Source of the DNA: Rhodothermales bacterium | Lineage (GTDB): Bacteria > Bacteroidota > Rhodothermia > Rhodothermales > Bin80 | Direction of reading: 5' to 3' | Assembly: GCA_965207565.1 (NCBI GenBank) | Contig: CBDBMQ010000024.1 | Location: 125,860 to 189,859 of the forward strand | Length of the DNA stretch: 64,000 nucleotides | Shown here: piece by piece, positions 1 to 64,000 of the stretch | How positions within the stretch are numbered: position 1 is the first letter of the stretch | How the letters are laid out: each line of letters begins with the position of its first letter | The notes under the pieces: model-generated | Databases searched by the model: none | What the model saw: the letters and a program-made list of their open reading frames with translations, nothing else | What the model was told of the DNA's origin: nothing | Program-made: the position numbers and the translations under genes

Positions 1-1361
1 AATTAATCCGGGATTCTACCTGCGCATGTTTGCGGCGCCGGTTCTTAAACTCCGGGGCGGATTCTCGCGCACGATCCTCTTTCGAGAGTTTTCCCTTCTT
101 GGGAAGAATCACATGCTTCAACCTTGACGTCAGTGCCTTCATGTTCGGCTTGGATGAATAGCCCCGATCAAAACTCATGGCGTGCACGTTCGGATAGGTC
201 TTCTTGCACTGATCCACTAAATCCACCGTGAGGTCTACATCACACTCGGTCCACATAATCTGCCACATCAGGATGAATCGATGATCATTCTCTATGATGG
301 AGACCGGAACCCCCAACTCGACCTTCTTCCCTCCACTCTTCCCCTTCTGAATCCAACGCGTATGGCGGGCATGCAGCGAATAGATCTTCTCATTGGAAGG
401 GATCTTTTCGCCCTTCACCAAACGGCGTTCCACTTGGTCATGAAGCGTCCAGGCCAGCTCAGAGGCCGATTCCAGACGCGATATCCACGCAGAGTTTGGA
501 TCCAGCTTCTCAATCTCTTGAAGAACCTGATCACATCGCTGGATGCGCCAGGTGCAAAGCAAAAGATAGCTCTGCACCGCTTCAAGGTTCTTGGATTTTG
601 CGTTCGTCTCCACAGCCCGGTACGCAGACTGGAGCGATCGCAATAGATGGTCAGCCTGACGCCAACCGGGAAGATCACAGTTCCCGTCCAGTTCGCACAC
701 CTCCCAGGCCTTTATAGTCTCCCTGAAAAGCAAGCGGATCGCATCACGTAACATGCTCGGTCGGAAACTGAACATTCGTTTCCACCACATACGAATCACA
801 GCGAGCCTCCATCGGGGCGTTGGGATCCTCCCCCAGTGCCTGCATCCCCACCTCCACAATGATCGGATTCAACTCCGCCCAAATCTCCTCGGTGATCAAC
901 GAAACATTATCAATGACCGTCTGCAATTCATACACATACCCGTCTCCAAATTCCGAATCGTCATGTTGTAACATCTGACGTAGTCGCCGATGTTCATTGG
1001 CCTCATCCACTAAGTGATCATAGTCCGTGTTCAGCGCCTGCTTCACAAGTGCCAATACAAGGATGCGCCAGTAGTGCATGCCCGGGCGCCCCTCGCGTTG
1101 ACGGGTCGTTTTTCCGATCTTCTGTCGAAGAATTGTGAGGATTTGTTCCAAGTGGAGTTTACTCTTCCAAATCTGTTGCAATGATCGGAGCACACTGGCC
1201 ATATCATGGCGGGATTTGGGGTTGATTTCTATCTGCTCAATCGGGATGACGCCAAAGGAAGGGGCAGGATCAAATTGGTGTCTCATAACAGGGAAAATGG
1301 CGATTTTGAAGGTTGAAGATTTTGCCCAAATTCGGGGATCAGTGCGCAAAAATGGACGCAA
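1..1361 (-). pseudogene. IS5/IS1182-like DDE transposase (DUF772-type N-domain). Frameshifted near 750-760 and runs off the left edge.
   Basis: ORF 744..1361 ends ...VETNVQFPTEHVT*. A second frame (ATG 754, open to position 1) continues MLRDAIRLL...HTRWIQKGKSGGKKVELG...SFDRGYSS...VILPKKGKLSKEDRARE...HAQVESRIN. These are typical IS5/IS1182 blocks. The two parts overlap in different frames. Confidence 0.7.
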
Positions 1362-1586
1362 TCGCCCCGGAATGAGCCTCTGGAATGGTTCTACGCTGCA
1401 AAATCTGAAAAATCGACGTTTTCAGAAAAAATCTTCGCACAGAATCCATTCCGTGTATTCAGACGGAAATACCACCCACAACGCTTCCTCGGTAGAATAT
1501 CAGTGCTGAACTACTATTTTCGGACAGGCACTATATATCGGTGCTTCCAATTTATCTGCCTTAAAATTGGCGGACTTGTTCGGCAA

Positions 1587-1709
1587 CGTTTTGTTTATTG
1601 CTGCACGATCCTAACCGTCTGAGAACCGGGCGGAACCACGACGGTGGTATCTGTGCCTCCCGGCCAGCTGACATGTACTTTTTCGATCTCACTGCGTGGA
1701 GCTAACAGG
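1587..1709. repeat. Direct repeat copy 1: orphan duplicate of the 3' end of the 5033..8656 gene
   Basis: Aligns base-for-base with 5025-5148 (4 substitutions and 1 indel by eye). Confidence 0.85.
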
Positions 1710-1779
1710 ATCGAAAACAAGGGAACTGCTATCTTTTTCACCGGCTGGCAAGCTATGGATAAGGTCTTGAAATCCCTGA

Positions 1780-1830
1780 GTGCGTATTCCGATCAAGTGG
1801 GACACTGAGTTGGAATACAATAGGACGCAC
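1780..1830. repeat. Palindromic element, copy 1 (imperfect)
   Basis: gtgcgtattccgatcaagtggg/cactgagttggaataca...acgcac. Shares the GCGTATTCCGAT...ATCGGAATACGC core with 4963-5005 and 62860-62923. Confidence 0.5.
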
Positions 1831-1946
1831 TTAATTGGTTTTCTGTAATGCTGAAAACATGTATCTGTCTGAACAGCGAAACCTTCAGTTCCTGCAACTG
1901 TATCTTTGCTTCGGCGTTGATCCGATCTTTATTTAACCGTGGACTC

Positions 1947-4106
1947 ATGGGCGTTGATATAATTAGAGGAACCAGCAAAAAGCCTGTGGCAAGCGATGCA
2001 TTGACTAACTCCATTTCCTCTCTTCGCGTGAACGGCTTTTTGTTTATCGGACACCCGATCATAGGGACATATGACGGGGGAAAGGCACTTGATGCTCTTT
2101 TGGTCTCCAAGGAGAAAGGTATTGTTGTCTTTGATCTGATTGAAGGAACCAACGAGGGAGATTACTGCTCACGCCAAGACAACTCCGCGAATAGGCTTGA
2201 GTCTCTGCTCCGGACACATAGTGAACTGATGCAACGCAGGAATCTCCTCATTCCTATTCATACCATTTCATTCGCACCAGCAATATCTGGAAAGAGATTG
2301 CCTGGAGAAGAAAACGATTGTCTTATAGCGAATTCAACCACCTTGCTGGAAAAGCTAGGCGGTTTAGAGCCATGGTGCGATGAAAGAAAGGAGGATATTT
2401 ATGGAAAATCCCTGTCAGTTTTACAGAATGTTTCAACTATCCGCAAAAGCACAAGAAGGAGAATTGTTAAGAACCCAGACTCGCTTGGAACCAAACTCCA
2501 GAACTTAGAAAATTCAATAGCGACCCTTGACCAACAACAAAACAGGGCCGTGATTGAAACCGTAGACGGTGTCCAGCGCATTCGCGGCCTTGCCGGCTCC
2601 GGTAAAACTATTATTCTGGCATTGAAAGCAGCCTACCTGCACATTCAACACCCCGATTGGCGAATCGCTGTTACTTTCTACACACGCTCTCTCAAGGAGC
2701 ATTTCCGGCAGCTTATTACGAGATTTACCCTTGCTCAAACTCATGAAGAACCGGACTGGAACACTCTGAAAATTTTAAACGCGTGGGGGGCAGCTGGTGG
2801 AACGGGCCGTGATGGCATCTATCATAAATTCTGCATGACGCATGGTGTGAAGTATTTTGACTTCAATGCGGCAAGAAAATTCGGGCAGGGAAAAGAATTT
2901 TCAGGCGCCTGTGAAGACGCGCTTCGCAATTGTGAGGGATTCAAAAATATTTACGATGTGATATTGGTAGATGAGGCGCAGGACCTCCCGCCAGAATTTC
3001 TGCGCATCTGCTATAATCTTCTGGGCGAAAAGAAGATGCTTATTTACGCGTATGATGAGTTGCAGAATCTGTCTGGAGAATCACTTCCTTCCCCAGGGAG
3101 AATCTTCGGCACCGACAGCGACGGATCTCCGTTGGTTACGTTCGATGAATCATCAAACAATGACATTGTTCTAGAAACGTGTTATCGTAACTCGAGACCA
3201 GTGCTCACCACCGCACATGCCCTTGGGTTTGGGATCTACAGGAACACAAGGAGACAAGACACATCCAGACTTGTTCAGATGTTCGACGATCCCCGATTCT
3301 GGAAAGACGTCGGATACAGGGTAAAAAAGGGCAATTTATCACTTGGCAGTCACGTAAGCCTGCACAGAACACCAGATACAAGTCCTAAGTTTCTTGAAAA
3401 CCATTCGCCTGTTGAAGAACTAATAAAATTCATCTGCTTCAATGAATCGCAGAAACAAACGGAATGGCTGGCAAACGAGATAAAAACCAATCTTGAGTCC
3501 GAGGAACTTCGACACGAAGATATTGTGGTCATTAACCCCAACCCTCTCACAACCCGTGCCAATGTCGGACCTATCCGCAGCTACCTTTTGGGAATGGATA
3601 TCAGAAACCACATTGCCGGCGTTGATACTGATGCAGATACTTTCTTTAAAGCTGAAAACTCAATTACCTTTACGGGTGTTCACCGTGCCAAGGGAAACGA
3701 AGCGGGAATGGTGTATATCATAAACGCACAGGAATGCTACTCCGGGACACTAACCGGACTGAATCTGGCAAAACTTCGCAACCAGCTTTTCACAGCAATT
3801 ACGAGAAGTAAGGCCTGGGTACGCGTACTCGGCATCGGCGATGGAATGAATGAATTAAAGGAAGAGTATGATCGTCTGCGATCAAACGATTTTCGGCTTG
3901 AGTTTGATTATCCAACTAGAGAGGAGATAGAGAATTTACGAGTGGTGCATCGAGACGTACCGAGGGAGGACATTGAACAGATTAAAGAGGACGGGAATCA
4001 CCTGTCCAGGCTGGTTGATAATATTGAATCCGGCAAATTTCATTTAAAAGACTTGGATGAAACTGTTGTGAGCAGATGGAAAGAATTGTTGGAAGTGGAT
4101 GAGTAG
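1947..4106 (+). CDS. Superfamily-1 (UvrD/AAA_30-like) helicase with an N-terminal NERD/PD-(D/E)xK-like region
   Basis: Walker A GLAGSGKT, Walker B VILVDEAQDL, then CYRNSRP, FTGVHRAKGNEA and LFTAITRSKAW. The N-terminus has ALDALLVSKEKGIVVFDLIEG. The track ORF starts at 1848; ATG 1947 is preferred because the first 33 residues are Cys/Ser-rich and unconvincing. Confidence 0.75.
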   Translation: MGVDIIRGTSKKPVASDALTNSISSLRVNGFLFIGHPIIGTYDGGKALDALLVSKEKGIVVFDLIEGTNEGDYCSRQDNSANRLESLLRTHSELMQRRNLLIPIHTISFAPAISGKRLPGEENDCLIANSTTLLEKLGGLEPWCDERKEDIYGKSLSVLQNVSTIRKSTRRRIVKNPDSLGTKLQNLENSIATLDQQQNRAVIETVDGVQRIRGLAGSGKTIILALKAAYLHIQHPDWRIAVTFYTRSLKEHFRQLITRFTLAQTHEEPDWNTLKILNAWGAAGGTGRDGIYHKFCMTHGVKYFDFNAARKFGQGKEFSGACEDALRNCEGFKNIYDVILVDEAQDLPPEFLRICYNLLGEKKMLIYAYDELQNLSGESLPSPGRIFGTDSDGSPLVTFDESSNNDIVLETCYRNSRPVLTTAHALGFGIYRNTRRQDTSRLVQMFDDPRFWKDVGYRVKKGNLSLGSHVSLHRTPDTSPKFLENHSPVEELIKFICFNESQKQTEWLANEIKTNLESEELRHEDIVVINPNPLTTRANVGPIRSYLLGMDIRNHIAGVDTDADTFFKAENSITFTGVHRAKGNEAGMVYIINAQECYSGTLTGLNLAKLRNQLFTAITRSKAWVRVLGIGDGMNELKEEYDRLRSNDFRLEFDYPTREEIENLRVVHRDVPREDIEQIKEDGNHLSRLVDNIESGKFHLKDLDETVVSRWKELLEVDE

Positions 4107-4111
4107 AAATC

Positions 4112-4780
4112 ATGTCATCACCTAACCAGGTTCGGGAGCAGATCAATAAACTCGTTACGTTTTTAGTAGAAAAAGGTCTTTCGAATGATCAGAATTTTGC
4201 TTTTCCGAAAGAATCCAAGGGGGAAACTGTTCAAATTATATTCCCAGGACGAGAACATTTGTCGGCTGCGTTAAAAGATCGAAATTACAGAGAAATTTAC
4301 AGGGATATAGCAAAAGAACGTGCGTACAATGCAAAAATGCTGGATGGCGCATTGATTCAGATGACCTATGAATTTATTAGTACTTCTCTTCAACGTCATC
4401 GCCTCGCGTTTTTCCCTTCGCCAGTTCTCGGAGAATTTCAACAAGATCCTGACATCTATCTTGATGATGAAATTTATGGAGATATAACTTCAAGGAACAT
4501 CGTTCCGTCTCCCTTGCGTTTTGACTACGACTCCAGAGAAGGTAAATACAAAGAACTGATTCATCCAAAATCCCATTTTTCGCTGGGTCAATATCCAAAT
4601 TGTCGTATTCCCGTGACTTCGCCGATGACTCCAGTGCGGTTTGTGGATTTTGTTTTAAGGAACTTCTATGATACTAAAGAAAATCGGTACGCCGACGACC
4701 TTCCAAGGGATAACTGTTCATTTGCTGAATCAATATTTTCGGCAGAGCGCAATATTGTTCACATTGTCGTTCCCACATAG
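4112..4780 (+). CDS. Helicase-associated 222-aa protein, function unknown
   Basis: Starts 5 nt after the helicase stop on the same strand. No motif recognised by eye. Confidence 0.6.
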   Translation: MSSPNQVREQINKLVTFLVEKGLSNDQNFAFPKESKGETVQIIFPGREHLSAALKDRNYREIYRDIAKERAYNAKMLDGALIQMTYEFISTSLQRHRLAFFPSPVLGEFQQDPDIYLDDEIYGDITSRNIVPSPLRFDYDSREGKYKELIHPKSHFSLGQYPNCRIPVTSPMTPVRFVDFVLRNFYDTKENRYADDLPRDNCSFAESIFSAERNIVHIVVPT

Positions 4781-4962
4781 AGAAAGAGCTTAGCCCAAGT
4801 TCACCATCTCGCCTGAGAGGATACTGATTTTCGGACCGATTCCCCCCTTATAATATACAGAGAACTTGGGCCAGCAACAAGACTGTCTTTTGGCTGAGAT
4901 GGTCAGTCGCGGTGTACCCCGTTTATGGGAAAAATTTGGACAATTTAGTTCGTTGGCTAAGT

Positions 4963-5005
4963 TGCGTATTCCGATGGAAGTGGTCCACTTCGATCGGAAT
5001 ACGCA
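4963..5005. repeat. Palindromic element, copy 2 (21-bp stem with 1 mismatch, 1-nt loop)
   Basis: tgcgtattccgatggaagtgg t ccacttcgatcggaatacgca. Lies between the convergent ends of 4112..4780 and 5033..8656. Confidence 0.8.
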
Positions 5006-5024
5006 GGAGACCTCTGTTCAGCAG

Positions 5025-5148
5025 CGTTTTGTTTATTGCTGCACGATCCTAACCGTCTGGGCACCGGGCTGAACCACGACGGTGGTATCTGTGCCTCCCG
5101 GCCAGCTGACATGCACTTTTTCGATCTCACTGCGTGGAGCTAACAAGG
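5025..5148. repeat. Direct repeat copy 2: the functional 3' end of the 5033..8656 gene
   Basis: Same sequence as 1587-1709. Includes the stop codon at 5033-5035. Confidence 0.85.
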
Positions 5149-8100
5149 GAGCAAGGCTGTTCTGACTCCAATACCCGCTTCCTGCAACGACAGCTGCCGC
5201 AGGGCCAAGCGAACCATCCCGATATTGTGCCCGCACATTGGCTCCGATGGTAAATGTATTCGCGTGTTCTGTCCGTAGTTCAACACGAAGACCAACGCCG
5301 GCAGATTGATTCTCAAAATGTACGACGGGCCCTGCATTTTGGGTCACTGCCAGATCCAGACGTCCGTCCAGATTGAAGTCAGCGGCTACGGATGCCCGCT
5401 GAGAGCCATAAATCCGAATCCCCGAGTGCTGTGCGAACTGTGGGACTAACTCGTGAGATTCATTTGCAAGTAGTAGCAGTCCTCGTCCACTATCCAGTCG
5501 GGGATAGCCCGAAGCAACTGCGAAGAAATTCTGACTCAGAAATAAATCTATTCTCCCATCGCCGTTGAAATCCCCCGCTACCGGTGCAAAGGCGGGCGAC
5601 CACTGAGCCTCAACCGCGAGCGGAACTACCTCATAGTGCGACTCCCTGTTCATGAACACGGTCGTCTGCCAGTGCGTGACTTCGTGATCAGCAGCTCCAG
5701 ATAATACAGAACCGAAGATGTCTTCTGCCGAACGCTCAGAGAATTCTCTATACGTTCGAACGTGCTGGCGCAAAATTGGCAGGGCATGCGTGAGCGTCTG
5801 AAAATCCCGTACCAATCCCAATGCATCCAGGTCGGGGGTCCACTGGACTTCGAGAAGATCCATGCTGCTGTTCTGGTCCAGATCACCATAATAAGCCCGA
5901 AGGGGGGTGTTCTGGTCATAGGGAACGTTTTGTCCCCAGTTGGTCACAACCAGGTCAAGCCTTCCGTCGCCATCAAAATCAGCCGGTGTAATCCCATTCC
6001 ACCACCCCACATAATCAGTGAGCCCCAAAGAGCGCGTCATGCGAACCAACTGCCCCCCCCCTCGGTTGTGGAATACCTGTACGGGCCCCCACATCATTGC
6101 AAGTGCGAGATCCGTCTGCTGATCACCATTGAGGTCCGCAGCGACGGCTCCGGATACGAGTCCCAGATTTTCGAACGGTGCGCTGAGCTCATCATCCCGT
6201 AGGAGCTCTTGATCGCGGATCCGATAGATGGTGCTGGTTGTAACTTGGGGGTATTGACCGGGAATAAAATGCCCCCCGACGAAGAGCTCCAAAGAACCAT
6301 CTCCGGTGAAATCCCCCAAGGCGAGCGGCCCAGGACTCTCTGACCCAAGCATGTAGGGAGTCCCCTCTCCGCTGAGTGACACCTGAAGAATCCGGGAAAG
6401 ATCTCCCGCTTCTTCTGGGGTCCGCTCATAGTTGCCTACTGCTGCCCATACGACTCCCGGTAGAGCAACTATTCCTGCATGATCCCCGGTCGAGGGGTTG
6501 CCTAGGTACTGCTTGGTTGCGAAGATTCCAGCATCGTTGACCAAGAGTTGCAATCGCTTCCCCTTCCCGCCTCCTAGAATCAGATCCTCATCCCCATCAG
6601 AATCTATGTCTACCGCAACCAACGCCGGCCCTCTCTGGCTGAGCCTATGCGGAAGCAGCGGCTGCCGGGCAAAATCCGCATAACTAGTTTCTTCATGCTG
6701 CAATCCGGTACTCAAGGCCTTGAATAAGGTCGGAGGAAGTTCCGAAGACACCTTGGGTTGAGGTGGTGGCTGATTAATCCAATACTCACTGTTTGGTATC
6801 ACTTCATCAACCCTGCTGAGTCCACCATCAGGCCAGTGTACCTCGATGACTGCACCGCTTGAATAAGCAAACGTGCGTGCTGCATCACTGGATGAAAGAT
6901 ACTCCCCGCCCGCAATGACCTCCTGATTCTGTGGCGGTAAGCTGTCACTGACGACACGTACGAGCGCACCAACACCTGTAGGGTTGGGGGGCAGTCCCTG
7001 GAGACGGACGAGGATCCGCTCGGCTTCTGCATCATTGCGAAATACCCCGACGGGGCCATCCAGTCGATTGATCACCAGATCCTGATCTCCATCTTCATCC
7101 AGATCGGCCAGTGCCATGCCGTGAGCTACATCCGGGTTCACCCCCAATCCCCAGCCCTGCTCAACCCGTTCGAATTGCGCATTCCCAAGGTTGCGGAATG
7201 CGATATTTGGTAGATCCAGGTCAGGAAAATCCAATAAAACCTCTCGCCAGAGGCGTCTGGAGGAACGAGCAGCAATCTGAGCATCTGCATCCATTGCATC
7301 GTATGCATGCCCGGTTGTGAGGAGTAAATCTGGCCATCCATCCAGATCCACATCGGTGAACACACTGCTCCATGTCCAGCCGGTTGCGGCAACGCCGCTC
7401 CAGCGGGCGATTTCGGCGTAGGTTGTATCCGCGCGATTGAGTAGCAGCATGTTCTGCATCTCCTGTGGGCGGGCGTGGATATCCCCCATGGTCAATACCT
7501 CGGGTGGGATCACAAAATGCTGTCTTTGCCGCTCTGAGTAGCCACTGCTCAACATATCCGCCAGAAAGAGATCTACATGCTCATCTGCATTGATATCTGC
7601 GGCTGCCACCGACATTGTTGACTGGCTTGTCTTTCGAAGTGCCAGTGTGGAGGCGGCTCTGAAGATACCATCTGCACTCCCGAACCAGAGAGCATCCGGA
7701 CTTTCGAAGTCATTGCACACATAGAGATCTGGGTACCCGTCCTGATTAAAATCCTGAGAGCGCACGGACAGCGTCCAGTACTGTGGCGCTTCGCTTAACG
7801 AGACTCCATTTTCATCCAAAAACAGCCCCTCTGTGAACGAACCTTCCGTAAAATTCCCTGCGCCATCATTAAAGAAGATTCGATCAGGTTCAGCAAGTTC
7901 GACCCGCATCAATCGACCTTCCTGGTGGATGAGTTTGTAATCCTTTGCCCAGTACTCACGCACAGCGAACGAGTCGGCGACCGGTTCTACAACACGTTCA
8001 AACGTAATCTCTTCCGGGGGCCAAACATCTTTGACCGTCGCTTCCTTATAGAACCCGACATACAGATCTAAATCCCCATCTGCGTCCATATCAGCCAAGG

Positions 8101-8656
8101 CAACCGAGGTAGCACCTCCAGATTGAGGAAGGTTTGCCCCTGTGGTATAATCTGTGAAATGCCCCGTGCCGTCATTCACGTACAACTGCACTCCACTTCC
8201 AAGTGAAGTCACAAAGAGATCCAGGTCCCCATCTGCATCAACATCAGAGAACGCTGTGCCAGTTGCTCTTGGATGAACAAGGCCTAAACCCGCCTGAAGT
8301 GTGATGTCCTGGAATTTCCAAGCCCCCAGATTGCGATGGAGTGTACTATGATGCTCCATCCCTGCCAAAAAAATATCAGGCAGGCTATCCCCATCCACAT
8401 CGCCAATGGCGACCCCCGATCCATTGACAACGTGCCGGTTGTCTACAAGAGCCGAAATGCTGATATGATTACTGAACGCAATTGCGTCGGGGATTTCTGT
8501 AAACCCTGTCCCCGTGCCAATGGGGGGACTCAGTGGACGCACCCGATACCCTTCGAACGAAGTCCAAGTACGCTCGGGCTCGGAGCTGCATCCCACAAAA
8601 AGAAACACACCGAGCAAAAATACACGCCAGACCATGCATGCGGAGCACCTGGGCAT
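5033..8656 (-). CDS. Secreted VCBS/FG-GAP repeat protein with ASPIC/UnbV C-terminal domain (CRTAC1 family)
   Basis: N-terminal signal with lipobox-like LFVGCSS. Many DxDxDGxxD(L/I) FG-GAP/VCBS repeats. C-terminus reads GANVRAQYRDG...GSGYWSQNS...VHVSWPGG. Confidence 0.85.
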   Translation of the reverse strand: MPRCSACMVWRVFLLGVFLFVGCSSEPERTWTSFEGYRVRPLSPPIGTGTGFTEIPDAIAFSNHISISALVDNRHVVNGSGVAIGDVDGDSLPDIFLAGMEHHSTLHRNLGAWKFQDITLQAGLGLVHPRATGTAFSDVDADGDLDLFVTSLGSGVQLYVNDGTGHFTDYTTGANLPQSGGATSVALADMDADGDLDLYVGFYKEATVKDVWPPEEITFERVVEPVADSFAVREYWAKDYKLIHQEGRLMRVELAEPDRIFFNDGAGNFTEGSFTEGLFLDENGVSLSEAPQYWTLSVRSQDFNQDGYPDLYVCNDFESPDALWFGSADGIFRAASTLALRKTSQSTMSVAAADINADEHVDLFLADMLSSGYSERQRQHFVIPPEVLTMGDIHARPQEMQNMLLLNRADTTYAEIARWSGVAATGWTWSSVFTDVDLDGWPDLLLTTGHAYDAMDADAQIAARSSRRLWREVLLDFPDLDLPNIAFRNLGNAQFERVEQGWGLGVNPDVAHGMALADLDEDGDQDLVINRLDGPVGVFRNDAEAERILVRLQGLPPNPTGVGALVRVVSDSLPPQNQEVIAGGEYLSSSDAARTFAYSSGAVIEVHWPDGGLSRVDEVIPNSEYWINQPPPQPKVSSELPPTLFKALSTGLQHEETSYADFARQPLLPHRLSQRGPALVAVDIDSDGDEDLILGGGKGKRLQLLVNDAGIFATKQYLGNPSTGDHAGIVALPGVVWAAVGNYERTPEEAGDLSRILQVSLSGEGTPYMLGSESPGPLALGDFTGDGSLELFVGGHFIPGQYPQVTTSTIYRIRDQELLRDDELSAPFENLGLVSGAVAADLNGDQQTDLALAMMWGPVQVFHNRGGGQLVRMTRSLGLTDYVGWWNGITPADFDGDGRLDLVVTNWGQNVPYDQNTPLRAYYGDLDQNSSMDLLEVQWTPDLDALGLVRDFQTLTHALPILRQHVRTYREFSERSAEDIFGSVLSGAADHEVTHWQTTVFMNRESHYEVVPLAVEAQWSPAFAPVAGDFNGDGRIDLFLSQNFFAVASGYPRLDSGRGLLLLANESHELVPQFAQHSGIRIYGSQRASVAADFNLDGRLDLAVTQNAGPVVHFENQSAGVGLRVELRTEHANTFTIGANVRAQYRDGSLGPAAAVVAGSGYWSQNSLAPLLAPRSEIEKVHVSWPGGTDTTVVVQPGAQTVRIVQQ

Positions 8657-8668
8657 CCAGAGCAGGTG

Positions 8669-9157
8669 CTACATTACCCCTGCCTTGAACTCATTCTCAA
8701 GGTATTTGGCAATCTCATCCAGGTAAGCCTCTCGCTCGGCCGTGATCATTACCGGCTCCCAGTTCCCGCCCATTGAGAGTCGGGCCTCAAACTCGGCTTC
8801 CATACGTGAGGAAAACGTGCTCGCGTTCCCTGCTGCACGATTGCGCGGACGCGCATTGACAAAGATGCGTACCCTGGCCGCCACATACCCGGCAGCCTGT
8901 TCATCCGCGAAGGTGACTACATCTTTCCATGATGTTTCCAGGCGTACATCCTCGGGGGTGTCAACTTCTCGATTCATGCGGTATCCGTATCTGGTAAGCA
9001 GGGCATCCTGGGCAGTTGAGACAATATGCCACCGTGCGGAAGTTCCGAGATTGTAACGAAACGTGCTGTCACGAGCCCGCTCACCGTCGGCACCCGGTCC
9101 AGAACAGGCGCCCACAAGCAAGACACAGCATAAAATCCAGTAGATTGATGGTTTCAT
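8669..9157 (-). CDS. Small lipoprotein, function unknown
   Basis: MKPSIYWILCCVLLVGACSGPG signal/lipobox from the internal ATG at 9157. Same strand as the Sus pair. Confidence 0.55.
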   Translation of the reverse strand: MKPSIYWILCCVLLVGACSGPGADGERARDSTFRYNLGTSARWHIVSTAQDALLTRYGYRMNREVDTPEDVRLETSWKDVVTFADEQAAGYVAARVRIFVNARPRNRAAGNASTFSSRMEAEFEARLSMGGNWEPVMITAEREAYLDEIAKYLENEFKAGVM

Positions 9158-9258
9158 TGAGATTCTTCGTATAGTGGTGATTAACCAAAAGCATGGAAGG
9201 GGGGCAGTTCCCATGTGAGTACTGCCCCCCCCCTTCGTTTCATTGAACCGAATGTTTG

Positions 9259-10893
9259 TTAGCGCGGTAAGCTAGCGTCGGTATCAAACCGATAAGCGAC
9301 CGGTGCCCCTCCCGTTCCTCCAACGCCACCAAACGTATAATTCTGCAACCCCAGCGTTTCCAACTCACTGCCGGGCACGGGGAAATGGACTGGCGTTCCT
9401 GTAACGAGATCACCTAATCCGCGATCATCGAAATAGGCCAACCCTCCTGCCGTATTCATCGTCTCAATCCGACGTTCATGCTTAAGCTTGGCCCAAAGGC
9501 TTGCGGAGTCCAAGTGACTCTGTGCGTCTGCCGGAGAGCCCACAGGGTCCGATCCAGAGGCTGGATTCAGCATTCCGCGCGCCACACGCGTCAGATTGAT
9601 CAATTCAGCAACCTCTTCTGTGCTGCCGCCAGTACGCAACAACCCTTCGACTTTATACAAGTCCATTTCTGTGGGGATGATGTGTGGCATGGCGCCAGTC
9701 GAACTATTGTCATAGTAATAAAAATATCGTGTGTGAGTATGGGATGAAAAATGGTAGGTGCCACGAGCGGGTGGAAAAGGACCATCATATCCAAAAAAAG
9801 TAAAATCTGTACCGCTTGCCGTAGGATCATTGGCACTCCCAACAATCCTACGATCTGATGTCATGATCTCAAACACTGAGCGATTTTGCACTGGCGTTGA
9901 CAGCCATTTCTGATAACCTCCCGACTCATCAGCCGGGCCGATCGTGCGATAATCTGCCCGAGCCCAAGAGGTTCCCTCTTGAGCAAAATTCTTCAGGCAG
10001 TCACTCCTAATGTACGGATCTTTATTTCCGATGGGTGCGAAAACTGTGGTAATTCCATTATCAACGAGACCCATGACAGTACTCCAGTTCACCGCTGCAC
10101 GCTCGGCTTCATTCCTTGCAACCTGAACCGTAAAACGTGCAATGAACGAATTGATCAGTCTGACCATGTCTTGAGAACTTACATTCAGTCCCCAGATCCA
10201 ACCGTCAATCGAAAACGAGTTTGCACTCGCGATTGCACGTGCTTCCTCCAACATCCGAATCGCCTCCTGATTCACCTCCATGTAAGGACGTAGTTCAAGT
10301 ACATCATTCTCCAGATCTACCGTCTCGTCAAACACAAACGCTTGGTCAAAGACCAGAGAAAGCGTCCCATGCATCAGACCCTGATTCATTTTTGCAAATG
10401 CTTTCAGGCGTGCTGTATCATGGCCATCACGGGTATATATATTGTTGTCCACACTCTCTTCTTCTTCCGCCCGAATAATTGCCTGAAGCGCATCGGCCGC
10501 ATTTGAGAGACCTGTGTAGCTTAAAAACCAAGGGCCCTCCGTGGCGCCTGAACTGCTGTAGGTTGAGCTGTTATCCCAAGCAATACGGGGCTCACTGGAC
10601 ATATCCCTCATACCAAAGTTGCCCCAGGAAGACGAGTTCTCATCTGCCATGGTTGAAAAGGTCAGGGCAGAACCAGCGCACGACTGGGTCGCACTCCAAT
10701 AACTTGGAAACGTACCTCGCACCAAGTTCACGACATCACCGGGTTGCGCGAAGGCGACCTTCCTGTCCGGTGAGTTTTCGTTTTCCACGGCCAGATCCTG
10801 GCAACCCGTGGCGCTGAGCGTCAGGACACCGATCAGCATGTAGAATGCAAATTGCTTCATTTGATTGATATTCTTAAATTTCATATGGGTCAC
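9259..10893 (-). CDS. SusD/RagB-family nutrient-binding outer-membrane lipoprotein
   Basis: Signal plus Cys (LTLSATGCQDL). Size and position are right, immediately downstream of a SusC-type gene. The start may be an internal Met (10884 or 10860). Confidence 0.85.
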   Translation of the reverse strand: MTHMKFKNINQMKQFAFYMLIGVLTLSATGCQDLAVENENSPDRKVAFAQPGDVVNLVRGTFPSYWSATQSCAGSALTFSTMADENSSSWGNFGMRDMSSEPRIAWDNSSTYSSSGATEGPWFLSYTGLSNAADALQAIIRAEEEESVDNNIYTRDGHDTARLKAFAKMNQGLMHGTLSLVFDQAFVFDETVDLENDVLELRPYMEVNQEAIRMLEEARAIASANSFSIDGWIWGLNVSSQDMVRLINSFIARFTVQVARNEAERAAVNWSTVMGLVDNGITTVFAPIGNKDPYIRSDCLKNFAQEGTSWARADYRTIGPADESGGYQKWLSTPVQNRSVFEIMTSDRRIVGSANDPTASGTDFTFFGYDGPFPPARGTYHFSSHTHTRYFYYYDNSSTGAMPHIIPTEMDLYKVEGLLRTGGSTEEVAELINLTRVARGMLNPASGSDPVGSPADAQSHLDSASLWAKLKHERRIETMNTAGGLAYFDDRGLGDLVTGTPVHFPVPGSELETLGLQNYTFGGVGGTGGAPVAYRFDTDASLPR

Positions 10894-10898
10894 CTCAC

Positions 10899-13800
10899 CT
10901 AAAATTGGAATTCTAATTTCGCCCGAATCGTCCGATAGGGCGGATAACTGAAATTGTCTACACGATAGAGTGTCGGATCGGCCCCAGATCCTACCTCAGG
11001 ATCAAATCCAGAGTAGCTACTGAAGGTGAGTAGATTGCGCCCAATGATACTCGCCGAGAGAGAATGTAACATATTGCCGAAGACACGAGAAAGTTGCTGA
11101 CGATTGAGTGTGTACCCCACCGAAAGCTCACGCAGCTTCAGATACGTTGCATCTTCTACATAATGACTGTTTCTCCCCGTCGCATCGTAGAGGACTTCGT
11201 AGTACGTGGTGGACTTCTTCATGCTTTCTTCCTTTCCTCTCTGGTCCTGATCTGCATTCCGGCCATCACGGTATCCCCATTGCTTGGTGAAATTATAGAC
11301 ATCGCCTCCAATCTGGGCCCCCCACAGCATATAGAGTCTGAATCCTTTGTAGCGGAAGGTCGTGTTGACTCCGAGGCTGAAGTCCGGAAGCGCATTTCCA
11401 ATTTGAACCCGATCTGTCTCGTTCACCTCGTCGTAGTACTTAATGGGAATTCCCCATCGGTAACTGTCATCTCCAACTGTGACATTCGTCCCCCACAGAT
11501 CGTCTTCCCCACCTATGACACCGTCTGGGCCTGCGCCACTGGTGTAGCTGTTACCTTGACCAACGGCGACCACATATCCATCATCATTGACATCAAAGAA
11601 GCTTGCGTCAACTCCGGCCGGAAGCCTGGAGAGACCTGTAATGAATTCATTCCCATACATCCCCCCCAGGATTTCGCCTTCGCGGAAGAAAAATAGGCTC
11701 CGGGGGCCACCCAAATAGGGGTTCGAATTGAATTCAGATATCTCTTGGCGGGTGCGGTCAAACGTGACCCCGACCTCGAAATCCATATCCCGTGAATTGT
11801 AGACATTCGCATTCACGCTGGCTTCAATGGTGTTGGATGTCAGATCTCCTGCATTACTCCACTGGCTCCCAAACCCGAAGTACCCGGCGAGTGGAACGCC
11901 AAGGAGCAGATCCTCGACCTTTGTGTCGGCATACACCAACTCAATGAATATCCGGTCGAGAACTCCCACATCCAATCCAAACTCCATTTCTGTCTGCAAT
12001 TCCGGCTTCAGGAACGCATTCCCAAGGGTTGATTTGGAGAGTTGACCATTGCTCAGGGTTAGCGTCTCGTACTGCGCCTGGAATCTAGGACGGCCACCGG
12101 CGGTTCCGATGGACGCGCGCAGCTTCAATTCAGTGATCGGGTTGTCCGCTGGCCAGAATGATTCCTCGGAAACCCGCCATGCAGCACTTCCGCGGAAATA
12201 GGGTTGCCAGCGCTCTTCCGCTCCAAAGAGGGAACTGCCGTCATAACGGAAGAAGGCGTCCACTATATATTTATCCATGTAGTCCAACCCTGCGGTCGCG
12301 TAATACCCTTCAGCTATAACGGTCTCGGTGTAGTTCGCGAAGTCTCTTGAGCCACTATCGCAGTCTTCCTCTCCACAAAACTGCTTAACATTGGAGAGAT
12401 CTTTAATCCCCAACGTCAAAAGATTGCTCCCAACAATGCCCTCCGAAAAATAGTCGGAATTTTCTATCTGGGCTTTCAGTTGACCGCGGGTCGTGAAATC
12501 TCCAAACCGTTTATTTAGAGACACGGTCAAGTCATAGTTGATTGCCTCACTAATCTCGTTGCTCCGCTCAATCCGACCACTATTGATAGGTGATGCGCCG
12601 ATCGATGCAAACCCAACGTCATAGAATTCCGTTGCGTCTCTATCTGAACGGTCATAACTGAAATTGCTCTCAAGACTCAACCAATCCAGCGGACTCCAAC
12701 GTGCACGGAAATTGCCAAGCAGGCGTGATCGTTGCCGACCAATATCTGCATTCTGAATTACGTATAGCGGATTTTCCTCTACCGAAAGTGGATCCGCCTG
12801 AATTTTTAGCTCACCCAGTTCATCCGTTGCAGACAGGCTTACCAATGGATTCGTAAACATCAGGCCAAAGAATGGATTGAAGAATGAAGACGAACCTGGT
12901 ACCCCAGTGAGCCCATCATTTGATGTCTGGGAATAAAACCCCGAGGTTGAAATGCTCAGGTTTGGCCGAATGCGATGGTCAAGATTCACGCGAAAGCTTC
13001 TCCGTTTCATCCCGTCAAGTCCCTGAAGCGGTCCCTGCTCAGCAACATTGGTGAAAGACGCCAAGAAGTTTGTTTTTGGACCATTTTGGCTTACACCAAC
13101 ATAATTTGTCCAAGTATCGCCGGGATCAAACAATTCCTCAAACGCATTGTGCAGCGTACCCTGATACGGATTATCAAAAAAAGCCACCCCATTAGCGGTT
13201 TTTTCCTGCACCACTCCTGGGCCATATCCATTGGCCAAACAGGTAGGGCAGGTATTGACTGCACCCTCTCTATTCAGGAAGTTCCCCGATGCATCAACTT
13301 GTAGATCGTGGGATGTATTGGCTTGCAGGGTTTTTGCTACACTGCCAACCCCGTATTCATTGCGGACCGTCACCCGTGTCTGATTCAAGGGGGTCGCTGT
13401 ACCACGCTGCGTTGTGATGTTGATCACACCATTCTGGGCTCGTGAGCCATAGAGCGATGAAGCAGCAGCTCCCTTAACAATCTCAATATTTTCAATATCC
13501 AGTGCATCAATGTCAACCTGGTTCGCACCGAGAACGACTCCATCCACAATGTAGAGTGGCTGATTACTGCCGGTGATACTGGTCGCACCGCGTAGCCGCA
13601 CAGAAACGGAAGCACCTGGCGCGCCACTGCCTGCCTGAACGGCAACTCCGGCAACCTTGCCCTGAATGGACGCAACCGGATTTGATGCAGGTGCCAGGGT
13701 TATATCCTCACTACTTACCTGACTTACTGTGAAAGCCAGTTTCTTCCTCGGCGTTGCTTCAGCGACCCCGGTGACAACCAAATCATCCAGTTGGAGGAAA

Positions 13801-14111
13801 TCCACGGCCAGAACGAAGTCCTCCGTCATGATGCTCTCACTGACTGTAATTGCCCGCACCTGCTCCACAAACCCAACATAACGAGCGGTCAACTCCAAGG
13901 TTTGCCCAACATGCTCAGCAGGAATCGGAAACGTATATGTCCCATCAAGATCGGTGGATGCACCAATCACTAATGACTCTACGAGCACATTTGCTCCGAT
14001 GAGCGGCTCGCCTGTGTCATCTGTAACCGTTCCGGTAATTACGCTCTGAGCACTTGCCAATCCCGGGAACAGCAACATGCAAAGAACGAGGAAAGAGTGT
14101 CTTTTCTTCAT
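10899..14111 (-). CDS. SusC/RagA-family TonB-dependent outer-membrane transporter
   Basis: MKKRHSFLVLCMLLFPGLASAQ signal. CarboxypepD_reg-like ITGTVTDDTGEPLIGANVLVE. Plug region IEIVKGAASSLYGSRAQNGVINITT. Ends in a terminal Phe (LEFQF). Start chosen at ATG 14111, not the track start 14327. Confidence 0.9.
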   Translation of the reverse strand: MKKRHSFLVLCMLLFPGLASAQSVITGTVTDDTGEPLIGANVLVESLVIGASTDLDGTYTFPIPAEHVGQTLELTARYVGFVEQVRAITVSESIMTEDFVLAVDFLQLDDLVVTGVAEATPRKKLAFTVSQVSSEDITLAPASNPVASIQGKVAGVAVQAGSGAPGASVSVRLRGATSITGSNQPLYIVDGVVLGANQVDIDALDIENIEIVKGAAASSLYGSRAQNGVINITTQRGTATPLNQTRVTVRNEYGVGSVAKTLQANTSHDLQVDASGNFLNREGAVNTCPTCLANGYGPGVVQEKTANGVAFFDNPYQGTLHNAFEELFDPGDTWTNYVGVSQNGPKTNFLASFTNVAEQGPLQGLDGMKRRSFRVNLDHRIRPNLSISTSGFYSQTSNDGLTGVPGSSSFFNPFFGLMFTNPLVSLSATDELGELKIQADPLSVEENPLYVIQNADIGRQRSRLLGNFRARWSPLDWLSLESNFSYDRSDRDATEFYDVGFASIGASPINSGRIERSNEISEAINYDLTVSLNKRFGDFTTRGQLKAQIENSDYFSEGIVGSNLLTLGIKDLSNVKQFCGEEDCDSGSRDFANYTETVIAEGYYATAGLDYMDKYIVDAFFRYDGSSLFGAEERWQPYFRGSAAWRVSEESFWPADNPITELKLRASIGTAGGRPRFQAQYETLTLSNGQLSKSTLGNAFLKPELQTEMEFGLDVGVLDRIFIELVYADTKVEDLLLGVPLAGYFGFGSQWSNAGDLTSNTIEASVNANVYNSRDMDFEVGVTFDRTRQEISEFNSNPYLGGPRSLFFFREGEILGGMYGNEFITGLSRLPAGVDASFFDVNDDGYVVAVGQGNSYTSGAGPDGVIGGEDDLWGTNVTVGDDSYRWGIPIKYYDEVNETDRVQIGNALPDFSLGVNTTFRYKGFRLYMLWGAQIGGDVYNFTKQWGYRDGRNADQDQRGKEESMKKSTTYYEVLYDATGRNSHYVEDATYLKLRELSVGYTLNRQQLSRVFGNMLHSLSASIIGRNLLTFSSYSGFDPEVGSGADPTLYRVDNFSYPPYRTIRAKLEFQF

Positions 14112-14647
14112 GAGATCTTCTGTATTTGTGAGTGGAATACTTCCTAAGGTGAGGACTACACAGGGTCCTCTGGAAGGATACATAAGTTTCTTAAAGATAA
14201 GAAAACTTTCATACAACTGCACATAAACACCTAAGCAATACCGATTGATCCCTCTGCAACGGAGGTTCTCCCCAGCCCTGCCTTGTACGTAACAAAGAAA
14301 ACCCGAAAAATGGGTCTTTTTCCGCATGTTTAGTGGGTGGTCATAGACTCCAAAATCAGGCTATTGGTTTGAGCATGATGCGGGTCTCATGTCCATGCTC
14401 TGCGGGTTTTTAGGATTGATTTCTTTGATTTGACCTTGAAATAATCTGGTCGAAGGTTTCTGAAGAATTTTTGTGCAAGCCTGGGAGGGGGGATTGCGTG
14501 ATTTCGCGTTTCAGGCCCCACAGGGCCGATTGTCGCGTGAGACCTGCACCTGTTCGCTAAAGATTTCCTTCATTTTTTCAACCATGCGAGACACGATGAA
14601 CCGGTTCCCGACCTTGCGCGCTGTGTCCGATATTCAAATTAATCCAT

Positions 14648-14671
14648 AAAATTCATGATGAATAATATGGG
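14648..14671. repeat. Solo IS1380-type right-IR-like relic
   Basis: aaaattcatgatgaataatatggg versus aaaattcgtgatgaataatatggg at 21430-21453. Confidence 0.4.
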
Positions 14672-14842
14672 ATGATGTATTCAAGGAGCTACCTACGGCC
14701 TCTTATTTTTACGCAATCAGCGGGATAATCATGCGCTGGTCAGCGTATGGTCCTACCAAATCAAGCGTTGTAACTCCATGTTAAATGGCGCTACGGGTCG
14801 ACAATCAACCTCATACGCGGCATTCCAGGGCCAATATGGCCC

Positions 14843-15220
14843 TTACTGTGAGAGCGGTTCTCGATCTATACGATCAAATGATGAGTATGTCAAAAAAGAG
14901 ACTTCTTGGGAGGGCACTTGCAGAACAAGTATCCCCTTAGAGGTCGTTCTAAGCAGTTGAATGTTATTTTCGGCCTCGCCTGTGGTGTAGACGATACGAT
15001 ACTCTCCACTTTGTAGCGCCAGATCGCGTGTGGCCTCCGAGTACCCGTTCAAGAAGAAAACAGCCGCCAATAGAGGGCCTAGTTGTAGCCCCAACGCCCC
15101 CGCAGTAGACAGCTTGACAGAAACCATCGTGCGTCCAACCAACCACGGAGAGAAGAGCATCCAGCATCCCATGGCAAAAAATATCCATCCCGTGGTCGTG
15201 GGGCTGTCAGCCCATATCAT
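14843..15220 (-). CDS. Hypothetical protein with hydrophobic N-terminus
   Basis: ORF only. Overlaps the upstream ORF by 14 nt. Lies between two solo IR relics. Confidence 0.3.
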   Translation of the reverse strand: MIWADSPTTTGWIFFAMGCWMLFSPWLVGRTMVSVKLSTAGALGLQLGPLLAAVFFLNGYSEATRDLALQSGEYRIVYTTGEAENNIQLLRTTSKGILVLQVPSQEVSFLTYSSFDRIDREPLSQ

Positions 15221-15590
15221 AACAAATCCCCCTATAAGGGGTCATCCCGGAAGGGATGACGTATTTCACGGTGTATCTTACCGTGGTACGTAAGAACTTC
15301 GTGATCCGGGAAGGCAGAGGCCTTTGAATGGTCTCCTCATCAGACCTGATTCCCTCTGCGCGCCCATTCGCTATAAACGGCACCAGCAATAACGCCACAA
15401 TGACATACAATACAAACTCAGGCAGCCAACGTATGGTGTTGCTTGTATAGTCAGTCGGAGAGCTCAGCACAATAAATTCTTCTCCAAGCACACTATAATA
15501 CCCCCATTCTCGCAAGGCCGACGCAACTAAAGTCGCGACCGTCAACGTAGCAATTGTTGTCGGGACATTCCACCGAGAAAATTTGGTCAC
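15207..15590 (-). CDS. Hypothetical membrane protein
   Basis: ORF with two or three hydrophobic segments. No motif recognised. Confidence 0.3.
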   Translation of the reverse strand: MTKFSRWNVPTTIATLTVATLVASALREWGYYSVLGEEFIVLSSPTDYTSNTIRWLPEFVLYVIVALLLVPFIANGRAEGIRSDEETIQRPLPSRITKFLRTTVRYTVKYVIPSGMTPYRGICYDMG

Positions 15591-15699
15591 CGTACTGTCG
15601 TTTTAGCCTTAGATTCCTGTCCGTCTGTATCTGGTTTACACAGAGCACAGACCCAAGTTGCATAGCGAGGTATATAATCTCCTTTGATTTTCCCATTAG

Positions 15700-15737
15700 C
15701 CCATAATATTCATCTCAATTTAGCAGTTTCGTATTGA
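15700..15737. repeat. Solo IS1380-type left-IR relic
   Basis: cccataatattcatctcaatttagcagtttcgtattga versus cccataatattcatcttagtttagaagtttcgtattga at 17557-17594. Confidence 0.5.
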
Positions 15738-15767
15738 GGGTCTTCCCCTTTTTAAGGGTTTGGGGGT
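15738..15767. repeat. ISL3-type terminal IR relic
   Basis: gggtcttcccctttttaagggtttgg resembles the ISL3 IRs at 34935 (reverse complement ggggcttccccttttcaagtgggtt) and 42998. Confidence 0.4.
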
Positions 15768-16382
15768 GTAGAGTCAGGGGGCGGTGCGGTGCCCGTAGGG
15801 TCCGGTGGCTTATCCGTTGCTTTCGCTCCAGGCCTCAGTCCGGCTCCCTTAGGTCCGTTTCCGCCCCCTGCTCTCCGAACCGGGCGTGCGGTTTTCCCGC
15901 ACCCGGCTCTCCAGGTGGATCATGCGGCTCGTGCTCGGACCACCATACTCCGTTTCGTGATCTCCGTAATGCAGGGAAATGCCCCTTTCCCGCGAATATC
16001 ACGAACGTTGCATCGTGGGCTGGCTGGCCTGTTTACGCCCAGACAGCTCCGTCTCTTTGACGTCCCCTTCACTTGTGCATGTGCAGACGCCGGTCGCTCC
16101 GACGTGCTCCGGCTTCTATATCATTGCCGGCGCCCTTTGACCTTTTGTCTGCCCTCCTAAAACGCGGAGGGTCGGCACCCACATTACTAGTTTCGGGGCC
16201 TGCTCAACCTTCACTCGCGTTCCGGCCTGCATGCCTGCTGAATCGCCTACGCGATCCGTTTATCCAAAGTGCTTCAATTCATGTCGTTACCTCCATAAAT
16301 CGCTTTGGTCGCTTCCAACTGGAACGACAGTTATTGGGTGGGATTCGCACCCACCAGGAAAAAGCGCCTTTCCACGGCGCAC
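15768..16382 (-). mobile_element. ORF-less group II intron (about 615 nt), family 1
   Basis: Minus strand begins GTGCGCCGTGGAAAGGCGC (16382). It has a canonical domain V GAGCCGGGTGCGGGAAAACCGCACGCCCGGTTC (15877-15909) and ends ...GACTCTAC (15768). Homologous along its length to the ribozyme parts of 36425-38304. No RT ORF. Confidence 0.7.
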
Positions 16383-16443
16383 ATGTAGAAATTAGTTGGT
16401 TAAAGGAAGCGTGATATAACCCTTTCAACTTATATCACATCCC

Positions 16444-17400
16444 ATGAACTCTCACCATTTTTCTACTCCAGAGTCTACTCCACGAGGTAGTACTTCGTCT
16501 CAGGAACTCCACTTGGAGCTTGTACGCCATTACGCGGATGTGCTGCGAATGTTGACCGAGCGTATTCCCGCCCCTGATCTGCCCGCTACGCCTACACCAC
16601 CACCGGTACAGGAGACTCCCGAGGCCCGATTGGAGGAAACTCCTGCGTCCTGGGAGGAGGCGTCTGGATACCTGCATGCTCGTGATTTCAGACGAGAAGA
16701 GGTGGTGCACCTGTGGTTGCAGTTCTGCTACGTGCTGGGCACCCATGTGCTGGTCGGTTTAGCCGTTACGATCCAGGGTTACCGGCGTATCGCGGGGGTA
16801 ATTGAAAGCACGCCGCAGGACCAGGAATGTATGGAAGGATTTCTATATGACCTGGATGCCCGTGGGTTGTCTGCCGATCGGAGGTTGTTGTGTACGGTGC
16901 CTGGTGGAGTTGCCCTGCCCAATGCCGCACGCACGGTTTGGGGGACTCGTGTAGCTCTGCAGCGCTGTCTCAACACAACGATGGCCGAGGTGGTGAATGG
17001 ATTGGCGGAGGTGGACGCGAGGCGGTTTAGACATCGCCTGCAACATGCATGGCATACGTGTGATGCCGCGCAGACGCAACAGGCATTGGAGGAGATTGCC
17101 AGAGACCTGGATCAGGAGAATCGGTCAGTTGCGCGCGTGTTGCGGCAACATATGGATCAAACCGTAACCCTGCAACAAACCGGTATGCTGCCCCAGATCG
17201 ACCGGGGACTGCGCGTATTGAGCTATCTGAATACGCTGATGTCCCGGGTTCGTCCCGTGATTCCTGCCGGTCCGGCCCATCAACGTGTCCCGCGTCTGTG
17301 TGCTGGATTGCTGGAGCTTGAACCCCAGCTGCGCCGTGTAGCTCATGCTACGTATCTTCCTGCATTACGCAAGTCTCTCACTACCCTTCATGCAAACTAA
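16444..17400 (+). CDS. IS256/Mutator-like transposase paralogue lacking the DDE residues (gene A)
   Basis: Collinear with gene B, but LWLQFCYVLG replaces IAISLDGKTL, LLCTVPGGVAL replaces LVLIDGAKGL, and SYLNTLMS replaces TTNTIENV. Has a Pro-rich N-terminus. Confidence 0.55.
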   Translation: MNSHHFSTPESTPRGSTSSQELHLELVRHYADVLRMLTERIPAPDLPATPTPPPVQETPEARLEETPASWEEASGYLHARDFRREEVVHLWLQFCYVLGTHVLVGLAVTIQGYRRIAGVIESTPQDQECMEGFLYDLDARGLSADRRLLCTVPGGVALPNAARTVWGTRVALQRCLNTTMAEVVNGLAEVDARRFRHRLQHAWHTCDAAQTQQALEEIARDLDQENRSVARVLRQHMDQTVTLQQTGMLPQIDRGLRVLSYLNTLMSRVRPVIPAGPAHQRVPRLCAGLLELEPQLRRVAHATYLPALRKSLTTLHAN

Positions 17401-17556
17401 TCATCCAATCATGCCTATCAACGCCAAACCCCAAAACCATGAAGAACCCCTGACCTATGAGCAATGGTCGTGCCAATATCCCGAATATTCAGCTGCATTG
17501 CTTCAATCGGAGCGGAATTCCGCGGATATTCTTGAGTTGGCCTGTATGCTCATTGA
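17390..17556 (+). pseudogene. IS256-family transposase gene B, 5' segment (interrupted by IS1380)
   Basis: ATG 17390 overlaps the gene A stop (ATGCAAACTAA). The frame joins exactly to 21459 once IS1380 and one TSD copy are removed. Confidence 0.7.
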
Positions 17557-17756
17557 CCCATAATATTCATCTTAGTTTAGAAGTTTCGTATTGATCAACG
17601 TACGGGGAGCCTTCCCCTGCCATATTCGTTCTATTCATTGGGCGATTTACCCCGTTTTTCGTGGATTTTGATCGAATAAACCCGTGTTTTCGTCCTGAAT
17701 CAAGTCTCCCGACCTGTTTAAGAATCATCTACTCATTTCACCCTGAAGGTGATCCC

Positions 17757-18101
17757 ATGTCCCAGTCTTCTGAGCCTCTTTTTGTGCTTCCCTTCAACCA
17801 GTCAATTCGGATCAAATCGGCTAGTCGCAACCATACGACTTCGGACGCGGGCGCATTTTTGTTGCGGTCGGTGATTGATCGAACCGGAATCCTCGACTTT
17901 TTGACCGATCGACTGCACGATCCTCGGGATCCACAGCGTACCCGCTATCCTTTGTCTGAATTGCTTTTGCAGTGGCTGCTTCAGTTGATGCAGGGCCGGA
18001 GTTCGTTGTGGACGGATGCGCTCAGTCGGGATGCGGCCTTTAGTGTGTCCACCAGCACGAGTCGGACTCCCTACCATTTTACCAAATCTAAAACGGGTTA
18101 A
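17757..18101 (+). pseudogene. IS1380 transposase, N-terminal fragment
   Basis: TSDAGAFLLRSVIDRTGILDFL...YPLSELLLQWLLQLMQG...LSRDAAF is a typical IS1380 N-terminus. Cut off by the IS110 insertion. Confidence 0.7.
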
Positions 18102-19890
18102 TTTCGATTTATTTTACATTTTTTCGAGAATCTGTCTCATTAAGTGATACTTACGGGATTTGTCGGCGAAATTTTTCGTTGAAATCTGTAATTTCCGCAC
18201 CGTTCTTTCTTGATTTTTTCATTCCACCGCCATGAGTTCTTCTGAACCTGAGGACAATTGGTGGAGCAATTCATTAGGCGGCGGCGGTTCTACGACTGGG
18301 GTCAAAGAGTGTCCGGTCGCGAAGCATCACACAGGCGATGGCCAAGAGTCGATCAGCAACGGATCGCAGAGCTCGGCCGTGGCTATGTCCTCGCTTACGT
18401 AGGGCATCGTACTTTGCTCTGCTGATGGGATCATGCTGAATGGCCACTCTGCTCCAGTGGTATACTGCATTACCCAAGCGGGCTTGGCAGGCTTTTCTTC
18501 GAACGACCTTCCACGATTTCCCAGAACGTTTCGTCACGGGTGCCACCCCACACAAACATCGTAGGGCTCGATAGTCTTGCTCACTGAGCAATCCATAGGC
18601 CTCCGAGATGAGCGCAGCCAGGACCGTTGGTCCCATGCCTGGAATGGATAACAGGATCTCCACATCGCTCAAGGGTTTTTCCTCGGAGGATGTTTTCTTC
18701 TCTTGGTTCAAAGCGCAGTTTGAAGTAGCTGGGCTCTGAGCATCGTTGAGCGAATCAAGGATCGTTTTCATGGCTTGTTTCGCTTCGCTGATCTGCCGTT
18801 CAAGCAGTTCAAGCTGCTGCAGATGAATTCGGATGCTGGCCGTTGCCGCCTCAACGACACCCGCTGCAACGCGGATGGGTTGGGTTCGCAGGTGGGTTAG
18901 AACCTGCTCCGCATTCAAACGCCGTATACGGTGTTTTTTCAGCACCTTTGTCACAGAACTAAGATGAACCCGGCGAGCACGCTTAGGCGTGAGAATGAGT
19001 TTCCAGAGGTCTCGGAGCGCTGGCGAATACAATGCAAACCCGAGCGTGAGGAACTGTGGGAAATAACGCCAGAATTGGGTTCGGATCTGGTGGGTGAGGC
19101 GAGTACGCTGGGTCGTCAGTTCCTGGTTCATCCGTGACCACTCACGCAGCTGGACAATCTTGGGATCCATTGGATTCAGTTCCCGAAAGCATCCTATATC
19201 AGTCCGGAGGGCATCGGCGATGACGCGGGCATCTCGGCGGTCATCTTTGGCCCCTGCCGGCGATAACCGATCTCGAAATCGGTCTGCTTGTTTGGGATTG
19301 ATGGAAAAGACGTGAAACCCTCGCTCCAACAGAGTGTCCACAACGGGACCGTGCGGAACCTCAATGCCGACTGCAATCTTATCTGCAGCGCAGCCTGCGC
19401 GGTCAAGGATCCAATCTGCCAGCTGTTGGAGGCCTTCTCCAGAATGAGAAAACACCTTCTCACCTAGAAGAATGCCCTCCAAGGTCAGGATGCAGACTTG
19501 GTGAAACTGAGAACCCCAGTCCGCACCAATAAAGATGGTGAATCTAGATTTTATAGACATGATTTGAGTATCTTTAAGGTTAGAAGATTGCGGGTCGCCG
19601 TGACGTTCCGTCTGTCCCTGTATCGGTGCTCAATGGCACTAACTCCCTACTGGACGTGGATCACGGTACTCCCTGGGGCACAGATCCGACTCAGGCGTTC
19701 AAGACGCAGGGGCGATTTGGTTGCTCCCAGGGAGTTACCCGCATTTACATGATGCAAAACAAAAGCTGTTGTTTTGTAAATCTAAAAAACCCGACCGTAT
19801 AGCAACTCAAAACATTCAGCTATACTGCCGATTTTTTATTTTATGATTTTACAAAATTGGACTCAGTTAAACATCACCTATAAGATACAG
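18080..19890 (-). mobile_element. IS110-family element (approximate bounds) inserted in the IS1380 transposase gene
   Basis: Lies between the two halves of the IS1380 ORF. No IRs, as expected for IS110. Confidence 0.6.
18274..19560 (-). CDS. IS110-family (DEDD) transposase/recombinase
   Basis: FIGADWGSQFHQVCIL N-terminus. C-terminal LLSIPGMGPTVLAALISE...CGVAPVTKRSGK...RLGNAVYHWSRVA is Transposase_20-type. Confidence 0.85.
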   Translation of the reverse strand: MSIKSRFTIFIGADWGSQFHQVCILTLEGILLGEKVFSHSGEGLQQLADWILDRAGCAADKIAVGIEVPHGPVVDTLLERGFHVFSINPKQADRFRDRLSPAGAKDDRRDARVIADALRTDIGCFRELNPMDPKIVQLREWSRMNQELTTQRTRLTHQIRTQFWRYFPQFLTLGFALYSPALRDLWKLILTPKRARRVHLSSVTKVLKKHRIRRLNAEQVLTHLRTQPIRVAAGVVEAATASIRIHLQQLELLERQISEAKQAMKTILDSLNDAQSPATSNCALNQEKKTSSEEKPLSDVEILLSIPGMGPTVLAALISEAYGLLSEQDYRALRCLCGVAPVTKRSGKSWKVVRRKACQARLGNAVYHWSRVAIQHDPISRAKYDALRKRGHSHGRALRSVADRLLAIACVMLRDRTLFDPSRRTAAA

Positions 19891-19900
19891 GGGTGATGGG

Positions 19901-21138
19901 GTGGTCGGATCGGATCGTACGTTGGCATCGCAGCCCACCATGTCCCGCTTGGTGGGTCTGCTCGGCATGGTTAAGAATCTGGTTCACTTGAAGGCAGCGC
20001 TTCTGAAGGTGGGGATGGAGTATATGCTGGTTCAAAACGGTGGACGGCGGCGCGATGAAGTGGTCATTGATGTGGATGCGATGCCCATGGACGCACACGG
20101 CAACCAGCTTGGCAGCAAGTATCATGGGCATTATAAGCGAACCATCTTCCTTCCCCTGATTGCTTCGTGCGGGGAGACCGGGGATGTGCTCGGGGCGCAA
20201 TTGCGCCCCGGAACTCAGCGCGAGGTCACCGATTGCGAGGACTTCATCGTTCCCATCGCCCATGCGGTGCGCCAGCATGTCGCCGACCAGGTCATTGTCC
20301 GTATGGACGCCGGCTTCAATAGTGGTGCGTTGTGTGCACGACTGGAGACCGAAAATATTGGCTATCTCATGCGTCTACGCAAGAACAAGACACTGGAGAA
20401 AATGGCCGCAAAGTACGTGAAGGATCGCCCGGTGGAGGATATGACCTGCATTGAGTTGACGTATGGTGCGCAGTCGTGGGAATGTACTCGTCGGGTGGTA
20501 TTGGTGATCAAGTCGCGTCCTGGAGAGCTCTATGACAGGGTCTATTTTTTGGTGACCAATCTTGACGCAAAGATGTATCCAGGGCAGAAGTTGGTCCCCA
20601 TGTACAGTCAACGCGGGAAGGCGGAGATGCATCAGGGCGAGATGAAAATCTCCAGCAGCGCATCATTGTCGTCCTCTCCACGCCCCAAGTCGCATTACCG
20701 TCAGAGACCGATTGAGCGTACATACGAAGTGGATCCAGATGCGGAGGTCGGCGCAGAGAATGATGTGCGCCTTCAGATCTTCATGCTGGTCTACCAGATT
20801 CTTCACATCAGTCGATGCAACTTGCATAGTCCGCCTCCATCGTTGGATGAGACGCCATCGTCTGAAAAGACTCCACCGGCGTCGACGCAATGTGCCGAGG
20901 GGCTGTGCTGGACGAATCAACGGGGGGCGCCGTGGAGACTGACTCCCCGGATCTCGATAGGGAAGAATCTCACATGCACATTCGCCTCTTCCGACTGTGT
21001 GTGCTGAAGGTCGGTGCAACCATGGCACGTCATGGCCGCTATGTAACCTTTTATATCGCCCAGTCAGCAGTGCAGGCCTGGGAGCGTTTCTTGAAACACT
21101 TTCAGCAGTTGCAATGGCATACCGTACCGGAATACTGA
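19901..21138 (+). pseudogene. IS1380 transposase, central and C-terminal parts (frameshifted)
   Basis: DRTLASQPTMSRL...VVIDVDAMPMDAHGNQLGSKYHGHYKRTIFLPL...LRPGTQ...VRMDAGF. The C-terminal LFRLCVLKVGATMARHGRYVTFYI is in another frame (20890..21138). Confidence 0.7.
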
Positions 21139-21458
21139 AGCTGAGACTTTCCGCTACACCCGGAATTCGTGCCTGCTTCGGGCCGGACTCCGATGCGAAC
21201 ATCCTCCCCAGAGGTGATTCTTGGAACGAGTGTGGAGCGAAATGTGCCTCCCTGTAGGACTGGACTGCACATGAGGAATGGGTAGACATGAAATCTACCT
21301 CAATCAACCCGGAAAATATGCGAGAATGACCTTGTGGGTCGCCCCAATCGTGAAGGCAAACTCGCAAATTCCGTCTCACACAGGAAATCCTGACTCCTCA
21401 CAATCAAAAACGCACTTTGTAGCCTTGGGAAAATTCGTGATGAATAATATGGGATTGA

Positions 21459-22587
21459 GGCAGACGTCACGGCCTATTGCGGGCAACCCCGCAGGCGTGA
21501 GGGGAGGAAGTATCAACGTTGGGGCAGCAATCCTGTCTCCATCTGTCTGGACGCAGCACGGGTCAAGATCTCAGTGCCGCGTGTGCGCAACCAGGAGACG
21601 AACAAAGAACAACCGCTGAAGACCTATCAAGCCCTCCACAAAAGGCAGGGGGCGTTTTTGGCAAAGCTGATCAAGCGACTGCTGTTGGGACTTTCTCAAC
21701 GCAGTTACAACGAGACGGCCGCAGAAGCGGCCGAGAGTTTCGGGTTGAGCGCCAGTTCTGTGGGCCGGAGATTTGTTGCGGAGACAGCCAAATCCCTGGA
21801 GGAATTCATGAATCGCCGGTTTGATGATCAGACGTTTATCGCCATCTCGCTGGATGGAAAGACGTTGCGCGGTCGCCAAATGATCCTGTGTCGGGGAATT
21901 ACGGTGACCGGCGAGAAGTTGATTCTGGGAGTTACGGAATCCAGTACAGAAAACCATGAGAGTGTTCGGACTTTGCTGCTTGATCTGATCCAGCGCGGCT
22001 TCCGGCATATCGGACACCTGTTGGTGCTTATCGATGGCGCCAAGGGGCTACGCAAGAGTGTCCAGGACGTATTTGGTGCGCAGGCCTTAATCCAACGGTA
22101 TCAATGGCACAAGCAGGAAAACGTAGCGCGTCACATCAAAGAGGAGTCGGGCAAAAAGCGGGTAAAAGCAAAGATGGAGGCGGCCTACGCACAACCCACT
22201 TACGCGCAGGCCAAACGCGCACTTGCGAAAATCGAAGAGGAGCTTGAACAAGAATCCGCGCGCGCAGCAGCCAGTCTGCGAGAGGGGATGGAAGAAACGT
22301 TGACGCTGCACAAACTGGGGGTAGCCGAGCCACTTCGCAATAGCCTAAGAACCACCAATACGATTGAAAACGTGAACAGTCTTCTGGCACATGGTACGCG
22401 TAATGTCAAACGATGGTCGAACTCACACCAACGTCAGCGATGGATCGCGGCGGTCTGTCTGCACGCCGAAAAAAGACTCACGCAGATCCCCAACAACGCA
22501 CAACTGAGAGCCTTGGTTCACAGGCTTGAACACTACCATGAACCTGTAAATCGTTATCTTAAAACCTCACGTCACGCTCCCTTTTAG
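21459..22587 (+). pseudogene. IS256-family transposase gene B, 3' segment
   Basis: KISVPRVRN, IAISLDGKTL, LVLIDGAKGL, QRYQWHKQENV and TTNTIENVNSLL (DDE intact). The upstream in-frame stop at 21445-21447 lies inside the IS1380 IRR. Confidence 0.75.
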
Positions 22588-22591
22588 CCAA

Positions 22592-24802
22592 CTAACAATG
22601 GAGCATTCCCGCGTTCAGGGCGGATTTGATTTTGCTCTGTGAGAATGGAATGGGAGCTGGCTCTCCGGTACCCCAATCTGCAGAGCGAATACTCACCACA
22701 TCGGGCTTGATGATCTTTTTCTCTGCAAAATATCTGGCCGTTCCCAGTAAAGACAGGCGGTGAGTAAAGACAATGACTTGCTTATCCTGAGACAACTTGA
22801 TCAGCCTTTGAATCATGGCCTCTTCATAGCTTTGGTCAAGCGAGGATATTGGATCGTCAAATATAACCGGGGCCTGGCTACTCTTGCCGGTGACATCAGC
22901 CAAAAAAGCTGCAATGGAAACGATCCGATTTTCTCCCTCGCTCAGGACATCGGCGAGACCACCTTGAGAGGCATTTCGAAGCTGAAGCTTATGAAGAACT
23001 CGGCCCTTGGAGACTCTTGATTTCACGAGTTCAACCTTCACCTGAGACGCACCAAGCGCCTTGAGCTCCGCATTGAACCTTTTCACGAACGCATCCGTGA
23101 TCAAGGCTTGTGCTATCTCCCCTTTCTTTCTTGATAACGCTGTCGTATCAGCAGATTTTCTAGCTTCCTTGATCTGATTCAGCAGCTTCAATCGGTTGAC
23201 TTCTTCTTCAATGACGGTGCGGTGCTCAGACAACCACTTTCTGACCTGTAGGCTGTTTATATTTTTCTTGATTTCGTCTCGATTATCGCTTTTGGCGTCT
23301 TGGTCATATCCTACCGCGAGTTCACCAAGGCTCTTCGAGTGGGCATTGGCTTCTTCAATCCATTTCGGTGAGGGCGGAGGATCGGGAATGGCTTCTTCGG
23401 AATCAACCCCAAGAAGTTGGTCTTTCCTAGCCTGCAATTGAGCAAAGAAATCCGTTACCTGGGTGGCAAATTCATCCTGTAAAATACCTGTCACATCAAT
23501 ACGTGTCTTCAGTGACTCCGATGGGGGTAGTGCCTCGATAGTTTGACTGGCGGTCTCATATTCCTTGGCCGCATCCGTTGCGGCTTTCTGTATCTTGCCC
23601 TTCACAAAATCTTCAAGGGAGACCAACCGCTCCTTGGCCTCATGGGTCAAGGTCTGGTAGCACAAGACACAATGGGAACCATCAGAAACATTCGGGTATT
23701 CGGCTTCTTTGTAGGCAACCGATACGGAATAACTTCGGGCCGCTTCTCAAAACTCTTTCCAGACATCAGAGCCGATGCCGTCTAATTCGTTTCTGGAGGA
23801 CATCTTCGCCGCTGCCGTATCTGCCGCTGTCTTTTTGAGGATAGACTTCTTCTTAGAAGCAATGATCCGTCGATAATTCGCATCCGACAATTGCTCTAGA
23901 TACTTTTGGGCGTCTTGGACCAGAGTGTCAATGTGCTGTTTCTGCTTTCTCAGCTGCTGCGCTTTTTCTGCCGGTGCCTGTTCGGCAAGGCGCTGTTGTA
24001 GCGTTTGCATCTCCGTCTCGTCAATGCTGCTGAATACGCAGTGCCTGCTGACGTCTTGAGGTTTTGTTTCCGCGCTTATGGCTTCATACCAGATGCCTTC
24101 TGGAGTTACCTTCCCGTCAGCCGGGATATTCGGCTTTCTAGACTGATGCCGATTGCTCTCGGCATCCAGAGCTGATGCGACTTTTTCACATGTGAGGATA
24201 AGCGAACTGAAAAACGATAACTCCAGCGGCTCATAGCTCACCTCACCTTCGCGGATGACAAAAACCTTGCCATGAGATGCATCAAAAATATCAATGCTCT
24301 TGAGGTCATCGAAGATACCTTGTCCTGACCACATACGACTGTCCAGAATGCCGTCCTGCTCAAACGAAATGCAGGCTTTTTGTACGACAGAGCCGGACTC
24401 ATAAACATTGCGGTGAAGGGGACCCGTCTCGCGGGCTCCGCATACATGTTTGAGGAGTCTGACGTAACCGGATTTCCCTGACCCATTGTTGCCATAGACA
24501 ATCGTGATATTACTCCTACCAAATTCAAGTGGCTTTCTCGGAGCAAGGGCATTTACTCCTTCGACGTCACTGATTGAACATAAACGCAAGGTACCAGCAA
24601 CGCCCTGGGAGAATACGCAAGTGGGAAATGAGCGGATCGTTTGGGGCAACTTCCCGTCAGCTTCCTGCTGGCATAGGGTTGCGAGTTTGGATACGTCTTT
24701 GTCAGTAAGTTCAGGCTGTTGAAGAAGCCGCGTCGCCGCAATCTGGAGCCACTGGGGGCGCCCTGAAAACCATTGTGTCAGTGATGCCGATACGCCGTTC
24801 AT
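22592..24802 (-). pseudogene. AAA_13-type ABC ATPase (PrrC/RloC-like N-domain architecture) with an in-frame TGA, 3'-truncated by the IS256-like element
   Basis: Walker A YGNNGSGKSGY, long coiled-coil middle, LSEGENR signature, VIFDDPISSLD Walker B and VIVFTHR. TGA at 23747-23749 separates two in-frame ORFs. The last codons run into the IS IRR. Confidence 0.7.
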
Positions 24803-25213
24803 GTAATTCCCTTCCTCTCCATTTTTAGTGTTCCGATGTTTCGTCGTTCTTACGTCCTGACTTCAACCTGATTTCAATGCAAGAAATCGAGTACCACAGA
24901 ACTCAGTAATTGTAATCTCCTCAAGCTGGATCATGACCTCCCCCGCTCATTAGGTTTTTCAAAGGCCATGACCAGGCCTCTGCTGTAGGATTGTTTTCGG
25001 CAATCATTTAAATATGAGTCCGCTGGATACACTCCTGAAGATCTGAGAGCAGGTCATTGAGGATTTCTTCCTTGGTTGCGGACATGCGTTTCGTTTGAAG
25101 ATTTGATCATCGGACATGGGGAGATCTCGGGTTTGATTTCCGAAACCATTCCTATCCCCCCGACCTCCATCTATGGATTGCAGTGATGGTTCACCACAGA
25201 TCCCCCAAACCAA

Positions 25214-25243
25214 AAGCGCCCCGGTACCGAAGTACCGGGGCGC
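25214..25243 (-). terminator. Rho-independent terminator candidate for the 25282..30897 gene
   Basis: agcgccccggtac cgaa gtaccggggcgct is a 13-bp GC-rich stem. It is followed on the minus strand by TTTGGTTTGG. Confidence 0.6.
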
Positions 25244-25281
25244 TTTGTTGAAGCTTGAGTAGCTTGGCTACTCGGTGTGCT

Positions 25282-28200
25282 CTACTTCACCAGTGTCATG
25301 CGACCTGTCTTCACATACCTGCTCTCTGCTCCGGTCGCAATCATCCGATACAGATAGGTCCCTGATGCAAGATTAATCGCATTGAGCTCGATGCTCCGAT
25401 TGGCTCCTGCTTCAAATTCCTTCTCTGGTAACGTCATCACTTCGCGACCCAGCATGTCTACAATCTGCAGACTTACCTGTGCCGTCTCGGGAAGGTCAAA
25501 CTGGATCCGTGTTGACGGATTGAACGGGTTCGGATAGTTTCCATGCAGCGTGAACTCCGTCGGAAGCTCTACCCTTTCGTCCTCTATGTCTGTAGCCGTC
25601 ACGGCCTGTACTTCGCCACCCCGGATGTCGACTCCAAATATCCCGAAGTCAGCGCCTGGCACGACCTTACTACCCGACAGGTTCAGCACTACCGTCTCAC
25701 CCTGATATCCACTCAGCGAGACCAAAGATACATATGAGTCCTTTGAATCGTACACTTCGATGTTGTGGAAGCCAGGCTCAAATGAGAGATAGTTCGTGCT
25801 CTCTCCAAACTTGATGTTGTTCGCCAACAATGCCGTTGCCGAATGATCAGAAGTCATATCAAGCAAGCGCACATCCACCTCTCCCAGATCAGCAGACCCA
25901 TGCACCAGGATCGCATCCACCATGTTATCCGCCAAGGATGCCATTCTAGTTTCAAAGACATCCACCCCGTAATTCGTCAACGAACCATGGGCAACGACAG
26001 CATAGCTGGCATCCGGTGCAAGCGATAGCGGGACGTCGGTGGATTGATCAGCAGGTGCACCAACGACCGAAAACGTCGCTTCGTGCGACCCGGAGGCAAC
26101 AACCGCGTAACCAGTTGCGTTGCGGAACTCCATATTACTCTGCAGCGGGACACCATCCAGTGACAGATTCACCGGAGCCGGAAGAAGAGCATTGTGAATG
26201 AACTGGACCCGAGACAGACCACCTGTAATTGGATCCAGGTGAATCGGATTCTCAATCCCATTCGCTGCAACCCCGAGGATTGCACACATTCCAACATCAA
26301 CGCTCTCATTCGTTAGGTTCGGAACCCCATTCACATAGCCATTTTCCGCAAATGACGCTTCGTTCGCCTCTCCGATGATTTGGGTTCCAGCCAAACGCGG
26401 ATTACTCCAGTCGCAATCCCACTGCACCATGCGTAGTCCGTCCACATCAAATACGTTCGCCAATCCACCTGCGGCAATACGAACATGAGGGTTCTGCTCA
26501 ACTCCCTCTGCGAATTCCACCTTCCAGAAAATATCCGAGTGTGCATCAAGAGTCAGTAAGCCACCCAGTGTGGGAGCCAGAATATTGTCTGATGGCCAGG
26601 ATGGCGCTTCACCTTCTGGCACCATCACTGAAGATACCGTGACCGTGTCTGCAGATGCTAGATCGTCCTCAAATTGCATGACCAGCGGGCGATAATGAGA
26701 CATATCCCCACTCATGCCTCCAACGGGGAACAGATATCCACCGCTCGTTTCACCGGCACCAGAATTCCCCTGCTCTACATGGCGAGAAACTCCAGCGGAT
26801 GCATGTGCACGGCGAGAGCCTCCCTTAATGACGCTGGCGCAACTCGCATCATCTGCACAGGTCATCAGAGCATTATTGCGTCCCCTGACGTCCTGTTCAA
26901 TGTTCGTGTTCTTCACGGTCCACGTATAGTCATCCGCACTGCTGATGATTCCACGCGTCAGCGTCAACGTACTTGAGGCACCTTGCATCACATTGCTGCC
27001 AAGCACAATTCCCTTTGAATTGTTCACCTCTACATTGCCTAGATCAACCGCGGAGGAAACCGACTGGGATTCTTTCCCAGAGAACTCAAGATTTGCATTG
27101 AGCATCTTATCAGAGCCTGTCTTGACCTTCGCGAGGCTGAAGTTTCCCTTCAGGACGATCTTCGTTTGATCGCCAGACTCATACCGGTGGGCACCATCTG
27201 CCACCGTGAAGTCGCCCATAACGGTTTTCACCGCAGGACCAGGTAGACCCACACCGTCCTGATGTCCAGCGTGTTGCGATCCTGCATTCTGCACGAAGTC
27301 GCCGCTGATAATCACTTTTGCCTCATCCCAGACGCGAATTCCTCCGGTCTCGCCGATGATGAAATCGCCACCAAATTTAAGCTCATTAGTCCGATTCACA
27401 TAGATCCTCGCAGAATTGAACTCGACATCCTTCTTGATCTCCATGGTAAACGACTCACCATGGGGCTCCACCTGGTCATAAAATTCAACCGCTGCATCAT
27501 TCATCGCTGCCAAACTGTCAATCACCACCTTTGTATCATGGAAGTTTAGCCCTCCGCCCCAGTTGTCACCTTTAGTCGCATCCTTCTTGGGGTTCCCGGT
27601 CCCATCCAGCACGATCACGTCAAATGCCTCTCCGGTAATATAAGTCTGTTTGCTTCCTTCCGGTACGTGAATCATACCCGTCACCGTCCCCGCACCGTCA
27701 CCTGTCTTCTCAACCGTCAAGTACACATCGGGTCGATCATCACCTGCCAAATCATTAGTGGGTTCCGTGTAAACTGGACCCAACTGAAATGTGCCTGTCC
27801 CCACATCAATCACCCCTTTTGCACCTACAGTAACTTTTGCACTGCCATCGACATAGAGATCATCTTTGTCGGTGTTACCCACCGCACGGAAATCTCCACC
27901 GCCCGTCATCAACTTGGCCACTTCCTTGTCGGTTGCTCCAATGATCACTGAATCATGCGCGACTACGTCGTTGCCGTTTGAATTTAGTGTACCGTCGTGA
28001 ATCACGAGAAATCGTTCCGCCGCCACACTTGAAGTGCCGACCGTCAGATCACCCATCGTGCTCAATGTCCCTTTCAGGATGTGAAGCTTGCCATTCAGCG
28101 TCGCTCCCTCAGTCAAAGTGATCTCCGCATCCTTGTGATTCACCGCAAGATCCCGGGTACCCGACGACAACTCACGCCCTACCTCCCTCGCGCCCTCAGT

Positions 28201-30897
28201 CACATACATCAGGATGTAGCCATCGTCGACATGTGCATCGTCACCCGCCGCATCATCTCCTGCGATACTTCCTGGATCGTTTGTATCCAGTTTCAGAACG
28301 CCATCTTTCACCGCGAGTATCTCCTCGACCGTCAGCGTACTTTGCTCAGCGGTCCCTGCTTCAAACAGAACCACATCCCCCTTGCAAAGCCCCAGATTTT
28401 TTGTTCTGATAACATTATCAAAGCGAATTTCTCCATCATCTACATCAATGGACAGTGACTCCAGAGTACTTCCAACGCTAACAAGGTCGGTGTTCCGGGT
28501 ACCATAGACGAGTCTAGTCAGTGATGAACCGGAAGCCAACGCGCCATCCAGTTCACCCTCAAGGATCAACCCTCCAGTGACCGTAACAGGACCATCAGCA
28601 TCAGCCTCAAGTTCGGCCCCTCCTGCAACATGCAACGTCCCTACCGTCAGCGATCCAGTAATGTCCAGATCATCCTCCATAACCAACGCATTAAGCGTCA
28701 AATTACCAACAACCGTGTGATCGTCGTCATCGGTCAGTACAAGACGGGTCCCGGCGTTTAACGAAAACGTATTCTCGCACATCCCTTTATCCAAGGACAC
28801 TGCCGACGCCTCCATCGTAATTGAAGTACCCTCCGCAAAAATGTCTCCATCCAAACTCAGGTTGTGAGCCGAAATTAGCATATCCTTAGTGTCTGCGTCC
28901 ATAAGAATTCTGCCCGTGCGCTCATGTTCAATGACTAAGTCCCCACCAATATGGGACATTGTGGCGATAGAGGTAGTGCTGGTTCCCAAGGGCTTTGCCG
29001 CGAAAATCACACGGGGAGCGCAACTCGTCATGTTTCGGTTAGCATTGGATCCCATTTCCGCGATGATTAAGGCTCGCACATCCACATCACCCTCAATCAT
29101 CGCTGCACCTTCAAACTGCACACCAGGAACATGAAATCCTCGTCCTACAACCCCAGTATCCTGGCTCTTGTGGAACTGCACATCCGAAGTCCCATTGTCT
29201 ACAAATACATTCCCCGTAGTAGAAGCGGCATTGAGCGTGATCGTTACTGAGGATGTCGCCCCCGGACGCACCGTTCCCGCCGGCAACGTACCCAGCTTCA
29301 CTATGATCGTCTCAGCATCCCCTTCACCGGCATTATTAATTGTAATTTCCGCTGTCCCGGTAGTCCCGGAATTAATTGTAATTTCGAACGGATCGGGAAG
29401 TGTGTAGTCACCGCCGGTATCTTTGGAGGCCGTCCCCTCCGTGGTCAGCGGGATCGTTATTGAAGTTCCGTCGACTGGATGCGCCTTGTTAAGGGTCGCC
29501 GTCACCGTCACCGTACCAACATTCCTATCCACTGCAGCAGAAGCTACCGAGAGGCTCACCACGGGCGTATCTACGAAACGAACATCGTCCATTGTGGTAC
29601 GATAATCGCACGTAAATGGGGCATCTTCCGCCGCCGATGCAAGCTTAACCCCCTGTCGAACGCTAGCATGGCCGGTTGGGGTGGTACGCGCTGCACCGAA
29701 GTTCCCAAGATCGAGTGGCGCCCCCTGAGCAGCAGCCAACAAGATCCCTTCCCTCAGGACTACATTCCCCGTGATTGTAGAACTTTTCTCAAATACAACC
29801 CGGGCATCGTTCCACTGGACCACATTGCCATCAACTTCAACATCATTCCTGAAAATGACATCCGTCGTGATATCTCCTCCCTCATGAGGCTCATCGATAC
29901 TTCCTGCAACCGTTAGTCCACCAACCTTTCCAAGCTCAATACAGATATTTCCCGCCGCAACCGCACGGATCTCATTCTTGATCTCTCCACCACCTGTAAT
30001 CCTGACGCAATCCTCGTGATCAATCGCACCCTTCACGGGAATGTAGTCACTGCTCATATGGAGGGAACCAGCACCTGTAGTGCCCCTCGTCCCACCATCA
30101 GTTGGGACCACATTTAGATGCGCAATCCAGACCGTGCCCGGACCATCAATCATGCCATTCACAGTTAGGATCCCCCTCGAATCATCCTTAGGCGATTTCC
30201 TCAAAGGAACGCGTAGAGCAATTGGTTGCTCGCCTGCGCCTGGGGTCTCTTTGCCCACGGTCAAGGTTGCCCCAGTGTCGACCGTCAACGAATCAATGCG
30301 AAGCGTCACAGCTGCATCGCCTGACCCTATTATCTGAAGATCTTCCGAGACTACAAGCGCTCCAATCGTAGCGCTCACGGTGGTCAGAGTCCCCGAAATC
30401 GTCAGCCTCTTTGCTCCACCTCCCGCTTCCTTAGCAGTAGGGTCAACGTAAAGAGGCGTATCACCATCTGTCCTCAAATTTGTAACATCCTCGAAATTAA
30501 CGGTAGCCTTTTCGTGGACAACAAATCGACCAGTAGTATTAATTTGAAAATTCCCCGTGAATTCCAGCGTCCCCTCCACCGGATCTCCGCTACCTCGCAC
30601 ATAGGCACCAAAAAAAACAGTTTGGCTCAGAAACTGAGTAGCCACAGTAGGTGATGCCACCGTGACAGTCCCACCTGACCTTCTAACCCGGATCAGGATG
30701 ATGTCCTCCGCCCCAGAAGCACCGATTGCGGTACCGTATGAGCACGGATTGGCACTGGTGCAATCCGCACCAATACCATTGTCTACGTCTACATAACGAG
30801 TGGTTTGTGCAAACGCACCGGGGGCTGCGACCAGCATGGCCAGCATGGCTAGCAATGCCACACAACCAACCCCGAAAAAATTAGTAATGTATTTCAT
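25282..30897 (-). CDS. Giant secreted surface protein with T9SS type-A C-terminal sorting domain
   Basis: Signal peptide ending AFAQ. Calx-beta-like segment (GDYTLPDPFEITINSGTTGTAEITI). DUF4397-like RVQFIHNALLPAPVNLSLDG. C-terminus LHGNYPNPFNPSTRIQFDLP...GTYLYRMI...MTLVK. Confidence 0.85.
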   Translation of the reverse strand: MKYITNFFGVGCVALLAMLAMLVAAPGAFAQTTRYVDVDNGIGADCTSANPCSYGTAIGASGAEDIILIRVRRSGGTVTVASPTVATQFLSQTVFFGAYVRGSGDPVEGTLEFTGNFQINTTGRFVVHEKATVNFEDVTNLRTDGDTPLYVDPTAKEAGGGAKRLTISGTLTTVSATIGALVVSEDLQIIGSGDAAVTLRIDSLTVDTGATLTVGKETPGAGEQPIALRVPLRKSPKDDSRGILTVNGMIDGPGTVWIAHLNVVPTDGGTRGTTGAGSLHMSSDYIPVKGAIDHEDCVRITGGGEIKNEIRAVAAGNICIELGKVGGLTVAGSIDEPHEGGDITTDVIFRNDVEVDGNVVQWNDARVVFEKSSTITGNVVLREGILLAAAQGAPLDLGNFGAARTTPTGHASVRQGVKLASAAEDAPFTCDYRTTMDDVRFVDTPVVSLSVASAAVDRNVGTVTVTATLNKAHPVDGTSITIPLTTEGTASKDTGGDYTLPDPFEITINSGTTGTAEITINNAGEGDAETIIVKLGTLPAGTVRPGATSSVTITLNAASTTGNVFVDNGTSDVQFHKSQDTGVVGRGFHVPGVQFEGAAMIEGDVDVRALIIAEMGSNANRNMTSCAPRVIFAAKPLGTSTTSIATMSHIGGDLVIEHERTGRILMDADTKDMLISAHNLSLDGDIFAEGTSITMEASAVSLDKGMCENTFSLNAGTRLVLTDDDDHTVVGNLTLNALVMEDDLDITGSLTVGTLHVAGGAELEADADGPVTVTGGLILEGELDGALASGSSLTRLVYGTRNTDLVSVGSTLESLSIDVDDGEIRFDNVIRTKNLGLCKGDVVLFEAGTAEQSTLTVEEILAVKDGVLKLDTNDPGSIAGDDAAGDDAHVDDGYILMYVTEGAREVGRELSSGTRDLAVNHKDAEITLTEGATLNGKLHILKGTLSTMGDLTVGTSSVAAERFLVIHDGTLNSNGNDVVAHDSVIIGATDKEVAKLMTGGGDFRAVGNTDKDDLYVDGSAKVTVGAKGVIDVGTGTFQLGPVYTEPTNDLAGDDRPDVYLTVEKTGDGAGTVTGMIHVPEGSKQTYITGEAFDVIVLDGTGNPKKDATKGDNWGGGLNFHDTKVVIDSLAAMNDAAVEFYDQVEPHGESFTMEIKKDVEFNSARIYVNRTNELKFGGDFIIGETGGIRVWDEAKVIISGDFVQNAGSQHAGHQDGVGLPGPAVKTVMGDFTVADGAHRYESGDQTKIVLKGNFSLAKVKTGSDKMLNANLEFSGKESQSVSSAVDLGNVEVNNSKGIVLGSNVMQGASSTLTLTRGIISSADDYTWTVKNTNIEQDVRGRNNALMTCADDASCASVIKGGSRRAHASAGVSRHVEQGNSGAGETSGGYLFPVGGMSGDMSHYRPLVMQFEDDLASADTVTVSSVMVPEGEAPSWPSDNILAPTLGGLLTLDAHSDIFWKVEFAEGVEQNPHVRIAAGGLANVFDVDGLRMVQWDCDWSNPRLAGTQIIGEANEASFAENGYVNGVPNLTNESVDVGMCAILGVAANGIENPIHLDPITGGLSRVQFIHNALLPAPVNLSLDGVPLQSNMEFRNATGYAVVASGSHEATFSVVGAPADQSTDVPLSLAPDASYAVVAHGSLTNYGVDVFETRMASLADNMVDAILVHGSADLGEVDVRLLDMTSDHSATALLANNIKFGESTNYLSFEPGFHNIEVYDSKDSYVSLVSLSGYQGETVVLNLSGSKVVPGADFGIFGVDIRGGEVQAVTATDIEDERVELPTEFTLHGNYPNPFNPSTRIQFDLPETAQVSLQIVDMLGREVMTLPEKEFEAGANRSIELNAINLASGTYLYRMIATGAESRYVKTGRMTLVK

Positions 30898-31602
30898 GTG
30901 TTTGGAGCCTCACTCCATTTGTTAATTGATATTTATGCAGGTCACACTGCAATCAAAAGTGATCGCAGGTGTCCACGGGAATACACGCGAAACATGAAGT
31001 ACGCGTAACCCCCGCGGTAATTCCCACAACATTCCTCGAAAAAATACAATGATTGCCGCAACCATCCAGATCACAGCAAAGACCTTCAACATGCACCGGT
31101 ACGCATAAGTTGCAATTCTACGAACATACCGTAGAACCAGTAGTAATGCTCTCAAACAAGTAAAAGACGAAAAATAAAAAAGAACTGCAAACCAAGGTCT
31201 ATACCCGTCTAACACCACAGCAGAGGAAGGTACTGGGGCACCGAGCACAGAGCTTGGGCATGAGATTGTCGGCTTTTTTGCGGGATTTCATTACGAACCC
31301 CAAGCGAACTACCGAAGAGATTCTGGCCCGCGAATGGGTGTCGGTTGCACTTCACCTGACTTCGATGGTTACCTTGCGTACAGAGGCACGGGAGTGGGAT
31401 TTTTGAAAAAAGTGAACACCGCGATACCCCCTCTCCTTGCTGACTTTTGCATGATCGCTATTTGGCATAGGTACTTTCAATTCAAACACATACTTCTTGC
31501 TGTTCTTAACCCACGTCTGAACGATAACAATCTCTTTCAAAAATCAAATCTCACACAAATGTCTACAGAGTCTGCTTTGGATGAAAGAAACAAAATAGCT
31601 TT

Positions 31603-33447
31603 ATGAATCAGAAAAACGTAAATGGGAACCGCATAGTCGAGCAACATCCCCAAGAGTGGTTTGAAATGCAGGATATGCGAAATCATCCGATGTCGGTGGA
31701 CAGTTGGATCACTGTTAAATCAATACGGACCTTACCGTATGAAGGTTGTCTCATAGAAGAATGTCATCCACAAGAGATTAATAATGTTGGATCTGTCATG
31801 TTTCCCATTATTAATCATGAGGATGTATTCAAAGTTGGGTGGGATGATCGGGCCTACTCCTGCAAGTTTGATGGCGGAGTGGAGACTATTTACAGTTCAA
31901 CAAAAGATCGTACTTCAAACGGAATACAGGAGAGAAGAACCATTTCACAGTACTTACCTTGTGGCTACTATCACAGGGATGGTATACTCGGATCTGGATT
32001 GGTAATTGAACAGCAGGTCAATTCGCAAGAGAATCCTGTTTGGCATCTCCATCAGGATTTTGTTGTGGCTCTCAATTTGATCCAGGAAGGTAATGCCTGG
32101 GTTCGACCGGGCGAAGGATATAAAGAAGTGGCACGACTGATCCAGAATGGTGAGGGTAAACCGGAACTTATGGAAGTTCGAAAGGAGCATTTATTAGATT
32201 ACTTGTCCGCACGGAAGATGAACCTATACGTATATAGTTTCCACTCCCGAAGGGAGTTAACTAATGACCGCAGTCATATCAGTTGGGAACCAGAAAAGGA
32301 ATACACTGAAGAAGACGGAATGCGGCGGTGGATAGGCAGAATCATCCGAACGCCTCCAGATAAATTATTTTCCAGGTCTACAACAGAAGAGCATTCTATT
32401 TCTTCCGAGGATGTTTATGAAAGAGAGGAAGTTCCAGGGCCGGAATCAAATAGTGTAAGAAATCAGACTTCCAATATGGAAACAGCGGGCAAGCAAAGTT
32501 ACATGATAATCGGAGAGTTACGGTGTACAGAAGTCATTGAGGCGGGCGATAGAAGCGAACGAGTTCTTGGCGAAGAGCCGGCAAGTGTACCATTCATAAT
32601 TGATTCAGTTGGACAGACAGAAACTAAAGAGTCTTTGGTGGAGAGCAATTCTTGGCTACACTTCAGACCAAATGTGGTAAAAGATATCTTGACATGTCGT
32701 AAATCATCTTTAGATTGGTGCACATCTGATACGGGCTCTATTGGTTTAGCACCAGATTATTCCGTCCACTTTGGTATCAATAAACTTGGCCACATTAATG
32801 TTTTTGCGAAAGATATTGCTCAATTGCCGGTGTGGCAACAGCGCGTATGGGGTGGGTTCAATGTAACGCCGGAAGCAGGAGTTTCAAATGAACTGTTAGC
32901 CTCTCAATTTGGAGCGAATCCGGCAAGTACAATAGCTCCAGAGAACCTTCTGCGAGATGCGTATACAAATATAAACAATACATCAAGCGAGGTATTTGGG
33001 AAACCGTTATTTTTCGAACATGAGTATTGTGATAAACTATTTGGCAAATGCCATCGGTTTAGAGCAATTGAGCGATCTGGTTTATATGAGTTGGCCAAAG
33101 ACCTGTACCGACTTACCATAGAAAGGGTAGATCCATCGGCACTTAGCGCTGTAGTAACGCCTCAAAAAGGAGAGGAACAGAAAACAATCAATCATCTTCA
33201 GAAGGTGCTTGAAACATGTCGAGATGCACAAGAAGCCAGAAAAATTGTCAGTAGCATCAGAGGATTGAACAGGCTTCGTCAGGCTGATGCCCATATGCCA
33301 TCCGAAAACATTGAACCGTCAATCAGGCAGGCAGGCATTATAGAAACTGGAAATCCAATTAACGAGGCATATCAGCTGCTACAACATTTCGCGAAAACAT
33401 TGAATAAGATTTCAGAGATCTTACGCGAAGCCCCAATAGAGCAGTGA
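31603..33447 (+). CDS. Unknown 614-aa protein with a C-terminal helical region carrying an Rx4H (HEPN-like) motif
   Basis: Long uninterrupted ORF. No N-terminal motif recognised. GLNRLRQADAH at aa 554-564. Confidence 0.65.
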   Translation: MNQKNVNGNRIVEQHPQEWFEMQDMRNHPMSVDSWITVKSIRTLPYEGCLIEECHPQEINNVGSVMFPIINHEDVFKVGWDDRAYSCKFDGGVETIYSSTKDRTSNGIQERRTISQYLPCGYYHRDGILGSGLVIEQQVNSQENPVWHLHQDFVVALNLIQEGNAWVRPGEGYKEVARLIQNGEGKPELMEVRKEHLLDYLSARKMNLYVYSFHSRRELTNDRSHISWEPEKEYTEEDGMRRWIGRIIRTPPDKLFSRSTTEEHSISSEDVYEREEVPGPESNSVRNQTSNMETAGKQSYMIIGELRCTEVIEAGDRSERVLGEEPASVPFIIDSVGQTETKESLVESNSWLHFRPNVVKDILTCRKSSLDWCTSDTGSIGLAPDYSVHFGINKLGHINVFAKDIAQLPVWQQRVWGGFNVTPEAGVSNELLASQFGANPASTIAPENLLRDAYTNINNTSSEVFGKPLFFEHEYCDKLFGKCHRFRAIERSGLYELAKDLYRLTIERVDPSALSAVVTPQKGEEQKTINHLQKVLETCRDAQEARKIVSSIRGLNRLRQADAHMPSENIEPSIRQAGIIETGNPINEAYQLLQHFAKTLNKISEILREAPIEQ

Positions 33448-33545
33448 TGATTTCCAGTCTTTGATCCATTGATAATGCCCAATAATATGACTTAAAGATG
33501 TGAAGGACCAGTTCTTAAATCAATTCTCTTCAAACTTATAATGAC

Positions 33546-34935
33546 GGGCTCTTCGCTTTTATGAGTGGGTAGCTTGTTTTTGGAAGCCTTCCGGGTACAG
33601 ATCCAGTCCACCGAGATAGAAGTAAATTGCATTGATAAACCGCTGTATGTTTCGGAATCCACGAGCACGAATTTTGACGGTTTTGATGCGGCTGTTGATG
33701 CTTTCGGCTGGGCCATTGCTGACCTTTAAGATCACTGCATTGATAATGCCCCACAAATGATTTTTGATGGTTTTCGCGGCTTCTTTCATCGGTTCCAGTC
33801 GGCAACGCATGGCCCAGGACAACCATCGTTTCCATCCTTTGAGTGCCCATGTGGGATGGACATAATGCCATAAGTTCTGGGAGAATTCCTTGATGGCCCA
33901 CGCACAAGCTGTTTTCAGCGAACTATTCTTTAATTGGTTGAATCGTTTCTTTTGCCGCGCAGACATATTCTTCGGATTGGTCAGCCAATCATACTTGGTT
34001 CCAGTGAGATCGTAGATGTCTTGTTTCCGCAATTCTCGGTTTTCTAGCCTACGGACTTTATCCACTGCATCGCTAATGTATTTGTCCACATGAAAGCGAT
34101 CAAATGCAATCTTTTTTTCTGCGCCGGGAACCCACGCTTTCGTGGCACTGATATACGCGGGCCACATATCCATGCTGACGCGTTCAATGGCGTCCAACTG
34201 CTCCGCAGAACATCCATCATAATACCCGCTCAAACTGGCCATTGTCCGACTCTCCCCGACATACAGCACGGTTGCCGTGTCTGGATTGGACACCACAGTG
34301 ATGTAATTGTGACCTTTCTTATAAGAGGTCTCATCGACACAGAGATGCGCGATCAGTTCCTCTTTTTTGCGGGCATGTCCTCGCAGTACAGCACGCTCCA
34401 TAATGTTGGCAATCAACGTCCAACTGACTCCCATCCTGCAGGCCACCGTTGAAATACTGGTGGTATCCAGCAACCAGTTAATGACCTTCGCTTCAAATGC
34501 CGTCGTAAAACGCACGCGCTCATCCGCCCAGGGCACCGAAACCGTTTTGATTCCATGCTCCGAACATTCCACCCGAGGAACTTTCGCAACCACGGTCGTC
34601 TGATATTCGCAGATATCCGTGTGGCGCCATTTCCGAAGACGATGGTCGTAGCCAGGACAAACTTTGTTACACTCAGGACATCGAAGTACCGAACAGATCA
34701 CATGGATCTCAGCCAGCTGCGTTGCATCATCTTGCTTGATCTCCGAAACCTCCCACGGAGACTGAATCCCTAACAATCGATTGATATCTTGAATACGCAC
34801 ACTCATGGTGAATGAAATATTTGATTTGAACTCCAAAAACAAACCCAAAATAAATAAATCCATTCCGAATCTATTCAATCGCATCGTGGGTCATCTTAGT
34901 TCTGACTCCGAACCCACTTGAAAAGGGGAAGCCCC
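33546..34935 (-). mobile_element. ISL3-family insertion sequence
   Basis: Imperfect IRs GGGCTCTTCGCTTTTATGAGTGGGT (33546) and reverse complement GGGGCTTCCCCTTTTCAAGTGGGT (34935) flank an intact transposase. Confidence 0.8.
33559..34806 (-). CDS. ISL3-family transposase
   Basis: MSVRIQDINRLLGIQSPWEV...CPECNKVCPGYDH (zinc finger)...CVDETSYKKGHNYITVV...MDMWPAYI...FDRFHV...ESINSRIK. Confidence 0.85.
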   Translation of the reverse strand: MSVRIQDINRLLGIQSPWEVSEIKQDDATQLAEIHVICSVLRCPECNKVCPGYDHRLRKWRHTDICEYQTTVVAKVPRVECSEHGIKTVSVPWADERVRFTTAFEAKVINWLLDTTSISTVACRMGVSWTLIANIMERAVLRGHARKKEELIAHLCVDETSYKKGHNYITVVSNPDTATVLYVGESRTMASLSGYYDGCSAEQLDAIERVSMDMWPAYISATKAWVPGAEKKIAFDRFHVDKYISDAVDKVRRLENRELRKQDIYDLTGTKYDWLTNPKNMSARQKKRFNQLKNSSLKTACAWAIKEFSQNLWHYVHPTWALKGWKRWLSWAMRCRLEPMKEAAKTIKNHLWGIINAVILKVSNGPAESINSRIKTVKIRARGFRNIQRFINAIYFYLGGLDLYPEGFQKQATHS

Positions 34936-35052
34936 ACATATTCAAGTGAAATTAGGCTCCCCTGCTTGTCAATTGCATCCTGATAGACGAAATCAGTTTC
35001 CTTCCATCCTGTCGGCTAAGAATGGCCAGAAAATTCTAATGCGTTAATCTCC

Positions 35053-36264
35053 ATGAAACGTGTCGCATTTCTTTTAGGAGCAGGGGCTTCCATTCCTGCA
35101 GGATATGGTTCCACTAAGTGCCTGACAAAGAAAATTCTGACTTCTGAGAACTATTATCAGAAGACAGCAGATCGAAAATTCTATCCTCTTGATGATGATG
35201 AGCGCCCAGTAACAGATTACACAACACCTGTTGTGCGCCGCATCATTGACTGGCTATTCAAGCGAACAAAGGAATACTTCCAAGATCGTGGGGAGCCCAA
35301 GGAACCTAATTACGAAGACATTTACTATCTGGCCTCACAGTTGAGGGACGATGCCACTGAGTTACAAAATCCGGCGTTACTGCCGCTAATTTGCAAACTA
35401 AAATGTGATATGACCTTATGGCAGGAATACAGGGAGTACTGTCGTCCAGAGAGTGTCCTTGATCCATACGGATTGAATTTCAACAAGTTGTGCAGCGAAA
35501 CGTGCCACTACATTGAAGATATTGTTACCGATCTATTGAATCATAACGGAAAATGTTGCACCAAGCATCTTGAAATCATCAAGACCATCCACGAGGTAAA
35601 TGGTTTGGAGTTGAGAGGTATCGCTACATTGACACATGATACGCATGTTGAAAGGAACTTGAGGAGCGCAGGTATCAAGCTTACCGATGGCTTCAGTCCC
35701 CCTATCCCTGGTGATACCCTGCGGATCTGGAAGAATCAATTCTCTTCATGTGACGGTATCCCGTTTGTTAAGCTCCATGGGTCCGTCAATTGGACTCGCT
35801 TTGATTTACCGGAACCGAGCAAATACGAAAAGCTTCCCCAATCTGAAATCGGAGTTCTTGAACCTTCTTACTTGAAAAAATCTGTATACCTCCATAGCGG
35901 AAGTGTAAATCCTCGTCCTTTTCTGTTGATCGGTACGTTCAATAAGCCGGTCCAGTACAATTGGGGATTGATGTTAGACATTCACTATAGATTTCGCAAG
36001 ATTCTGGAAAGTTCGGAGACGCTGGTCGTATGCGGCTACAGCTTTGGTGATAAAGCCATAAATACTCAACTGATCTTTTGGTGTAACGCAGAGCGGTCAC
36101 GATCGCTTGTGGTGATTGATCCTCGTAATCGACTGGATGTCATCAACTCCGCGCGGTACGCCGTACGCGAACTTCTTAGTGACGGGGGAACGGCCCGTTT
36201 CATCACTAAGCAGATGGAGGAGGTTGAGCCGCGTGAATTGCTTGAAGTGTTAGTTTCCCGGTAA
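35053..36264 (+). CDS. SIR2-like (SIR2_2 family) protein
   Basis: AFLLGAGASIPAGYGS N-terminus, TLTHDTHVE, VKLHGSVNW and LVVCGYSFGDKAIN. Confidence 0.8.
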   Translation: MKRVAFLLGAGASIPAGYGSTKCLTKKILTSENYYQKTADRKFYPLDDDERPVTDYTTPVVRRIIDWLFKRTKEYFQDRGEPKEPNYEDIYYLASQLRDDATELQNPALLPLICKLKCDMTLWQEYREYCRPESVLDPYGLNFNKLCSETCHYIEDIVTDLLNHNGKCCTKHLEIIKTIHEVNGLELRGIATLTHDTHVERNLRSAGIKLTDGFSPPIPGDTLRIWKNQFSSCDGIPFVKLHGSVNWTRFDLPEPSKYEKLPQSEIGVLEPSYLKKSVYLHSGSVNPRPFLLIGTFNKPVQYNWGLMLDIHYRFRKILESSETLVVCGYSFGDKAINTQLIFWCNAERSRSLVVIDPRNRLDVINSARYAVRELLSDGGTARFITKQMEEVEPRELLEVLVSR

Positions 36265-36424
36265 GGTGGCGTTAATGCTGGAATTTGAGATCCCGTCGTC
36301 TAGAGCTGATTTTCCATCCCTATTAGGCATATGTCAGTGGCCTTGGACACACTGGATAAACAAGTACTTTATTCACGGGGAGATATCCCAAAAATACCGG
36401 TTTGCAGGTATCCCAGTTGGGAAT

Positions 36425-38304
36425 GTAGAGTCAAGGGGCCGGCGCGTTACTCTTAGGGTCCTGTGGCAATTCCATCGCTTTCGCTTTGGCCCTCAGTCAG
36501 GCTCCCGTCAGTCGTTTCCGGCCCCCTGCTCGTCAAACCGGACGTGCGGTTTTCCCGCATCCGAGAATCGCACATATCTCCCGATCCGTGTCTTATGCTT
36601 CCGGCAAAACCACTGTCGCAGCCGCTTGTTTGTGTGCATGTTGATCGCCTGATATGCGGGTGATACTTGGCCCAAAGTAAAGTAGTTCGCCCAACCGGAT
36701 ACCATCCAGTTCAGCCTCTGAACCATTTCCTCTGCGTCCAAGAACCCGTATTTCCGACTCGTTTGCTCACTGATCTTACGGCAGATACTTTGGACACTTG
36801 ACGTACTTGGACGGGTACCAATATAGCACCCTTGTCCGTTCGGTCGGTAGTTCCAACCGATGCGGTATCCGAGAAATTCAAACGGTTCCTCGGGGCATCG
36901 TAAGCATCGCGTCTTTTGGGTATTGAGTTTGAGCTTTAGCTTTTCCATCAGAACTTGTGCTACCGCCTTCATTTCTGTCGCCGGTACACGTCCCAAAATA
37001 CAGAAATCATCTGCATAGCAGACGATCTGTGCGTCAAAGCGTTCCGCATATCCCAAACGTTTCCACCCCAGAATAAAACGGCGCATATACAGATTACTTA
37101 ACAACGGCGAAACTGGACTGCCTTGCGGCGTCCCTTTTCGTTCTCTGCGGGCTCGATTTGTGCGGCGTTTGCCACCTTTGTCGTCCTCTTCTACTACGGG
37201 CATGACCAGCCATGACTTGATCAATCCAAGCACGCGTCCATCACTCACGCGACGGGCAATGCTCTTCATTAATTCCGCATGGGGAATCTCCCCGAAGTAG
37301 TTGGATAGGTCCGCATCAACCACTTCGTTGTGCCCCCTGCTTAGTAGTCTGTGGATGCGATTCACCGCATCCTACGCGCTTCGTCCTGGTCGGTACCCAT
37401 ATTGCTCCGGTTGCAGGTCCGCCTCAAATATCGGCGATAATACCAACATCGCCGATGTCTGAGCAACCCGATCTCGTAAGCATGGGATACCTAATGGTCG
37501 AAACTTACCCCGTGCTTTCTTGGGAATCAGCACCTGCCGAACCGCTTTCGGTTGATAAGTGCCGTCCCGTAGTTCCTGCGACAGTTCCCGCAGCCAGCTC
37601 TCCACGCCCCTTGCCTCAATGTCCGCAATCGTCTCCTCGTCCACTCCGGCCGATCCACCATTGCGGCGGACCAGACGCCAGGCTTCCCGTAAGAAGTCCA
37701 TGCGATACACCTTGTCCATCAGTGCGTGAAAGCGCCGCTGTGGTCCTTCCTTCGCTTGCTCATGCAGTATGGTCTGGAGTCCCTGAACCTTTTCAGATCC
37801 TGTTAGACCGTTGTCAGTAATCATGTCCCTTCATCCTTGTCCATACTACTTAACCTAGGGCCCCTTCCCTCCACAGGCGTTACCCCGCTTCTGCGGTACT
37901 ACGGCCCCATCCGTCACCCTGACGGCCCGACCTGCTCCTTACGGAGCTTCGGTTGCCGTGTGCATTGGCACCGACAGGGCTTCCCGTGTTGCTACTTTCC
38001 TGATCTTCCATGCGTGCCAGCGCCATTACCCCGGTGAGCCGCCTTGGTGCTCGCTTCCCAAGACGTGCCAGTCTTCCCCATATCACCGGAAGGTCAACAC
38101 TCACATTGCCCGTTTCGAGGCCTGATCGGCGTTCACTGCACGTTCCGGTCCACATGGTCGCTAAGCTACTCGCATAGCCCGTTAACCTTAATGCTTCATA
38201 TCATGTCGTTACCTCCATCATACGCTAAGGCCGCTACCAACCGGAGCGACAGGTGTTGGGCGGGGGTCGCACCCGCCACAGGAAAGCGCCTTTCCACGGC
38301 GCAC
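36425..38304 (-). mobile_element. Group II intron with RT/maturase ORF, family 1 (apparently inactive)
   Basis: Minus strand starts GTGCGCCGTGGAAAGGCGC (38304) and ends GACTCTAC (36425). Contains the RT ORF. Confidence 0.8.
36508..37824 (-). pseudogene. Group II intron reverse transcriptase/maturase with in-frame TAG
   Basis: RxxIPKxxGKFRPLGIP, YRPGRSA-TAG-DAV, PQGSPVSPLLSNLY, CYADDFCIL and maturase WANYF. The stop at 37372-37374 is in frame with both halves. Confidence 0.75.
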
Positions 38305-38434
38305 AGTGAACTCATGCTAATGTAGCTTAACCAGCCGGAATAGTCCTGCTACAAAATCTCTACATCCCTTTCTTGAGTTCTCCATTCATTCTCCAAGGAT
38401 TATTCTTTGCATTTTCAACCGAGCTACAAAGAAC

Positions 38435-39286
38435 TTATTCCGGTTTCAATACTCGAAAATTTGGATTCCTTGCTTCCCAATCGTATAGGTCTCGGCTGAG
38501 CTTCGAATTTTTCATGTCGTCACGATGAAATGACAGTCGCAGACCACTCTTAATTTTCTCGGTACTTACATCTATTGCTCTGTTTGTTCCTATCACACCT
38601 CTCAAACCAAATGCCAAGACTTCTACCATGTCTTTTCCATAGCATATCAGCCAATTGTTGTCTAATGATCGGCGAATGGATTCAAGTTCCTTCACAATGT
38701 TTGCTCTGGATAGTTCAGGGCACCAAGAGTGATTGTGATTGAGTACCTCCTGAATAAAGCTATCAATATCAATTTCGAGCAATTCTCTACCTATAAATTT
38801 TTTGTACCTGATCCCTTGCAGTTTGAGATTCAATCTGTTACGATACGAGTAAAGGCGTAGACATCCAATCCAGACAACTGATGTTACAAGTGTTTCCCGA
38901 ATCTCCTTGCCAAATGTGGTGATTTTCTCCACACTTCCCCATTCTGATAGCACACGATCAAGTGCAGAGGAACGAATCAATAATGCCTCTAGATCTACGG
39001 TTTCAAGTACAATAAGGTTATTATTGGATGAGTGATTCCCCTCAATATGATCCAAGTCAGCATCTACGACACCAATGATACCGGGAAAGGATTCGGTTTC
39101 CAGTATTGAAACCACCTCAATAACATGCTCTTTCCCGTTTGCTACTGTAACCCTACAGTCGTTGTAATTCACAAACTGCTCGAAGAATAGCCGATCATCC
39201 CGTCCCTCAACGACCACAAAACATCCCTCGTGAGATTGACGCTTCAATCGAATCTCGTTAGCTTTAACGATCGGTGTGCGACACAT
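38435..39286 (-). CDS. ariB: DUF4435/TOPRIM-like protein, AriB-like (PARIS-like locus 1)
   Basis: CFVVVEGRDDRLFF (TOPRIM Glu about aa 27) and GVVDADLDHIEG. 283 aa, 9 nt downstream of the ATPase. Confidence 0.7.
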   Translation of the reverse strand: MCRTPIVKANEIRLKRQSHEGCFVVVEGRDDRLFFEQFVNYNDCRVTVANGKEHVIEVVSILETESFPGIIGVVDADLDHIEGNHSSNNNLIVLETVDLEALLIRSSALDRVLSEWGSVEKITTFGKEIRETLVTSVVWIGCLRLYSYRNRLNLKLQGIRYKKFIGRELLEIDIDSFIQEVLNHNHSWCPELSRANIVKELESIRRSLDNNWLICYGKDMVEVLAFGLRGVIGTNRAIDVSTEKIKSGLRLSFHRDDMKNSKLSRDLYDWEARNPNFRVLKPE

Positions 39287-39295
39287 TAGCTCAAC

Positions 39296-40618
39296 TCAAT
39301 CAAGCAACTCAACGACAAGGGGCCATTTGCCTCCAATAATCTCGGGGGAATGCGTGGCTACAATTGCTCGGAAGTTGGAGAGTTGTGCTGTCTTTGCAAG
39401 ATCTTCTAGCCATTGTTCTTGCCAGTCAACATGCAACGAAAGTTCTGGCTCATCAATGAGAATAAGAGAGTTGCTGGAAGCACGAAACAACAACTCATAA
39501 AATATAACGAGTTCGTGTTGTTCCCCTGAGGAGAGCATTTCTAAGTCTAGGTCGGTGTCGCCATTTTTGCTGACACGCAATCCTTTGTCGCTAACCGACA
39601 CCTGTTTATGGCTGAATCGAGAATTAACGATTCTCTTGAAAGCACTTACCTTTCCGTAAAGATCATCAAAGATTGCAAGCTTTTTTTTTGTATCTCGTGC
39701 GTAGACCGCAAGTACATTTTGCTTTGATTCGTCCACATTACTCAGGTCGGGAACCGCAAGTCCACCTTGCTCCCCTACTAGAAGACCTGCCTCCTCTAGC
39801 TGCAAGCGCTTTTGTTCAATTTCATCAAGGTCTCTACGTAACGTTTCAACCAAATCACTGGAAAGTTCGGGGTCGGTGACCAAGCGATAAGGAAAGGTAC
39901 GGTCAAGCGACTCAGACAGTTCCCCGTACTGGGCCATTGACTGCCGTATTCGATCAGCTAGCTGCCGGGAATAGTGACTCACAGTACGTGTAGTGCTCGC
40001 GGCATGGCGATACCTCCGGCGACGATGAGAAATGCGGATGAGGCGTTCAGTATCAATGAATCGTACATTTATAGGGCGTATTATATTTTGAAGCCATTCG
40101 GGGGGCGAAATTGACTCGCGTAGACGCTGAGGTAGGAGCTTGCTAGGATAAGTCGTGATTACATCATGCAGATCCAGTTCCTCCCCCGTTTCTGAATTAA
40201 TCCATTGTTGGCGGCCTACTTGATCAAGTGTCGGTATGACGTCTTCGATAGTAGATATCGGAATTCTAAGATCTGCTCGGCCAATCAAAGCTCCGCGTAG
40301 GTGAAAGGGCTTGTCCGCGCCATCGTGATGGAAAGTTAAAGTCGGCGACAACTGTTCTTGATCATCATGGTGGTCGTCCAAGAGTCTTCGCACAACTAAC
40401 TGCGTATCGTCATCAAAAGAAACACTAAATTCTCGAAACGGCACTTCAAAAAGTCGGCTGATTGGTTGATTAAACATCACGTCAAGGAGCTTCAAAATTG
40501 TGGTCTTACCAGAGCCGTTTGGACCAGTGACGATCATGATGCGTTCGTTGGCAACAAACTTAAGGTCATAATTGAAGGCGTCAAACAGATCCTTAACACA
40601 GATACGATCGATGTTCAT
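39296..40618 (-). CDS. ariA: ABC-type (AAA_15/21-like) ATPase, AriA-like (PARIS-like locus 1)
   Basis: Walker A GPNGSGKTT, LSSGEQ signature, LILIDEPELSLH Walker B and ATHSP. AGGAG lies 9 nt upstream of the ATG. Confidence 0.75.
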   Translation of the reverse strand: MNIDRICVKDLFDAFNYDLKFVANERIMIVTGPNGSGKTTILKLLDVMFNQPISRLFEVPFREFSVSFDDDTQLVVRRLLDDHHDDQEQLSPTLTFHHDGADKPFHLRGALIGRADLRIPISTIEDVIPTLDQVGRQQWINSETGEELDLHDVITTYPSKLLPQRLRESISPPEWLQNIIRPINVRFIDTERLIRISHRRRRYRHAASTTRTVSHYSRQLADRIRQSMAQYGELSESLDRTFPYRLVTDPELSSDLVETLRRDLDEIEQKRLQLEEAGLLVGEQGGLAVPDLSNVDESKQNVLAVYARDTKKKLAIFDDLYGKVSAFKRIVNSRFSHKQVSVSDKGLRVSKNGDTDLDLEMLSSGEQHELVIFYELLFRASSNSLILIDEPELSLHVDWQEQWLEDLAKTAQLSNFRAIVATHSPEIIGGKWPLVVELLD

Positions 40619-40989
40619 GATAAACTTCTCCTATCATAATGCCTAATGCGATGAGACAGACTGAGGAATCGGAGAATCACATCCTCTAGCCTGAATTCCC
40701 AAACCGGAGTAGATCATGACACTGCGAGTCCACGAAGTTATCATATTCGGGGTTTTTTTCACTATTTCTTGACTTATCGTCATTTATTATGTGATTGTAA
40801 TTTATATAATCACTTTTCCTCTACGTACTTCCCTCTGGCCCCTCTCTTCCTCTAAACAGTGATTTGTTTGGGAATTCCGTCCATCTATCCTGTTCTAACC
40901 CCCATTCTGTCCCGTATTTCCGTTCCATTTGCATTTGGTGAAAAATGTTTGTAGTTTAGTGATCATAATCATCATTAGGATGTTATAAT

Positions 40990-42726
40990 ATGACTGACCT
41001 CGCCAACCACTTCCTCAAACCCAAAAACAAAACACACAGACGCTACGAAGTCCTGCGCGCCGCCTTCGTTGAACGACTGCCACTGAGAACCATCGCCGAA
41101 CGCTTCGGATATTCCTACGGGACAGTCCGTAATCTCTGCTCCGAGTTCCAGAAACAGCCCGATCTGGACTTCTTTCTGCCTCACCTACGCCGGGGAGCGC
41201 CACCTCGTACCGAGACGCCGCCTTCCCAGGATATACGCCTTCAGCGCAACCAACGTATCCGAGAACTGCGCAAAGAGAGGAACCTCTCGGTCCGGGAGAT
41301 CTGTGCGATTCTCCACCGGGAAGGCCTGGGGGCCAGTATGTCCACCGTTGGGCGCGTCTTGCGCGAGGCGGGCTTTACAAAACTACGTCGGCGTACCGCG
41401 ATTGCGCAATTGGATTCGGTGAACATCCACCGTGCGGCCACAGCGGATGTTCGGAATCTGGACCTGAAGCCCCATCGTTTTCGGACGGACTTCGGAGGAC
41501 TCTTTCTCTTTATGCACGATCTGGCCCGCATGGATCTGGACGGGTTACTCCAGAGTTGTGCCATGCCCGGCAGTATCATGATTCCTGCTGGCTGTGCGGT
41601 ACGGGCGCTGTTGGCCCTCAAGCTCTGGGGAGTGCGGCGGACCTCGCGAGGGATGGTGGATATTCTGGATCCGGGACTGGCCCTCTTTGCCGGCCTGAAT
41701 GCCATGCCCAAGCGCAGTACGCTCACCGAGTATTCCTGTCGAGTCCATCCCGCGCAGATCCGCCGTCTCATCAACGCCTGGCACCCGGCCGTGCGGGCAC
41801 TCGACGAGTCGTTGGGGGGCAATGGGACCTCCTTTGACCTGGACTTCCATACCATCCCCTACCATGGAGAGGATGCCCTGATTGAAAAACATTTCGTCTC
41901 CAAGCGTAGTCGCAGTCAGAAAGGGATCCTCTCGCTTGTGGTACGCGATGCCGATGCACAGATTCGCAAAACAAATCGGCACGATTCGCTCCCGCAGTTT
42001 CTCCAATTCTGGCGCGAACAGACCGGTGCCTATCCCCGGGAAGTGGTCTTTAACAGTACCTTTACCACCTACGCGCACTTGCAAAAGCTGACCGACCTCG
42101 GGATTGACTTCCTGACTCTCAGAAGACGGTCCCGCAACATGGTCAAGGCTCTGAATGAGGTGCCGTCAGACCAGTGGCAACGCATCCGGCTCACCAATGT
42201 CGGACGTACGTTCCGTACCCCCCGCATCTTGGAAAAAAAAGTCCGCGTCCGAGGCTACAAGTCTGAATTACGACAGATCGCCATCCTGGACCTCGGATAT
42301 GACAAGCCAACGCTGCTGATCACCAATCAGATGGACGAACATGCCGGCCAATTGATTGACCGATACGCACGGCGCATGATCATCGAAAACACCCTGGCCG
42401 ATGCCATTGACTTCTTTCACATGGATGCGCTTAGCTCTGCTGTCCCCCTCAAAATTGAAATGGATCTCCAGCTCACACTCATGGCCAGTACACTCTACCG
42501 AGTCCTGGCCCAACGGGTCGGGCGGGGTATGGAAACCGCCAAGCCCCGCACACTCTTCGAAAAACTCGTGCGAAATCAAGCCACCATCCAGATCCGATCC
42601 AAAGACATCCTCGTCTCCCTCTCCCGACGCGCCAACAACCCCTACCTCCTGGCTGCAGGGTACAGAGATGCAGAAGTCCAGATCCCTTGGCTGGACAATC
42701 GGAAACTGCGCATCATCATCCCCTAG
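40990..42726 (+). CDS. DDE transposase of the IS4 superfamily (ISNCY-like) with N-terminal HTH
   Basis: HTH-like LRTIAERFGYSYGTVRN, FDLDFHTIPYHG, and Y-x2-R-x3-E in YARRMIIEN. Confidence 0.65.
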   Translation: MTDLANHFLKPKNKTHRRYEVLRAAFVERLPLRTIAERFGYSYGTVRNLCSEFQKQPDLDFFLPHLRRGAPPRTETPPSQDIRLQRNQRIRELRKERNLSVREICAILHREGLGASMSTVGRVLREAGFTKLRRRTAIAQLDSVNIHRAATADVRNLDLKPHRFRTDFGGLFLFMHDLARMDLDGLLQSCAMPGSIMIPAGCAVRALLALKLWGVRRTSRGMVDILDPGLALFAGLNAMPKRSTLTEYSCRVHPAQIRRLINAWHPAVRALDESLGGNGTSFDLDFHTIPYHGEDALIEKHFVSKRSRSQKGILSLVVRDADAQIRKTNRHDSLPQFLQFWREQTGAYPREVVFNSTFTTYAHLQKLTDLGIDFLTLRRRSRNMVKALNEVPSDQWQRIRLTNVGRTFRTPRILEKKVRVRGYKSELRQIAILDLGYDKPTLLITNQMDEHAGQLIDRYARRMIIENTLADAIDFFHMDALSSAVPLKIEMDLQLTLMASTLYRVLAQRVGRGMETAKPRTLFEKLVRNQATIQIRSKDILVSLSRRANNPYLLAAGYRDAEVQIPWLDNRKLRIIIP

Positions 42727-42997
42727 AATACCCCCCATTGTCATATCTTAATTCCCCCATATGCCGGTTGGGAATTCAAGCTAGAATTAACCAGTCGGCG
42801 AACAAGGGCAGGCGCCAAAGGTTTCAAACGAATATTTTTCAATCTTCCAATCGTTCCCTAATCGTACGCTGTGACGCATCACTGCATCAAGAGCTGATTC
42901 CAACGATACCTCTGTGGTTGGTGGGCCCAAGAATTTAATTCCTCTACACGAATTGCAGTCGAACCCTCCCTCTGCAGTTCACAGACCTCAAAATGTT

Positions 42998-43036
42998 GGG
43001 TCTTCCCCTTTTTTTGAGTGGGTTTGGAGTCAGAAT
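42998..43036 (+). repeat. ISL3-type IR relic
   Basis: gggtcttcccctttttttgagtgggtttggagtcagaa matches the reverse complement of the IR at 34900-34935. Confidence 0.45.
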
Positions 43037-43129
43037 ATAAGATCAACGACAAGTTGTGGCGCTGTTGCGGGCTTGGGGTTCGTCAACGCAGCAGTGCAGG
43101 CAAGCCATTGGCGTACAAACGTCTGGACC

Positions 43130-43367
43130 GTTCAGGATCGGGAATCCTGAAAGCCATCAGTGTTGGGCATCCGCCATGCGAACGGCACAACCGAATGAGG
43201 TATCCTTGTTTTATGATGCCTCCCTGCGCCGCACCGGGGACCCGGTGCATGCACGGTTGAATACCCAGCGCAAAATACTCAAGGTGCTCTGGACCATCTG
43301 GAAAAAAGATGTAGCCTACAATTCAAAACGTTTTTATTCACCACCTGCGTCCGCGGTGACCATGTAG
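43130..43367 (+). pseudogene. Possible C-terminal fragment of an IS110-type transposase
   Basis: ...ARLNTQRKILKVLWTIWKKDVAYN resembles IS110 C-termini. Weak evidence. Confidence 0.3.
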
Positions 43368-43642
43368 ATATTGGCCACACCATTGTGCCATGTAAGGGTT
43401 GCCTGCGGATCTGAGTACAAGGCAGAGTTAGCCTGGCGCACGGCAATTTGAATCTCAATATCCAGGATCCAGCTGCCCCCCACCCTGCCAATCATTCCCA
43501 ATCCCGAAACCACCTAACACTCCAGAACACCTTGTATGGACATTTTTCTGTGATCTGGTGTTATATTTGGGCAAACTGGTTGCAGTTTGTTCATAATAAC
43601 AGATTGGTGGTATACCCGCTCTAATCGATTCACCAGACAAAA

Positions 43643-44725
43643 ATGCCCACCAAGAGCATCGAAATGATAGAAGTCTCGCGTCTCCGGCTTGATGCGGAAA
43701 ATCCTAGGCTTGGAAGACATTTTATCGGTACGCATCCCAGCCAGAAAAAAGTCCGGGATAAGATGAGTAACTGGACACTTGATGAACTGGCTATCTCGTT
43801 CATTGAAAACGGTTTTTGGCCTCAGGAAGCTCTCGTAGTGCTTGATGACAAGGATACCCCACTGACTGTGTTGGAAGGTAATCGGCGCCTAGCGGCACTA
43901 CAATTACTCCTTGAGGCGAAAGACGGTAAGCCATACACCTCCAAGTGGAACGAGATTGCAAATTCGGCTACACCGGAGAGGATTCAGAAATTACACGCCG
44001 TTCCATGTATAAAAGTGAACGATCGCCGAGACGTTCAGGCATACCTGGGCTTTCGTCATGTGACTGGAATCAAGCAATGGGCTCCTGCGGAGAAGGCATC
44101 CTATATTACACATCTGATTGAAGAAGAGGGGCTTTCCTACGAAGAGGTTATGCGTCGAATTGGCAGCAAAACACCGACCGTGCGCCAACATTACATTGCC
44201 TATCGCTTACTGAGCCAGATAGAGGAGGAGGTCGAAGATATTTCCCTGAAGGATGTAGAAGAACGTTTCAGTGTAATGTATTTGTCTCTTCGCTCTGCCG
44301 GCACGCAGAAGTTTCTCAAGATAGATCTCTCGGCAGAACCCAGTAAGCAGCTTCGCCCGGTATCAACGTCGCGTTCTAGTAATCTGGCAAACTATGCCGC
44401 TTGGCTTTTTGGCACGAAAGAGCAACCTCCATTGTTCCGGGATTCCAGGCAGACAGATAGGTTTGGAAAAATTCTTGGTAGTGAGAAAGCGCTGGCATAC
44501 CTTGAGCGGACCTCAATCCCCATCTTTGAAGTTGCGGAACGTCTGGCCGGGAGCGAAGAAACCGAGGTATTGAGGTATATCGAGCAAGCAACCGATGAAA
44601 TGGAGAAAGCGTTGAGCGTAGCTCACCTATACAAGAATTCTTCCAGAATACGCGAGGCCGTAGATCGGTTCAGGAAAGGAGCAGAAAGATTGATTGAATT
44701 GTTCCCAAATCCACCGGCAGAATAA
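43643..44725 (+). CDS. ParB/Srx N-terminal-domain protein
   Basis: IEVSRLRLDAENPR... and VLEGNRRLAALQLL (ParB-type GxxR box), followed by a helical region. Confidence 0.7.
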   Translation: MPTKSIEMIEVSRLRLDAENPRLGRHFIGTHPSQKKVRDKMSNWTLDELAISFIENGFWPQEALVVLDDKDTPLTVLEGNRRLAALQLLLEAKDGKPYTSKWNEIANSATPERIQKLHAVPCIKVNDRRDVQAYLGFRHVTGIKQWAPAEKASYITHLIEEEGLSYEEVMRRIGSKTPTVRQHYIAYRLLSQIEEEVEDISLKDVEERFSVMYLSLRSAGTQKFLKIDLSAEPSKQLRPVSTSRSSNLANYAAWLFGTKEQPPLFRDSRQTDRFGKILGSEKALAYLERTSIPIFEVAERLAGSEETEVLRYIEQATDEMEKALSVAHLYKNSSRIREAVDRFRKGAERLIELFPNPPAE

Positions 44726-44741
44726 TCAGAGGGTCTGTCTG

Positions 44742-45674
44742 ATGCTCCGCATTCCCTCTAAGGGACTCCAAAATTCCGTGAACAGACACAATTGCCGTAC
44801 GGATGTCTTGTCGGACTGGATTGAAGGTTCTGCCCTTTTCACTCAAACACGCATCTCTAAGGTCGACGTTCTGGACATGCTCCTTGAAGAACAGGTCTAT
44901 AGAAACGAGGACTTTGCCTGGGAGTTTATCCTCAACGTATGGGACGATTTACGGTATCGGGTAGAACATGGAAAAAATTGTGCGCTGCGCATTGATTTAG
45001 ACGGAGTAACCCCAGAAGGGCATTGGGAAAAATTCCCGGCATACTCATTTTGTCTTGCACTGGCTCTCCGGGATTGGTGCTCCTGTGGCGACAATTCCCA
45101 TCATGAGCAGGGTGAGTTGTTTGAGAGACTCACTGAGTGCTCTCTGGTCGCAAGAGGTTGGAGATCAAAGAGAACCGGTTGGGCTTCAAAAAATGCTGCC
45201 GGTCTGCCTAGATTGGTTGAAGAAATTTCGTCACACATTAAGGAGCCACTTGGGGGTAATATTGAAGAATGGCTCCCGTCCAGAGGCAAAGATGCCGGCT
45301 TGGACCTGATATGTGACCAACTATTTTCGGATGATCGTGGAGGCCGCCCGCTTTATTTTTTTCAGTGTGCTTCCGGTCGCCAGTGGAAGGACAAGACAAA
45401 TACTCCAGATCTTCAACTGTGGGCTAAACTCATTGATTTCTCGAACAGTCCGCTCCGCGGGTTTTCCCTCCCTTATGTTCTGTCAGAAAGGAGGGAGTTT
45501 CGGCGCGTGGCCAATAGCATAAACGGTATCCTAATTGACCGACTGAGACTTATTGCCCCTCTTGCCGGAGACAGCAACCAAGTTCCTTCCGAGCTTGAAT
45601 CCGATTTGAAAAATTGGCTAACCCCTCGAATAGAAGCTCTCACGTCTGAATCACATGTCAATCAAATTTATTGA
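44742..45674 (+). CDS. Unknown protein with a possible PD-(D/E)xK-like nuclease core
   Basis: GELFERL...GKDAGLDLICD...YFFQCASGRQWKDK. Its stop overlaps the dcm start by 20 nt. The function call is weak. Confidence 0.5.
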   Translation: MLRIPSKGLQNSVNRHNCRTDVLSDWIEGSALFTQTRISKVDVLDMLLEEQVYRNEDFAWEFILNVWDDLRYRVEHGKNCALRIDLDGVTPEGHWEKFPAYSFCLALALRDWCSCGDNSHHEQGELFERLTECSLVARGWRSKRTGWASKNAAGLPRLVEEISSHIKEPLGGNIEEWLPSRGKDAGLDLICDQLFSDDRGGRPLYFFQCASGRQWKDKTNTPDLQLWAKLIDFSNSPLRGFSLPYVLSERREFRRVANSINGILIDRLRLIAPLAGDSNQVPSELESDLKNWLTPRIEALTSESHVNQIY

Positions 45675-46949
45675 CTTATTTGCAGGACTGGGAGGGTTTC
45701 ACCAAGCCCTCAGACAGCGGGGGTCGGAATGTGTTTTTGCGTCAGAACTCAATCCCCAACTCGCAGACCTTTACAGGCAGAATTTCGGGATTTCACCCCA
45801 GGGAGACATCAGAAAGGTCAATCCTTCATCAATTCCAAATCACGATGTGCTGTGCGCCGGCTTTCCATGTCAACCTTTCTCCAAAGCAGGCAATCAAAAG
45901 GGACTGGAATGCCCGCAATGGGGTGACCTGTTCAGCTATATCGTCAAAATCTTAGAGGTCAAAAAACCTCGCTATTTCATTATTGAGAATGTCCCCAACC
46001 TTGTTCGGCACAATCACGGCAAAACTTGGGATACTATTTGCGATCAGCTTCGCGTGGATTATAATATCAGTTTTGAAAAGCTGTCCCCCCACATGTTCGG
46101 CATTCCGCAGAAGCGGGAACGTACTTTCATCGTAGGCGACCGACGAGGCTTGATAGGATTCAGGTGGCCTCTTCCAGATAAATTGCCTGAGCTATCGATC
46201 CGTACGGTTCTTGATGACAACCCCAAAGATGCCCTTGTTCTAAACGAAGACCACCTCAACTATCTTAGAACCTGGCAGGAGTTTATTTCGTCTTTCCCTG
46301 TAGATGAAGACCTCCCCTCTTTTCCGATTTGGGCAATGGAATTTGGTGCGGACTATCCAGTAGATGGGCCGACCCCACATAAAATGGGCTACACCCAGTT
46401 GGGGGAATTCAGGGGATCTTTTGGGCAGCCACTCAAGAACTTGCCTCCTGAGAATGTCGCAAAAGCTCTTCCCGTGTATGCCCGGACAAAGCAGGATACT
46501 TTTCCCCAGTGGAAGATTAGCTTCATCCAAAAGAATCGTGCTTTCTATTCCCGCTACCAAGAATTGATTGATGGCTGGCTTAACAAGGTTCAGGGGTTTC
46601 CCCCCCAGCTTCCAGAAACTTGAGTGGAACTGCAAGGGTGGTGAGCGGGACATCTGGAAGTATCTACTTCAGTTCCGAGCGAGCGGCATTCGCGTGAGAA
46701 GAACCGAAACTGCCCCGTCCCTTATTGCTATGACCACCAGCCAAGTGCCAATAATAGCATGGCAGAAACGTTACATGACCCCCCCGGGAATGTAGCCGCT
46801 TGCAAAGCATGGGGTCGTTGGGGAATCTCCCTGATTCAAAGGGTGGAGCGTACAGGGCCTTTGGTAATGCTGTAAATGTTGAGGTCGTTTTGAATATTTT
46901 CGATGCCCTGGTCAAACGACCAAGCTTCAGTGGCAGAGACTCCAATTAA
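45655..46949 (+). pseudogene. dcm: DNA (cytosine-5) methyltransferase with two +1 frameshifts
   Basis: Motif I DLFAGLGG, motif IV GFPCQPFS, motif [14 protein letters not shown] is in frame 2. RECSRLQS and GNAVNV are in frame 3. Removing one C from each C7 tract (46600-46606 and 46779-46785) gives one 430-aa ORF. Confidence 0.85.
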
Positions 46950-47205
46950 GCGCAGAAACTATTGTCACCGTCAGATCTGCTCCGCAACGATTTTCTTAAT
47001 GGTGTTTTCAACGGCGACCTCCCCCAGATTCTCCTCTATGTTCGCGAGATAGTGTCGACAGAATGCCAGATCAAGGGCCTCCATACCCAACTCAGTCCCA
47101 CGCTCCATCTGCTCAGGAGAGAGTTTGGATATTGAGATTCAAATTGCCCATCGCGGTAGGGACCCAGGTTTCCCTGGGCCCCCCGCACAGATCCGGACGT
47201 GCGCG

Positions 47206-48211
47206 TTAACGCATCCGGCTCCTCCCTTGGGTTACACTCGCGTGCATAACGGAAAATCGTCTCGCTGGCCAGTCGTGGCGTATTTTCAGCTTCGGCCAAT
47301 AACGCTGCGTTAGGGCCTCCACCTGCTCCCATGTTGTCCGATCCTTCTGGGACCGCCGACGTAGGACACAGAGCCAGGCCCATTTCAGGCACCTAAAACA
47401 TCTTCGTAGGTACGGGTAGCTCCATGGTACGGCGTAGTAGTTCAGCCAGCCATTCAGAACTTGCCCAAGCCATATGCCCGTGTCATGCACGCTTTGGTGC
47501 ATCCAGTGCCACAGCTCCTTACGAATTCGTTTTATGAAACGCGCCATACGCTTCGCGATTGGTTTACGGCCCAATCCGAATTTTCCTTTGCGGGTCTTAC
47601 GGCAGTAATGCGTAAATCCCAGAAAGTCAAAGGTCTTGGGCTTACCTTCTCCTCGGTTTCTACGGCGTTCGATCGCATCTCGACCGAATTCAATCAGTCG
47701 CGTTTTGTCGGGATGCAGACTCAATCCGAATTTCTCCAGTCGGGTCCGCAAGGCCAGTAGAAATTTCTCCGCCTCCTCCTTGTACTTTCCACAAAATCGT
47801 CCGCGTAACGAACGATATACGACTCCCCTACGATCTTGCGTGATTTGCGCTGGGACTTGAACCATAAGTCCAGCACGTAATGAAGATAGATGTTCGCCAG
47901 GATCGGCGAGATTACCGCGCCTTGCGGCGTACCCCGCTTACTCTCCCGCCAGTTTCCATTCTCCATTACCCCCGCTTTCAGGAATTTTGTGATGAGACGA
48001 AGTACCCGTTTGTCCGCGATCCGGTGTTCCAGGAAGCGGATTAACCACTCCTGTTCAACCATATCAAAGAACTTTCGGATGTCCGCATCAACCACATAGT
48101 TGACCCGTCGGCGTTCGATCACATATGCTAAGGCATCCAGACCGTTGTGGGCACTTCGGCCCGGCCTGAATCCATAGCTGAACCCGCAGAACTCCATCTC
48201 GTAGATGGGCT
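47206..48211 (-). pseudogene. Intron A reverse transcriptase, central and C-terminal parts (frameshift just after YADDF near 47795)
   Basis: EPIYEMEFCGFSYGFRPGRSAH, TPQGAVISPILANIYLH, RYADDFV, then in another frame KYKEEAEKFL...LHPDKTRLIEF...GWLNYY. Confidence 0.75.
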
Positions 48212-48857
48212 AGCGCGGTAGGGGCCCGGATTACTCCGGGCCCCCCGCACAGATCCGGACGTGCGCGTTAACGCATCCGGCTCCTCCCTTGGGTCGCACC
48301 ATCGTGCATAACGGCATGATTGCCGTAGCCGATTGATCCCATAGACTCACTGATCCATCTCTGTGTATGGCGTGAGTTCGGATCTCCCAGCTTCCCCTTG
48401 GGTGGGGACCTTCGCTCCAGCGACTCCGCAGGTCTCCCCTTGTTCGCCGCCTTCATCGCTACTATGTCCCCATCTGACTGCTCTATCCCGTGCATCACAG
48501 GCTTCAGCGTCTTCCGCCTTCCCTGCATGGTTCCAACTCTGCGTTTAGGACAGGATAGAGCCCTCCCAGGTCCCGACAAAATGCGTGCGTACGTCCGTGA
48601 GTTCTTAGACACCGTGGGCCTGTATGCCGCCTCACCATGGTAGTGACATACATGTTGCCTTCGACCTCTTGGACGACCTCGGCGACCCAAATAATAACAA
48701 TTTCGATGCTCAATAGCTCCGGCCATACGTACCTCTACCGACGCTTCGTCGTGATCCTCGCGGAGCACAACGCACGGCTCAAGGAAGTATGTGATTGGTT
48801 GCATCTTCATACTACGGGACTTTCACCCGCTACATTTTGCCAGTTAGCCTGGCGCAC
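48212..48857 (-). mobile_element. ORF-deleted group II intron B (646 nt) inserted inside the RT gene of intron A
   Basis: Starts GTGCGCCAGGCTAACTGGC (48857). Domain V at 48252-48283. Ends CCCTACCGCGCT (48212). Removing exactly these 646 nt restores ...VKYIL-E-PIYEMEF. Confidence 0.75.
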
Positions 48858-49347
48858 CCAAGATATATTTCACCATCGCATGCTGGACAATCTTGTCTTC
48901 CAGTGCTGCGATCCCGAGCGGTCGTGTGCCCCCATCAGGCTTCGGGATATTCACCCGCCTGCTGGGGGTCGCTCGAAACGATCCACGGTGTACGCGTGTA
49001 CAGAGATCCGCAAGGTTGCGGTCCAAGTTCTCGCTGTACGCCGCCCACGTCACTTGATCCACTCCCGGTGACGCATCTCGCTTTAGTGCGAAAAACGCCG
49101 CCCTCAGTGAGTCCTCATTGATGTGGTGCAAGAGCGTTGTAAGTTTCTCCTCTGGGTTCCGTCGTACGAATTCCCGTATCCGTTCCTTCCCTTGGTGCAC
49201 ACTTGCCCATTTCTGTGCATGGTGTGTGGTAGGATCTTGCGGATTCCCCTCGGGTAGAGGCCTTCGCTCCGACCGTTCCGCGGATGGTTCCTTGTTCACG
49301 GTCTTCCTCACTACTATGCCTCTATCTGACTTCTCCATCTCGTGCAT
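48858..49347 (-). pseudogene. Intron A reverse transcriptase, N-terminal part
   Basis: LLHHINEDSLRAAFFALKRDASPGVDQVTW...IPKPDGGTRPLGIAALEDKIVQHA. Confidence 0.75.
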
Positions 49348-49709
49348 CTTAGGCTTCGGCGTCTTCCGCCTTCTCTAAACGGCCCCGTACGACGGCAGGG
49401 CAAGATGGAGACCTCCCAGGTCCCAGCAAAGTGCGTACGTGCGTCCCTGAGTTCTCGGACACCGTGGGCCCATAGGTCCTCTCACCATAGCGATGACCTA
49501 CATGTTGCCTTCGACCATTTCCACGGCCTCGGCGACCCAGATGATGACCATTTCGATGCTCAATAGCTCCGGCCACACGCTCCGCTACCGACACTTCATC
49601 GGGACCCTCGCGGATCACTACGCACGGCTCGCGGAAATATGTGTTTCGGTTAAACTTCATATTACGGGACTTGCACCCGCTACACTTTGCCAGTTAGCCT
49701 GGCGTTCAC

Positions 49710-50347
49710 ATATCCATATTCACATTCTCAATTTGTTCCAACTGCGCTGGGATAAATCCCGCATACCAAGCCTGTAGACTCGATTTTGTCCGACCTTCAC
49801 GCACATTCAGAACCCTCCTCATTTTGGGATCCGATACAATGATCACATAATCATGCCGCTTACGAAAAGAGGTCTCATCCACGCAGATGTGGGTGGGAGA
49901 CAACTCCGCTCTTCGCGCAAGCCCCCGGTGTACCGCACGTTGCATGATCCCGTCAATGGTGTTCCATCTCACACCCATCAAACGGGCAACGGCGGAAACA
50001 CTCGTCTCCTTCAGCCAGTCAATCACCAATGCCTCATAGGCAAACGTTACCCCCGCATTCGTCGAGGCCCAGGGAACCGATACGGTCCGAACTCCATGAT
50101 CTGAACACTGCACACGCGCAACCTCTGCTACCACGAACGTACGATACTTCCGCGCGCGCCACCGACGAGGACGACGATCATACACGGAACAAACCTGATC
50201 ACACTTCGAACATCACAGCGTAGACGTGTCCATGCAAATAACATGAATCTCCACTTCTTTGGCCGCACGGTTCGTCGTCATCCGGGAAACCTCCCAGGGA
50301 GACTCGATGCCATATACCTGACTGATCTCTTTGATCTCGATCTTCAT
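49710..50347 (-). pseudogene. Second ISL3-family transposase. Only the N-terminal part remains; it is frameshifted and cut by intron A.
   Basis: MKIEIKEISQVYGIESPWEV...(frameshift)...VQCSDHGVRTVSVPWA...CVDETSFRKRHDYVIIV...NVNMDM. The intron then begins where the intact copy reads MDMWPAYI. Confidence 0.7.
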
Positions 50348-50580
50348 GAAACTAATTTGGATGGTTAAAACTGTCGAAAACTTTGGGGGAATGTCTCCCA
50401 AGGTAGACTGAAAATAACGGTAAACTCAGTCGGCACCTTTCAAAGTATCTCCAAATCTAATGGTGCTTCCATTATATTTGGGGAAGAGACTAACTTATAA
50501 GCTGAACGGTTTCTGGCACAAGATGGCAAGGATGCCGCATATTTCTGGCTTGACAGTGCCTTCACAAAAAACCGCAACAA

Positions 50581-50610
50581 TTATTACACATCTACGGTGT
50601 ATTGTGTGTA
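50581..50610. promoter_or_regulatory. Palindromic operator-like sequence upstream of the Panacea module
   Basis: ATTACACA...TGTGTAAT with a nested TACAC/GTGTA, about 50 nt upstream of the GGGAGGA ribosome-binding site and ATG 50662. Confidence 0.3.
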
Positions 50611-50661
50611 ATGTACTGCTACAGTAAGGTGATCTAATCTTTGACGCTTGGGAGGAATGTT

Positions 50662-51132
50662 ATGGATACACAAACTAGTGTGTTTGATGTAGCTGCATAT
50701 ATCTTAAAAAAATCAGGTCCCATGACGACATGGAAGCTTCAAAAGCTGGTATACTATTGCCAAGCATGGTCGCTTGTGTGGGATGGCGACCAGATGTTTG
50801 ATGACGAAATTGAAGCATGGGCCAACGGCCCGGTATGCAGAAAACTGTATGAGAAGCACAAGGGGCAATTCCGTATCGGTAAACTACCAATAGGGGATGC
50901 CAGTGTGTTGATGGAGAACCAGAGGGAAACTGTAGATGCAGTTTTACGAGATTATGGAAATAGATCACCAAAATGGTTAAGTGATCTAACCCACATGGAA
51001 GACCCATGGAAAAAGGCAAGAAGAGGTATCCCAAGGAGTGAAAGAGGTGAATCCGTTATCTCTAAAGAGTCTATGGCTGAATATTATGAGAGCCTACACG
51101 AAGAAGATGGTGCTTGGCTAAGTGAGTCCTAA
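50662..51132 (+). CDS. Panacea/DUF4065 (SocA/GepA-like) domain protein, putative antitoxin
   Basis: FDVAAYILKKSGPMTTWKLQKLVYYCQAWSLVW...EAWANGPVCRKLYEKHKG. GGGAGGA upstream. Confidence 0.8.
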   Translation: MDTQTSVFDVAAYILKKSGPMTTWKLQKLVYYCQAWSLVWDGDQMFDDEIEAWANGPVCRKLYEKHKGQFRIGKLPIGDASVLMENQRETVDAVLRDYGNRSPKWLSDLTHMEDPWKKARRGIPRSERGESVISKESMAEYYESLHEEDGAWLSES

Positions 51133-51628
51133 AAAGAGGGGACGTGCAGGACGACATAAGCAAGGAACAAAAAGATCGCTTGCCCAAAATGTACCTTCAG
51201 GAGATAAGCGGACCCATCGAGAAGGACAAAATAGTTTCCAACAAAAACCCGTCTGGTCTTTTGAGGTGTTAGATATAGAAGGACCATGGGGTTGGAATAA
51301 CGACAAGGTGACATCCATATTATGGACTGAAATAGTGCCCAAACTGCAAAGTTTTGAAACCATGACTTGGGGCGAAATAACTCAACAGGCAGGAGGACGC
51401 AAACATGGCAACAACCACCACTTCATAAGCGTTGAGGCTTTGACGCGTAAAGTACAAAAAAGACTGTCGGCGATCAGACAAGATGATATAGATGAGATTT
51501 TTTCTTTTAGGCTCAAAGCGAAAACACGCATTTATGGCCTTACAGAAGGTCAAGTGTTTAAATTACTTTGGTATGATCCCTTTCATGGCAACAACAGGGA
51601 GGCCGTAGTATCAGTGACGCAAAAATAA
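51122..51628 (+). CDS. Unknown 168-aa protein overlapping the Panacea gene end, candidate toxin partner
   Basis: GTG start overlaps the upstream stop by 11 nt. Very basic N-terminus. Conserved-looking ...FSFRLKAKTRIYGLTEGQVFKLLWYDPFH. Confidence 0.5.
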   Translation: MSPKKRGRAGRHKQGTKRSLAQNVPSGDKRTHREGQNSFQQKPVWSFEVLDIEGPWGWNNDKVTSILWTEIVPKLQSFETMTWGEITQQAGGRKHGNNHHFISVEALTRKVQKRLSAIRQDDIDEIFSFRLKAKTRIYGLTEGQVFKLLWYDPFHGNNREAVVSVTQK

Positions 51629-52151
51629 CCTTATACCTAGTCCCTTTTCCAATCAACTACTTCTTATCCTCTACCCTCAACATTCACGGTAGAACCGCAA
51701 AGTTTACTATTGATCAGTATGCTTAACCCACGTTCACCTCGTATGCTCCCGATATTTGTAGTATTTCCACTACCTGCTTTATCACTGGAAATTCTCCATT
51801 CCTCCTGCACAAAAACCCTAACATCGTCAAAATGCATATTCCGACCATGTGGGACACTGACTCCGAGCCATGCAGGCCCTTCTATAGTGAATTTCTGCTA
51901 TGACGGGCGGCCAACGCGACGGCCATCATTGCCACAAATTAGAGCGGGCTTGGGCCTGAGAGAGATTGGGGACAATCGGAGATCCTTCCAGGTGAAGTGT
52001 TTCCGGCAACCGTGCCGCACCTTCAACAGGCTTCGCCGCACTGTGAAATCAAATTCCCGAAGAAAAAACCCAAACCAGTCCGGAGATTCAGTCTCGCCCT
52101 GCATTTTGCTTAAACTGTAACAGAAAGTGCACTTCTAAATGCCGCCGTCGC

Positions 52152-52508
52152 GTGTACCACAGGAAACCATCCATCTACACGCGAATGCTACTTCATCGAA
52201 TACGACTCTTGTCTTCTGCGGCCGTGATCGGATCTGTCATGGTTCTGCTCCCCGTCCTTGTCGATGCCAGCGGTGTCGGAGGGGTCAGGGTCGCAACCTC
52301 CACGGTATCCAAGATCGTTGGGCTGCTCACCGGTGATCTGGCCACGGCTGCATTCCTCTTGATCATTGTTCTGGGCGGTCTCGCCTGGTGGGTGACCCGC
52401 TCCAGCCGTGCCGGCGAAATCCTCGGCCGAACCGTGATGGGGGCCGTAATCATCTTTGGAGCCGTCCAGATCAGTGAGTTCTTTTCCTTCCAGGGCGCCG
52501 TCATCTGA
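52152..52508 (+). CDS. trbC: TrbC/VirB2-family pilin-like protein
   Basis: Signal-like N-terminus plus two hydrophobic helices. First gene of a trb-ordered block. The start may be an internal Met. Confidence 0.6.
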   Translation: MYHRKPSIYTRMLLHRIRLLSSAAVIGSVMVLLPVLVDASGVGGVRVATSTVSKIVGLLTGDLATAAFLLIIVLGGLAWWVTRSSRAGEILGRTVMGAVIIFGAVQISEFFSFQGAVI

Positions 52509-52837
52509 TGGAAAGCACCCGTGAAGCATTAGAGACGGCTCCCGTGCATACATCCCTTCAGCGTCGCCCCACCATGGGCGGCCTGCCACAGGATGCATTC
52601 CTGTTATTGGCGCTGATCATGATCACGATGGGGATTGCCTCACGCCTGGACCCGAAAGTCCTGGCAGGATGTGGGTTGGCATATTTAGTCCTATTGCCGC
52701 TGCTTCGAAGGGTATTCGAAAAAGATCCGTTCTTCATGGTGGTGGTACCGCGAGCTTTGAGGTATACCCCACACTATCTGAGGCAGGAAAAAGAGGTCAC
52801 GCGTCACTGGCGTGATCGTTCAACAAAAACGCGCTGA
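52508..52837 (+). CDS. trbD: TrbD/VirB3-family protein
   Basis: About 109 aa with two TM segments. Stop/start overlaps with neighbours (ATGA junctions). Confidence 0.6.
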   Translation: MESTREALETAPVHTSLQRRPTMGGLPQDAFLLLALIMITMGIASRLDPKVLAGCGLAYLVLLPLLRRVFEKDPFFMVVVPRALRYTPHYLRQEKEVTRHWRDRSTKTR

Positions 52838-55260
52838 TGGATCCATTGACATTTGGAATCGGCACAGCTACCGGTGCCGGGACAGTTTGGGCGATCAATC
52901 GATTACAGCACCTAAAAAGGCCGGCCGAAGGACTTGGGGACCTTCTGGGCTGGGCATTCCTGATTGACGAAGGAGTCATTCTCATGAAAGACGGATCGTT
53001 TGTGAGTGGATTTGAACTTGATCCTCCTGATCTGGAAACGACCAGCGCAGCAGAAGCAAACAGCACAACCGATACCGTTCACGATATGCTGATGCTTCTG
53101 GGGGAAGGATATGGGATTGAAGTGAATGTGCATCGAAGGCACAGCACCGAGTACCCGATCCAGGAGAATCATCACTTTCCAACCGCCTCCCTGCAAACCA
53201 TGGAGCATGAGCGGCAAAGACAATACCAGGAGGTCGGAAGCCATTATACCCTCAGGCGCACCGTTCTTTTTACGTACACCCCACCGCGTGATCTTTGGTC
53301 ACGATGGGAAGTTCCCATGGTTCAAGGGGCTCAAAAGGAATTTGATTACGCGCAGATCCTGTCTGGCTTCAACCGCACCTTAAATGAAGTTCGTGCACTG
53401 CTGACCGGACGGTTTCAAGTGACTCCACTAAGCAGCAGTGGACTTTTAACCGAATGTCATTGTGCACTCACCGGCCAGAATGAACAAGTGGTGTCTCTTC
53501 CGAGCAGTTATCTGAGTCACACACTTGCCTCCGACGATTTTCAGACGGGATTTTACCCGGTGATCGGAGGGCAGCATCTGTTTGTGGTCACGATTGCTTC
53601 ACTCGGAATGCAGACACGGGTGGGAGATGGCGCATTCTTTCATCGTATTGAGGGCGAGGGTCGCTGGCATATGCGATTCATCGGCATGGATCGCCATACA
53701 GCCGGACGTCGCATCAAGCGACTGCAAACCAGCTGGTTCCATCAACGACGCGGACTGCGAAAACTGATCGCGCCCGAGGAGGATGGGTTTGAAGATCAGG
53801 ATGCCGTGGCCATGCAACACGAAACTGCCTCCGCACATGCGGAATCTGCCAGCGGCCGCGTCCGATTTGGGTACTTCACGAATACCTTCATCCTGCGTGA
53901 CCGGCAAATGCAACATGGCCTGGCACGCAGCCAGACGCTTTTACAGGTTTTACGGGACCAGGGGTATACCTGCGCTTTGGAAACGATCAATGCGACCGAT
54001 GCCTTCATCGGGACGCTTCCTGGTCATGGCTATGCCAATCTTCGTCGCCCCCTTTTGTCCAGTCGCAATATTGCACATTTATTTCCGGTTTCCGCGCCAT
54101 GGAAAGGAAATTCAACCTGCCCCAACCCCATGTTCCCGGATGGTAGCCCTGCACTGGCCTGCGCACGAACGCCAAGTGGTGCGCCCTTTATGGTGAACCT
54201 GTATCAAGAAGATGTGGGACACACACTCGTGATCGGAGCGACCGGTGCAGGCAAGAGTGTCCTCGTTGGATGGCTGGCACTCAATTTTTTGCGTTATCCA
54301 AAGAGCCGCGTCCATGTCTTTGATATCGGACGATCTCATCAGATCCCCTGCATGGCTGCAGATGGAGTTCACTTTTCATTTGGAGATGCAAATCCGCTGC
54401 AGCCCCTTCGCCATATTCACGAGGAAACCGAGAGGTTGTGGGCATTAACCTGGCTGGAAACGATCTATGACCTTTCAGGCGAGTTGCCGGATGCAGACGG
54501 GCGCCTGGCACTTGCAGATACACTCGATCTGCTTTGTCAATCATCACCAGAACACCGAACCCTGTCCGCACTTCATCTCCTGTTGCCACAGACTCTGCAG
54601 AGCACGGTAGTGCGGTATACGGCAGACGGACCCTATGGCCGACTCTTTGACGGGGATCAAGGGGCGGAAGCGTCAGCACGTATGCATGTCTATGAATTAG
54701 GGCAAATACTCGACCAGGGAGATGCGGTTGTGGTTCCCTTGCTTCTGGCATTGTTTCGATCCATCGAACGCACACTGGACGGGTCCCCGACGCTGATTGT
54801 GATTGAGGAGGCCTGGGCCGCTCTTCTGCGGTCCCGTTTTGCGGAGCGGATCAAAGCCTGGCTTCTGACACTCAGAAAACATAATGCATCCGTTCTTCTG
54901 GTCGCTCATTCACCATCCCAGATTGCCGCCCTCCCCAATGCAGCTCTGATTACGGAGTCATGCCCAACGAAAATTATCCTCCCGAACCCGGAGGCACGGA
55001 CAGAGGAGGGTGCGGCGATGCACCGGGCACTGGATCTGAGCATGCGCGCAATCCATGTGGTAGCCTCCGCAAAACCCAAGCGAGAGTATTTCTATAAGAG
55101 CCCGGCGAGAAGCCGGCTCTTCGAACTGAATCTCGGGCCGATTGCACGCACGCTGCTCATGCCGCTACCCGGCATGAGCGGGGAAGCCTCCCGCAGTCGC
55201 ATTCAAGAAGCCTTTCATCATCACGGACACGATTTCCTTCACCATATCACGTACTCATGA
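52837..55260 (+). CDS. trbE: TrbE/VirB4-family conjugal transfer ATPase
   Basis: 807 aa. Walker A GATGAGKS and Walker B-like LIVIEEAW. Confidence 0.85.
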   Translation: MDPLTFGIGTATGAGTVWAINRLQHLKRPAEGLGDLLGWAFLIDEGVILMKDGSFVSGFELDPPDLETTSAAEANSTTDTVHDMLMLLGEGYGIEVNVHRRHSTEYPIQENHHFPTASLQTMEHERQRQYQEVGSHYTLRRTVLFTYTPPRDLWSRWEVPMVQGAQKEFDYAQILSGFNRTLNEVRALLTGRFQVTPLSSSGLLTECHCALTGQNEQVVSLPSSYLSHTLASDDFQTGFYPVIGGQHLFVVTIASLGMQTRVGDGAFFHRIEGEGRWHMRFIGMDRHTAGRRIKRLQTSWFHQRRGLRKLIAPEEDGFEDQDAVAMQHETASAHAESASGRVRFGYFTNTFILRDRQMQHGLARSQTLLQVLRDQGYTCALETINATDAFIGTLPGHGYANLRRPLLSSRNIAHLFPVSAPWKGNSTCPNPMFPDGSPALACARTPSGAPFMVNLYQEDVGHTLVIGATGAGKSVLVGWLALNFLRYPKSRVHVFDIGRSHQIPCMAADGVHFSFGDANPLQPLRHIHEETERLWALTWLETIYDLSGELPDADGRLALADTLDLLCQSSPEHRTLSALHLLLPQTLQSTVVRYTADGPYGRLFDGDQGAEASARMHVYELGQILDQGDAVVVPLLLALFRSIERTLDGSPTLIVIEEAWAALLRSRFAERIKAWLLTLRKHNASVLLVAHSPSQIAALPNAALITESCPTKIILPNPEARTEEGAAMHRALDLSMRAIHVVASAKPKREYFYKSPARSRLFELNLGPIARTLLMPLPGMSGEASRSRIQEAFHHHGHDFLHHITYS

Positions 55261-56000
55261 AACGTTTATTCTTATTGATTCTGCTTCTTGGGAGTGCGAC
55301 CGGAAGCCGGGCGCAACTCCCTGTCGTTGATGTAGCCGTTCTGGCAGAAACCATCACAACCGTCGCCGAACTTCGCCGACAGGTGAACCTGCTCTTAAAA
55401 GAAGTCGCACTGTCCACAGAAATCAAACAGAACACCAAGACGCACTTGTACAGGTATGAGCGCGCCCTGTCAAAACGTGGCCTCATTCCGACCGAAGCAC
55501 TCGGAACCTATGTTCGGAAGATCAGGCAGGCACATAAGACTACTGGCGGTATGACCTGGGAGGACCCGGAAGTATTTCGGGGGACCTTTTTGATGTATCA
55601 GGATCCGCCGGATCCTCTAGCAGCCCAGAAGGCTGCGCATGAACAAACGATGGCGACGCTCCAGGGGACGCTCGCATCGCTGCAGGTTCATAATCACTCC
55701 GTTGATCAGGCACATGAAGAATTGGAGCACTTGAAGCAAGAAATCGTGCATGCCAAAGAGCCTCAAGAGATGCGTGATGTACAGGCGAACCTTCAGGTTG
55801 TGCATGCCCGCGAACTATTGCTCACCCGGCAGGCATTTATGACGCTGGTCAATCTGGAAGCAGTCCGAGCTGCTGAAGCGGTCAGTCAAAAGGCACAGCA
55901 GCGCATGCGCTATGACGCGTTCGTGGGAAATGCTGAATGGTTGGGAGATCCCACCCGTTATGATGTGAAGCGCTTCTTGAAAATGCCCGAAACTCCATAG
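55257..56000 (+). CDS. trbJ: TrbJ (VirB5-like) P-type conjugative transfer protein
   Basis: Signal peptide, then QLPVVDVAVLAETITTVAELRRQV and a coiled-coil. Position is after trbE. Confidence 0.65.
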   Translation: MKRLFLLILLLGSATGSRAQLPVVDVAVLAETITTVAELRRQVNLLLKEVALSTEIKQNTKTHLYRYERALSKRGLIPTEALGTYVRKIRQAHKTTGGMTWEDPEVFRGTFLMYQDPPDPLAAQKAAHEQTMATLQGTLASLQVHNHSVDQAHEELEHLKQEIVHAKEPQEMRDVQANLQVVHARELLLTRQAFMTLVNLEAVRAAEAVSQKAQQRMRYDAFVGNAEWLGDPTRYDVKRFLKMPETP

Positions 56001-56049
56001 CAGGTGCTAAAACGCATCAAAACGGAGCGACCCCCAGTAATCCAATTGC

Positions 56050-56958
56050 ATGCAAGCGCAACAAGCCATACAGAACTGTGCACCCACGATGTTTTTCGAT
56101 TGTGCACAGGAAATTTTTCGACTGACCACAGAGGCTTGGCTGACCCGTGCGCTGGATGCAGCACAGACACTCTTTCTCAGTTTGGCACTCTTGGAGATTG
56201 TGGTAACCGGCTATATGGTTTGGGCCGGGCGCAGGAAGCAGGGCGGAGACCTCATCAGCCAGTTTACGTTCAAGATTGGCCTATTGGCCTTCGTACTCGG
56301 ACTCTTATCCACCTATCACAGATGGTTGCCCATGATCGCACAGGGGTTCGGGGAAACCGCCGTCTATATCGGCGGCAGTGACGTCTCACACCTATCCCCC
56401 ACCCACCTCTTGAATGTTGGGCTGAGCATGCTGCTCAGCGTCATGCAATCCGTAGGGTTGACCTCTGATCTTGTGACTTCCCTGGCCGTGATTCCGGCAC
56501 TCATCATGCTGCTGTGCTTCGTTGCACTCGCAGCACATCTACTTGTGACGATGATTGAGAGCTATGTGGTCGTCACGGGCGGACTCTTCTTCATCGGTTT
56601 TATGGCATTTCGTGGAACGGCTCCTCTTGGCGAAGGATATCTGAAGTATGTGGTCTATGTCGGAGTCAAACTGTTTTTCATTATTCTGATCGCAGGGGTT
56701 GCCGCCTCAATCGGGGACGATATGGTAGCACTCTTGCAGTCGTACGATAATCTGTGGCTGACAGCTTTCGAGCAGCTATTCTCCCAAAATCCCGGCGGCG
56801 TTGCAGGTGCGGTGTCTTCCCGACTGGGGTTTCTGTGGTCCATGACGGCTGTGGCCATCTTGTTGGCCGGCCTGGGGCTTCACATGCCTGGACGGATTGC
56901 GACGCAGCTGAGCAGTGGTCTGACGGTTAATTTCAAGCGTGCACTGGAGAACCTGTAA
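56050..56958 (+). CDS. trbL: TrbL/VirB6-family membrane protein
   Basis: Polytopic membrane protein in the expected position. Confidence 0.6.
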   Translation: MQAQQAIQNCAPTMFFDCAQEIFRLTTEAWLTRALDAAQTLFLSLALLEIVVTGYMVWAGRRKQGGDLISQFTFKIGLLAFVLGLLSTYHRWLPMIAQGFGETAVYIGGSDVSHLSPTHLLNVGLSMLLSVMQSVGLTSDLVTSLAVIPALIMLLCFVALAAHLLVTMIESYVVVTGGLFFIGFMAFRGTAPLGEGYLKYVVYVGVKLFFIILIAGVAASIGDDMVALLQSYDNLWLTAFEQLFSQNPGGVAGAVSSRLGFLWSMTAVAILLAGLGLHMPGRIATQLSSGLTVNFKRALENL

Positions 56959-56960
56959 TC

Positions 56961-57623
56961 ATGGCAAAGGAAGGCCATCCGTATCTGGAGGGCAGGTATG
57001 CATTTGAGCGGCTCTTTGGTGACCTTGCCCGAGGTAGACGCTCCTGGCAGTCCGTTGCTTTTCTTGCACTGCTGCTGAATCTCGTGCTCACTGCAGGGTA
57101 TATCCATCTGGCTTCGCAGCACAAGGTGGTCCCGTATGTGGTGGAACTGGATGCGCTGGGTGAGATGCGCGCAGCGGGCAAACTATCGGTGCGCGATGTG
57201 CCGGAGCGAGCAATCACCGCTACGCTGCGCAGGTTTGTGCACAACTTACGAACGGTTCCTACCGATGCACGCCTCTTGAATGTACGGTTACAGGATGCAC
57301 GTACGCATGTGCATGGCCGCGCCGCAAAGACACTGGTGACGGACCTGGATCGTGACCGGGAAAATCTGGAACGCATGCTTGAGCGTGGGGACACCCGTTA
57401 TGTGACCGAAATCAGCAGCGTTCTAAAGGTACCCGGTGAAGGGATCCTGTACCGGGTATCTTGGCGAGAACTACTCCGGGTTGGACATGAGGAGCGCACC
57501 TCGGCGTACGAGGGGCATTTTCAGGTTCGGGTTGAATCTCCAGAAGATGAAGAAGCACTGGACAGTAATCCACTTGGCATCTACATCATGGACTATGCAT
57601 TGACCGAGGTGAGCACGCTCTAA
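56961..57623 (+). CDS. trbF: TrbF (VirB8-like) conjugal transfer protein
   Basis: PYLEGRYAFERLFGDLARGRRSWQ, one TM segment, then a VirB8-like domain. Confidence 0.7.
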   Translation: MAKEGHPYLEGRYAFERLFGDLARGRRSWQSVAFLALLLNLVLTAGYIHLASQHKVVPYVVELDALGEMRAAGKLSVRDVPERAITATLRRFVHNLRTVPTDARLLNVRLQDARTHVHGRAAKTLVTDLDRDRENLERMLERGDTRYVTEISSVLKVPGEGILYRVSWRELLRVGHEERTSAYEGHFQVRVESPEDEEALDSNPLGIYIMDYALTEVSTL

Positions 57624-57874
57624 TTGAGGGAAGCCCGTGACGTATGACAGTGCGGGGGTATTTCGCTGCGGCAGAGAGGGATTTCACCTTGACCACTGAA
57701 GACAGGGCGTGGCCAGTAGCCCGTTGATAAAGTAGTGGGGGCATAGTTTAGAGAAACTGTTTTGGAAAGCCGAGCAACCGGGATTCACATTATATTTTTT
57801 CGCCAAATGGCATTCTATCTTAAAAAGACCCCATCAGCTCCCAATAAATTCCAGTGATAGTACATATGGGCCAT

Positions 57875-59566
57875 CTATTCATGTCCATATCTATGCCCCA
57901 ACGCATCTTTGAGGTCATGCACCGCACTCTCTAGGTGAACATGATCAATTTGTTTGTGAAGTATGCGAAGATGTCTCCCGTATTCACCACATAACTGCCC
58001 CGATCCACCATGCACAGTACATTGAATCAATAAAGAACGCCATGGATCTTCTAGTTTCTGTACGGTCTTTACCACGATTTCGTAGATGTCGACTTTGAAT
58101 CGTTTGCTAATTCGTTCTGATAGGACAATTTTCCTCAATACGAATCCTAAGGTATTGGCGGCCGAAACTGGAATATTCCCATTGTCACCGAACGCTCGGT
58201 ATGTTTGACGATCTCCGCTATGGTCTGCGCATTTAGCCAGAACTGTGGAATTCATGTGAGGAGAATCTTTGGGTAGGTCTTTCACTAGTAGAATCCAATT
58301 TTGCAAAACATTAATCGCTTCGTATATAAGCCTCGCAGCCTTGGATGGAAACTCACCCTCATCAGGAATAGACGGATCATAAATCTTTTCCAGTCCTCCT
58401 ATGATATCTGTGAAATAGTACAGCGACATATGATCCTGAACTTTTTGCTTGGCAGCGTAAGTAACCATCACTTCAAAGAAGTACATGCCAGCAAATAGCG
58501 GATTTTCCCATCGTTCGTCTTCGGAATTTGCGGGCCTCATGTTGAGATTTGCAGTAAACTGTGGATCCGGTGATTCATCTGGCTGCAGAAGTTTCAACAT
58601 ATAGTTACCAATCGGCTCCCAAACCCCTAGTCCCTTCGCGACGGTAGCGTCGTCAAATAGAACCCCTAGTATGCGATTGCCCTCTAGGGGTCGAGTTCTT
58701 GCTGGGTAGTACCGGCTATTCTCCTTAAACTCCTGATACAATATGCTGTTAATGTCTGAAATAAGTCCAGTGAAATATGCGTCTGAGAAATTTTTGACTC
58801 CGTCGTGCCTCCACATCGGGAGAATAGACAGCGCGAAATAAGGCCTTTCTTTGATCACATAGTTTCTCAGGTTTTCTGATCGGCAAAGTGCGCGTACGAT
58901 ATCTCCAGCATGGGTTTCTACTCGGCGCTGTGAGGGAATCACGGTTTCTAGGTTGCCTAAATGGCGACGCATCTTCGTTATACATGCTCTGATCGGACTC
59001 TCGCGTCGCTTTTTATCACGGTGTAGGGATTGTCCAAGATCCTCCCCCTTTAGTGATCTGATACGATCATGGAGTTTCTGTAAGCGCAGCGAGCGACGAA
59101 TGGCTCGGTCAATAAATGGCAATCGAGGTTCGACTAGGTCAATTAATTCTGCATGGCGCTGCTCGTAAATCAAGTCGGACACAATTTTCGATACAGTTGG
59201 TAGCGACGAAGGTGCTTGAGGTCCTGAAAAAAACTTATGAACTGCATAAGCCAAGCCACTCCAAACCAACGCTATTATGAAACTCAACTCTGGGGGTGTA
59301 AATAAATCGCCAATAAATGAATGCAATGAATGCGACCACTCACACACTCGTCCAGTGGTACATAGGAGAGCGACTTGTGTGTTGAACTGGACATATAAAA
59401 CGAGTAGAAACGCTATGATGGCCAATGGGATCTGTAATCCAATTCCCAATCTTGCACGTAGTCTTGTCACTCTTGGTGAAAGAGCGTAAATAGCGACGAG
59501 AAGTGTCAATAGGGTTAAGAGTCCGTCCAGAGTCATTGCTTTGCAAGTCAGTGCCAAACTGTCCAA
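57875..59566 (-). CDS. Unknown 563-aa protein with about four N-terminal TM helices and a large cytoplasmic domain
   Basis: Long ORF on the same strand, 243 nt downstream of the second AriB-like gene. No motif recognised. Confidence 0.6.
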   Translation of the reverse strand: MDSLALTCKAMTLDGLLTLLTLLVAIYALSPRVTRLRARLGIGLQIPLAIIAFLLVLYVQFNTQVALLCTTGRVCEWSHSLHSFIGDLFTPPELSFIIALVWSGLAYAVHKFFSGPQAPSSLPTVSKIVSDLIYEQRHAELIDLVEPRLPFIDRAIRRSLRLQKLHDRIRSLKGEDLGQSLHRDKKRRESPIRACITKMRRHLGNLETVIPSQRRVETHAGDIVRALCRSENLRNYVIKERPYFALSILPMWRHDGVKNFSDAYFTGLISDINSILYQEFKENSRYYPARTRPLEGNRILGVLFDDATVAKGLGVWEPIGNYMLKLLQPDESPDPQFTANLNMRPANSEDERWENPLFAGMYFFEVMVTYAAKQKVQDHMSLYYFTDIIGGLEKIYDPSIPDEGEFPSKAARLIYEAINVLQNWILLVKDLPKDSPHMNSTVLAKCADHSGDRQTYRAFGDNGNIPVSAANTLGFVLRKIVLSERISKRFKVDIYEIVVKTVQKLEDPWRSLLIQCTVHGGSGQLCGEYGRHLRILHKQIDHVHLESAVHDLKDALGHRYGHE

Positions 59567-59809
59567 TATAGGATTAACTGCCTGTAGAGTCTGTTCTAAT
59601 GGTGCCTTATAGAGGAAATGAACCGTATTAGATGCCCTTTAAAGTTCGGATACAAGTGCCCGTGTGGATTAATGAGGTGGACGATTAGACAGCGAGGCCT
59701 CCACTCTGCTCCTGCAGCTTCGCCCCGATTCCTGGAGAAATCTCCAGCCTTCATGGCTTCCGTCCCCACTTGCCGAATCCGCCCACACACCGCCCGTCTG
59801 GCACGTCAG

Positions 59810-60664
59810 TCAGGCTATGCTGCGCAATACTCGAAAACCTGAGTTCCGCGCTGCCCATGCGCGAAGGTCCTGACTGAGCTTTGTCCTGTTCAGGTCATTC
59901 CAATCAAACGACAGTCGCAGATAGGTCTTTATCATCTCGGGCCTTACATCTTGTATTTTGTTCGTGCCCAGCACGCTTCTCAAACCGAATGCCAGTAGTC
60001 CGACCATGTCCTTTCCGTAGCATATTAGCCAAGGCTTATTGACTAATAGTCGGTGAATAGATCTGAGATCATTCACAATGTTTGGACACGACAGGGCAGG
60101 GCACTGAGAGCGATTCATCACCTCTCGAACAAAAGCTTCAATATCAATTGCGAGTGAGTCTTTGTTGACACACTTTCTATACTCGAGCCCTTGAAATCTC
60201 AGATTCAACTCCTCGCGGTGCGAATATAGACGCAGGCATCCAATCCAAACAGCTGTCGCAACCAGTATATCCCGAATATCCTTGCCAAATGCGGCGATTT
60301 TTCGTGCGCTTCCCCATTCTACTAGGACACCATCAAGTGCAGAGGACCGGATCAGCAACGCCTCCAGGTCTACCGTTTCATGAACAATGATATTATCGCT
60401 CGACGGCCGATTGCCCTCGATGTGATCCAAGTCTGCATCCACTACACCAATTACTCCAGGAAAGCATACAGTTTCTAGTATGGTAACCACTTGAACAACA
60501 TTCTCTTTTCCGTCAGCTACCTCAATCCGACAGTCACCACAGTCCACAAATCGTTTAAAGAACAGTCGATCATCTCGACCTTCAACAATTAGGAAGCATC
60601 CTTTGTGGAGTTGGCGCTTCAATCGGATCGCAGTAGCCTTGGTAGTCGGTGAGCGGCGACGCAT
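59810..60664 (-). CDS. ariB: DUF4435/TOPRIM-like protein, AriB-like (PARIS-like locus 2)
   Basis: CFLIVEGRDDRLFF and GVVDADLDHIEG. Collinear with 38435..39286. Confidence 0.7.
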   Translation of the reverse strand: MRRRSPTTKATAIRLKRQLHKGCFLIVEGRDDRLFFKRFVDCGDCRIEVADGKENVVQVVTILETVCFPGVIGVVDADLDHIEGNRPSSDNIIVHETVDLEALLIRSSALDGVLVEWGSARKIAAFGKDIRDILVATAVWIGCLRLYSHREELNLRFQGLEYRKCVNKDSLAIDIEAFVREVMNRSQCPALSCPNIVNDLRSIHRLLVNKPWLICYGKDMVGLLAFGLRSVLGTNKIQDVRPEMIKTYLRLSFDWNDLNRTKLSQDLRAWAARNSGFRVLRSIA

Positions 60665-61998
60665 TAACCTTCGTTCCGACCGTGCAACTCAACGGCAAGA
60701 TGCCATCTGTCTCCGATAATCTCGGGCGAATGCGTAGCAACAATCGCTCGAAAGCCGGAAAGCTTCGCCGCCTCTTCAAGATCCTCAAGCCACCGCTCTT
60801 GCCAAGCGACATGGAGCGAGATTTCAGGCTCATCAATGAGAATGAGGGAGTTGCTCGACGCACGGAACAACAACTCGTAAAGCATGACAAGTTCGTGCTG
60901 CTCTCCTGAGGAAAGTTGCTCTAAGTCCAAATTGGTGCCGTCGTCCTTAGCGACTCGCAACCCCTTTTTGCTCACCGCCACCTGTTTATGACAAAAGCGG
61001 GAGTTAACGATTCTCTTGAAGGTGCTTACTTTTTCATAAAGTTCGTCGAAGACCGCCAGTTTTTCTTTGGCATCCGCTGCATAAACCGCAAGCACGCTTC
61101 GCTGCGATTCATCTACGAGATCCAGATCAGGAATCTCCAAGTCGAGTTGCTCTTCTGCCAAAAGGCCTACGTCTTCCAGCTGCGAGAGTTTCTGGTCAAT
61201 CGCGTCGAGGTCTTTACGCAACGTTTCAACCGAACCATTCGATTGCCTGCGGTCGGCGTCCACCAAACGCGCGGGAAAGGTGCGGTCACGCGACTGAGAC
61301 AATGCTCCGTACTTAGCGTTTGAATCCTTGATATGATGGGCAAGCTGTTGGGAACAGTAACTCACGGTGCGTTCCGTATTGACTGTCCGGCCGTGCCCTC
61401 GCTGTCGGGATATGCGGGTCAAGCGCTCAGTATTGATCAAGCGTACCGCAATGGAGTGCCGTAAATCCTGCAGCCAATCGGGGCTCGGCAATGCGCCACT
61501 TCGAAAACCATGAGGGAGTTCATCTCCGAAGTCTATTAGTACGTCGTCGAGATCAAGTATAGATCCCGTCTCAATGTTGTGCCATTCGCGAAAACCAACT
61601 CGATTAAGTACCGGTATGAATTCCTCAACAGCAGACATTGGAAACCCTGGGCCATTCTGGTCGACCAAGCCTCCGGGAAGATCAAAGGTCTCGGTTACAC
61701 CACCTCGGTGACAGGTCAATGTCAGCGGCAATTGATCTCCACCACGGTGGCGGTTCGCCGTAGCTCTTTTTGCAATCAAGCGCGCCCCGTCATCAAACGA
61801 AACATCAACTTTTCGAAACGGCATACTCGCAAGGCGATTTATTGGTTGGTTAAACAACATGTCAATGAGCTTCAGAGTCGTGGTCTTGCCGAAGCCATTC
61901 GGACCGATTACGAGCATGATTCGCTCGTCGGTGCCAAATGCGAGATCGTGATCAAAGTCGTCGAACAAACCTTTAACGCGGACACGATCGATATTCAT
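60664..61998 (-). CDS. ariA: ABC-type ATPase, AriA-like (PARIS-like locus 2)
   Basis: GPNGFGKTT, LSSGEQ, LILIDEPEISLH and ATHSP. TAATG overlap with the ariB-like gene. GGAGG lies 7 nt upstream of ATG 61998. Confidence 0.75.
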   Translation of the reverse strand: MNIDRVRVKGLFDDFDHDLAFGTDERIMLVIGPNGFGKTTTLKLIDMLFNQPINRLASMPFRKVDVSFDDGARLIAKRATANRHRGGDQLPLTLTCHRGGVTETFDLPGGLVDQNGPGFPMSAVEEFIPVLNRVGFREWHNIETGSILDLDDVLIDFGDELPHGFRSGALPSPDWLQDLRHSIAVRLINTERLTRISRQRGHGRTVNTERTVSYCSQQLAHHIKDSNAKYGALSQSRDRTFPARLVDADRRQSNGSVETLRKDLDAIDQKLSQLEDVGLLAEEQLDLEIPDLDLVDESQRSVLAVYAADAKEKLAVFDELYEKVSTFKRIVNSRFCHKQVAVSKKGLRVAKDDGTNLDLEQLSSGEQHELVMLYELLFRASSNSLILIDEPEISLHVAWQERWLEDLEEAAKLSGFRAIVATHSPEIIGDRWHLAVELHGRNEG

Positions 61999-62326
61999 GG
62001 TGACCTCCAATTTGTAACGCCTATGTGCCGAGACCGACCGGAAGATAACGAAACCATGACTCGAATCCCCCGATCCGGTTCACCCCACGTACAGAATCAG
62101 GTGCCAAAGGTTTCAAGTATTCTCTCTCGTTTGAATAAAGAAAATTTGATTCTATCCCTATTTATGTGGAATGATTAACTTTGGGTAAACCAAGTTGCTC
62201 ATATCTTCCATTCTAGCTCTGACTTCTTTCCTCCGCGTGTAGGTCAGGGGATTCCGTGAAACTGATCTCCGCATCAACAAGTACACTAGGCGAGGAAACT
62301 ATTTAACTGAGAGCTTATTATATTGG

Positions 62327-62659
62327 ATGTCAGAGATAACCAACCCTGACGAGGTAAATTTAACTACACGCGCTTTCACTTTACTTCGTAGGTTGAGTGA
62401 GGATGGCAAGTTGACACCAGAAGAAATACACGAACTTTTACAGACCCAAAAGAAAATGGCATCTTCAGAGTTGATTCCCCAACTACAGAATAGCCTGGAA
62501 AGTTTGGGTAACCGGATAGATTCTGTCAGTGAAAAATTAGACAGTTACAAGGAAGCGACGAACAGCAAGTTGGATGCTCAGAACAGTAAGTATCATGTCT
62601 TGATCGTCATCATTTCCATAATCGGTGCTGCACTGACGATTGCGCTCGCAATCAGCTGA
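62327..62659 (+). CDS. Small coiled-coil protein with C-terminal TM anchor
   Basis: ORF only. Ends in HVLIVIISIIGAALTIALAIS. Confidence 0.35.
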   Translation: MSEITNPDEVNLTTRAFTLLRRLSEDGKLTPEEIHELLQTQKKMASSELIPQLQNSLESLGNRIDSVSEKLDSYKEATNSKLDAQNSKYHVLIVIISIIGAALTIALAIS

Positions 62660-62796
62660 TAAAGTCTGGGCCTTTCAGATCGTTTGGCCAGCGAATTGTC
62701 GAACCTTAAAATAGCCGGTTTTTCATTAGCCGGTCCTGCTTGGTCGGGGAAGAGCCTTTTAAGGAGTGGAGTGTCAAATCTTAGTTCAAGTTCTTC

Positions 62797-62858
62797 GTGC
62801 GCTGCGGAAAGGCGCTTTCCTGTGGCGTGCCCCCCACACACCTGTCGCTCCGGTTGGT
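62797..62858 (+). mobile_element. 5' fragment (about 62 nt) of a family-1 group II intron
   Basis: gtgcgctgcggaaaggcgctttcctgtggcg...cacctgtcgctccggttggt matches the first ~75 nt of the 38304 intron. Confidence 0.6.
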
Positions 62859-62859
62859 T

Positions 62860-62923
62860 GCATATTCCGATGATATGGACCACCCATTCCGGGCGAAGTG
62901 GACCACTTGGATCGGAATACGCA
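62860..62923. repeat. Palindromic element, copy 3 (with partial duplication of the left arm)
   Basis: gcatattccgatgatatgg...attccgggcgaagtgg a ccacttggatcggaatacgca. Confidence 0.5.
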
Positions 62924-63035
62924 GCCAAAAAAATAGTCCACTAAAACACATTTTCTGACCTTAACTTTATTCTTCGTTTAATCGTGGGTATTCTCTATTT
63001 CACTTGTTGACCTCGGGGGATGCCCCACGCCTCCT

Positions 63036-63193
63036 GCGACCCATCTACGAGATTCAGATCGGGAATCTCGTAGCCCCGGACCACTCCCCTGTCAAAAGGC
63101 CAAGTCTTCCAGTCGCAGGCGTTTCTGGTCAGTCACGTCGAAGTCTTCACGCAACGTTTCAACCGAACCATTCGATTGCTTGCGGTCGGCGGA
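63036..63193 (-). pseudogene. 158-bp relic of a third AriA-like gene
   Basis: Aligns with 61104-61260 inside locus-2 ariA. Includes a near-identical ~40-nt core acgcaacgtttcaaccgaaccattcgattgcYtgcggtcggcg. Confidence 0.65.
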
Positions 63194-63213
63194 GGTAAAA
63201 CACCCCTCAGTAC

Positions 63214-64000
63214 TCAAACAGCAGGCCGTAAGGTCAGCACCGTTTCAGTACGAATGCGGGTATCCAGGGCGTTCTTCCCATCACCCGGCGGTGGCAAGTA
63301 ACGCCGGCGTGCCGGTATTTCACGGATTCTTCGGCTCTGGATTCTGAATCCGTTCCCGATAGCCAAAGCCTCAATAAGTTGCGCGTTATTGACTCTATCC
63401 CCACGAATGAACGAATTGCCGAGAACCATAACAACGTACCCACTCTTCTTGACGGTTCTGTAGACTTGCCGAAGAACTGCCTCCATGTCAACCGCGTATC
63501 GCCGAATCCATCCCAGATGCCGCGAACCGATGGTTGAGCCGTCAGCCCGACTCACATAAGGCGAGATCTTGGGTGAATTCGGATGGCGGGGCATGATTCG
63601 TTCTGCCCCCACGTTGGAGGCACGTGTCTTCCTTAGTGACGCCATCACATACCCCATCCACACCAAGGATAATTTATGACCCCTTATGTAATCAATTGCG
63701 TTGAGATATGGTGGCGACGTAAGTACCAGATCAAATTCATTGTCGCCTATTCCATCGAGAGTACGTGCGTCACCAAGCCGAATGGAAGCCTCGCCAACGA
63801 TACGTTCTGGTCGAAGTCGACGGGCGACTAGCTGAGCGGCCCTTCGGAACCCGGCATAGACGTCGAAATCGTTTTCCTCGGCGACCCTATGCGGTCGGCT
63901 GTGGGATGTATCCCGCGCCAACGAGGCCATCATTTCCTTTGACACAATAATCCGGCTAAGTGCAATCATCAAAGCGGGCTTTGTCGGCGCATCATACCGT
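63214..64000 (-). CDS. SAM-dependent DNA methyltransferase-like protein (SPPY motif); 5' end lies beyond the window
   Basis: FDLVLTSPPYLNAIDY (motif IV of N4-C/N6-A methyltransferases). The reading frame stays open to position 64000. Confidence 0.65.
   Translation of the reverse strand, partial: RYDAPTKPALMIALSRIIVSKEMMASLARDTSHSRPHRVAEENDFDVYAGFRRAAQLVARRLRPERIVGEASIRLGDARTLDGIGDNEFDLVLTSPPYLNAIDYIRGHKLSLVWMGYVMASLRKTRASNVGAERIMPRHPNSPKISPYVSRADGSTIGSRHLGWIRRYAVDMEAVLRQVYRTVKKSGYVVMVLGNSFIRGDRVNNAQLIEALAIGNGFRIQSRRIREIPARRRYLPPPGDGKNALDTRIRTETVLTLRPAV

Follow-up and report, generated by a model that had tools for sequence, protein, structure and literature searches.

The window (the whole stretch of DNA analyzed, 64,000 nucleotides) begins within an insertion sequence. 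A two-gene cassette follows, bracketed by two direct copies of one gene tail, and then comes the gene to which that tail belongs, read from the opposite strand and here called gene 1. Loci compared with the window carry L numbers. The features are as follows:

1–1536, minus strand: ISNCY-family insertion sequence (IS), cut by the window edge (NCBIfam NF033593, E = 1.4e-37)
1537–1576, no strand: 40-nt spacer remnant in the empty-site form, which aligns just downstream of gene 1 in L042 and L003
1577–1709, minus strand: orphan copy 1, the last ~113–115 nt of gene 1 with a stop at 1595–1597, plus 18 nt downstream
1710–1780, no strand: non-coding end of the cassette; similarity to L001 and L033–L038 begins exactly at 1710
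1781–1830, no strand: degenerate copy of a dispersed palindromic repeat, upstream of the helicase gene (fold −11 kcal/mol, z −3.0)
1848–4106, plus strand: SF1 UvrD-like helicase of the Helicase+DUF2290 system, an ORF of 752 aa
4112–4780, plus strand: DUF2290 partner, 222 aa (Pfam PF10053, E = 5e-51; PADLOC PDLC02999, E = 1.2e-89, full length)
4963–5005, no strand: near-perfect palindrome of 43 nt, in the gap where the DUF2290 gene and gene 1 converge
5015–5147, minus strand: copy 2, the functional 3′ end of gene 1 with its stop at 5033–5035, plus 18 nt downstream
5033–8656, minus strand: gene 1, 1207 aa, with FG-GAP/VCBS (FG-GAP_3) and ASPIC/UnbV (UnbV_ASPIC) domains by Pfam

The helicase ORF matches PADLOC profile PDLC03002 (E = 1.6e-291) over positions 2–705 of 707, aligned from residue 36, and both UvrD_C_2 and UvrD-helicase of Pfam score over their cut-offs. 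Its homologues are ~719 aa long, and the true start is likely the ATG at 1947, which would give a protein of 719 aa. The DUF2290 gene follows on the same strand after a gap of 5 nt. By these system-specific profiles, the two genes are the known Helicase+DUF2290 anti-phage system, whose DefenseFinder name we take to be Rst_HelicaseDUF2290. The system was first found in a variable spot of a Klebsiella P4-like satellite, and the Klebsiella pair, when expressed in E. coli, blocks phage T7 (Rousset et al., 2022; PMC9122126). For this system neither a mechanism nor a solved structure is recorded. A search of the PDB by sequence gave no match to either protein, and a single-sequence AlphaFold model of the DUF2290 protein (mean pLDDT 38.8) was set aside as unusable. 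The DUF2290 protein had no match in a phage collection, nor the helicase in metagenome-contig and viral-contig collections; exact-protein look-ups of the helicase, gene 1, a transposase ORF, and P0123 found none on record. A scan for sigma-70 promoters and terminators yielded nothing above chance. The initial annotation had described these two genes as the only ones between the repeats and as accessory cargo. Both points stand: the GC content of the pair is 0.385–0.477, compared with 0.50–0.58 in the ASPIC gene, and the pair is absent from most relatives.

Gene 1 lies downstream of SusC/SusD-like genes and has orthologues in 32 Rhodothermales loci. Next to it is gene 2, a tandem ASPIC/FG-GAP paralogue, and the spacer between the two is variable: many relatives have no cargo there, and others carry one of at least four different kinds. 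Estimated from coordinates, the spacer measures roughly 50–160 nt in L004–6, L008, L009, L011, L014, L016, L017, L019, and L020; in L042 it is 322 nt. The helicase cassette fills it in the window, L001, and L033–38. Elsewhere the cargo consists of three small ORFs (L002), a 1718-aa protein (L021), or a 207-aa ORF with a DUF5128 protein and an IS110 transposase (L039–41). Comparison of these loci establishes the gene 1–gene 2 spacer as a variable spot, with the Helicase+DUF2290 system as cargo.

What sets the window apart is the second gene tail. A repeat search returned 1577–1707 and 5015–5145 as gapless direct repeats of 131 nt (95% identity, six mismatches, start-to-start spacing 3438), and a MAFFT alignment agreed. 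Over the slightly longer pair 1577–1709 and 5015–5147 there are seven mismatches (1582, 1586, 1622, 1624, 1632, 1676, and 1708). Exact matches to a 30-mer of the repeat number two in the window, where 0.00 are expected; a 30-mer of the repeat had no exact match in a genome-contig collection, nor had a 33-mer in a metagenome-contig collection. The repeat had initially been placed at 1587–1709 and 5025–5148 with one indel. It is real, but it starts 10 nt further left, and the indel (AACAGG versus AACAAGG) lies just beyond its right end. Copy 2 comprises the stop codon and last 37–38 codons of the gene 1 ORF and shares 98.5% identity with the corresponding stretch in the siblings of the window; in copy 1 the same 38-codon frame is open and the gene body is absent. 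The roles first assigned to them, true 3′ end and orphan, are thus borne out. Copy 1 keeps the ancestral GCCGAAC seen in L001 and L003, whereas copy 2 and the siblings read GCTGAAC. The 6 differences in 131 nt somewhat exceed what the ~2% divergence between window and siblings predicts (P about 0.06), so copy 1 could stem from a strain less closely related than assumed.

The same cassette is found at this position in seven relatives: L001, a related chromosome, and L033–L038, six contigs from five different ENA assemblies (97.9% identity over window 1710–9000). The gene tail is single in all seven. It occurs once per locus throughout, with two copies in none of the 42 loci examined, and the duplicated-tail structure is found in one genome only. 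In the sequence as assembled, similarity between the window and all seven cassette-bearing relatives ends at a single breakpoint, 1709/1710. On the minus strand the window there reads ...TTTTCGAT followed directly by CCTGTTAGC..., giving the cassette-to-gene-tail junction TTGTTTTCGATCCTGTTAGCTCC; the seven relatives continue past ...TTTTCGAT with GGCTTGAATGGG... and run through ~75 nt of unrelated sequence to gene 2. A decayed second gene tail after the cassette in these relatives was considered and rejected (local alignment score 17 versus a shuffle mean of 16.2). Microhomology at the join itself is 0 nt; the only stretch of it nearby, the 9-mer TCCCTTGTT, is found 8 nt into the cassette side and matches gene 1 in its copy-2 allele.

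The sequence beyond the breakpoint has the form of an empty site. In L042 and L003 the gene 1 tail runs straight into the counterpart of what lies beyond copy 1 in the window, and window 1709→1537 aligns end to end with tail plus spacer (83.7% and 83.2%, respectively), values close to the 82.5% core identity of window and L003. The initial annotation had proposed a search for an empty site, with 1362–1586 as its flank; within that flank, 1537–1576 is indeed ancestral spacer, whereas everything up to 1536 belongs to the insertion sequence. The 40-nt remnant is absent from cassette-bearing L033–L038. The window departs from its empty-site relatives at 1536/1537, and the IS boundary falls at 1533–1536; a contig of a related sample, L043, starts at window 1533 and joins the ISNCY element to a different region, window 17557–19876. 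The transposase occupies two frames (N-terminal ORF 1286→744, continuation 760→1), as had been noted for 1–1361, but NCBIfam assigns it to ISNCY and not to IS5. The terminal 23-mer of the insertion sequence occurs once in the window. IS elements and group II introns abound in the genome.

Identity profiles bear on how the cargo travels. Window and L001 are 83–87% identical in the SusD region, ~92% in gene 1, and ~96% in the cassette; for L001 and L035 the figure is 86.8% to the left of the cassette and 95.1% across the cassette together with 2.4 kb of gene 2. In this lineage, ordinary homologous recombination appears to transfer the cargo along with the genes that flank it; the cargo is apparently not a self-contained element with ends of its own. 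Between the window and its sibling L035, identity is uniform at ~98% across cassette and gene 1, which argues against a recent import of the cassette into the window relative to its siblings. The L001 cassette was also considered as a composite transposon and rejected, its two flanking IS being unrelated.

We infer that one-sided illegitimate recombination between cassette-bearing and empty versions of the locus left the duplicated gene tail, a reading to which we give a probability of roughly 60%. Cassette-bearing DNA (gene 1 tail, palindrome, DUF2290, helicase, ...TTTTCGAT) would have been joined at 1709/1710 to an empty locus, with homology in gene 1 as the anchor and an illegitimate join at the far end, on the side away from gene 1. 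The joining point would lie 113–115 nt before the stop codon of the resident gene 1; since it falls within that gene, what would survive as the orphan is the resident tail together with 18 nt of trailer and a 40-nt piece of spacer. An ISNCY element already in the resident spacer may have removed nearby right-hand homology and so favored a one-sided outcome. The same product would arise if the fragment had circularized and then entered by a single homologous crossover.

The position of the orphan against the IS end (1536/1537) suggests another source for it. In this reading the ISNCY element would have arrived next to the cassette carrying 173 nt from its previous location, made up of the gene 1 tail and the spacer remnant; it could have transposed with them as a single unit or been relocated by an IS-mediated rearrangement. 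Its left end and any target duplication lie past the window edge. The abundance of IS elements and group II introns would suit such an event, and the join in L043 indicates that ISNCY takes part in rearrangements. By eye, though, the 1709 junction is unlike the end of this IS, and landing in the very locus from which the carried flank came is expected of homology-driven events, not of transposition. We consider this origin unlikely.

An assembly artefact, in which cassette-bearing and empty-with-IS versions of the locus were stitched in tandem near a contig end to give a false duplication, is in our view quite unlikely. The structure is seen in the window sequence alone, no more than 1.7 kb from the window edge and beside a multi-copy IS at which related contigs break (L043, window 1533), and the DNA evidently comes from an uncultured population that contains strain variants. 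Against this, the two sides of 1709/1710 share no k-mer able to mislead a graph assembler; the copies differ at 6–7 positions, so they are not an identical repeat that was collapsed or expanded; and copy 1 and its flank together make up a coherent locus of the empty-site form.

A palindromic element also lies near each end of the cassette, as first described. The one at 4963–5005 has 21-nt arms that are 95% complementary (DNA fold −20.6 kcal/mol, z −7.5) and is a short form of a 65-nt element at 62859–62923; L001 has the 65-nt form in its place. The degenerate one at 1781–1830 shares GTGGGACACTGA with a copy at 51833, and the family's further sites in the window are 51833 and 62859–62923. All four sites adjoin modules: two the Helicase+DUF2290 pair, one a Panacea-domain pair, and one a PARIS-like pair. 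The palindromes lie 10 nt (4963–5005) and 73 nt (1781–1830) from the repeats, and the latter is ~150–170 nt inside the segment inserted relative to the empty sites, not at its boundary. Distant cassettes at other loci (L044 and L048) have neither flanking repeats nor palindromes. We rejected the palindromes as the cassette's own ends because they are absent from L044, L048, and the empty sites and present elsewhere in the window. Insertion of the cassette in the manner of a transposon or IS was rejected likewise, given a duplication 131 nt long and palindromes off the insertion boundary. The palindrome had no match in a viral-contig collection.

The initial annotation had read the repeats as attL and attR of a small cargo unit, non-autonomous or mobilized in trans. 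On that model, the cassette plus a 131-nt attP would have entered the 3′ end of gene 1 site-specifically, with a trans-acting integrase, and supplied a replacement end. The repeats do flank the cargo exactly, and the cargo is lower in GC than its surroundings. An empty site exists in relatives (L042 and L003), which homologous or illegitimate insertion predicts likewise, and the gene pair has precedent as a recombinase-less module on two Acinetobacter plasmids, between inversely oriented XerC/D (pdif) sites. Yet all seven cassette-bearing relatives combine a single gene tail with a different, conserved continuation, which argues against attL/attR. The junction was seen nowhere else, cassettes of 64–77% identity sit in other loci without flanking repeats, and the other cargos at the spot come without a duplicated gene tail. 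As had been stated, the repeats enclose no recombinase, and a Pfam scan found no integrase or recombinase among 45 window ORFs of at least 150 aa (10899–14327, 56050–56958, and 56961–57623 were left out). We therefore regard an attachment-site origin as very unlikely. Prophage-like elements such as e14 and phage 21, both in icd of E. coli, insert at the 3′ end of a protein gene and bring a substitute end with them. The window resembles them in that the target gene stays intact through a near-identical 3′ end flanking the insert, with an orphan at the far side. Elements of that type encode their own integrase and, to our knowledge, always show both copies; here no integrase was found, and seven relatives have the cargo with one copy. 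Hardly probable at all is a recombinase-less mobile module, whether one that leaves through the 131-nt repeats as a 3.4-kb circle and re-enters empty sites by a single crossover or one that undergoes palindrome-marked exchange through a host recombinase in trans.

If one-sided recombination did produce the locus, the window would hold a rare intermediate in which one end of an exchange was resolved illegitimately. RecA-type recombination between the 131-nt bracketing repeats could then remove exactly the 3,438-bp unit, a clean loss with no damage to gene 1. More broadly, the locus shows where uncultured Rhodothermales keep a published defence system and how they exchange it: the system occupies a spot between conserved paralogues and apparently moves with its flanks. 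The case is an ordinary one that fits current views of defence-island turnover and leaves them unchanged.

Homology-facilitated illegitimate recombination is known from natural transformation in Acinetobacter and Streptococcus pneumoniae. As in those systems, the window would have foreign DNA beside a homologous anchor and a non-homologous far join near that anchor, and it shows a single breakpoint. In the classical cases recipient DNA is usually deleted and the join has 3–10 nt of microhomology, whereas the window duplicates 131 nt and its join has none.

In pSSA3_1 and an A. pittii plasmid, the helicase and DUF2290 genes are bounded by inversely oriented pdif sites, an occurrence that may interest researchers of Xer-mobilized modules. 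Acinetobacter pdif modules and the window cassette are both small recombinase-less cargo units, and the window has a palindromic repeat near each cassette end. The window palindromes, unlike pdif, have 21-nt arms and a 1-nt center and not the 11-6-11 layout; the empty sites lack such a site, and the 1781–1830 palindrome is off the insertion boundary. A pattern that recovers the flanking 28-bp XerC-spacer-XerD sites in the two Acinetobacter plasmids had no match in the window, the consensus being that of Acinetobacter, from which a lineage-specific Xer site could differ. Were the palindromes nonetheless to mark exchange, the family would label exchangeable defence and toxin–antitoxin cassettes, as a Bacteroidota-type counterpart of pdif modules.

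The window cassette shares with the Helicase+DUF2290 system of Rousset et al. its two-gene architecture, a UvrD-like SF1 helicase followed by DUF2290. It differs in being chromosomal, in Rhodothermales, with phage and satellite genes absent nearby, and its anti-phage activity is a predicted one. Its setting is closest in form to the chromosomal defence hotspots between conserved core genes that have been described for E. coli and Pseudomonas pan-genomes. Here too a fixed spacer between conserved genes is empty in many genomes and holds varied cargo in others, the cargo has no mobility gene tied to it, and the pattern of identity is consistent with cargo and flanks being exchanged as one. The Rhodothermales spot departs from these hotspots in that its flanking genes are tandem paralogues and in that a recognized defence system accounts for only one of its four cargo types.

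The direct repeats reported in the initial annotation correspond to two segments of 131 nt that are 95% identical without gaps, with starts 3438 nt apart. The left limits had been placed 10 nt short, and the indel that had been counted falls just outside the repeat; the remaining description was correct. With two more bases included, the copies differ at 7 of 133 positions; a 30-mer taken from the 131-nt segment has exactly two occurrences in the window, where none would be expected by chance. As had been observed, only two genes, those of the cassette, lie between the copies.

Features at the duplicated locus
1577–1707: copy 1 of the repeat (the orphan)
1781–1830: degenerate copy of the palindrome at 4963–5005
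1848–4106: helicase ORF; PADLOC "Helicase" PDLC03002, E = 1.6e-291, nearly full length
4112–4780: DUF2290 partner, 222 aa; PADLOC "DUF2290" PDLC02999, E = 1.2e-89; Pfam PF10053, E = 5e-51
4963–5005: 43-nt near-perfect palindrome; DNA fold −20.6 kcal/mol, z −7.5
5015–5145: copy 2 of the repeat
5033–8656, minus strand: gene 1, 1207 aa, with FG-GAP_3 and UnbV_ASPIC domains

Copy 2 is, as proposed, the 3' end of gene 1, including the stop codon (5033–5035) and the last 37–38 codons, and copy 1 is an orphan in which the same short frame is still open but has no gene body attached. An empty site, which the initial annotation had expected in relatives, is present: window 1709 down to 1537, comprising the orphan, 18 nt past its stop codon and another 40 nt, aligns end to end with the gene 1 tail and spacer of two relatives without cargo (L042, 83.7%; L003, 83.2%). 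The genome-wide identity of the window and L003 is 82.5%, approximately equal to that of the orphan stretch. The orphan's stop codon is followed by the ancestral GCCGAAC; copy 2 and the sibling loci (L033–L038) have GCTGAAC.

The cassette was compared with seven relatives that carry it: the six siblings, which are drawn from five different ENA assemblies, and L001, the chromosome of a different species. Over 1710–9000 the siblings and the window share 97.9% identity, unbroken across cassette and gene 1 and evenly spread; the corresponding values for L001 are 83–87% in the SusD region, ~92% in gene 1 and ~96% in the cassette. Every one of the seven ceases to match the window at 1709/1710. Read along the strand of gene 1, the relatives (7/7) have ...CCCTTGTTTTCGAT, then GGCTTGAATGGG..., the upstream region of gene 2 (the tandem paralogue of gene 1) and gene 2 itself. 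At the same point the window has ...TTTTCGAT followed by the gene 1 tail, CCTGTTAGC...; the 23-mer across this junction is TTGTTTTCGATCCTGTTAGCTCC. A second gene-tail copy is absent from all seven and from all 42 loci compared. The sequence following the cassette in the siblings was also considered as a decayed gene-tail copy, and was rejected on comparison. The 64-kb window lacks gene 2 and all that follows it in the siblings; this region either lies to the left of the window or has been lost. Between L001 and sibling L035, identity is 86.8% to the left of the cassette and rises to 95.1% over the cassette plus 2.4 kb of gene 2; from these identities, the cassette appears to move between lineages together with its flanks. 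In L001 the palindrome and the DUF2290 gene are additionally separated by an insertion sequence (IS) at 13810–15912, which has duplicated 8 nt of its target (TTGTTTCT) at a point equivalent to window 4872–4880, and from 21803 onward its gene 2 is broken by a second, unrelated IS.

The locus exists in this group in two versions, cassette-bearing and empty. The window follows the cassette-bearing version from gene 1 to ...TTTTCGAT and then continues as a piece of the empty version that begins 113–115 nt before the stop codon. A single non-homologous junction accounts for the whole structure, and we favor reading the duplication as a strain-specific scar of recombination over taking it for two attachment sites. 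One-sided recombination, anchored by homology in gene 1 and illegitimate at the far end, would produce such a junction; a circularized fragment inserted by a single crossover would give an identical product. An IS in the resident spacer would have made this outcome more likely by removing the nearby right-hand homology. The event may have brought the cassette into an empty genome, or instead an empty-plus-IS segment into a cassette-bearing one. There is no microhomology at the join itself; a 9-mer common to gene 1 is found 8 nt away.

The window leaves the empty-site similarity at 1536/1537, where it enters an ISNCY-family IS whose transposase is divided over two frames, with the break at the conserved F-P-T motif. 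A 3.1-kb contig of a related sample (L043; ENA ERZ27263417 k119_73667) starts at window 1533, as expected at a repeat boundary. It joins window 743–1533 to the 17557–19876 region; the join falls exactly at the ISNCY frame break (743) and keeps the N-terminal part of the element, and a 38-nt sequence at the boundary recurs at window 15700–15737. L043 may represent another copy of the IS, or a rearrangement. The proximity of the IS allows an alternative origin for the orphan, in which the IS moved together with 173 nt of its former neighborhood; we regard this as unlikely. An assembly artifact is also unlikely: the sides of the junction have no common sequence able to mislead an assembler, and the two copies differ at 6–7 sites. 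The view of the initial annotation, that the repeats are the attL and attR sites of a mobile element, is improbable as well, being contradicted by the seven cassette-bearing relatives with a single copy and by the failure to find a recombinase among 45 scanned window ORFs of at least 150 aa.

We found orthologues of gene 1 at 32 loci, nearly all labeled as Rhodothermales metagenome-assembled genomes, and in most of these gene 2 follows on the same strand. The spacer, estimated from coordinates, is ~50–160 nt in L004–L006, L008, L009, L011, L014, L016, L017, L019 and L020, and it is 322 nt in L042. Elsewhere it holds cargo.

Cargo between gene 1 and gene 2
Window, L001 and the six contigs L033–L038: helicase cassette
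L002, 13828–14902: three small ORFs (108, 155 and 100 aa)
L021, 13939–19095: 1718-aa protein, C terminus by eye secretion-sorting-domain-like
L039–L041 (L039, 9685–13434): 207-aa ORF, DUF5128 protein and IS110 transposase

The spacer is a variable spot with two conserved genes around it, a familiar kind of location.

A DUF2290 protein and its partner ATP-dependent helicase have been reported to form an anti-phage system that blocks T7, discovered as the variable cargo of a P4-like satellite (Rousset et al., 2022; PMC9122126). Later reviews list the system with its role unexplored, and we found no mechanistic paper or solved structure for it. Because both proteins match their profiles and the gene arrangement agrees, the cargo is assigned by sequence to this known defense family. 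The helicase probably starts at the ATG at 1947, since homologues are ~719 aa long and the PADLOC alignment begins at residue 36. The cassette is AT-richer than the ASPIC gene (GC 0.385–0.477 versus 0.50–0.58).

Relative to the empty sites, the left palindrome starts at the start of the inserted segment and the right one, nearer copy 1, lies ~150–170 nt inside. Further family members occur at 51833–51860 and, as a 65-nt form, at 62859–62923; the 65-nt form also lies downstream of gene 1 in L001. Cassettes in other loci (L044 and L048, helicases 64% and 77% identical) have ~100 nt upstream of the helicase in common with the window and no palindromes or flanking repeats; the palindromes therefore belong to the genome of the lineage, not to the cassette. 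The 51833–51860 copy is just downstream of a SocA/Panacea-domain pair (50641–51628) and the 62859–62923 copy is upstream of a PARIS-like pair. All four palindrome sites in the window adjoin defense or toxin-antitoxin modules, a number too small for an association test.

Other defense and mobile genes in the window
14600–25000: mobile-element-rich block breaking synteny with L003
16444–17400 and 21574–22587: Mutator-family transposases
18274–19560: IS110 transposase
19901–21007: DDE_Tnp_1_4 transposase
22592–24802: AAA_13/AAA_23 ATPases
15768–15911, 16215–16356, 38138–38278, 48600–48823 and 49450–49673, minus strand: five Rfam group II intron matches, including two near-identical D1–D4 segments 850 nt apart
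35053–36264, plus strand: weak SIR2-like ORF
36508–37824: split reverse transcriptase/maturase ORF
38435–40618 and 59810–62010, minus strand: PARIS-like pairs, each an AAA_15/AAA_21 ATPase then a DUF4435 protein; the second matches PADLOC AriA (E = 2.2e-26) and AriB (E = 1.6e-16)
45655–46623, plus strand: C-5 cytosine methylase
52837–57623, plus strand: type IV secretion/conjugation-like genes (807-aa protein, TraG P-loop and VirB4-like; T4SS protein) adjoining a toxin-antitoxin pair
63214–63972, minus strand: type II methyltransferase-like ORF

The SIR2-like, C-5 methylase and methyltransferase-like ORFs are more defense-type genes within the same 64 kb, and the type IV secretion-like genes suggest that the window's right part holds the remains of a conjugative element.

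Prophages that integrate into icd leave a duplicated gene tail, with an integrase and a constant pair of copies. The duplicated tail in the window is similar, but the locus is without that defining integrase and constant pair. One parallel, which does favor the intuition of the initial annotation, comes from two small Acinetobacter plasmids, where the helicase and DUF2290 genes lie between inversely oriented pdif (XerC/D) sites (NZ_CP020587.1, 2199–5154; NZ_CP077305.1, 2661–5701). They adjoin known pdif modules bounded likewise (BrnT/BrnA, joined by tet(39) in one of the two), and the pair looks like a pdif module there, although we found no paper stating this; the pair can therefore be a recombinase-less module elsewhere. 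The window has no site matching the Acinetobacter pdif consensus. With its changing cargo between two conserved genes, the locus behaves like the chromosomal defense hotspots of other bacteria.

Follow-up and report, generated by a model that had tools for sequence, protein, structure and literature searches.

A Helicase + DUF2290 gene pair, a predicted two-gene anti-phage system, inserted between ASPIC/UnbV genes in a Rhodothermales genome

Results

A helicase gene and a DUF2290 gene lie next to each other on the forward strand

The stretch of DNA analysed here (hereafter the window) comprises 64,000 nt from a Rhodothermales bacterium (assembly GCA_965207565.1, contig CBDBMQ010000024.1). Close to its left end we found two adjacent, co-oriented genes, the first of which encodes a helicase and the second a smaller protein of the DUF2290 family. 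The features of the pair are the following:

1947..4106, plus strand: helicase gene, 719 aa, SF1 UvrD/PcrA-like, assigned as a Helicase + DUF2290 component (ORF, PADLOC, Pfam)
1947..2516, plus strand: helicase N-terminal domain, aa 1-190, family-specific (alignment conservation; without a Pfam or PDB match)
2595..2609, plus strand: Walker A / motif I, GSGKT, aa 217-221, invariant in the family alignment
2970..2984, plus strand: Walker B / motif II, DEAQD, aa 342-346; D342, E343, Q345 and D346 invariant
3180..3200, plus strand: motif IV, CYRNSRP, aa 412-418; Y413, R414 and N415 invariant
3678..3704, plus strand: motif V, VHRAKGNEA, aa 578-586; K582, G583, N584 and E585 invariant
3801..3818, plus strand: motif VI, TRSKAW, aa 619-624; T619, R620 and W624 invariant
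4107..4111, plus strand: 5-nt gap AAATC from the helicase stop codon to the ATG of DUF2290 (sequence)
4112..4780, plus strand: DUF2290 gene, 222 aa, second component and putative effector (Pfam, PADLOC, AlphaFold)

The longest open reading frame of the helicase gene runs from 1848 to 4106 on the plus strand and yields 752 aa from its first ATG. Since every homologue in the family alignment aligns from the ATG at 1947 (MGVDIIRG...), we take the 719-aa protein to be the true product. The PADLOC model PDLC03002 ("Helicase") matched it with 967 bits (E 1.3e-291), residues 3-716 aligning to positions 2-705 of the 707 in the model. Pfam matches were obtained for UvrD_C_2 and UvrD-helicase, and by sequence PcrA and UvrD1 are the closest solved relatives. 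The preliminary description of this DNA had read a complete SF1 motif set in the protein, and indeed all five motifs that it quoted could be located and are intact. The invariant residues of Walker A and B and of motifs IV, V and VI are retained in homologues with as little as 33% identity, and comparison with close relatives gave a dN/dS of 0.24-0.26.

The helicase N-terminal domain has no Pfam match

The 190 residues in front of the helicase core are conserved within the family. The family alignment revealed G35, P37, D49, A50, G58, Q77, D78 and R98 as conserved positions, with D49 and Q77-D78 being nearly invariant. The segment ALDALLVSKEKGIVVFDLIEG, for which a NERD-like or PD-(D/E)xK fold had been suggested beforehand, sits at aa 47-67. 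A Pfam search with the N-terminal domains of eight diverse members gave no match at E<=10, NERD (PF08378) included, and a PDB sequence search with the helicase N-terminus recovered no relative. The PADLOC model C3a187 ("NERD+UvrD") aligned to the helicase core only (residues 190-625, E 1.7e-20), while its NERD half stayed unaligned. From the PD-(D/E)xK triad D49 is kept, but the next strand, FDLIEG, has no acidic residue or lysine that is conserved across the family, and distant members carry FKLAQN, VHISEL, FRFSGE or LLLSDD instead. On these searches and alignments, the NERD/PD-(D/E)xK reading of the N-terminus is not supported.

This domain bears on how the pair might work, because one could suppose that the helicase itself is the effector, its motor carrying a NERD/PD-(D/E)xK-type nuclease at the N-terminus as Nhi and NERD-UvrD proteins do, and that DUF2290 is no enzyme but acts as a regulator, an antitoxin-like inhibitor or a phage sensor. 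The near invariance of D49 and Q77-D78 fits this idea, as does a layout that is co-linear with C3a187 (an N-terminal domain of ~190 aa followed by a UvrD core). With no NERD or PD-(D/E)xK profile matching any of the eight domains, the NERD half of C3a187 left unaligned and the candidate (D/E)xK strand replaced in other members, we nevertheless consider it rather unlikely. The likeness to Nhi and NERD-UvrD single proteins consists in an extra N-terminal domain preceding an SF1 core and in local Nhi/AbiO matches. The differences are that the N-terminus of our helicase shows no detectable NERD/PD-(D/E)xK signature and that an obligate second gene is present here.

The partner is a full-length DUF2290 protein with invariant polar residues

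The preliminary description had found no motif to name in the 222-aa partner and had speculated that it belongs to a DUF family that pairs with helicases. The length and the speculation held, whereas the partner proved readily nameable: it matched Pfam PF10053 (DUF2290) with E 5e-51 (173.5 bits against a cut-off of 25) and PADLOC PDLC02999 over positions 1-221 of 222 (297.5 bits). The helicase stop codon (TAG, 4104-4106) is followed by AAATC and then by the ATG at 4112, in agreement with the earlier reading of the junction, and this short spacer is consistent with translational coupling of the two genes.

Residues D78, D138, H151, H155, R165, F177 and F180 are invariant throughout the DUF2290 family, the Asp, His and Arg residues among them being kept in homologues at 22-97% identity. 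An invariant polar cluster (D78, H96-R97, R136-x-D138, H151-x3-H155 and R165) falls on adjacent beta-strands. A first AlphaFold model from 36 sequences reached a pLDDT of 65, and Foldseek output for it was noise. A deeper alignment yielded a confident model of the protein (pLDDT 86.1), for which no significant structural neighbour was found in the PDB or BFVD. A PDB sequence search for a solved DUF2290 relative was negative, and with nine family members no resemblance to another Pfam family or to DUF1837 was seen at E<=10. Neither did PHROGs contain a DUF2290 family, nor did tblastn of DUF2290 against 50,697 phage genomes return a match.

Three candidate folds were tried and rejected. A UTRA/chorismate-lyase fold recurred as a weak Foldseek match, and hhalign against E. 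coli UbiC gave a probability of 0.15%. A 2H phosphoesterase was considered on account of a weak Foldseek match to 4rpt and an "HLTL"-like motif at H155, and hhalign against ThpR gave 0.66%. For PD-(D/E)xK within DUF2290 itself, the alignments show D78 followed by Q83-x-x without a conserved lysine.

The invariant Asp, His and Arg residues suggest that DUF2290 may be an enzyme, and this residue pattern is the whole basis of the enzyme or nuclease idea. One meets such strict invariance more typically in catalytic sites than in passive regulators, which speaks further against the helicase as effector. Conversely, among close relatives DUF2290 evolves faster than the helicase (dN/dS 0.60 versus 0.26), with six non-synonymous and no synonymous changes relative to the relative L089, a pattern that might suit a sensor or a specificity subunit and that lends the helicase-as-effector view some credit.

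The pair is a discrete insertion

To the left and right of the two genes we found the following features:

744..1361, minus strand: ISNCY-family transposase gene fragment in the rearranged left flank (NCBIfam NF033593)
1573..1709, plus strand: 137-nt duplicate of the ASPIC/UnbV 3' end, 95% identical to 5010-5146, abutting the 1709/1710 breakpoint
1710..1946, plus strand: upstream non-coding leader, presumed promoter/5'UTR (nucleotide identity to relatives)
4963..5005, no strand assigned: hairpin with a 21-bp stem (inverted repeat I1) between the convergent 3' ends of DUF2290 and ASPIC/UnbV
5033..8656, minus strand: right-flank host gene, FG-GAP/UnbV_ASPIC, 1207 aa, outside the system (Pfam)

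The pair had been described as the entire cargo of a discrete insertion. Comparison with related genomes bears this out. L094 and L095 carry orthologues of both flanking ASPIC/UnbV genes 10-50 nt apart, without helicase or DUF2290, while in L089-L092 (98% nucleotide identity to the window) ~3.66 kb lie between these flanking genes and contain only the pair. Since the site is empty in the former and filled in the latter, the discrete insertion is confirmed, and the unit of transfer consists of the helicase and DUF2290 genes alone. The GC content of the module is 44.5% (40.5% for DUF2290), lower than the 54.2% of the neighbouring gene. We conclude with high confidence that the pair was acquired horizontally, as a segment of ~3.66 kb between two tandem ASPIC/UnbV genes. 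The gene at 5033..8656 has orthologues in L001 and L089-L092 as well as at the empty sites of L094 and L095. The local setting is a SusC/SusD-ASPIC cluster and not a defence island.

The leader, which travels with the module, shares 95-98% nucleotide identity with L001 and L089-L092, beginning exactly at 1710. Half of a REP-like palindrome is present in it at 1781-1803 (repeat I2). A scan for a sigma-70-type consensus gave no match, an outcome that is uninformative for this phylum. Because the left side is rearranged and homology to related strains stops at 1709/1710, the original left junction is not visible in the window. The transposase fragment on this side matched NF033593 over positions 2-149 of 444 (129 bits against a cut-off of 325). 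We considered the 131-137-nt direct repeat (1573-1709 and 5010-5146) as an att site and rejected this, since the module-bearing relatives lack the left copy. For the same reason, and given the break at 1709/1710, we interpret the repeat as a secondary duplication of the ASPIC 3' end in an IS-associated rearrangement. The left repeat was also considered as the 3' end of a missing left paralogue, but the 3' end of the L089 paralogue does not match it.

The hairpin downstream of DUF2290 folds as RNA with -31 kcal/mol (z -6.3), and a related copy lies at 62859-62923. It is likely a bidirectional terminator or a REP-like element. An Rfam search of positions 1-5300 returned no match.

Helicase and DUF2290 occur together across more than 15 phyla

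We surveyed 80 genome loci that were found through DUF2290. The helicase lies directly upstream and on the same strand in 77 of them, spread over >15 phyla; two of the three exceptions are contig ends, and in the third (L048) DUF2290 is split into two ORFs. The pair is likewise present in all eight annotated plasmids, at DUF2290 identities as low as 22%, and in seven of these the genes are separated by 5 nt or overlap by 1-20 nt. Looking up the reverse direction, from the helicase homologues P0129 and P0150, we again found DUF2290 adjoining. The pairing of the helicase with DUF2290 is near-obligate. No universal third gene stands beside the pair in the surveyed loci. HsdR follows immediately downstream in 11/80 loci and HsdS lies upstream in 7/80; other neighbours are BREX PglZ, methyltransferases, GmrSD and toxin-antitoxin pairs, and some copies sit on conjugative or mobilizable plasmids. 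Near-obligate pairing across this range, together with frequent embedding in type I R-M loci, strengthens the case for a self-contained immune module.

These data also allowed us to weigh a housekeeping role, in which a UvrD/PcrA/Rep/HelD-type helicase would serve DNA repair or replication together with an accessory factor, outside immunity. The PcrA/UvrD-like core would suit such a role, and so would the neighbours in the window, which are ordinary genes of the outer-membrane and carbohydrate-utilisation type. However, against the NCBIfam equivalogs for PcrA, Rep, helicase IV, RecD2 and HelD the helicase scores 11-22 bits, where the cut-offs are 419-951. Moreover, the pair is missing at the orthologous site of relatives, has a lower GC content and is patchily distributed over the >15 phyla. 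It is carried by conjugative or mobilizable plasmids and an integrative element, is often found inside type I R-M operons, and the subtype is present in only 3/5426 complete E. coli genomes. We regard a housekeeping function as very improbable.

Discussion

Searches against Pfam and PADLOC placed both proteins in helicase-DUF2290, the two PADLOC models being matched over their full length. A homologous pair on an E. coli plasmid scored comparably with the same models (988 + 277 bits). The genes are adjacent and co-oriented, with the helicase first and a gap of 5 nt. On sequence grounds we predict with high confidence that positions 1947-4780 carry an intact copy of the two-gene Helicase + DUF2290 anti-phage system. 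Our overall explanation, namely a Helicase + DUF2290 pair gained horizontally by a Rhodothermales genome, is highly probable. The pair is already named (Rst_HelicaseDUF2290 in DefenseFinder, helicase-DUF2290 in PADLOC) and hence not novel. The preliminary description had foreseen that membership in a named system would cost only the novelty; this is what happened, and its interpretation as a stand-alone two-gene defence module stands, with support from family identity, co-occurrence and a published anti-T7 homologue. PADLOC or DefenseFinder would call the locus automatically, and no new kind of system is added.

The described system and our copy share the same two families at full length, the gene order, the tight coupling and the nature of a mobile stand-alone two-gene cassette. 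The system was first found in P4-like satellite hotspots (PMC9122126), whereas the copy studied here lies in a Rhodothermales chromosome between ASPIC/UnbV genes and not in a P4-satellite or prophage hotspot. Among the enterobacterial copies examined, the nearest share ~44% (DUF2290) and ~52% (helicase) identity with it. The system blocks phage T7, as assayed in E. coli with the K. pneumoniae homologue (Rousset et al., 2022; PMC9122126). Deletion of the system in P. aeruginosa MPAO1 led to modest, phage-specific increases in susceptibility (bioRxiv 10.64898/2026.09.16.752016), and a homologue from Lactococcus did not protect against any of the phages used in that study (PMC11381338).

Published anti-phage activity concerns one Klebsiella homologue and one phage.

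The narrow or absent host-range effects in Pseudomonas and Lactococcus could also indicate that the main role lies in competition or maintenance of mobile elements (plasmid or satellite exclusion, addiction), with anti-T7 activity as a side effect. The frequent occurrence on small and conjugative plasmids beside toxin-antitoxin and partition genes, the presence on an integrative conjugative-type element in E. coli and the original discovery in satellite hotspots point in the same direction. Against this, our copy lies on the chromosome, brings along no genes for mobility and recurs stably in at least five assemblies with 95-98% identity, and the direct evidence is for phage inhibition only. 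We judge a main role in mobile-element competition to be improbable, although it and an anti-phage role are not mutually exclusive.

Two known nuclease-helicase systems invite comparison. Gabija likewise combines a UvrD-family SF1 protein (GajB) with a second, non-helicase protein in two genes, and GajB models matched our helicase weakly and locally on its motifs (best E 3.4e-9, residues 569-626). However, a GajA-like OLD ATPase/TOPRIM partner is missing and DUF2290 stands in its place, so that the pair does not classify as Gabija. In addition, the helicase gene comes first and not second, and its product carries the family-specific 190-aa N-terminal domain. Hachiman resembles our pair in the logic of a helicase sensor with a small DUF effector (the DUF1837 nuclease HamA and the SF2 helicase HamB), an analogy that has been proposed explicitly for Rst_HelicaseDUF2290 (bioRxiv 10.1101/2024.10.26.620412). 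Here the helicase is SF1 and not SF2, the partner has no profile similarity to DUF1837 and the gene order is reversed, which sets the pair apart from Hachiman as well.

No mechanism of Helicase + DUF2290 is described in the literature searched. We tentatively favour a model in which the helicase is sensor and motor and DUF2290 the effector, giving it somewhat less than an even chance. The two proteins would be co-translated and form a complex. The UvrD-like SF1 helicase would load on DNA or translocate along it, driven by ATP, and might sense a phage-specific DNA structure or a phage protein that acts on DNA during replication. DUF2290, a soluble protein of ~220 aa, would then execute or gate the response, and its residue pattern makes it a probable metal-dependent hydrolase of nucleic acid. 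A more specific version, which we put forward with greater doubt, is that DUF2290 represents an effector with a fold absent from solved structures, centred on Asp, His and Arg (D78, H96, R97, R136, D138, H151, H155 and R165), and that a dedicated SF1 helicase, itself with an unclassified N-terminal domain, may activate it. If so, the biochemistry of Helicase + DUF2290 would differ from that of the nuclease-helicase pairs Gabija and Hachiman. The present copy, which is compact and intact and differs from its close relatives mainly in the amino acids of DUF2290, would then be a usable model, and the invariant residues of DUF2290 are direct targets for mutagenesis.

Gene Layout and Membership in a Named Defense System

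The two genes of the module share one direction and are arranged as follows.

1848-4106, forward strand: helicase open reading frame, 752 aa counted from the first ATG
4112-4780, forward strand: DUF2290 open reading frame, 222 aa

Read from the sequence, the intergenic region comprises only 5 nt (helicase stop TAG at 4104-4106, AAATC, DUF2290 ATG at 4112), and the tight spacing reported in the preliminary description is therefore real. We place the helicase start at the ATG at 1947 (MGVDIIRG...), because all helicase homologs have their aligned start there and the PADLOC family model begins at residue 3 of the resulting 719-aa version. An antisense ORF of 119 aa (1793-2152, reverse strand) overlaps this start and is open also in L001, the closest genome locus, from a Rhodothermales MAG. 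Most likely this ORF is a side effect of the conservation of the coding sequence on the sense strand.

The motifs quoted earlier for the large protein were all found in place (GSGKT at 217-221, DEAQD at 342-346, CYRNSRP at 412-418, VHRAKGNEA at 578-586, TRSKAW at 619-624, and ALDALLVSKEKGIVVFDLIEG at 47-67), and the protein carries the Pfam signatures UvrD_C_2 and UvrD-helicase. Its closest solved sequence relatives are PcrA and UvrD1, with a match limited to the motif I region, and it scores far under the cut-offs of the housekeeping equivalogs PcrA, Rep, helicase IV, RecD2, and HelD. The small partner, suspected to belong to a DUF family that pairs with helicases, indeed does so: it is a Pfam DUF2290 protein (E 5e-51). 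Both proteins match PADLOC-DB system models end to end, the large one the model 'Helicase' PDLC03002 (967 bits, 2-705 of 707) and the small one the model 'DUF2290' PDLC02999 (297 bits, 1-221 of 222), and score as high as an E. coli plasmid homolog does for the same models (988 and 277 bits, respectively). These are the models of the system that Rousset et al. described from a P4-like satellite hotspot of K. pneumoniae (PMC9122126), named Rst_HelicaseDUF2290 in DefenseFinder. The interpretation as a defense module was right, and the Pfam match and the end-to-end PADLOC matches lead to an already named system: the pair is an ordinary member of the experimentally validated Helicase + DUF2290 system. 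New here are only the host lineage and the insertion site.

The K. pneumoniae system specifically inhibits T7 (PMC9122126). Deletion of a candidate copy in P. aeruginosa MPAO1 had phage-specific effects (bioRxiv 10.64898/2026.09.16.752016), and a copy on a lactococcal plasmid gave no protection against the phages tested (PMC11381338). According to a review, what the helicase domains do "was not explored," and we found no mechanistic study of Helicase + DUF2290 in the literature searched.

Co-occurrence and Genomic Neighborhood

A DUF2290-seeded scan with one genome per species gave 223 confirmed stretches, of which the best 80 loci were kept. Identity across these 80 ranges from 46 to 90%, and they stem from Rhodothermales, Chloroflexota, Latescibacterota, Binatia, Spirochaetia, Gemmatimonadota, Planctomycetota, Proteobacteria, Bacillota, Actinomycetota, and other groups. 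By tblastn with the window helicase, 77 of the 80 have a full-length homolog directly upstream in the same orientation, and two of the three remaining loci are truncated by contig ends. The only one of the best 80 with upstream room yet no helicase is L048 (3083-3780). Since the helicase is absent and DUF2290 is split into two overlapping ORFs, this copy is probably a decaying orphan.

Annotated plasmids gave the same picture. At all eight loci examined, DUF2290 (22-44% identity) is immediately preceded by the gene for an 'ATP-binding domain-containing protein' of about 715 aa, with an overlap or a 5-nt gap in most cases. These loci come from E. coli IncI, Acinetobacter, Corynebacterium pCG4, Lactococcus, Thioflavicoccus, Dietzia, Mycobacterium, and Exiguobacterium. 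In the reverse look-up, starting from the helicase homologs P0129 and P0150, the next gene was DUF2290, one pair being split by an IS. The preliminary description had named separate occurrence of the two genes as evidence against its reading; this objection falls, because the homologs do co-occur.

No third gene is common to the best 80 loci. The commonest neighbor is the type I restriction gene HsdR, which follows DUF2290 directly in 11 of the 80 (median gap 22 nt), and HsdS lies upstream in seven, sometimes fused to DUF559. Consequently, the pair often sits inside type I R-M operons, in the manner of PrrC, and this context reinforces the defense reading. Examples include the loci L018, L005, L129, and L130. 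At L129 (6001-10279) a Transposase_mut IS separates helicase and DUF2290, the latter being cut to 173 aa, with HsdR directly downstream. On Acinetobacter plasmids of about 11 kb (L082, Acinetobacter nosocomialis pSSA3_1; H7-H10) the pair adjoins a BrnT/BrnA toxin-antitoxin and tet(39). Since these small plasmids carry both, the defense pair and a resistance gene move together on mobilizable plasmids.

DUF2290 Fold, Selection and Proposed Mechanism

DUF2290 is a large family (1712 clusters at 50% identity, E<=1e-3). In the best 150 of these clusters the protein without exception stands alone and measures about 220 aa. Invariant at 22-97% identity are Y63, D78, P104, R136, D138, H151, H155, R165, F177, F180, and Y186, to which a closer set adds H96, R97, C164, R183, and E212. 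An initial AlphaFold model had low confidence (pLDDT 65), and a model with 88 more diverse sequences was confident (pLDDT 86.1, pTM 0.85). The predicted fold comprises an N-terminal helix, a three-stranded meander, and a central sheet, with the conserved polar residues placed on adjacent strands (74-101, 135-140, 154-158, and 165-168). Foldseek with this model returned no significant neighbor in the PDB (best E 0.53, TM<=0.21) or among viral models (best E 0.11), and sequence profiles gave neither a solved relative nor a second Pfam family.

The helicase has a dN/dS of 0.24-0.26 against L001 and the metagenome contig L089. For DUF2290 the value against L001 (4112-4777 versus 6001-6666) is 0.60, based on small numbers, and the comparison with L089 (10001-10666), likewise a small sample, gave six non-synonymous and no synonymous changes. 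Among near-identical strains DUF2290 thus gains amino-acid changes faster than the helicase (0.60 versus 0.26, small sample). Most of the changes fall within the N-terminal 66 residues, and the invariant positions are largely spared, a pattern that, with small numbers, would fit a component under phage-driven pressure.

The two genes of the module are intact and tightly coupled. One encodes an SF1 helicase that is ATPase-competent and under purifying selection, the other its obligate DUF2290 partner, in which a polar cluster is invariant, and a homologous pair blocks T7 (PMC9122126). The two proteins would form a complex, in which the helicase would sense or process a phage DNA structure or replication intermediate. 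As an enzyme, DUF2290 might execute or gate the response. This follows the analogy of Gabija and Hachiman, which has also been proposed in the literature (bioRxiv 10.1101/2024.10.26.620412). We put this specific division of labor forward tentatively.

The converse roles, with the helicase N-terminus as the effector and DUF2290 as a regulator or sensor, appear unlikely to us. Residues 1-190 make up a domain specific to this family, in which G35, P37, D49, A50, G58, Q77, D78, and R98 are conserved in the alignment and which may adopt a degenerate endonuclease-like fold. The NERD/PD-(D/E)xK-like N-terminus that had been suggested found no support in the sequence comparisons: eight diverse members gave no Pfam match there (E<=10), no PDB sequence relative was found, only the helicase half of the PADLOC 'NERD+UvrD' model aligns and the NERD half does not, and the acidic residues of 'FDLIEG' vary in distant members. 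The pair is of interest for how the system works and for the fold of DUF2290.

The Insertion and Its Host Site

Four metagenome contigs, L089-L092, match window 1710-14433 at 98% identity and carry the pair between two tandem FG-GAP/UnbV_ASPIC genes, in a cluster that also holds SusC- and SusD-like genes. In the more distant contigs L094 and L095 the ASPIC orthologs (75% and 69% aa identity) lie just 10-50 nt apart, with neither helicase nor DUF2290 between them. Comparison of these filled and empty sites shows, as had been proposed, an insertion with the two genes as sole cargo; it measures about 3.66 kb, including about 580 nt before the pair and about 250 nt after it. The insertion has a GC content of 44.5% (DUF2290 40.5%, neighboring gene 54.2%). 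No integrase turned up, nor did terminal inverted repeats or convincing att sites. Similarity to L003, a more distant Rhodothermales genome, is limited to 1889-4793, i.e., the two genes. L001 shares 95% nt identity with the module and 91% with the right-hand ASPIC gene. Between the two, L001 has an extra 2.1-kb IS (6773-8873, corresponding to window 4872-4880) with a DDE_Tnp_1 transposase of 488 aa, and the alignments on its two sides overlap by 9 bp, which suggests a target-site duplication.

Downstream of the ASPIC gene, window 8669-14327 (reverse strand) contains ORFs of 181, 544, and 1142 aa, whose L089 counterparts are a gene without Pfam hits at the SusD-like position and a CarboxypepD_reg/Plug TonB-dependent receptor. 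The cluster is of the polysaccharide-utilization type, and the pair therefore landed in ordinary metabolic DNA and not in a defense island. A 44-nt direct repeat, present six times and mostly about 495 nt apart in the ASPIC/UnbV gene (6279-8254, reverse strand), represents its FG-GAP repeat units and not a separate element.

On the left, homology to all relatives ends at 1709/1710, and the left ASPIC paralog, present in L001 and L089-L092, is missing in the window. The following features lie around the module.

744-1361: ISNCY transposase gene fragment, left of the 137-nt duplicate
1573-1709: 137-nt duplicate of the 3' end of the right-hand ASPIC gene (5010-5146), 95% identity, abutting 1709/1710
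1781-1803: REP-like half copy, upstream of the helicase
4963-5005: REP-like full hairpin, 21-bp stem, -31 kcal/mol, downstream of DUF2290
62859-62923: larger REP-like copy, 65 nt, about 58 kb away

Because the 137-nt copy abuts the breakpoint, the ISNCY fragment lies further left and the paralog is missing, the left flank is a secondary IS-associated rearrangement in the lineage of the window and not part of the module. The REP-like palindromes form a family with the core TGCGTATTCCGAT, which has seven matches at <=2 mismatches versus 1.4 expected.

Follow-up and report, generated by a model that had tools for sequence, protein, structure and literature searches.

A mobile cassette of a ParB-fold protein, a putative restriction-fold nuclease, and a C5-cytosine methyltransferase is probably an unusual three-part restriction-modification-like defense system

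The window that we analysed is a 64,000-nt stretch of the genome of a Rhodothermales bacterium (assembly GCA_965207565.1, contig CBDBMQ010000024.1, positions 125,860 to 189,859). It contains three adjacent genes on the forward strand, which we call A, B, and M. Gene A (43643..44725) is an open reading frame of 360 aa and encodes a protein with a ParB/Noc/KorB fold. Gene B (44742..45674) encodes a putative nuclease effector of 310 aa, which belongs to an uncatalogued family. Gene M (45655..46949) encodes a C5-cytosine DNA methyltransferase; it is spread over three frames here, and once repaired, it has 430 aa. A first-pass annotation of the sequence had placed three co-directional open reading frames at these positions, and they are all there. 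The 20-nt overlap of B and M (45655-45674) is also as it described, but the gap between A and B is 16 nt, not 17. The start of B at the ATG at 44742 is backed by an alignment of 57 homologues, all of which open with ML.xP; a longer open reading frame for B (from a TTG at 44694) is without support. A scan for a promoter and a terminator of the cassette gave nothing above chance.

The cassette is best read as sitting in a defense island, beside PARIS. The PARIS genes AriA/AriB are immediately upstream, and other loci with the cassette hold Z1, DUF262, HEPN_AbiU2, and Eco57I-type genes. The region around the cassette is also full of mobile-element debris: an IS insertion (40690-42780), fragments of a group II intron RT, and an ISL3 fragment.

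We then examined the protein encoded by A. It models as a member of the ParB/Srx superfamily (the ParB-CTPase fold), by its fold and its GxxR motif. The N-terminal NTPase-fold domain has an LxLDxxNPRLGR motif and the P-motif G79-N-R81-R82. (The sequence VLEGNRRLAAL, which the first-pass annotation had pointed out, is at residues 76-86.) A central helix-turn-helix (HTH; residues about 148-196) and a helical C-terminal domain (about 240-352) follow. Using Foldseek, the best matches in the PDB to the AlphaFold model (pLDDT 87.9) are ParB-CTP/CDP, KorB, and Noc, with 225-283 aligned columns, E values of 2e-5 to 1e-3, and a probability of 1.0. These matches extend over the HTH as well as the NTPase domain. 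The description of A as a ParB/Srx-type protein with a helical tail is borne out by the model, by these matches, and by the invariance of the GxxR motif.

The likeness of A to ParB is at the level of the fold only and lies under the Pfam threshold. A Pfam scan of A gave no match at E ≤ 0.01, not even to ParBc (PF02195). Among 49 members of the A family, 24 match HTH_ParB below threshold, and six match GmrSD_N weakly. Two PADLOC profiles do match A: PDC-M38A (E = 7e-17) and PD-Lambda-5_A (E = 3e-18). The second match involves the N-terminal 150 aa of A (residues 1-154) and leaves the profile unmatched beyond its N-terminal third (it spans about positions 4-158 of 466). We found no mention of "PDC-M38" in the literature that we searched.

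The GxxR P-motif, or Box II, has been defined for ParB-fold proteins, and its arginine was needed for NTP binding in the ParB-fold proteins tested (PMC12704722). In an alignment of 49 sequences from the A family, G79, R81, and R82 are invariant. The stretch that corresponds to Box III (ENxxR in canonical ParB) is instead an invariant GFRHV(T/S)GI. Orphan ParB-like proteins frequently have a divergent Box III (PMC12704722). With Box III apparently replaced in A, NTP might be hydrolysed differently or not at all.

The main known role of ParB-fold CTPases is as segregation clamps for chromosomes and plasmids, and other roles are only now being surveyed. Like ParB/Spo0J, Noc, and KorB, A has a two-domain core (an NTPase fold with an HTH), a GxxR P-motif, and an N-terminal motif that contains NPR. 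It differs from the canonical ParB CTPases in its apparently diverged Box III, its unrelated C-terminal domain, and its setting in defense islands rather than with segregation genes. It also has no apparent ParA partner: no ParA adjoins A in the loci with listed called genes (L001-L007 and L088-L094). Nor did we find a conserved operator or parS-like site within 250 nt upstream of A. Across 79 loci, this region has no shared 8-12-mers and no inverted repeats (5-6-nt arms, spacer of 0-8) beyond what we saw in shuffled controls.

For B, the AlphaFold model (pLDDT 91.8, pTM 0.91) has a winged-helix-like N-terminal domain (residues about 20-113) and a C-terminal domain with a PD-(D/E)xK fold similar to that of Mrr and MspJI. 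The best structural match in the PDB is MspJI (Foldseek; E = 1.6e-4, probability of 1.0), and further matches are VC1899, Card1, EcoT38I, NucS/EndoMS, AF1548, and Mus81. The viral structural matches are annotated as "restriction endonuclease" or "Mrr domain." The first-pass annotation had likened B to PD-(D/E)xK enzymes because of the sequences GELFE, DAGLDLI, and FFQCASG. All three are found in B, and they contain E128, D188, and C209, which are invariant in the family, and Q208, which is nearly invariant. (K218 and R269 are among the other invariant residues.) The likeness holds, in that the predicted structure has a restriction-endonuclease fold, with the canonical lysine absent.

The signature of B (E128...D188...Q208-C-A...K218) is atypical for PD-(D/E)xK proteins. 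These residues lie in secondary-structure elements in the order alpha(E128)-beta-...-beta(D188)-beta(Q208-C209)-alpha(K218)-beta. In its D-x19-Q spacing, B recalls the D...QxK of Mrr and MspJI, and it is also like these enzymes in having a DNA-binding-type domain ahead of the nuclease domain. But the lysine of QxK is replaced by alanine (at Q208 +2), which leaves B without a canonical D...(Q/E)xK triad. The sole invariant lysine nearby is K218, ten residues downstream of Q-C-A, and we infer that it replaces the missing catalytic lysine. B is a putative nuclease, with cleavage activity predicted from the modelled fold.

Searches with the sequence of B gave no match in Pfam, NCBIfam, or PADLOC, or in the PDB by phmmer or by profile search. 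Relaxed Pfam scans of 58 members of the B family gave nothing consistent, with no Mrr_cat or Mrr_N signal in any of them. Nevertheless, the family is not small: at 90% identity it falls into 77 clusters, and at 50% identity we found 2,933 representatives, of which 410 have E ≤ 1e-30. A pattern-limited scan of viral contigs with B matched a single contig.

How often do these genes occur together? We surveyed 80 independent genomes, which were retrieved through A. B is directly downstream of A in 76 of them, from over 10 phyla. Conversely, A is immediately upstream in all 76 loci where B was found, which agrees with the earlier view that this is not a standard Type II layout. At 40 of 76 scored junctions between A and B (the one in the window and those of 75 genome loci), the stop and start codons overlap by 1 nt. 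In 65 of the 80 loci (81%), a gene for a C5-methyltransferase lies no more than 7 kb from A-B. Such frequencies of adjacency and of a nearby methyltransferase greatly exceed what chance would give. Furthermore, one conserved subfamily of M (E < 1e-100) is present in 57 of 81 loci (counting the window), and it is linked to A-B in four arrangements. This argues for a functional linkage rather than an operonic accident. The three proteins also co-evolve, with Spearman correlations of 0.59 for A and B, 0.27 for A and M, and 0.22 for B and M (Mantel p ≤ 0.008). Altogether, the cassette is found in at least 185 species-level genomes from many phyla, and in P2-like coliphages. Pseudomonas sp. B22129 (L034) and Ectopseudomonas composti CCUG 59231 (L081) are among the carriers. 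A, B, and M are a conserved, horizontally mobile module.

These results support the proposal of the first-pass annotation that the ParB-like gene, the nuclease-like gene, and the Dcm-like gene form a single non-standard cassette that resembles a restriction-modification (R-M) system. The middle protein is predicted to have a nuclease fold; the three families, whose co-occurrence it had suggested checking, are found together across many phyla; and A, which is translationally coupled to B in most loci and has no adjoining ParA in the loci with listed called genes, is not a remnant of plasmid partition.

The module does vary. About 8 of the 80 loci (~10%) have ample flanking sequence and an intact A-B, with no methylase within 7 kb. 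Examples of solitary A-B are in Luteimonas terricola BZ92r (L030) and at L018, L021, L036, and L074, where the flanks contain housekeeping or mobile-element genes. In two Poribacteria loci (L070 and L078), A is accompanied by a Dam-class methyltransferase and by a different protein, of 393 aa, with a D...E-M-K motif. At L010, A is paired with a fragment of an Eco57I-type methyltransferase. The HTH of A is essentially identical whichever type of methylase accompanies it, which rules A out as the subunit that recognises the methylation site.

M was annotated as a Dcm, and its N-terminal half matches PF00145 (E = 3e-59), which supports its assignment as a C5-methyltransferase. It also matches TIGR00675, and the best match to its catalytic half is M.HhaI (E = 2e-49). 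In the window, M is broken by two +1 frameshifts, at 46600..46606 and 46779..46785, and stops at 46949. Each frameshift is the expansion of a run of six C's to seven. The same locus was assembled independently from short reads in seven other cases (L088-L094), all with C6 at both sites; in these, A is identical, B is near-identical, and M is intact at 430 aa. Similarly, removing one C from each C7 run in the window gives an M of 430 aa with 84% identity to the orthologue from L005 over the full length. As split by the frameshifts, M in the window lacks a complete catalytic and target-recognition region, which is present in L088-L094 and in orthologues. The first-pass annotation had remarked on an intact nuclease beside a frameshifted methyltransferase. 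That is correct for this window, but it is not a trait of the cassette: given the seven assemblies with an intact M, the anomaly of a dead methylase is confined to this strain or to this assembly. The two single-C expansions are explained either by errors of assembly or by decay of M in this strain. Systematic homopolymer frameshifts in this assembly were considered and rejected, as the other C9 and C7 runs are inside intact open reading frames (of 1,207 and 1,142 aa) or between genes. Across the 8.6 kb that the window has in common with the short-read contigs, T9, T7, and the other C6 runs are unchanged. Two of five C6 runs changed, and the chance that both would be within M is 0.3.

We then compared the cassette to known systems. 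We found no named system with the composition of A, B, and M in the literature that we searched. The closest named relative is PD-lambda-5, which was described as "ParB/HEPN, methyltransferase" and as a compact "RM+Abi," and which has been validated as having broad anti-phage activity (Vassallo et al. 2022, PMC9519451). Like our cassette, PD-lambda-5 has a ParB-fold protein beside a DNA methyltransferase and is carried by mobile elements, including prophages. It differs in having two genes, with ParB fused to a HEPN (RNase-type) effector; A instead carries an HTH with a helical tail behind it, while the putative effector of the cassette is a separate protein with a PD-(D/E)xK fold and no PADLOC model. 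R-M-like operons of ParB, HEPN (the MAE_28990 family), and a DNA methylase have also been noted computationally (Anantharaman et al. 2013, PMC3710099). These follow the same three-gene theme, in which a DNA methylase and a ParB-fold protein accompany an effector, but with a HEPN RNase domain where B has a restriction-endonuclease fold. We detected no homology between B and the MAE_28990-family effector in any library.

A distant homologue with the same three-gene architecture is found in P2-like phages (gp98-gp96-mth of Wphi and gp04-gp05-gp06 of vB_EcoM-12474III), in the portal/gpA defense hotspot of P2. These phage cassettes are very divergent in sequence from A-B-M. The phage protein with a ParB N-terminal domain aligns to A over 63-88% of its length, at 26-32% identity. 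The homologue of B comes next: B aligns to gp05 and gp96 with an hhalign probability of 96-97%, and they share the motifs DGGLD, QC(G/A), W..K, and DR.RL. The C5 cytosine methylase gene of the phage cassette is in convergent orientation, and its product is shorter (312 aa) and comes from a different subfamily than M. Of 5,426 complete E. coli genomes, 104-140 (about 2%) carry the phage-type cassette, E. coli W among them. In RefSeq, the homologue of A is named "ParB N-terminal domain-containing protein" and the homologue of B is a "hypothetical protein"; in the GenBank entry for Wphi (AY135739), the homologue of A is named merely gp98. We found no functional study of the phage cassette in the literature that we searched.

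Overall, the module is probably an unusual three-part R-M-like defense system. The explanation that we favor, with somewhat better than even confidence, is that it is a mobile three-component module in which M provides the self mark and B does the cutting, with A as the NTP-gated DNA-binding partner of B. It is directly supported by the folds, the conserved motifs, the tight coupling of A to B, the linkage and co-evolution of M, and the homology to the phage cassettes. M, as a C5-cytosine methyltransferase, would mark host DNA. B would be the DNA-cleaving effector, via its Mrr/MspJI-type PD-(D/E)xK domain. A, which would be made together with B and form a complex with it, would load on or scan DNA and then license or deliver the nuclease, and one of the partners would read methylation. 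Type I, Type III, and McrBC enzymes, all of them NTP-dependent, tie cleavage to a nucleotide switch, and A might provide such a switch here. The module as a whole would act against phages. The solitary A-B loci, and the intact A-B beside a frameshifted M, are awkward for a restriction enzyme that is constitutively active.

Another explanation, which we consider rather unlikely, is that B and M are a two-component pair akin to Type II R-M, while A is an NTP-dependent transcriptional controller that lies outside the cleavage machinery. A restriction-endonuclease-fold gene that is linked to a methylase does resemble a classical Type II system, and C genes typically precede and overlap R genes. 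A would then be a large ParB-fold analogue of a C protein, comparable to DndB, the repressor of the dnd operon, or to KorB, a CTP-dependent clamp repressor. A has the full architecture of ParB N-terminal domain and HTH, and KorB is among its best structural matches; also, an HTH that is invariant across methylase partners is expected if it binds a fixed operator. According to PMC12704722, DndB is ParB-like and ATP-dependent, and it represses an R-M-like system. But across 79 loci, the 250 nt upstream of A showed no recurring sequence that could be such an operator. In the genome scan, every B has A immediately upstream, which does not fit a system in which two components suffice, and A is retained with B even at loci without a linked methylase. 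Finally, the fusion of ParB straight to the effector in PD-lambda-5 suggests that the role of ParB is in the effector machinery and not in transcription.

We give still less weight to the idea that A-B is a Type IV-like, modification-dependent nuclease (as are Mrr, MspJI, and GmrSD) that acts against methylated or hypermodified foreign DNA, with the nearby methylase having another purpose or a pattern that A-B ignores. MspJI is the best structural match of B, the viral matches are of the Mrr type, and the domains of B mirror the layout of Mrr (a winged-helix N-terminal domain and an Mrr-like C-terminal domain). Furthermore, ParB-like DUF262 domains are present in the Type IV enzymes GmrSD and SspE (hence the interest of the weak GmrSD_N matches in the A family), and A-B can be solitary or remain intact while M is broken. 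However, B does not stand alone as Mrr and MspJI do: it is almost always found with a ParB-fold partner and usually with a methylase. A C5-methyltransferase that is usually linked, in several arrangements, and that co-evolves with A-B is a hallmark of a modification-protected rather than a modification-dependent system, and at L070, both B and the methylase are replaced. The modification-dependent variant that the first-pass annotation had raised is therefore the less likely option. As for a chance juxtaposition of a partition leftover, an ordinary decayed Dcm, and an unrelated hypothetical gene, which the mobile-element debris and the frameshifts in M might suggest, it is refuted by the adjacency, translational coupling, and linkage of A and B across phyla in the genome scan, and it does not fit with the lack of an adjoining ParA in the loci with listed genes or with the same trio in P2-like phages.

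Within the favored explanation, in which A is the partner of B, we can tentatively suggest a more specific role, which is possible but well short of an even chance. A might be a true NTP-gated ParB-type clamp that loads on incoming DNA, slides, and delivers or licenses B where the cognate C5-methyl mark is missing. If so, the cassette would represent a new class of NTP-dependent restriction, which is neither helicase-driven (as in Type I, Type III, and ISP enzymes) nor GTPase-driven (as in McrBC). The effector would be interchangeable: a PD-(D/E)xK protein here, HEPN in PD-lambda-5, and another restriction endonuclease, with Dam, in Poribacteria.

The cassette joins a full ParB-type core (NTPase fold and HTH) with a restriction-fold nuclease and a methyltransferase. 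Because the B family is not covered by Pfam, NCBIfam, or PADLOC, the system escapes current defense-system finders altogether. E. coli W, like the other E. coli genomes mentioned above, has a native homologue, so the question of its function is directly testable. If the cassette is a working immune system, it would explain the role of the ParB domain in PD-lambda-5, which is validated but mechanistically opaque, and it would add a route to discriminating self from non-self that is based on an NTP switch.

Three ORFs on the + strand span 43643-46949 of the window: A encodes a ParB-fold protein (43643-44725, 360 aa), B a putative Mrr/MspJI-like nuclease with a PD-(D/E)xK fold (ATG 44742 to 45674, 310 aa), and M a C5-cytosine methyltransferase (45655-46949; a single frame over 45655-46623, then two more frames to a stop at 46949). 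The first-pass annotation, which was made from the sequence alone, had described this packed layout, and ORF calling placed the genes at the same positions, with a 20-nt overlap between B and M (45655-45674). The gap between A and B is 16 nt, not 17 nt as it had claimed. (A TTG start at 44694 would give a longer ORF for B; in 57 of 57 aligned homologues, B starts at the equivalent of 44742, with an ML.xP beginning.)

As the annotation's idea of a cassette would have it, the three families do occur together. We searched an alignment of A against 185,579 species (one genome each), which gave 185 relatives, and we kept the best 80 loci. These are from Planctomycetota, Acidobacteriota, Bacteroidota/Rhodothermales, Poribacteria, Chloroflexota, Verrucomicrobiota, and Proteobacteria, and they include isolates (Pseudomonas sp. 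B22129, Ectopseudomonas composti, Luteimonas terricola, Sphingomonas, and a conjugative plasmid from Neorhizobium). Every ORF in the 80 loci was then searched with profiles. B is directly downstream of A in 76 of the 80 loci, and 65 of the 80 have a C5-methyltransferase no more than 7 kb away. At the 76 A-B junctions whose stop/start spacing we scored (one in the window, the others in 75 of the 80 genome loci), a 1-nt overlap is the most frequent arrangement (40/76). The neighborhoods of individual relatives of B and of A agree with this picture.

If we include the window, 57 of 81 loci have an M from one conserved subfamily (E < 1e-100), arranged as A-B-M (29 loci), M-A-B (11), A-B and then a convergent M (11), or a divergent M and then A-B (6). 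Across 52 complete trios, pairwise identities are correlated (rho = 0.59 for A-B, 0.27 for A-M, and 0.22 for B-M; Mantel p ≤ 0.008), and the median identities are 55% for A, 39% for B, and 53% for M. Within the conserved subfamily, M shows equal conservation in its target-recognition part and in its catalytic motifs, which suggests that the members share one specificity. In about 10% of the loci, A-B lacks a methylase within 7 kb. Seven loci with intact A-B and no DNA methyltransferase within that distance are L030 (Luteimonas terricola BZ92r), L025, L018, L021, L036, L074, and L083. The neighbors of such pairs are housekeeping or mobile-element genes (a methylmalonyl-CoA mutase fusion, sigma-70, an amidase, an integrase), and the methylase that would go with them is unlinked or missing altogether.

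The third gene had been called a canonical Dcm, and by its family matches (PF00145, E = 3e-59; TIGR00675) M is indeed a canonical C5-cytosine methyltransferase; the nearest relative of its catalytic half is M.HhaI (E = 2e-49). The first-pass annotation also remarked that B is intact while M is frameshifted. This is true of the window, but not of the locus in general. The frame changes fall exactly on two C7 runs, 46600-46606 and 46779-46785, and deleting one C from each run gives a 430-aa M that is 84% identical, end to end, to the orthologue in the closest related locus. An exact-sequence look-up of A found nine contigs; among the matches listed are seven distinct loci from independent short-read metagenome assemblies, whose sample names suggest that they came from sponge microbiomes. 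In all seven, A is identical, B is 310 aa long, and M is intact at 430 aa. These assemblies align to the window at 99.3-99.9% identity, and the differences within A-B-M are the two single-C insertions and three substitutions, one in B (E75K, in a column that varies) and two in M. We found no further indels in about 8.6 kb, although a T9 run, T7 runs, and three more C6 runs are present. Other C9 and C7 runs of the window are inside intact ORFs of 1,207 and 1,142 aa. (The whole window has five C runs of at least 7 nt, at 6053, 9225, 11661, 46600, and 46779, of which two are the frameshift sites, and no G runs of that length, so long G/C homopolymers are strand-asymmetric.)

With the two C insertions, the substitutions, and an insertion sequence that these assemblies lack, the window represents a distinct strain or assembly of the locus. 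The C insertions are either real mutations or homopolymer miscalls; in both cases, a dead methylase beside a live nuclease does not characterize the system. The opposite decay is seen in two related genomes, where B is split into two ORFs (4941-5861 in L006/L008 and 3032-3977 in L043) and A and M are intact.

We then examined the proteins. A has no Pfam match at E ≤ 0.01. In PADLOC, its first ~150 residues match many PD-Lambda-5_A models (best E = 3e-18), and PDC-M38A matches residues 46-334. An AlphaFold model of A, built on 49 homologues (pLDDT 87.9), is most similar in Foldseek to structures of ParB with CTP or CDP, KorB, and Noc (225-283 aligned columns, E = 2e-5 to 1e-3, probability 1.0). 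The match takes in the ParB NTPase-fold domain and the HTH domain, and A has an extra helical domain at about residues 240-352. In the family alignment, the HTH is visible as well, and the LxLDxxNPRLG motif, G79-x-R81-R82 (the GxxR P-motif), and the GFRHV(T/S)GI block are invariant. In a recent survey of the ParB-CTPase fold, mutating the GxxR arginine abolishes NTP binding, and Box III is frequently divergent in non-canonical members (PMC12704722).

B has no sequence matches in Pfam, NCBIfam, PADLOC, or PDB sequence or profile searches, and Pfam searches relaxed to E ≤ 1 gave no consistent signal across the 58 family members. The family is nonetheless large: a word-indexed search found 77 clusters, and an exhaustive profile search found 2,933 representatives at 50% identity (410 at E ≤ 1e-30). 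Invariant residues include E128 (QGxLFE), D188 (KDxGLD), C209 (QCASG), K218, and R269, and Q208 is nearly so. The first-pass annotation had likened B to PD-(D/E)xK enzymes, and the predicted fold agrees: the model (pLDDT 91.8, pTM 0.91) has a C-terminal alpha-beta-beta-beta-alpha-beta part, in the order of restriction-endonuclease-fold enzymes, preceded by a winged-helix-like part (helix-helix-helix-hairpin). E128 is in the first helix, D188 opens a strand, Q208-C209 close the next one, and the helix that comes after it contains K218. The top match in the PDB is MspJI (E = 1.6e-4, probability 1.0), followed by VC1899, Card1, Can2, EcoT38I, NucS/EndoMS, AF1548, and Mus81. Among viral models, the best functionally annotated matches are "restriction endonuclease" or "Mrr domain-containing". 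The active site fits less well, because the canonical lysine two positions after Q208 is replaced by alanine; it would be atypical, if B is active.

Other loci combine A with other partners. In two Candidatus Poribacteria MAGs (L070, at 6959-10231, and L078), an A orthologue (49% identity, with a near-identical HTH) is followed by a Dam-class (D12) N6-methyltransferase and a 393-aa protein with a D...E-M-K motif (GDLEI...YEMKMK). The 393-aa protein is unrelated to B (hhalign probability 0.1%) and has no NCBIfam or Pfam match. This variant looks like a swap of both effector and methylase. In L010, A is followed by a fragment of an Eco57I-type methylase. Since the HTH of A is nearly unchanged across these variants despite the differing partners, A appears to be a constant ParB-like module around which effector and methylase can be exchanged. 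(On the conjugative plasmid of Neorhizobium sp. EC2-8, NZ_CP147997.1 69448-78664, A-B is downstream of a split dcm and genes for a DUF262 protein, a Z1-domain protein, and a "PD-(D/E)XK motif protein", a stretch where R-M and Type IV-like genes are densely clustered.)

Distant homologues of the trio are found in P2-like phages. By tblastn, A matches Wphi, a Peduovirus P2 record, vB_EcoM-12474II-V, Yersinia phages L-413C and HQ103, and Pseudomonas phage vB_PaeM-D14A. The homologue, annotated as "ParB N-terminal domain-containing protein", lies between the portal gene Q and the replication gene A, and is followed by a hypothetical protein and then a convergent cytosine methylase (29419-32589 in Wphi, NC_005056.1; also in vB_EcoM-12474III). 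The hypothetical protein is a remote homologue of B (hhalign probability 96-97%, E = 4e-9 and 4.5e-10), with DGGLD, QC(G/A), W..K, and DR.RL aligned. This portal/gpA site is a known P2 defense hotspot (PMC9519451). Of 5,426 complete E. coli genomes, 104-140 carry the Wphi cassette, E. coli W among them, and we found no functional study of this cassette in the literature searched.

In the window, a seemingly intact PARIS-type pair lies directly upstream of the cassette (38435-40618, - strand), with a 283-aa AriB/DUF4435 (PADLOC AriB, E = 1.5e-23) and a 440-aa ABC-type ATPase AriA (E = 3.6e-27), so the cassette sits in a defense island. Between PARIS and A is a 2,091-bp insertion sequence (40690-42780; ORF 40990-42726 encodes a 578-aa DDE_Tnp_1 transposase) that is missing from the seven other assemblies. 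The alignments on its two sides share 4 bp, which would fit a target-site duplication. Downstream of M is mobile-element debris (47206-50185, - strand): fragments of a group II intron reverse transcriptase in differing frames (RVT_1, 47721-48197) and of an ISL3 transposase (49706-50185). Relative to L088, another assembly of the locus, the intron debris has a 7-nt deletion at about 47786, and past about 47300 the window diverges as if it had a different intron copy. Farther on (50641-51628, + strand), a 163-aa SocA/Panacea-domain antitoxin-like gene (PF13274, E = 5e-18) overlaps a 168-aa ORF without a family match; these are possibly a toxin-antitoxin pair.

Overall, the first-pass reading of a non-standard, R-M-like cassette is supported. 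Its anatomy and distribution are solid; as for its mechanism, we infer that A-B-M is a three-component R-M-like defense module, which is the best-supported reading. M would mark self DNA, B would act as the nuclease, and A would be an NTP-gated partner, equipped with an HTH and co-translated with B. A part of the system other than A must read the methylation site, because the HTH of A is constant whatever the type of methylase; the winged-helix-like N-domain of the modeled B is a candidate reader. The loci with no methylase within 7 kb and the seemingly intact A-B beside the broken M of the window warn against a simple constitutive restriction enzyme, so A-B may depend on a trigger, or an M encoded elsewhere may act in trans. 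As the main rival, A would be a transcriptional controller like DndB or KorB, which is made less likely because the regions upstream of A in 79 loci have no k-mer or inverted repeat in common. That A-B is a Type IV system would fit the predicted fold of B and the solitary A-B loci, but is at odds with the pervasive linkage to a methylase that co-evolves with A-B. A partition remnant is refuted by the position of B directly downstream of A across many phyla.

Cassettes of this kind are already known but barely explored. Operons of ParB, HEPN, and a DNA methylase were noted computationally in 2013 (PMC3710099), and PD-lambda-5 was listed by its discoverers as "ParB/HEPN, methyltransferase" and described as a compacted prophage RM+Abi that acts broadly against phages (PMC9519451). 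Like PD-lambda-5, our cassette has a ParB-fold protein, an effector, and a methylase; unlike PD-lambda-5, its effector is a predicted restriction-fold protein instead of HEPN. In the literature searched, we found no description of a version with ParB, a restriction fold, and Dcm. The effector family B is new to the catalogs that we searched (Pfam, NCBIfam, and PADLOC), which is why present defense finders overlook this cassette.

Follow-up and report, generated by a model that had tools for sequence, protein, structure and literature searches.

How does an ORF-less group II intron come to lie inside the reverse transcriptase (RT) gene of its own relative, and how precisely does it sit there? 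The question is raised by one locus of the window, the 64-kb stretch of DNA analysed here, in which a short intron (B) interrupts the RT gene of a longer one (A; Table 1). Nested group II introns have precedents (PMC2882425, PMC4424553), and this intron-in-intron arrangement is of a kind already known; the window case is a new example in Rhodothermales-like bacteria. Read from its sequence, the arrangement is confirmed as a twintron: the inner intron is complete and lies wholly within the outer one, and its removal restores the outer sequence. The same comparisons support the reading of B as an ORF-less group II intron set precisely into the RT gene of a relative.

Table 1. Features of the nested introns and their flanks, in window coordinates; ↓ marks an intron-exon junction or insertion point.
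Feature	Position	Strand	Remarks
5' exon of A	49708..50185	-	N-terminal 159 codons of ISL3-family transposase, broken at ..NMDM↓W
Outer intron A	49707..47150	-	2558 nt with B, 1912 nt without B; RF02005 157 bits, RF00029 39.3 bits
EBS1 loop of A (GGAAAU)	49517..49522	-	Not complementary to 5' exon ..GGAUAUGU
RT ORF of A, N-terminal part	48858..49347	-	ATG at 49347, up to B insertion
IBS1 for B (UCUUGG)	48858..48863	-	Last 6 nt of upstream RT codons ..ATC TTG G
Inner ORF-less intron B	48857..48212 (646 nt)	-	Complete DI-DIII, shortened DIV, DV, DVI
EBS1 of B (CCAAGA, B nt 186-191)	48667..48672	-	Hairpin loop covarying with 5' exon
EBS3 of B (U, B nt 251)	48607..48607	-	Nucleotide after CCCACGGUGUC, covaries with 3' exon +1
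RT-ORF remnant of B	48268..48495	-	In-frame 75-codon fusion in DIV, extending into DV
IBS3 for B (A)	48211..48211	-	First base of downstream RT codons ..G↓AG CCC
RT ORF of A, middle part	47789..48211	-	B insertion to YADDFV
-7-nt lesion	47787..47788	-	AA instead of TGTGTTTTG; RT frame shifted
RT C-terminal part of A (RT6-7 + thumb/X)	47206..47786	-	Shifted frame; stop codon in DV loop
3' flank of A	47126..47148	-	23 nt, not transposase; inverted copy of 43442-43464
Third intron copy, 5'-end stub (GUGCGCCAGGCUAACU, 16 nt)	43426..43441	-	Behind cognate-looking exon ..CAAAUUGCC↓

The original prediction held that the insertion is precise, and staked this on the RT frame being regained. Without 48212-48857, the gene does read ...VKYIL-E-PIYEMEFCGFSYGFRPGRSAH in a single frame, restored to the base. 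The site comes after about 165 RT codons, between motifs 2 and 3 (..VK[Y/C]IL↓EPIYE..), and it is empty in a copy 96.8% identical (L016) and in about 20 copies of a Rhodothermales MAG, all of which read through it without a gap. EBS1 and EBS3 were assigned by covariation across independent copies, the EBS1 loop and the 5' exon covarying in at least 8 different combinations. The proposed check of the exon pairings at the B site gave agreement for both elements: EBS1-IBS1 forms 6/6 Watson-Crick pairs (CCAAGA:UCUUGG) and EBS3 pairs with the +1 base as U:A. TCTTGGA occurs once on the sense strand of A, at the B site. The EBS3:+1 pair is U:A in all B copies, C:G in the A-types, and G:C in L007, L017-20 and the outer intron of the scaffold L026, described below. 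A δ-δ' (IIA-type) pairing beside EBS1 was set aside in favour of EBS3, the base 5' of EBS1 being U in all copies and showing no covariation with +1, and no firm EBS2-IBS2 pairing could be assigned for B. Neither the B/RT junction nor a B-specific 25-mer had an exact match in the JGI metagenome contigs scanned (0 matches), and exact-protein look-ups of the RT fragment, the junction ORF ..VKYILGAPG and the 180-aa ORF of B found none on record.

B had been described as sharing its 5' part, domain V (DV) and 3' end with A, and this proved right: nt 4-503 of B align with A (B removed) at 79% identity (E 1e-95), nt 544-644 align with the last ~100 nt of A at 89%, and the DV sequence is identical in A, B and the B of the MAG. 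Both introns match the Rfam model RF02005 (group-II-D1D4-6) equally, B over the full length of the model with 157.4 bits against a cut-off of 49; with RF00029 (DV/DVI) B scores 36.4 bits and, like A, falls slightly below the curated cut-off of 40 (E-values in a local 3-kb search, 1.5e-5 for A and 8e-5 for B). The termini of B are intact (5' GUGCGCC, 3' ..CUACCGCGCU). Its 5' end fits the conserved GUGYG (GUGCG), and its 3' end is CU, as against the usual AY, an ending also found in L025, L026 and the RT-intact L007 intron. The predicted fold has a DV hairpin and a DVI with a bulged UA, the A lying 8 nt before the 3' end. The consensus DI-DIII fold of 7 divergent copies contains 113 pairs, 21 with compensatory changes, and B retains 110/113 as canonical pairs; by this predicted fold, and with its identical DV, the ribozyme of B looks intact.

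RT coding capacity is absent from B, in which the only remnant is the fusion of ~47 N-terminal codons, a short linker and the C-terminal end that had been anticipated (75 codons). Of DIV, B keeps some 140 nt that are homologous to A and take in the start-codon region. The MAG B carries the same fusion with 8/75 aa changed, so that the peptide shows no sign of being under selection. The 180-aa ORF that spans B has no Pfam match. The original prediction also named a short derivative of a separate intron family (family 1) at 15768-16382, which indeed matches the 5' end (76%) and the 3' end (80%) of the full copy at ~38304..36417.

The shared stretches, ~500 nt at 79% and ~100 nt at 89%, are what could have led an assembler to mis-join one A copy and one B copy into a chimera, and the sister short-read assemblies do break within intron A. 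However, such a mis-join would be expected in shared sequence, and both junctions lie in the RT ORF, outside any homology to B. Moreover, neither end of B is missing, its removal regains the outer frame to the base, and both EBS1 and EBS3 of B find their pairing partners at the site. The same nesting is also present on an independent 142-kb metagenome scaffold from a different sample (L026), at the same codon of A and at a different genomic locus. We consider a chimera extremely improbable.

Comparison of the two loci reveals inner introns that are 97.5% identical in outer introns that are only 80-86% identical. Each B carries an EBS1 suited to its own target, CUAGGA for UCCUGG in L026 as against CCAAGA for UCUUGG in the window. 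The homing pattern, with the same site used in diverged outer copies by closely related inner introns, is thus seen in two cases. An alternative is that B entered A once, long ago, and that the composite then spread as a unit, the shared site reflecting descent. Mobility of the composite was deemed possible for the Thermosynechococcus elongatus twintrons (PMC2882425), and in the MAG, composites in which A lies inside B have apparently spread to different sites as whole units. Against a single insertion stand the unequal divergence (2.5% for the inner introns, 14-20% for the outer ones), which in T. elongatus was taken to indicate independent insertions, the two EBS1 variants that follow two target variants, and the empty sites in close relatives of both outer introns; we regard it as unlikely. 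Given the L026 nesting and an EBS1 that tracks its target, the RT site is instead read as one to which an established lineage of 646-nt mini-introns homes repeatedly.

Four B copies from four assemblies are each exactly 646 nt long, 93-99% identical and marked by the same deletion, and B is only ~79% identical to any A-type ribozyme. B represents an older, size-conserved ORF-less lineage and is not a recent deletion product of the A in the window. Additional copies (L003, L004, L008, L009, L010, L025, L026, L027) occupy ..(C/U)UGG↓A sites, some of them unrelated ..CUUGG↓A sites. In the Rhodothermales MAG, all ~20 A-type copies read UCUUAG and are unoccupied, and B with CCAAGU is abundant. The MAG also shows the reverse nesting, with A arrays of 3-4 or more full-length head-to-tail copies inside B; there are none in the window. 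Template switching or rolling-circle cDNA is not needed to account for these arrays; it is sufficient that the target is re-formed at the 5' junction, a route that is documented (PMC12584367).

As to the outer intron, its start had been placed at 49709 (GTGAACG), which is 2 nt off; the true 5' end is 49707 (GAACGCC). The junction in two sister assemblies, L023 and L024 (..ATGGATATGT↓GUGCGCC), and the ISL3 reading frame, which in intact homologues runs ..MDMW (ATG TGG) across the exon junction, set this end and rule out the earlier one. The 3' end is ..CUACCGCGAU, followed by a G that pairs with the EBS3 C. Intron A encodes an RT with no detectable endonuclease domain, and its frame-repaired product matches Pfam RVT_1 (E 2e-36). 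Relatives of the intron family in the PDB are all distant. A frameshift after YADDF had been predicted; it is real (net -7 nt), and its proposed position of ~47795 is to be corrected to 47787-47788, as established against L016, L006, L007 and L017-22. The same -7 lesion occurs in 12/29 copy sightings, which indicates that it is common to many copies elsewhere and thus not private to the window A. A -1 ribosomal frameshift at A AAU UUC, which would repair the lesion, was rejected, as the heptamer is not conserved in the lesion-bearing MAG copies (GAAGUUUC). Since the 64-kb window contains no intact A-type RT, the helper is assumed to be encoded elsewhere in this genome.

The 5' exon of A matches Pfam HTH_Tnp_ISL3 and DDE_Tnp_ISL3, and its homologues continue with WPAY; the remainder of the ISL3 gene (the DDE part) was not found downstream of A, so that a simple insertion of A in an intact ISL3 gene is discarded. 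The EBS1 loop of A does not match its exon, with which the loop of the sister-locus intron (ACCUAUU) pairs 6/7. With its RT frameshifted, its EBS1 unmatched to the 5' exon and a 3' exon that is not the ISL3 gene, the window A is, on its sequence, defunct. The truncated transposase gene in which it resides is located in a conjugative-element-like region, and the ORFs of the window include a methylase and an 807-aa VirB4-like protein.

This bears on whether the locus could be a working regulatory twintron, in which sequential splicing, with B removed first, would gate the expression of the A RT. The outer RT ORF of L026 is open once B is removed and its intron sits in a cognate exon context, and sequential twintron splicing has been shown in Trichodesmium (PMC4649490). 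In the window, however, the RT of A is still frameshifted after removal of B, its EBS1 is unpaired with the 5' exon, and it is flanked by a truncated transposase on one side and an unrelated repeat on the other. Because the outer intron is a relic, sequential splicing is unlikely to give a meaningful product here, and ligated exons are likewise unlikely given the EBS1 mismatch; regulation of this sort at the window locus is in our view very improbable.

The account that we favour, and hold to be very probably correct on the sequence comparisons, is that B belongs to an ORF-less lineage dependent on A-type RTs and that it retrohomed precisely into the RT gene of an A that is now a fossil. B would be non-autonomous and would rely on the RT of A-type introns; to retrohome, it would reverse-splice into DNA targets complementary to its EBS1 and EBS3 (consensus ..CUUGG↓A). 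The RT gene of the helper family offers one such target, between RT motifs 2 and 3. We infer that, mobilised in trans, B entered precisely that site in the A copy residing in the truncated ISL3 transposase gene. The outer copy is by now a fossil, with the -7-nt frameshift in its RT; nt 2-3 and the loops of EBS1 and EBS2 would have been swapped for those of another copy, with loss of the match to the 5' exon, and its 3' exon would have been replaced.

The closest known system is TeI3-in-TeI4 of T. elongatus (Mohr, Ghanem & Lambowitz 2010, PMC2882425). There too an ORF-less lineage derived from the same intron family has inserted into the ORF region of relatives that encode an RT, divergence is far smaller among the inner introns than among the outer ones, the family also targets IS elements, the IEPs lack an endonuclease domain and the flanking exons are not housekeeping genes. 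However, TeI3 inserts between the first two ATGs, leaving an RT that can still be made from the second, whereas B splits the RT ~165 codons in. The window introns are of the Rfam D1D4-6 type in a Rhodothermales-like host, and the trans-mobilisation that we propose for B from sequence was shown experimentally for TeI3. In Methanosarcina acetivorans, as far as described in two later papers (Dai & Zimmerly 2003, RNA 9:14; via PMC4424553, PMC2882425), introns, whether ORF-less or RT-encoding, home to specific sites in the sequences or ORFs of their group II relatives, and the flanks, as in the window, hold no coding exons of consequence; unlike the single layer seen here, these archaeal nests reach five layers. 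The Trichodesmium erythraeum twintron (Pfreundt & Hess 2015, PMC4649490) is likewise a bacterial group II twintron, and its sequential splicing is the order expected here. It interrupts a conserved protein-coding gene and is spliced in vivo, whereas the window twintron lies in mobile-element debris with an outer intron that looks dead. The head-to-tail A arrays of the MAG are explained by the tandem integration of EcKTE56.groEL (Mob DNA 2025, PMC12584367), in which the 5' exon is unchanged after the first insertion and the next copy uses the resident G1 as its IBS3, a scheme that the A-type introns fit (EBS3 = C, G1 = G). That case is experimental and involves two copies; the MAG arrays are natural and nested inside a mini-intron.

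The window twintron changes no concept. For annotation, it means that split "RT fragments" in such genomes can be one RT gene with a mini-intron inside. Bacterial twintrons are rare, and a non-autonomous intron that targets the RT gene of its own helper is known from very few lineages. To these the family contributes a natural example pair with compensatory EBS1/target change; a sister genome adds nesting in the opposite order and naturally formed head-to-tail arrays. It is possible, although we put this forward tentatively, that B is a dedicated hyperparasite of A-type introns and that both lineages are engaged in a target-site arms race. If so, B would home into codons of the helper RT and retune its EBS1 as these drift, RT expression at L026-like loci would depend on B splicing, A-type copies may escape B through synonymous change (as in the unoccupied UCUUAG of the MAG), and A in turn would home into nt 29/30 of B, building the tandem arrays. 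The example pair, the reverse nesting and the arrays together offer a compact system for mutual parasitism and constraint between autonomous and non-autonomous retroelements, and for the origin of intron-in-intron structures.

B, the inner ORF-less mini-intron, is related to the intron that contains it, the outer RT-encoding intron A. B nt 4-503 are 79% identical to A (E 1e-95) and its last ~100 nt 89%, in agreement with the similarity originally predicted for the 5' part and the 3' end. The Rfam model group-II-D1D4-6 matched both introns end to end (157 bits each, cut-off 49), and in a 3-kb search the DV/DVI model scored 39.3 bits for A (E 1.5e-5) and 36.4 bits for B (E 8e-5), both just under the curated 40. 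As had been proposed, A and B have the same domain V (DV) sequence, which a B copy of another genome also carries. The predicted fold of DVI has a bulged UA, its A lying 8 nt from the 3' end.

Coordinates of the features in the window
Feature	Position	Strand	Remarks
Outer intron A	49707..47150	minus, as B	continuous once B is cut out
Inner intron B	48857..48212	minus	646 nt; starts GUGCGCC, finishes ..CCCCUACCGCGCU
Family 1 full-length intron (Rfam D1D4-4)	~36417-38304	minus	RT with in-frame stop, ..YGYRPGRSA*DAV..
Family 1 mini copy	15768-16382		
SocA/Panacea antitoxin-like gene and type IV secretion/conjugation gene set	50641-57260		
Perfect 23-bp inverted repeats, GGCAATTTGAATCTCAATATCCA	47126-47148 and 43442-43464		bound a 3.7-kb segment
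C5 DNA methylase	45655-46623		
Intron 5'-end stub plus repeat arm	43426-43464		stub of 16 nt
IS110-family transposase element	18274-19893, minus; 1260-1540		

The predicted precise insertion of B was borne out. Joining 48858 to 48211 gave ..GTG AAA TAT ATC TTG G|AG CCC ATC.., a single RT frame translated as ..VKYILEPIYEMEFCGFSYGFRPGRSAH.., and the site is empty and gap-free in a metagenome contig (L016, with 96.8% identity to A nt 621-1912) and in ~20 copies of the Rhodothermales MAG OZ220707.1. With its later frameshift repaired by hand, the RT of A has 499 aa and matches Pfam RVT_1 (E 2e-36), with no Pfam match to an endonuclease domain; it is 88-90% identical to the multi-copy RTs of the MAG, and among solved structures it is closest to RTs of group II introns (E 1e-42 or weaker). 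An assembly chimera is very unlikely to be the source of this arrangement, since the B/A junctions fall outside the sequence common to both introns, and the same nesting is carried by an independent 142-kb scaffold, L026, from the unrelated metagenome ERZ23492359.

Two parts of the intron change together with the exons: the hairpin loop at nt ~186-191 tracks the end of the 5' exon, and the nucleotide following CCCACGGUGUC tracks base +1 of the 3' exon. The latter pair is C:G in A-types, U:A in all B copies, and G:C in the L026 outer intron as well as in L007 and L017-20. By this covariation, the loop is EBS1 and the nucleotide EBS3. At the RT-gene site, the EBS1:IBS1 of window B forms six Watson-Crick pairs (CCAAGA:UCUUGG) and EBS3:IBS3 is U:A; TCTTGGA occurs once on the sense strand of A. 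B thus satisfies both EBS1 and EBS3 at this site; EBS2-IBS2 was not fixed, having two short candidate registers.

Covarying EBS1 and IBS1 sequences
EBS1	IBS1	Introns
GUUACA	UGUAAC	MAG A-type, nested
GAUACU	AGUAUU / UGUAUU	MAG A-type, simple sites
GGCAAU	UUUGCC	L007
GGUAAU	AUUGCC	L026 outer intron
ACAAUG	(A/U)UUGU	L017-22
CCAUGU	GCAUGG	L012 (minus strand)
CCAAGU	CUUGG	MAG B-type

Four B copies of different assemblies (window, L026, L027 and L003) are exactly 646 nt long and share one ORF deletion; their mutual identity is 93-99%, and none is more than ~80% identical to any A-type ribozyme. We regard B as an established lineage; most of its copies are hosted by unrelated ..CUUGG|A sites. The 75-codon ORF remnant of B is in frame, but 8 of the 75 residues differ between two copies, so the constraint is probably on the RNA (DIVa, DV overlap) and not on the peptide.

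In L026, A nt 6-852 are followed by B nt 1-646 and A nt 853-1914, with junctions ..GTGTATCCTGG|GTGCGCC and ..CCGCGCT|AGCCCATTTATGAG. Its B is 97.5% identical to that of the window, whereas the identity of its outer intron to window A is only 86% in the 5' part and 80% in the 3' part. This outer intron occupies another genomic site, where its pairings are cognate, and has an RT ORF that, with B removed, is open from start to stop. The two B copies differ at 16 positions, two of them in EBS1, one of which compensates a target change; the L026 EBS1, CUAGGA, forms five Watson-Crick pairs and one G-U with its target UCCUGG. In T. elongatus, Mohr et al. argued for independent insertions from the same pattern, near-identical inner and diverged outer introns (PMC2882425). 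From these two cases only, we interpret the RT site as a repeated target and a true homing site for B. The N-terminal ~69 codons of an IS110-family transposase gene precede the L026 outer intron; this 5' flank is 96% identical to the IS110-family element of the window, which does not share the ~33 nt nearest to the intron.

Intact homologues of the ISL3 transposase gene, the 5' exon of A, read ..SMDMWPAY at the insertion point, and two sister assemblies (L023 and L024), 96-98% identical to the window over 49.3-57.3 kb, have ..ATGGATATGT|GTGCGCCAGG. The exon therefore finishes ..ATGT and A starts with GAACGCC, as do MAG A-type copies, which moves its start from the predicted 49709 to 49707. In the sister intron, 6 of the 7 bases of EBS1 (ACCUAUU) pair with GAUAUGU; the EBS1 loop of window A, GGAAAU, does not pair with this exon. 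Differences between the two introns are almost confined to the EBS1 and EBS2 loops, nt 2-3 and the tip of one hairpin, a pattern that suggests patchy exchange of window A with another copy after insertion.

The frameshift of A had been placed just after YADDF, at ~47795; it is real, with a net loss of 7 nt, and lies at 47787-47788, where AA replaces TGTGTTTTG. This lesion was present in 12 of 29 copy sightings and in two sequence backgrounds, so it was inherited or spread by conversion and is not private to window A; it points either to gene conversion among copies residing together or to an RT-defective sub-lineage still multiplying. The lesion follows YADDFV (GTGG-AA-AGTA) in window A and in roughly half of the copies in the MAG (carriers: window, L001, L002, L004, L008-L011, L013 and L014). 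No transposase remainder was found 3' of A downstream in the window. Given this, the EBS1 mismatch and the RT lesion, we consider A a relic, and splicing of the whole window twintron to joined exons unlikely.

The 3' flank of A is one arm of the 23-bp inverted repeat; the other, 3.7 kb away, directly precedes a stub of another intron's 5' end. The segment between them contains two ORFs without Pfam match and the methylase gene, and the GGCAAU/GGUAAU intron sublineage (L007, L026) has the complement of the repeat (..GAGATTCAAATTGCC|) as its cognate 5' exon. The mini copy predicted for family 1, the other intron family, was confirmed by Rfam D1D4-4 and DV/DVI matches, and both its ends match the full copy; with the in-frame stop of the latter, both RT-encoding introns of the window are defective. 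The conjugation set, which encodes a VirB4-like protein of 807 aa and, by synteny with L023 (97.7% identical over 7.9 kb), TrbC, TrbL and VirB8, places the intron cluster at the edge of a conjugative element.

The reverse nesting was also observed: full-length A-type introns (EBS1 GUUACA) interrupt B-type mini-introns at nt 29/30 (..AAAAUGUAAC|GAACGCC..) in L003, L004, L008, L009, L010, L011 and L001/L002 (MAG OZ220707.1), and in L012 4555-4605. Nested A-types are often repeated head to tail, in arrays of at least 3-4 copies joined exactly at ..CCGCGAU|GAACGCC. An experimentally shown tandem mechanism, in which G1 of the resident intron acts as IBS3 (PMC12584367), explains these natural arrays, EBS3 here being C. 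In place of GUGCG, A-types (window and MAG copies L001-L011) start with GAACG and MAG B-types with GAGCG; the G3-to-A change co-occurs with C-to-U in GAAGCGUCGG (alignment A1, column 116), a pair that may be an epsilon-epsilon'-type compensation, though it was observed as a single evolutionary event. In all MAG A copies the RT site is ATCTTAG|AGCCC (e.g. L003 3475, L008 3359), a synonymous Leu codon change that loses pairing with the resident B's EBS1 (CCAAGU) at -2. No occupied RT site was found among the MAG A copies, though B is abundant in the MAG, which could represent target-site escape. A poly-A expansion (GGCAAAAAAAAAAAATGTAAC) in L004 (700-725) could be a long-read homopolymer error or real slippage; it lies in the B-type host intron, within the 29-nt 5' segment that immediately precedes the nested A array.

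We propose that an A-type RT, produced elsewhere in the genome, would bind the B RNA, which would reverse-splice into single- or double-stranded DNA at IBS1|IBS3 and then be copied into DNA, the standard route by which group II introns lacking an endonuclease retrohome (review PMC4424553). Because the insertion site is in domain IV (DIV) of A, B would leave the ribozyme of A undisturbed while splitting its RT ORF; in L026-like loci, RT production would need prior excision of B. ORF-less relatives inside the ORF region of RT-encoding introns are found in T. elongatus (PMC2882425), one of several described systems, and twintrons also occur in Wolbachia and Trichodesmium (PMC8919778, PMC4649490). 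In the window, B enters the RT ORF well inside the RT domain rather than between two start codons. The nesting of B in A is of a kind already known; what is new is that it involves a different intron lineage and host group.
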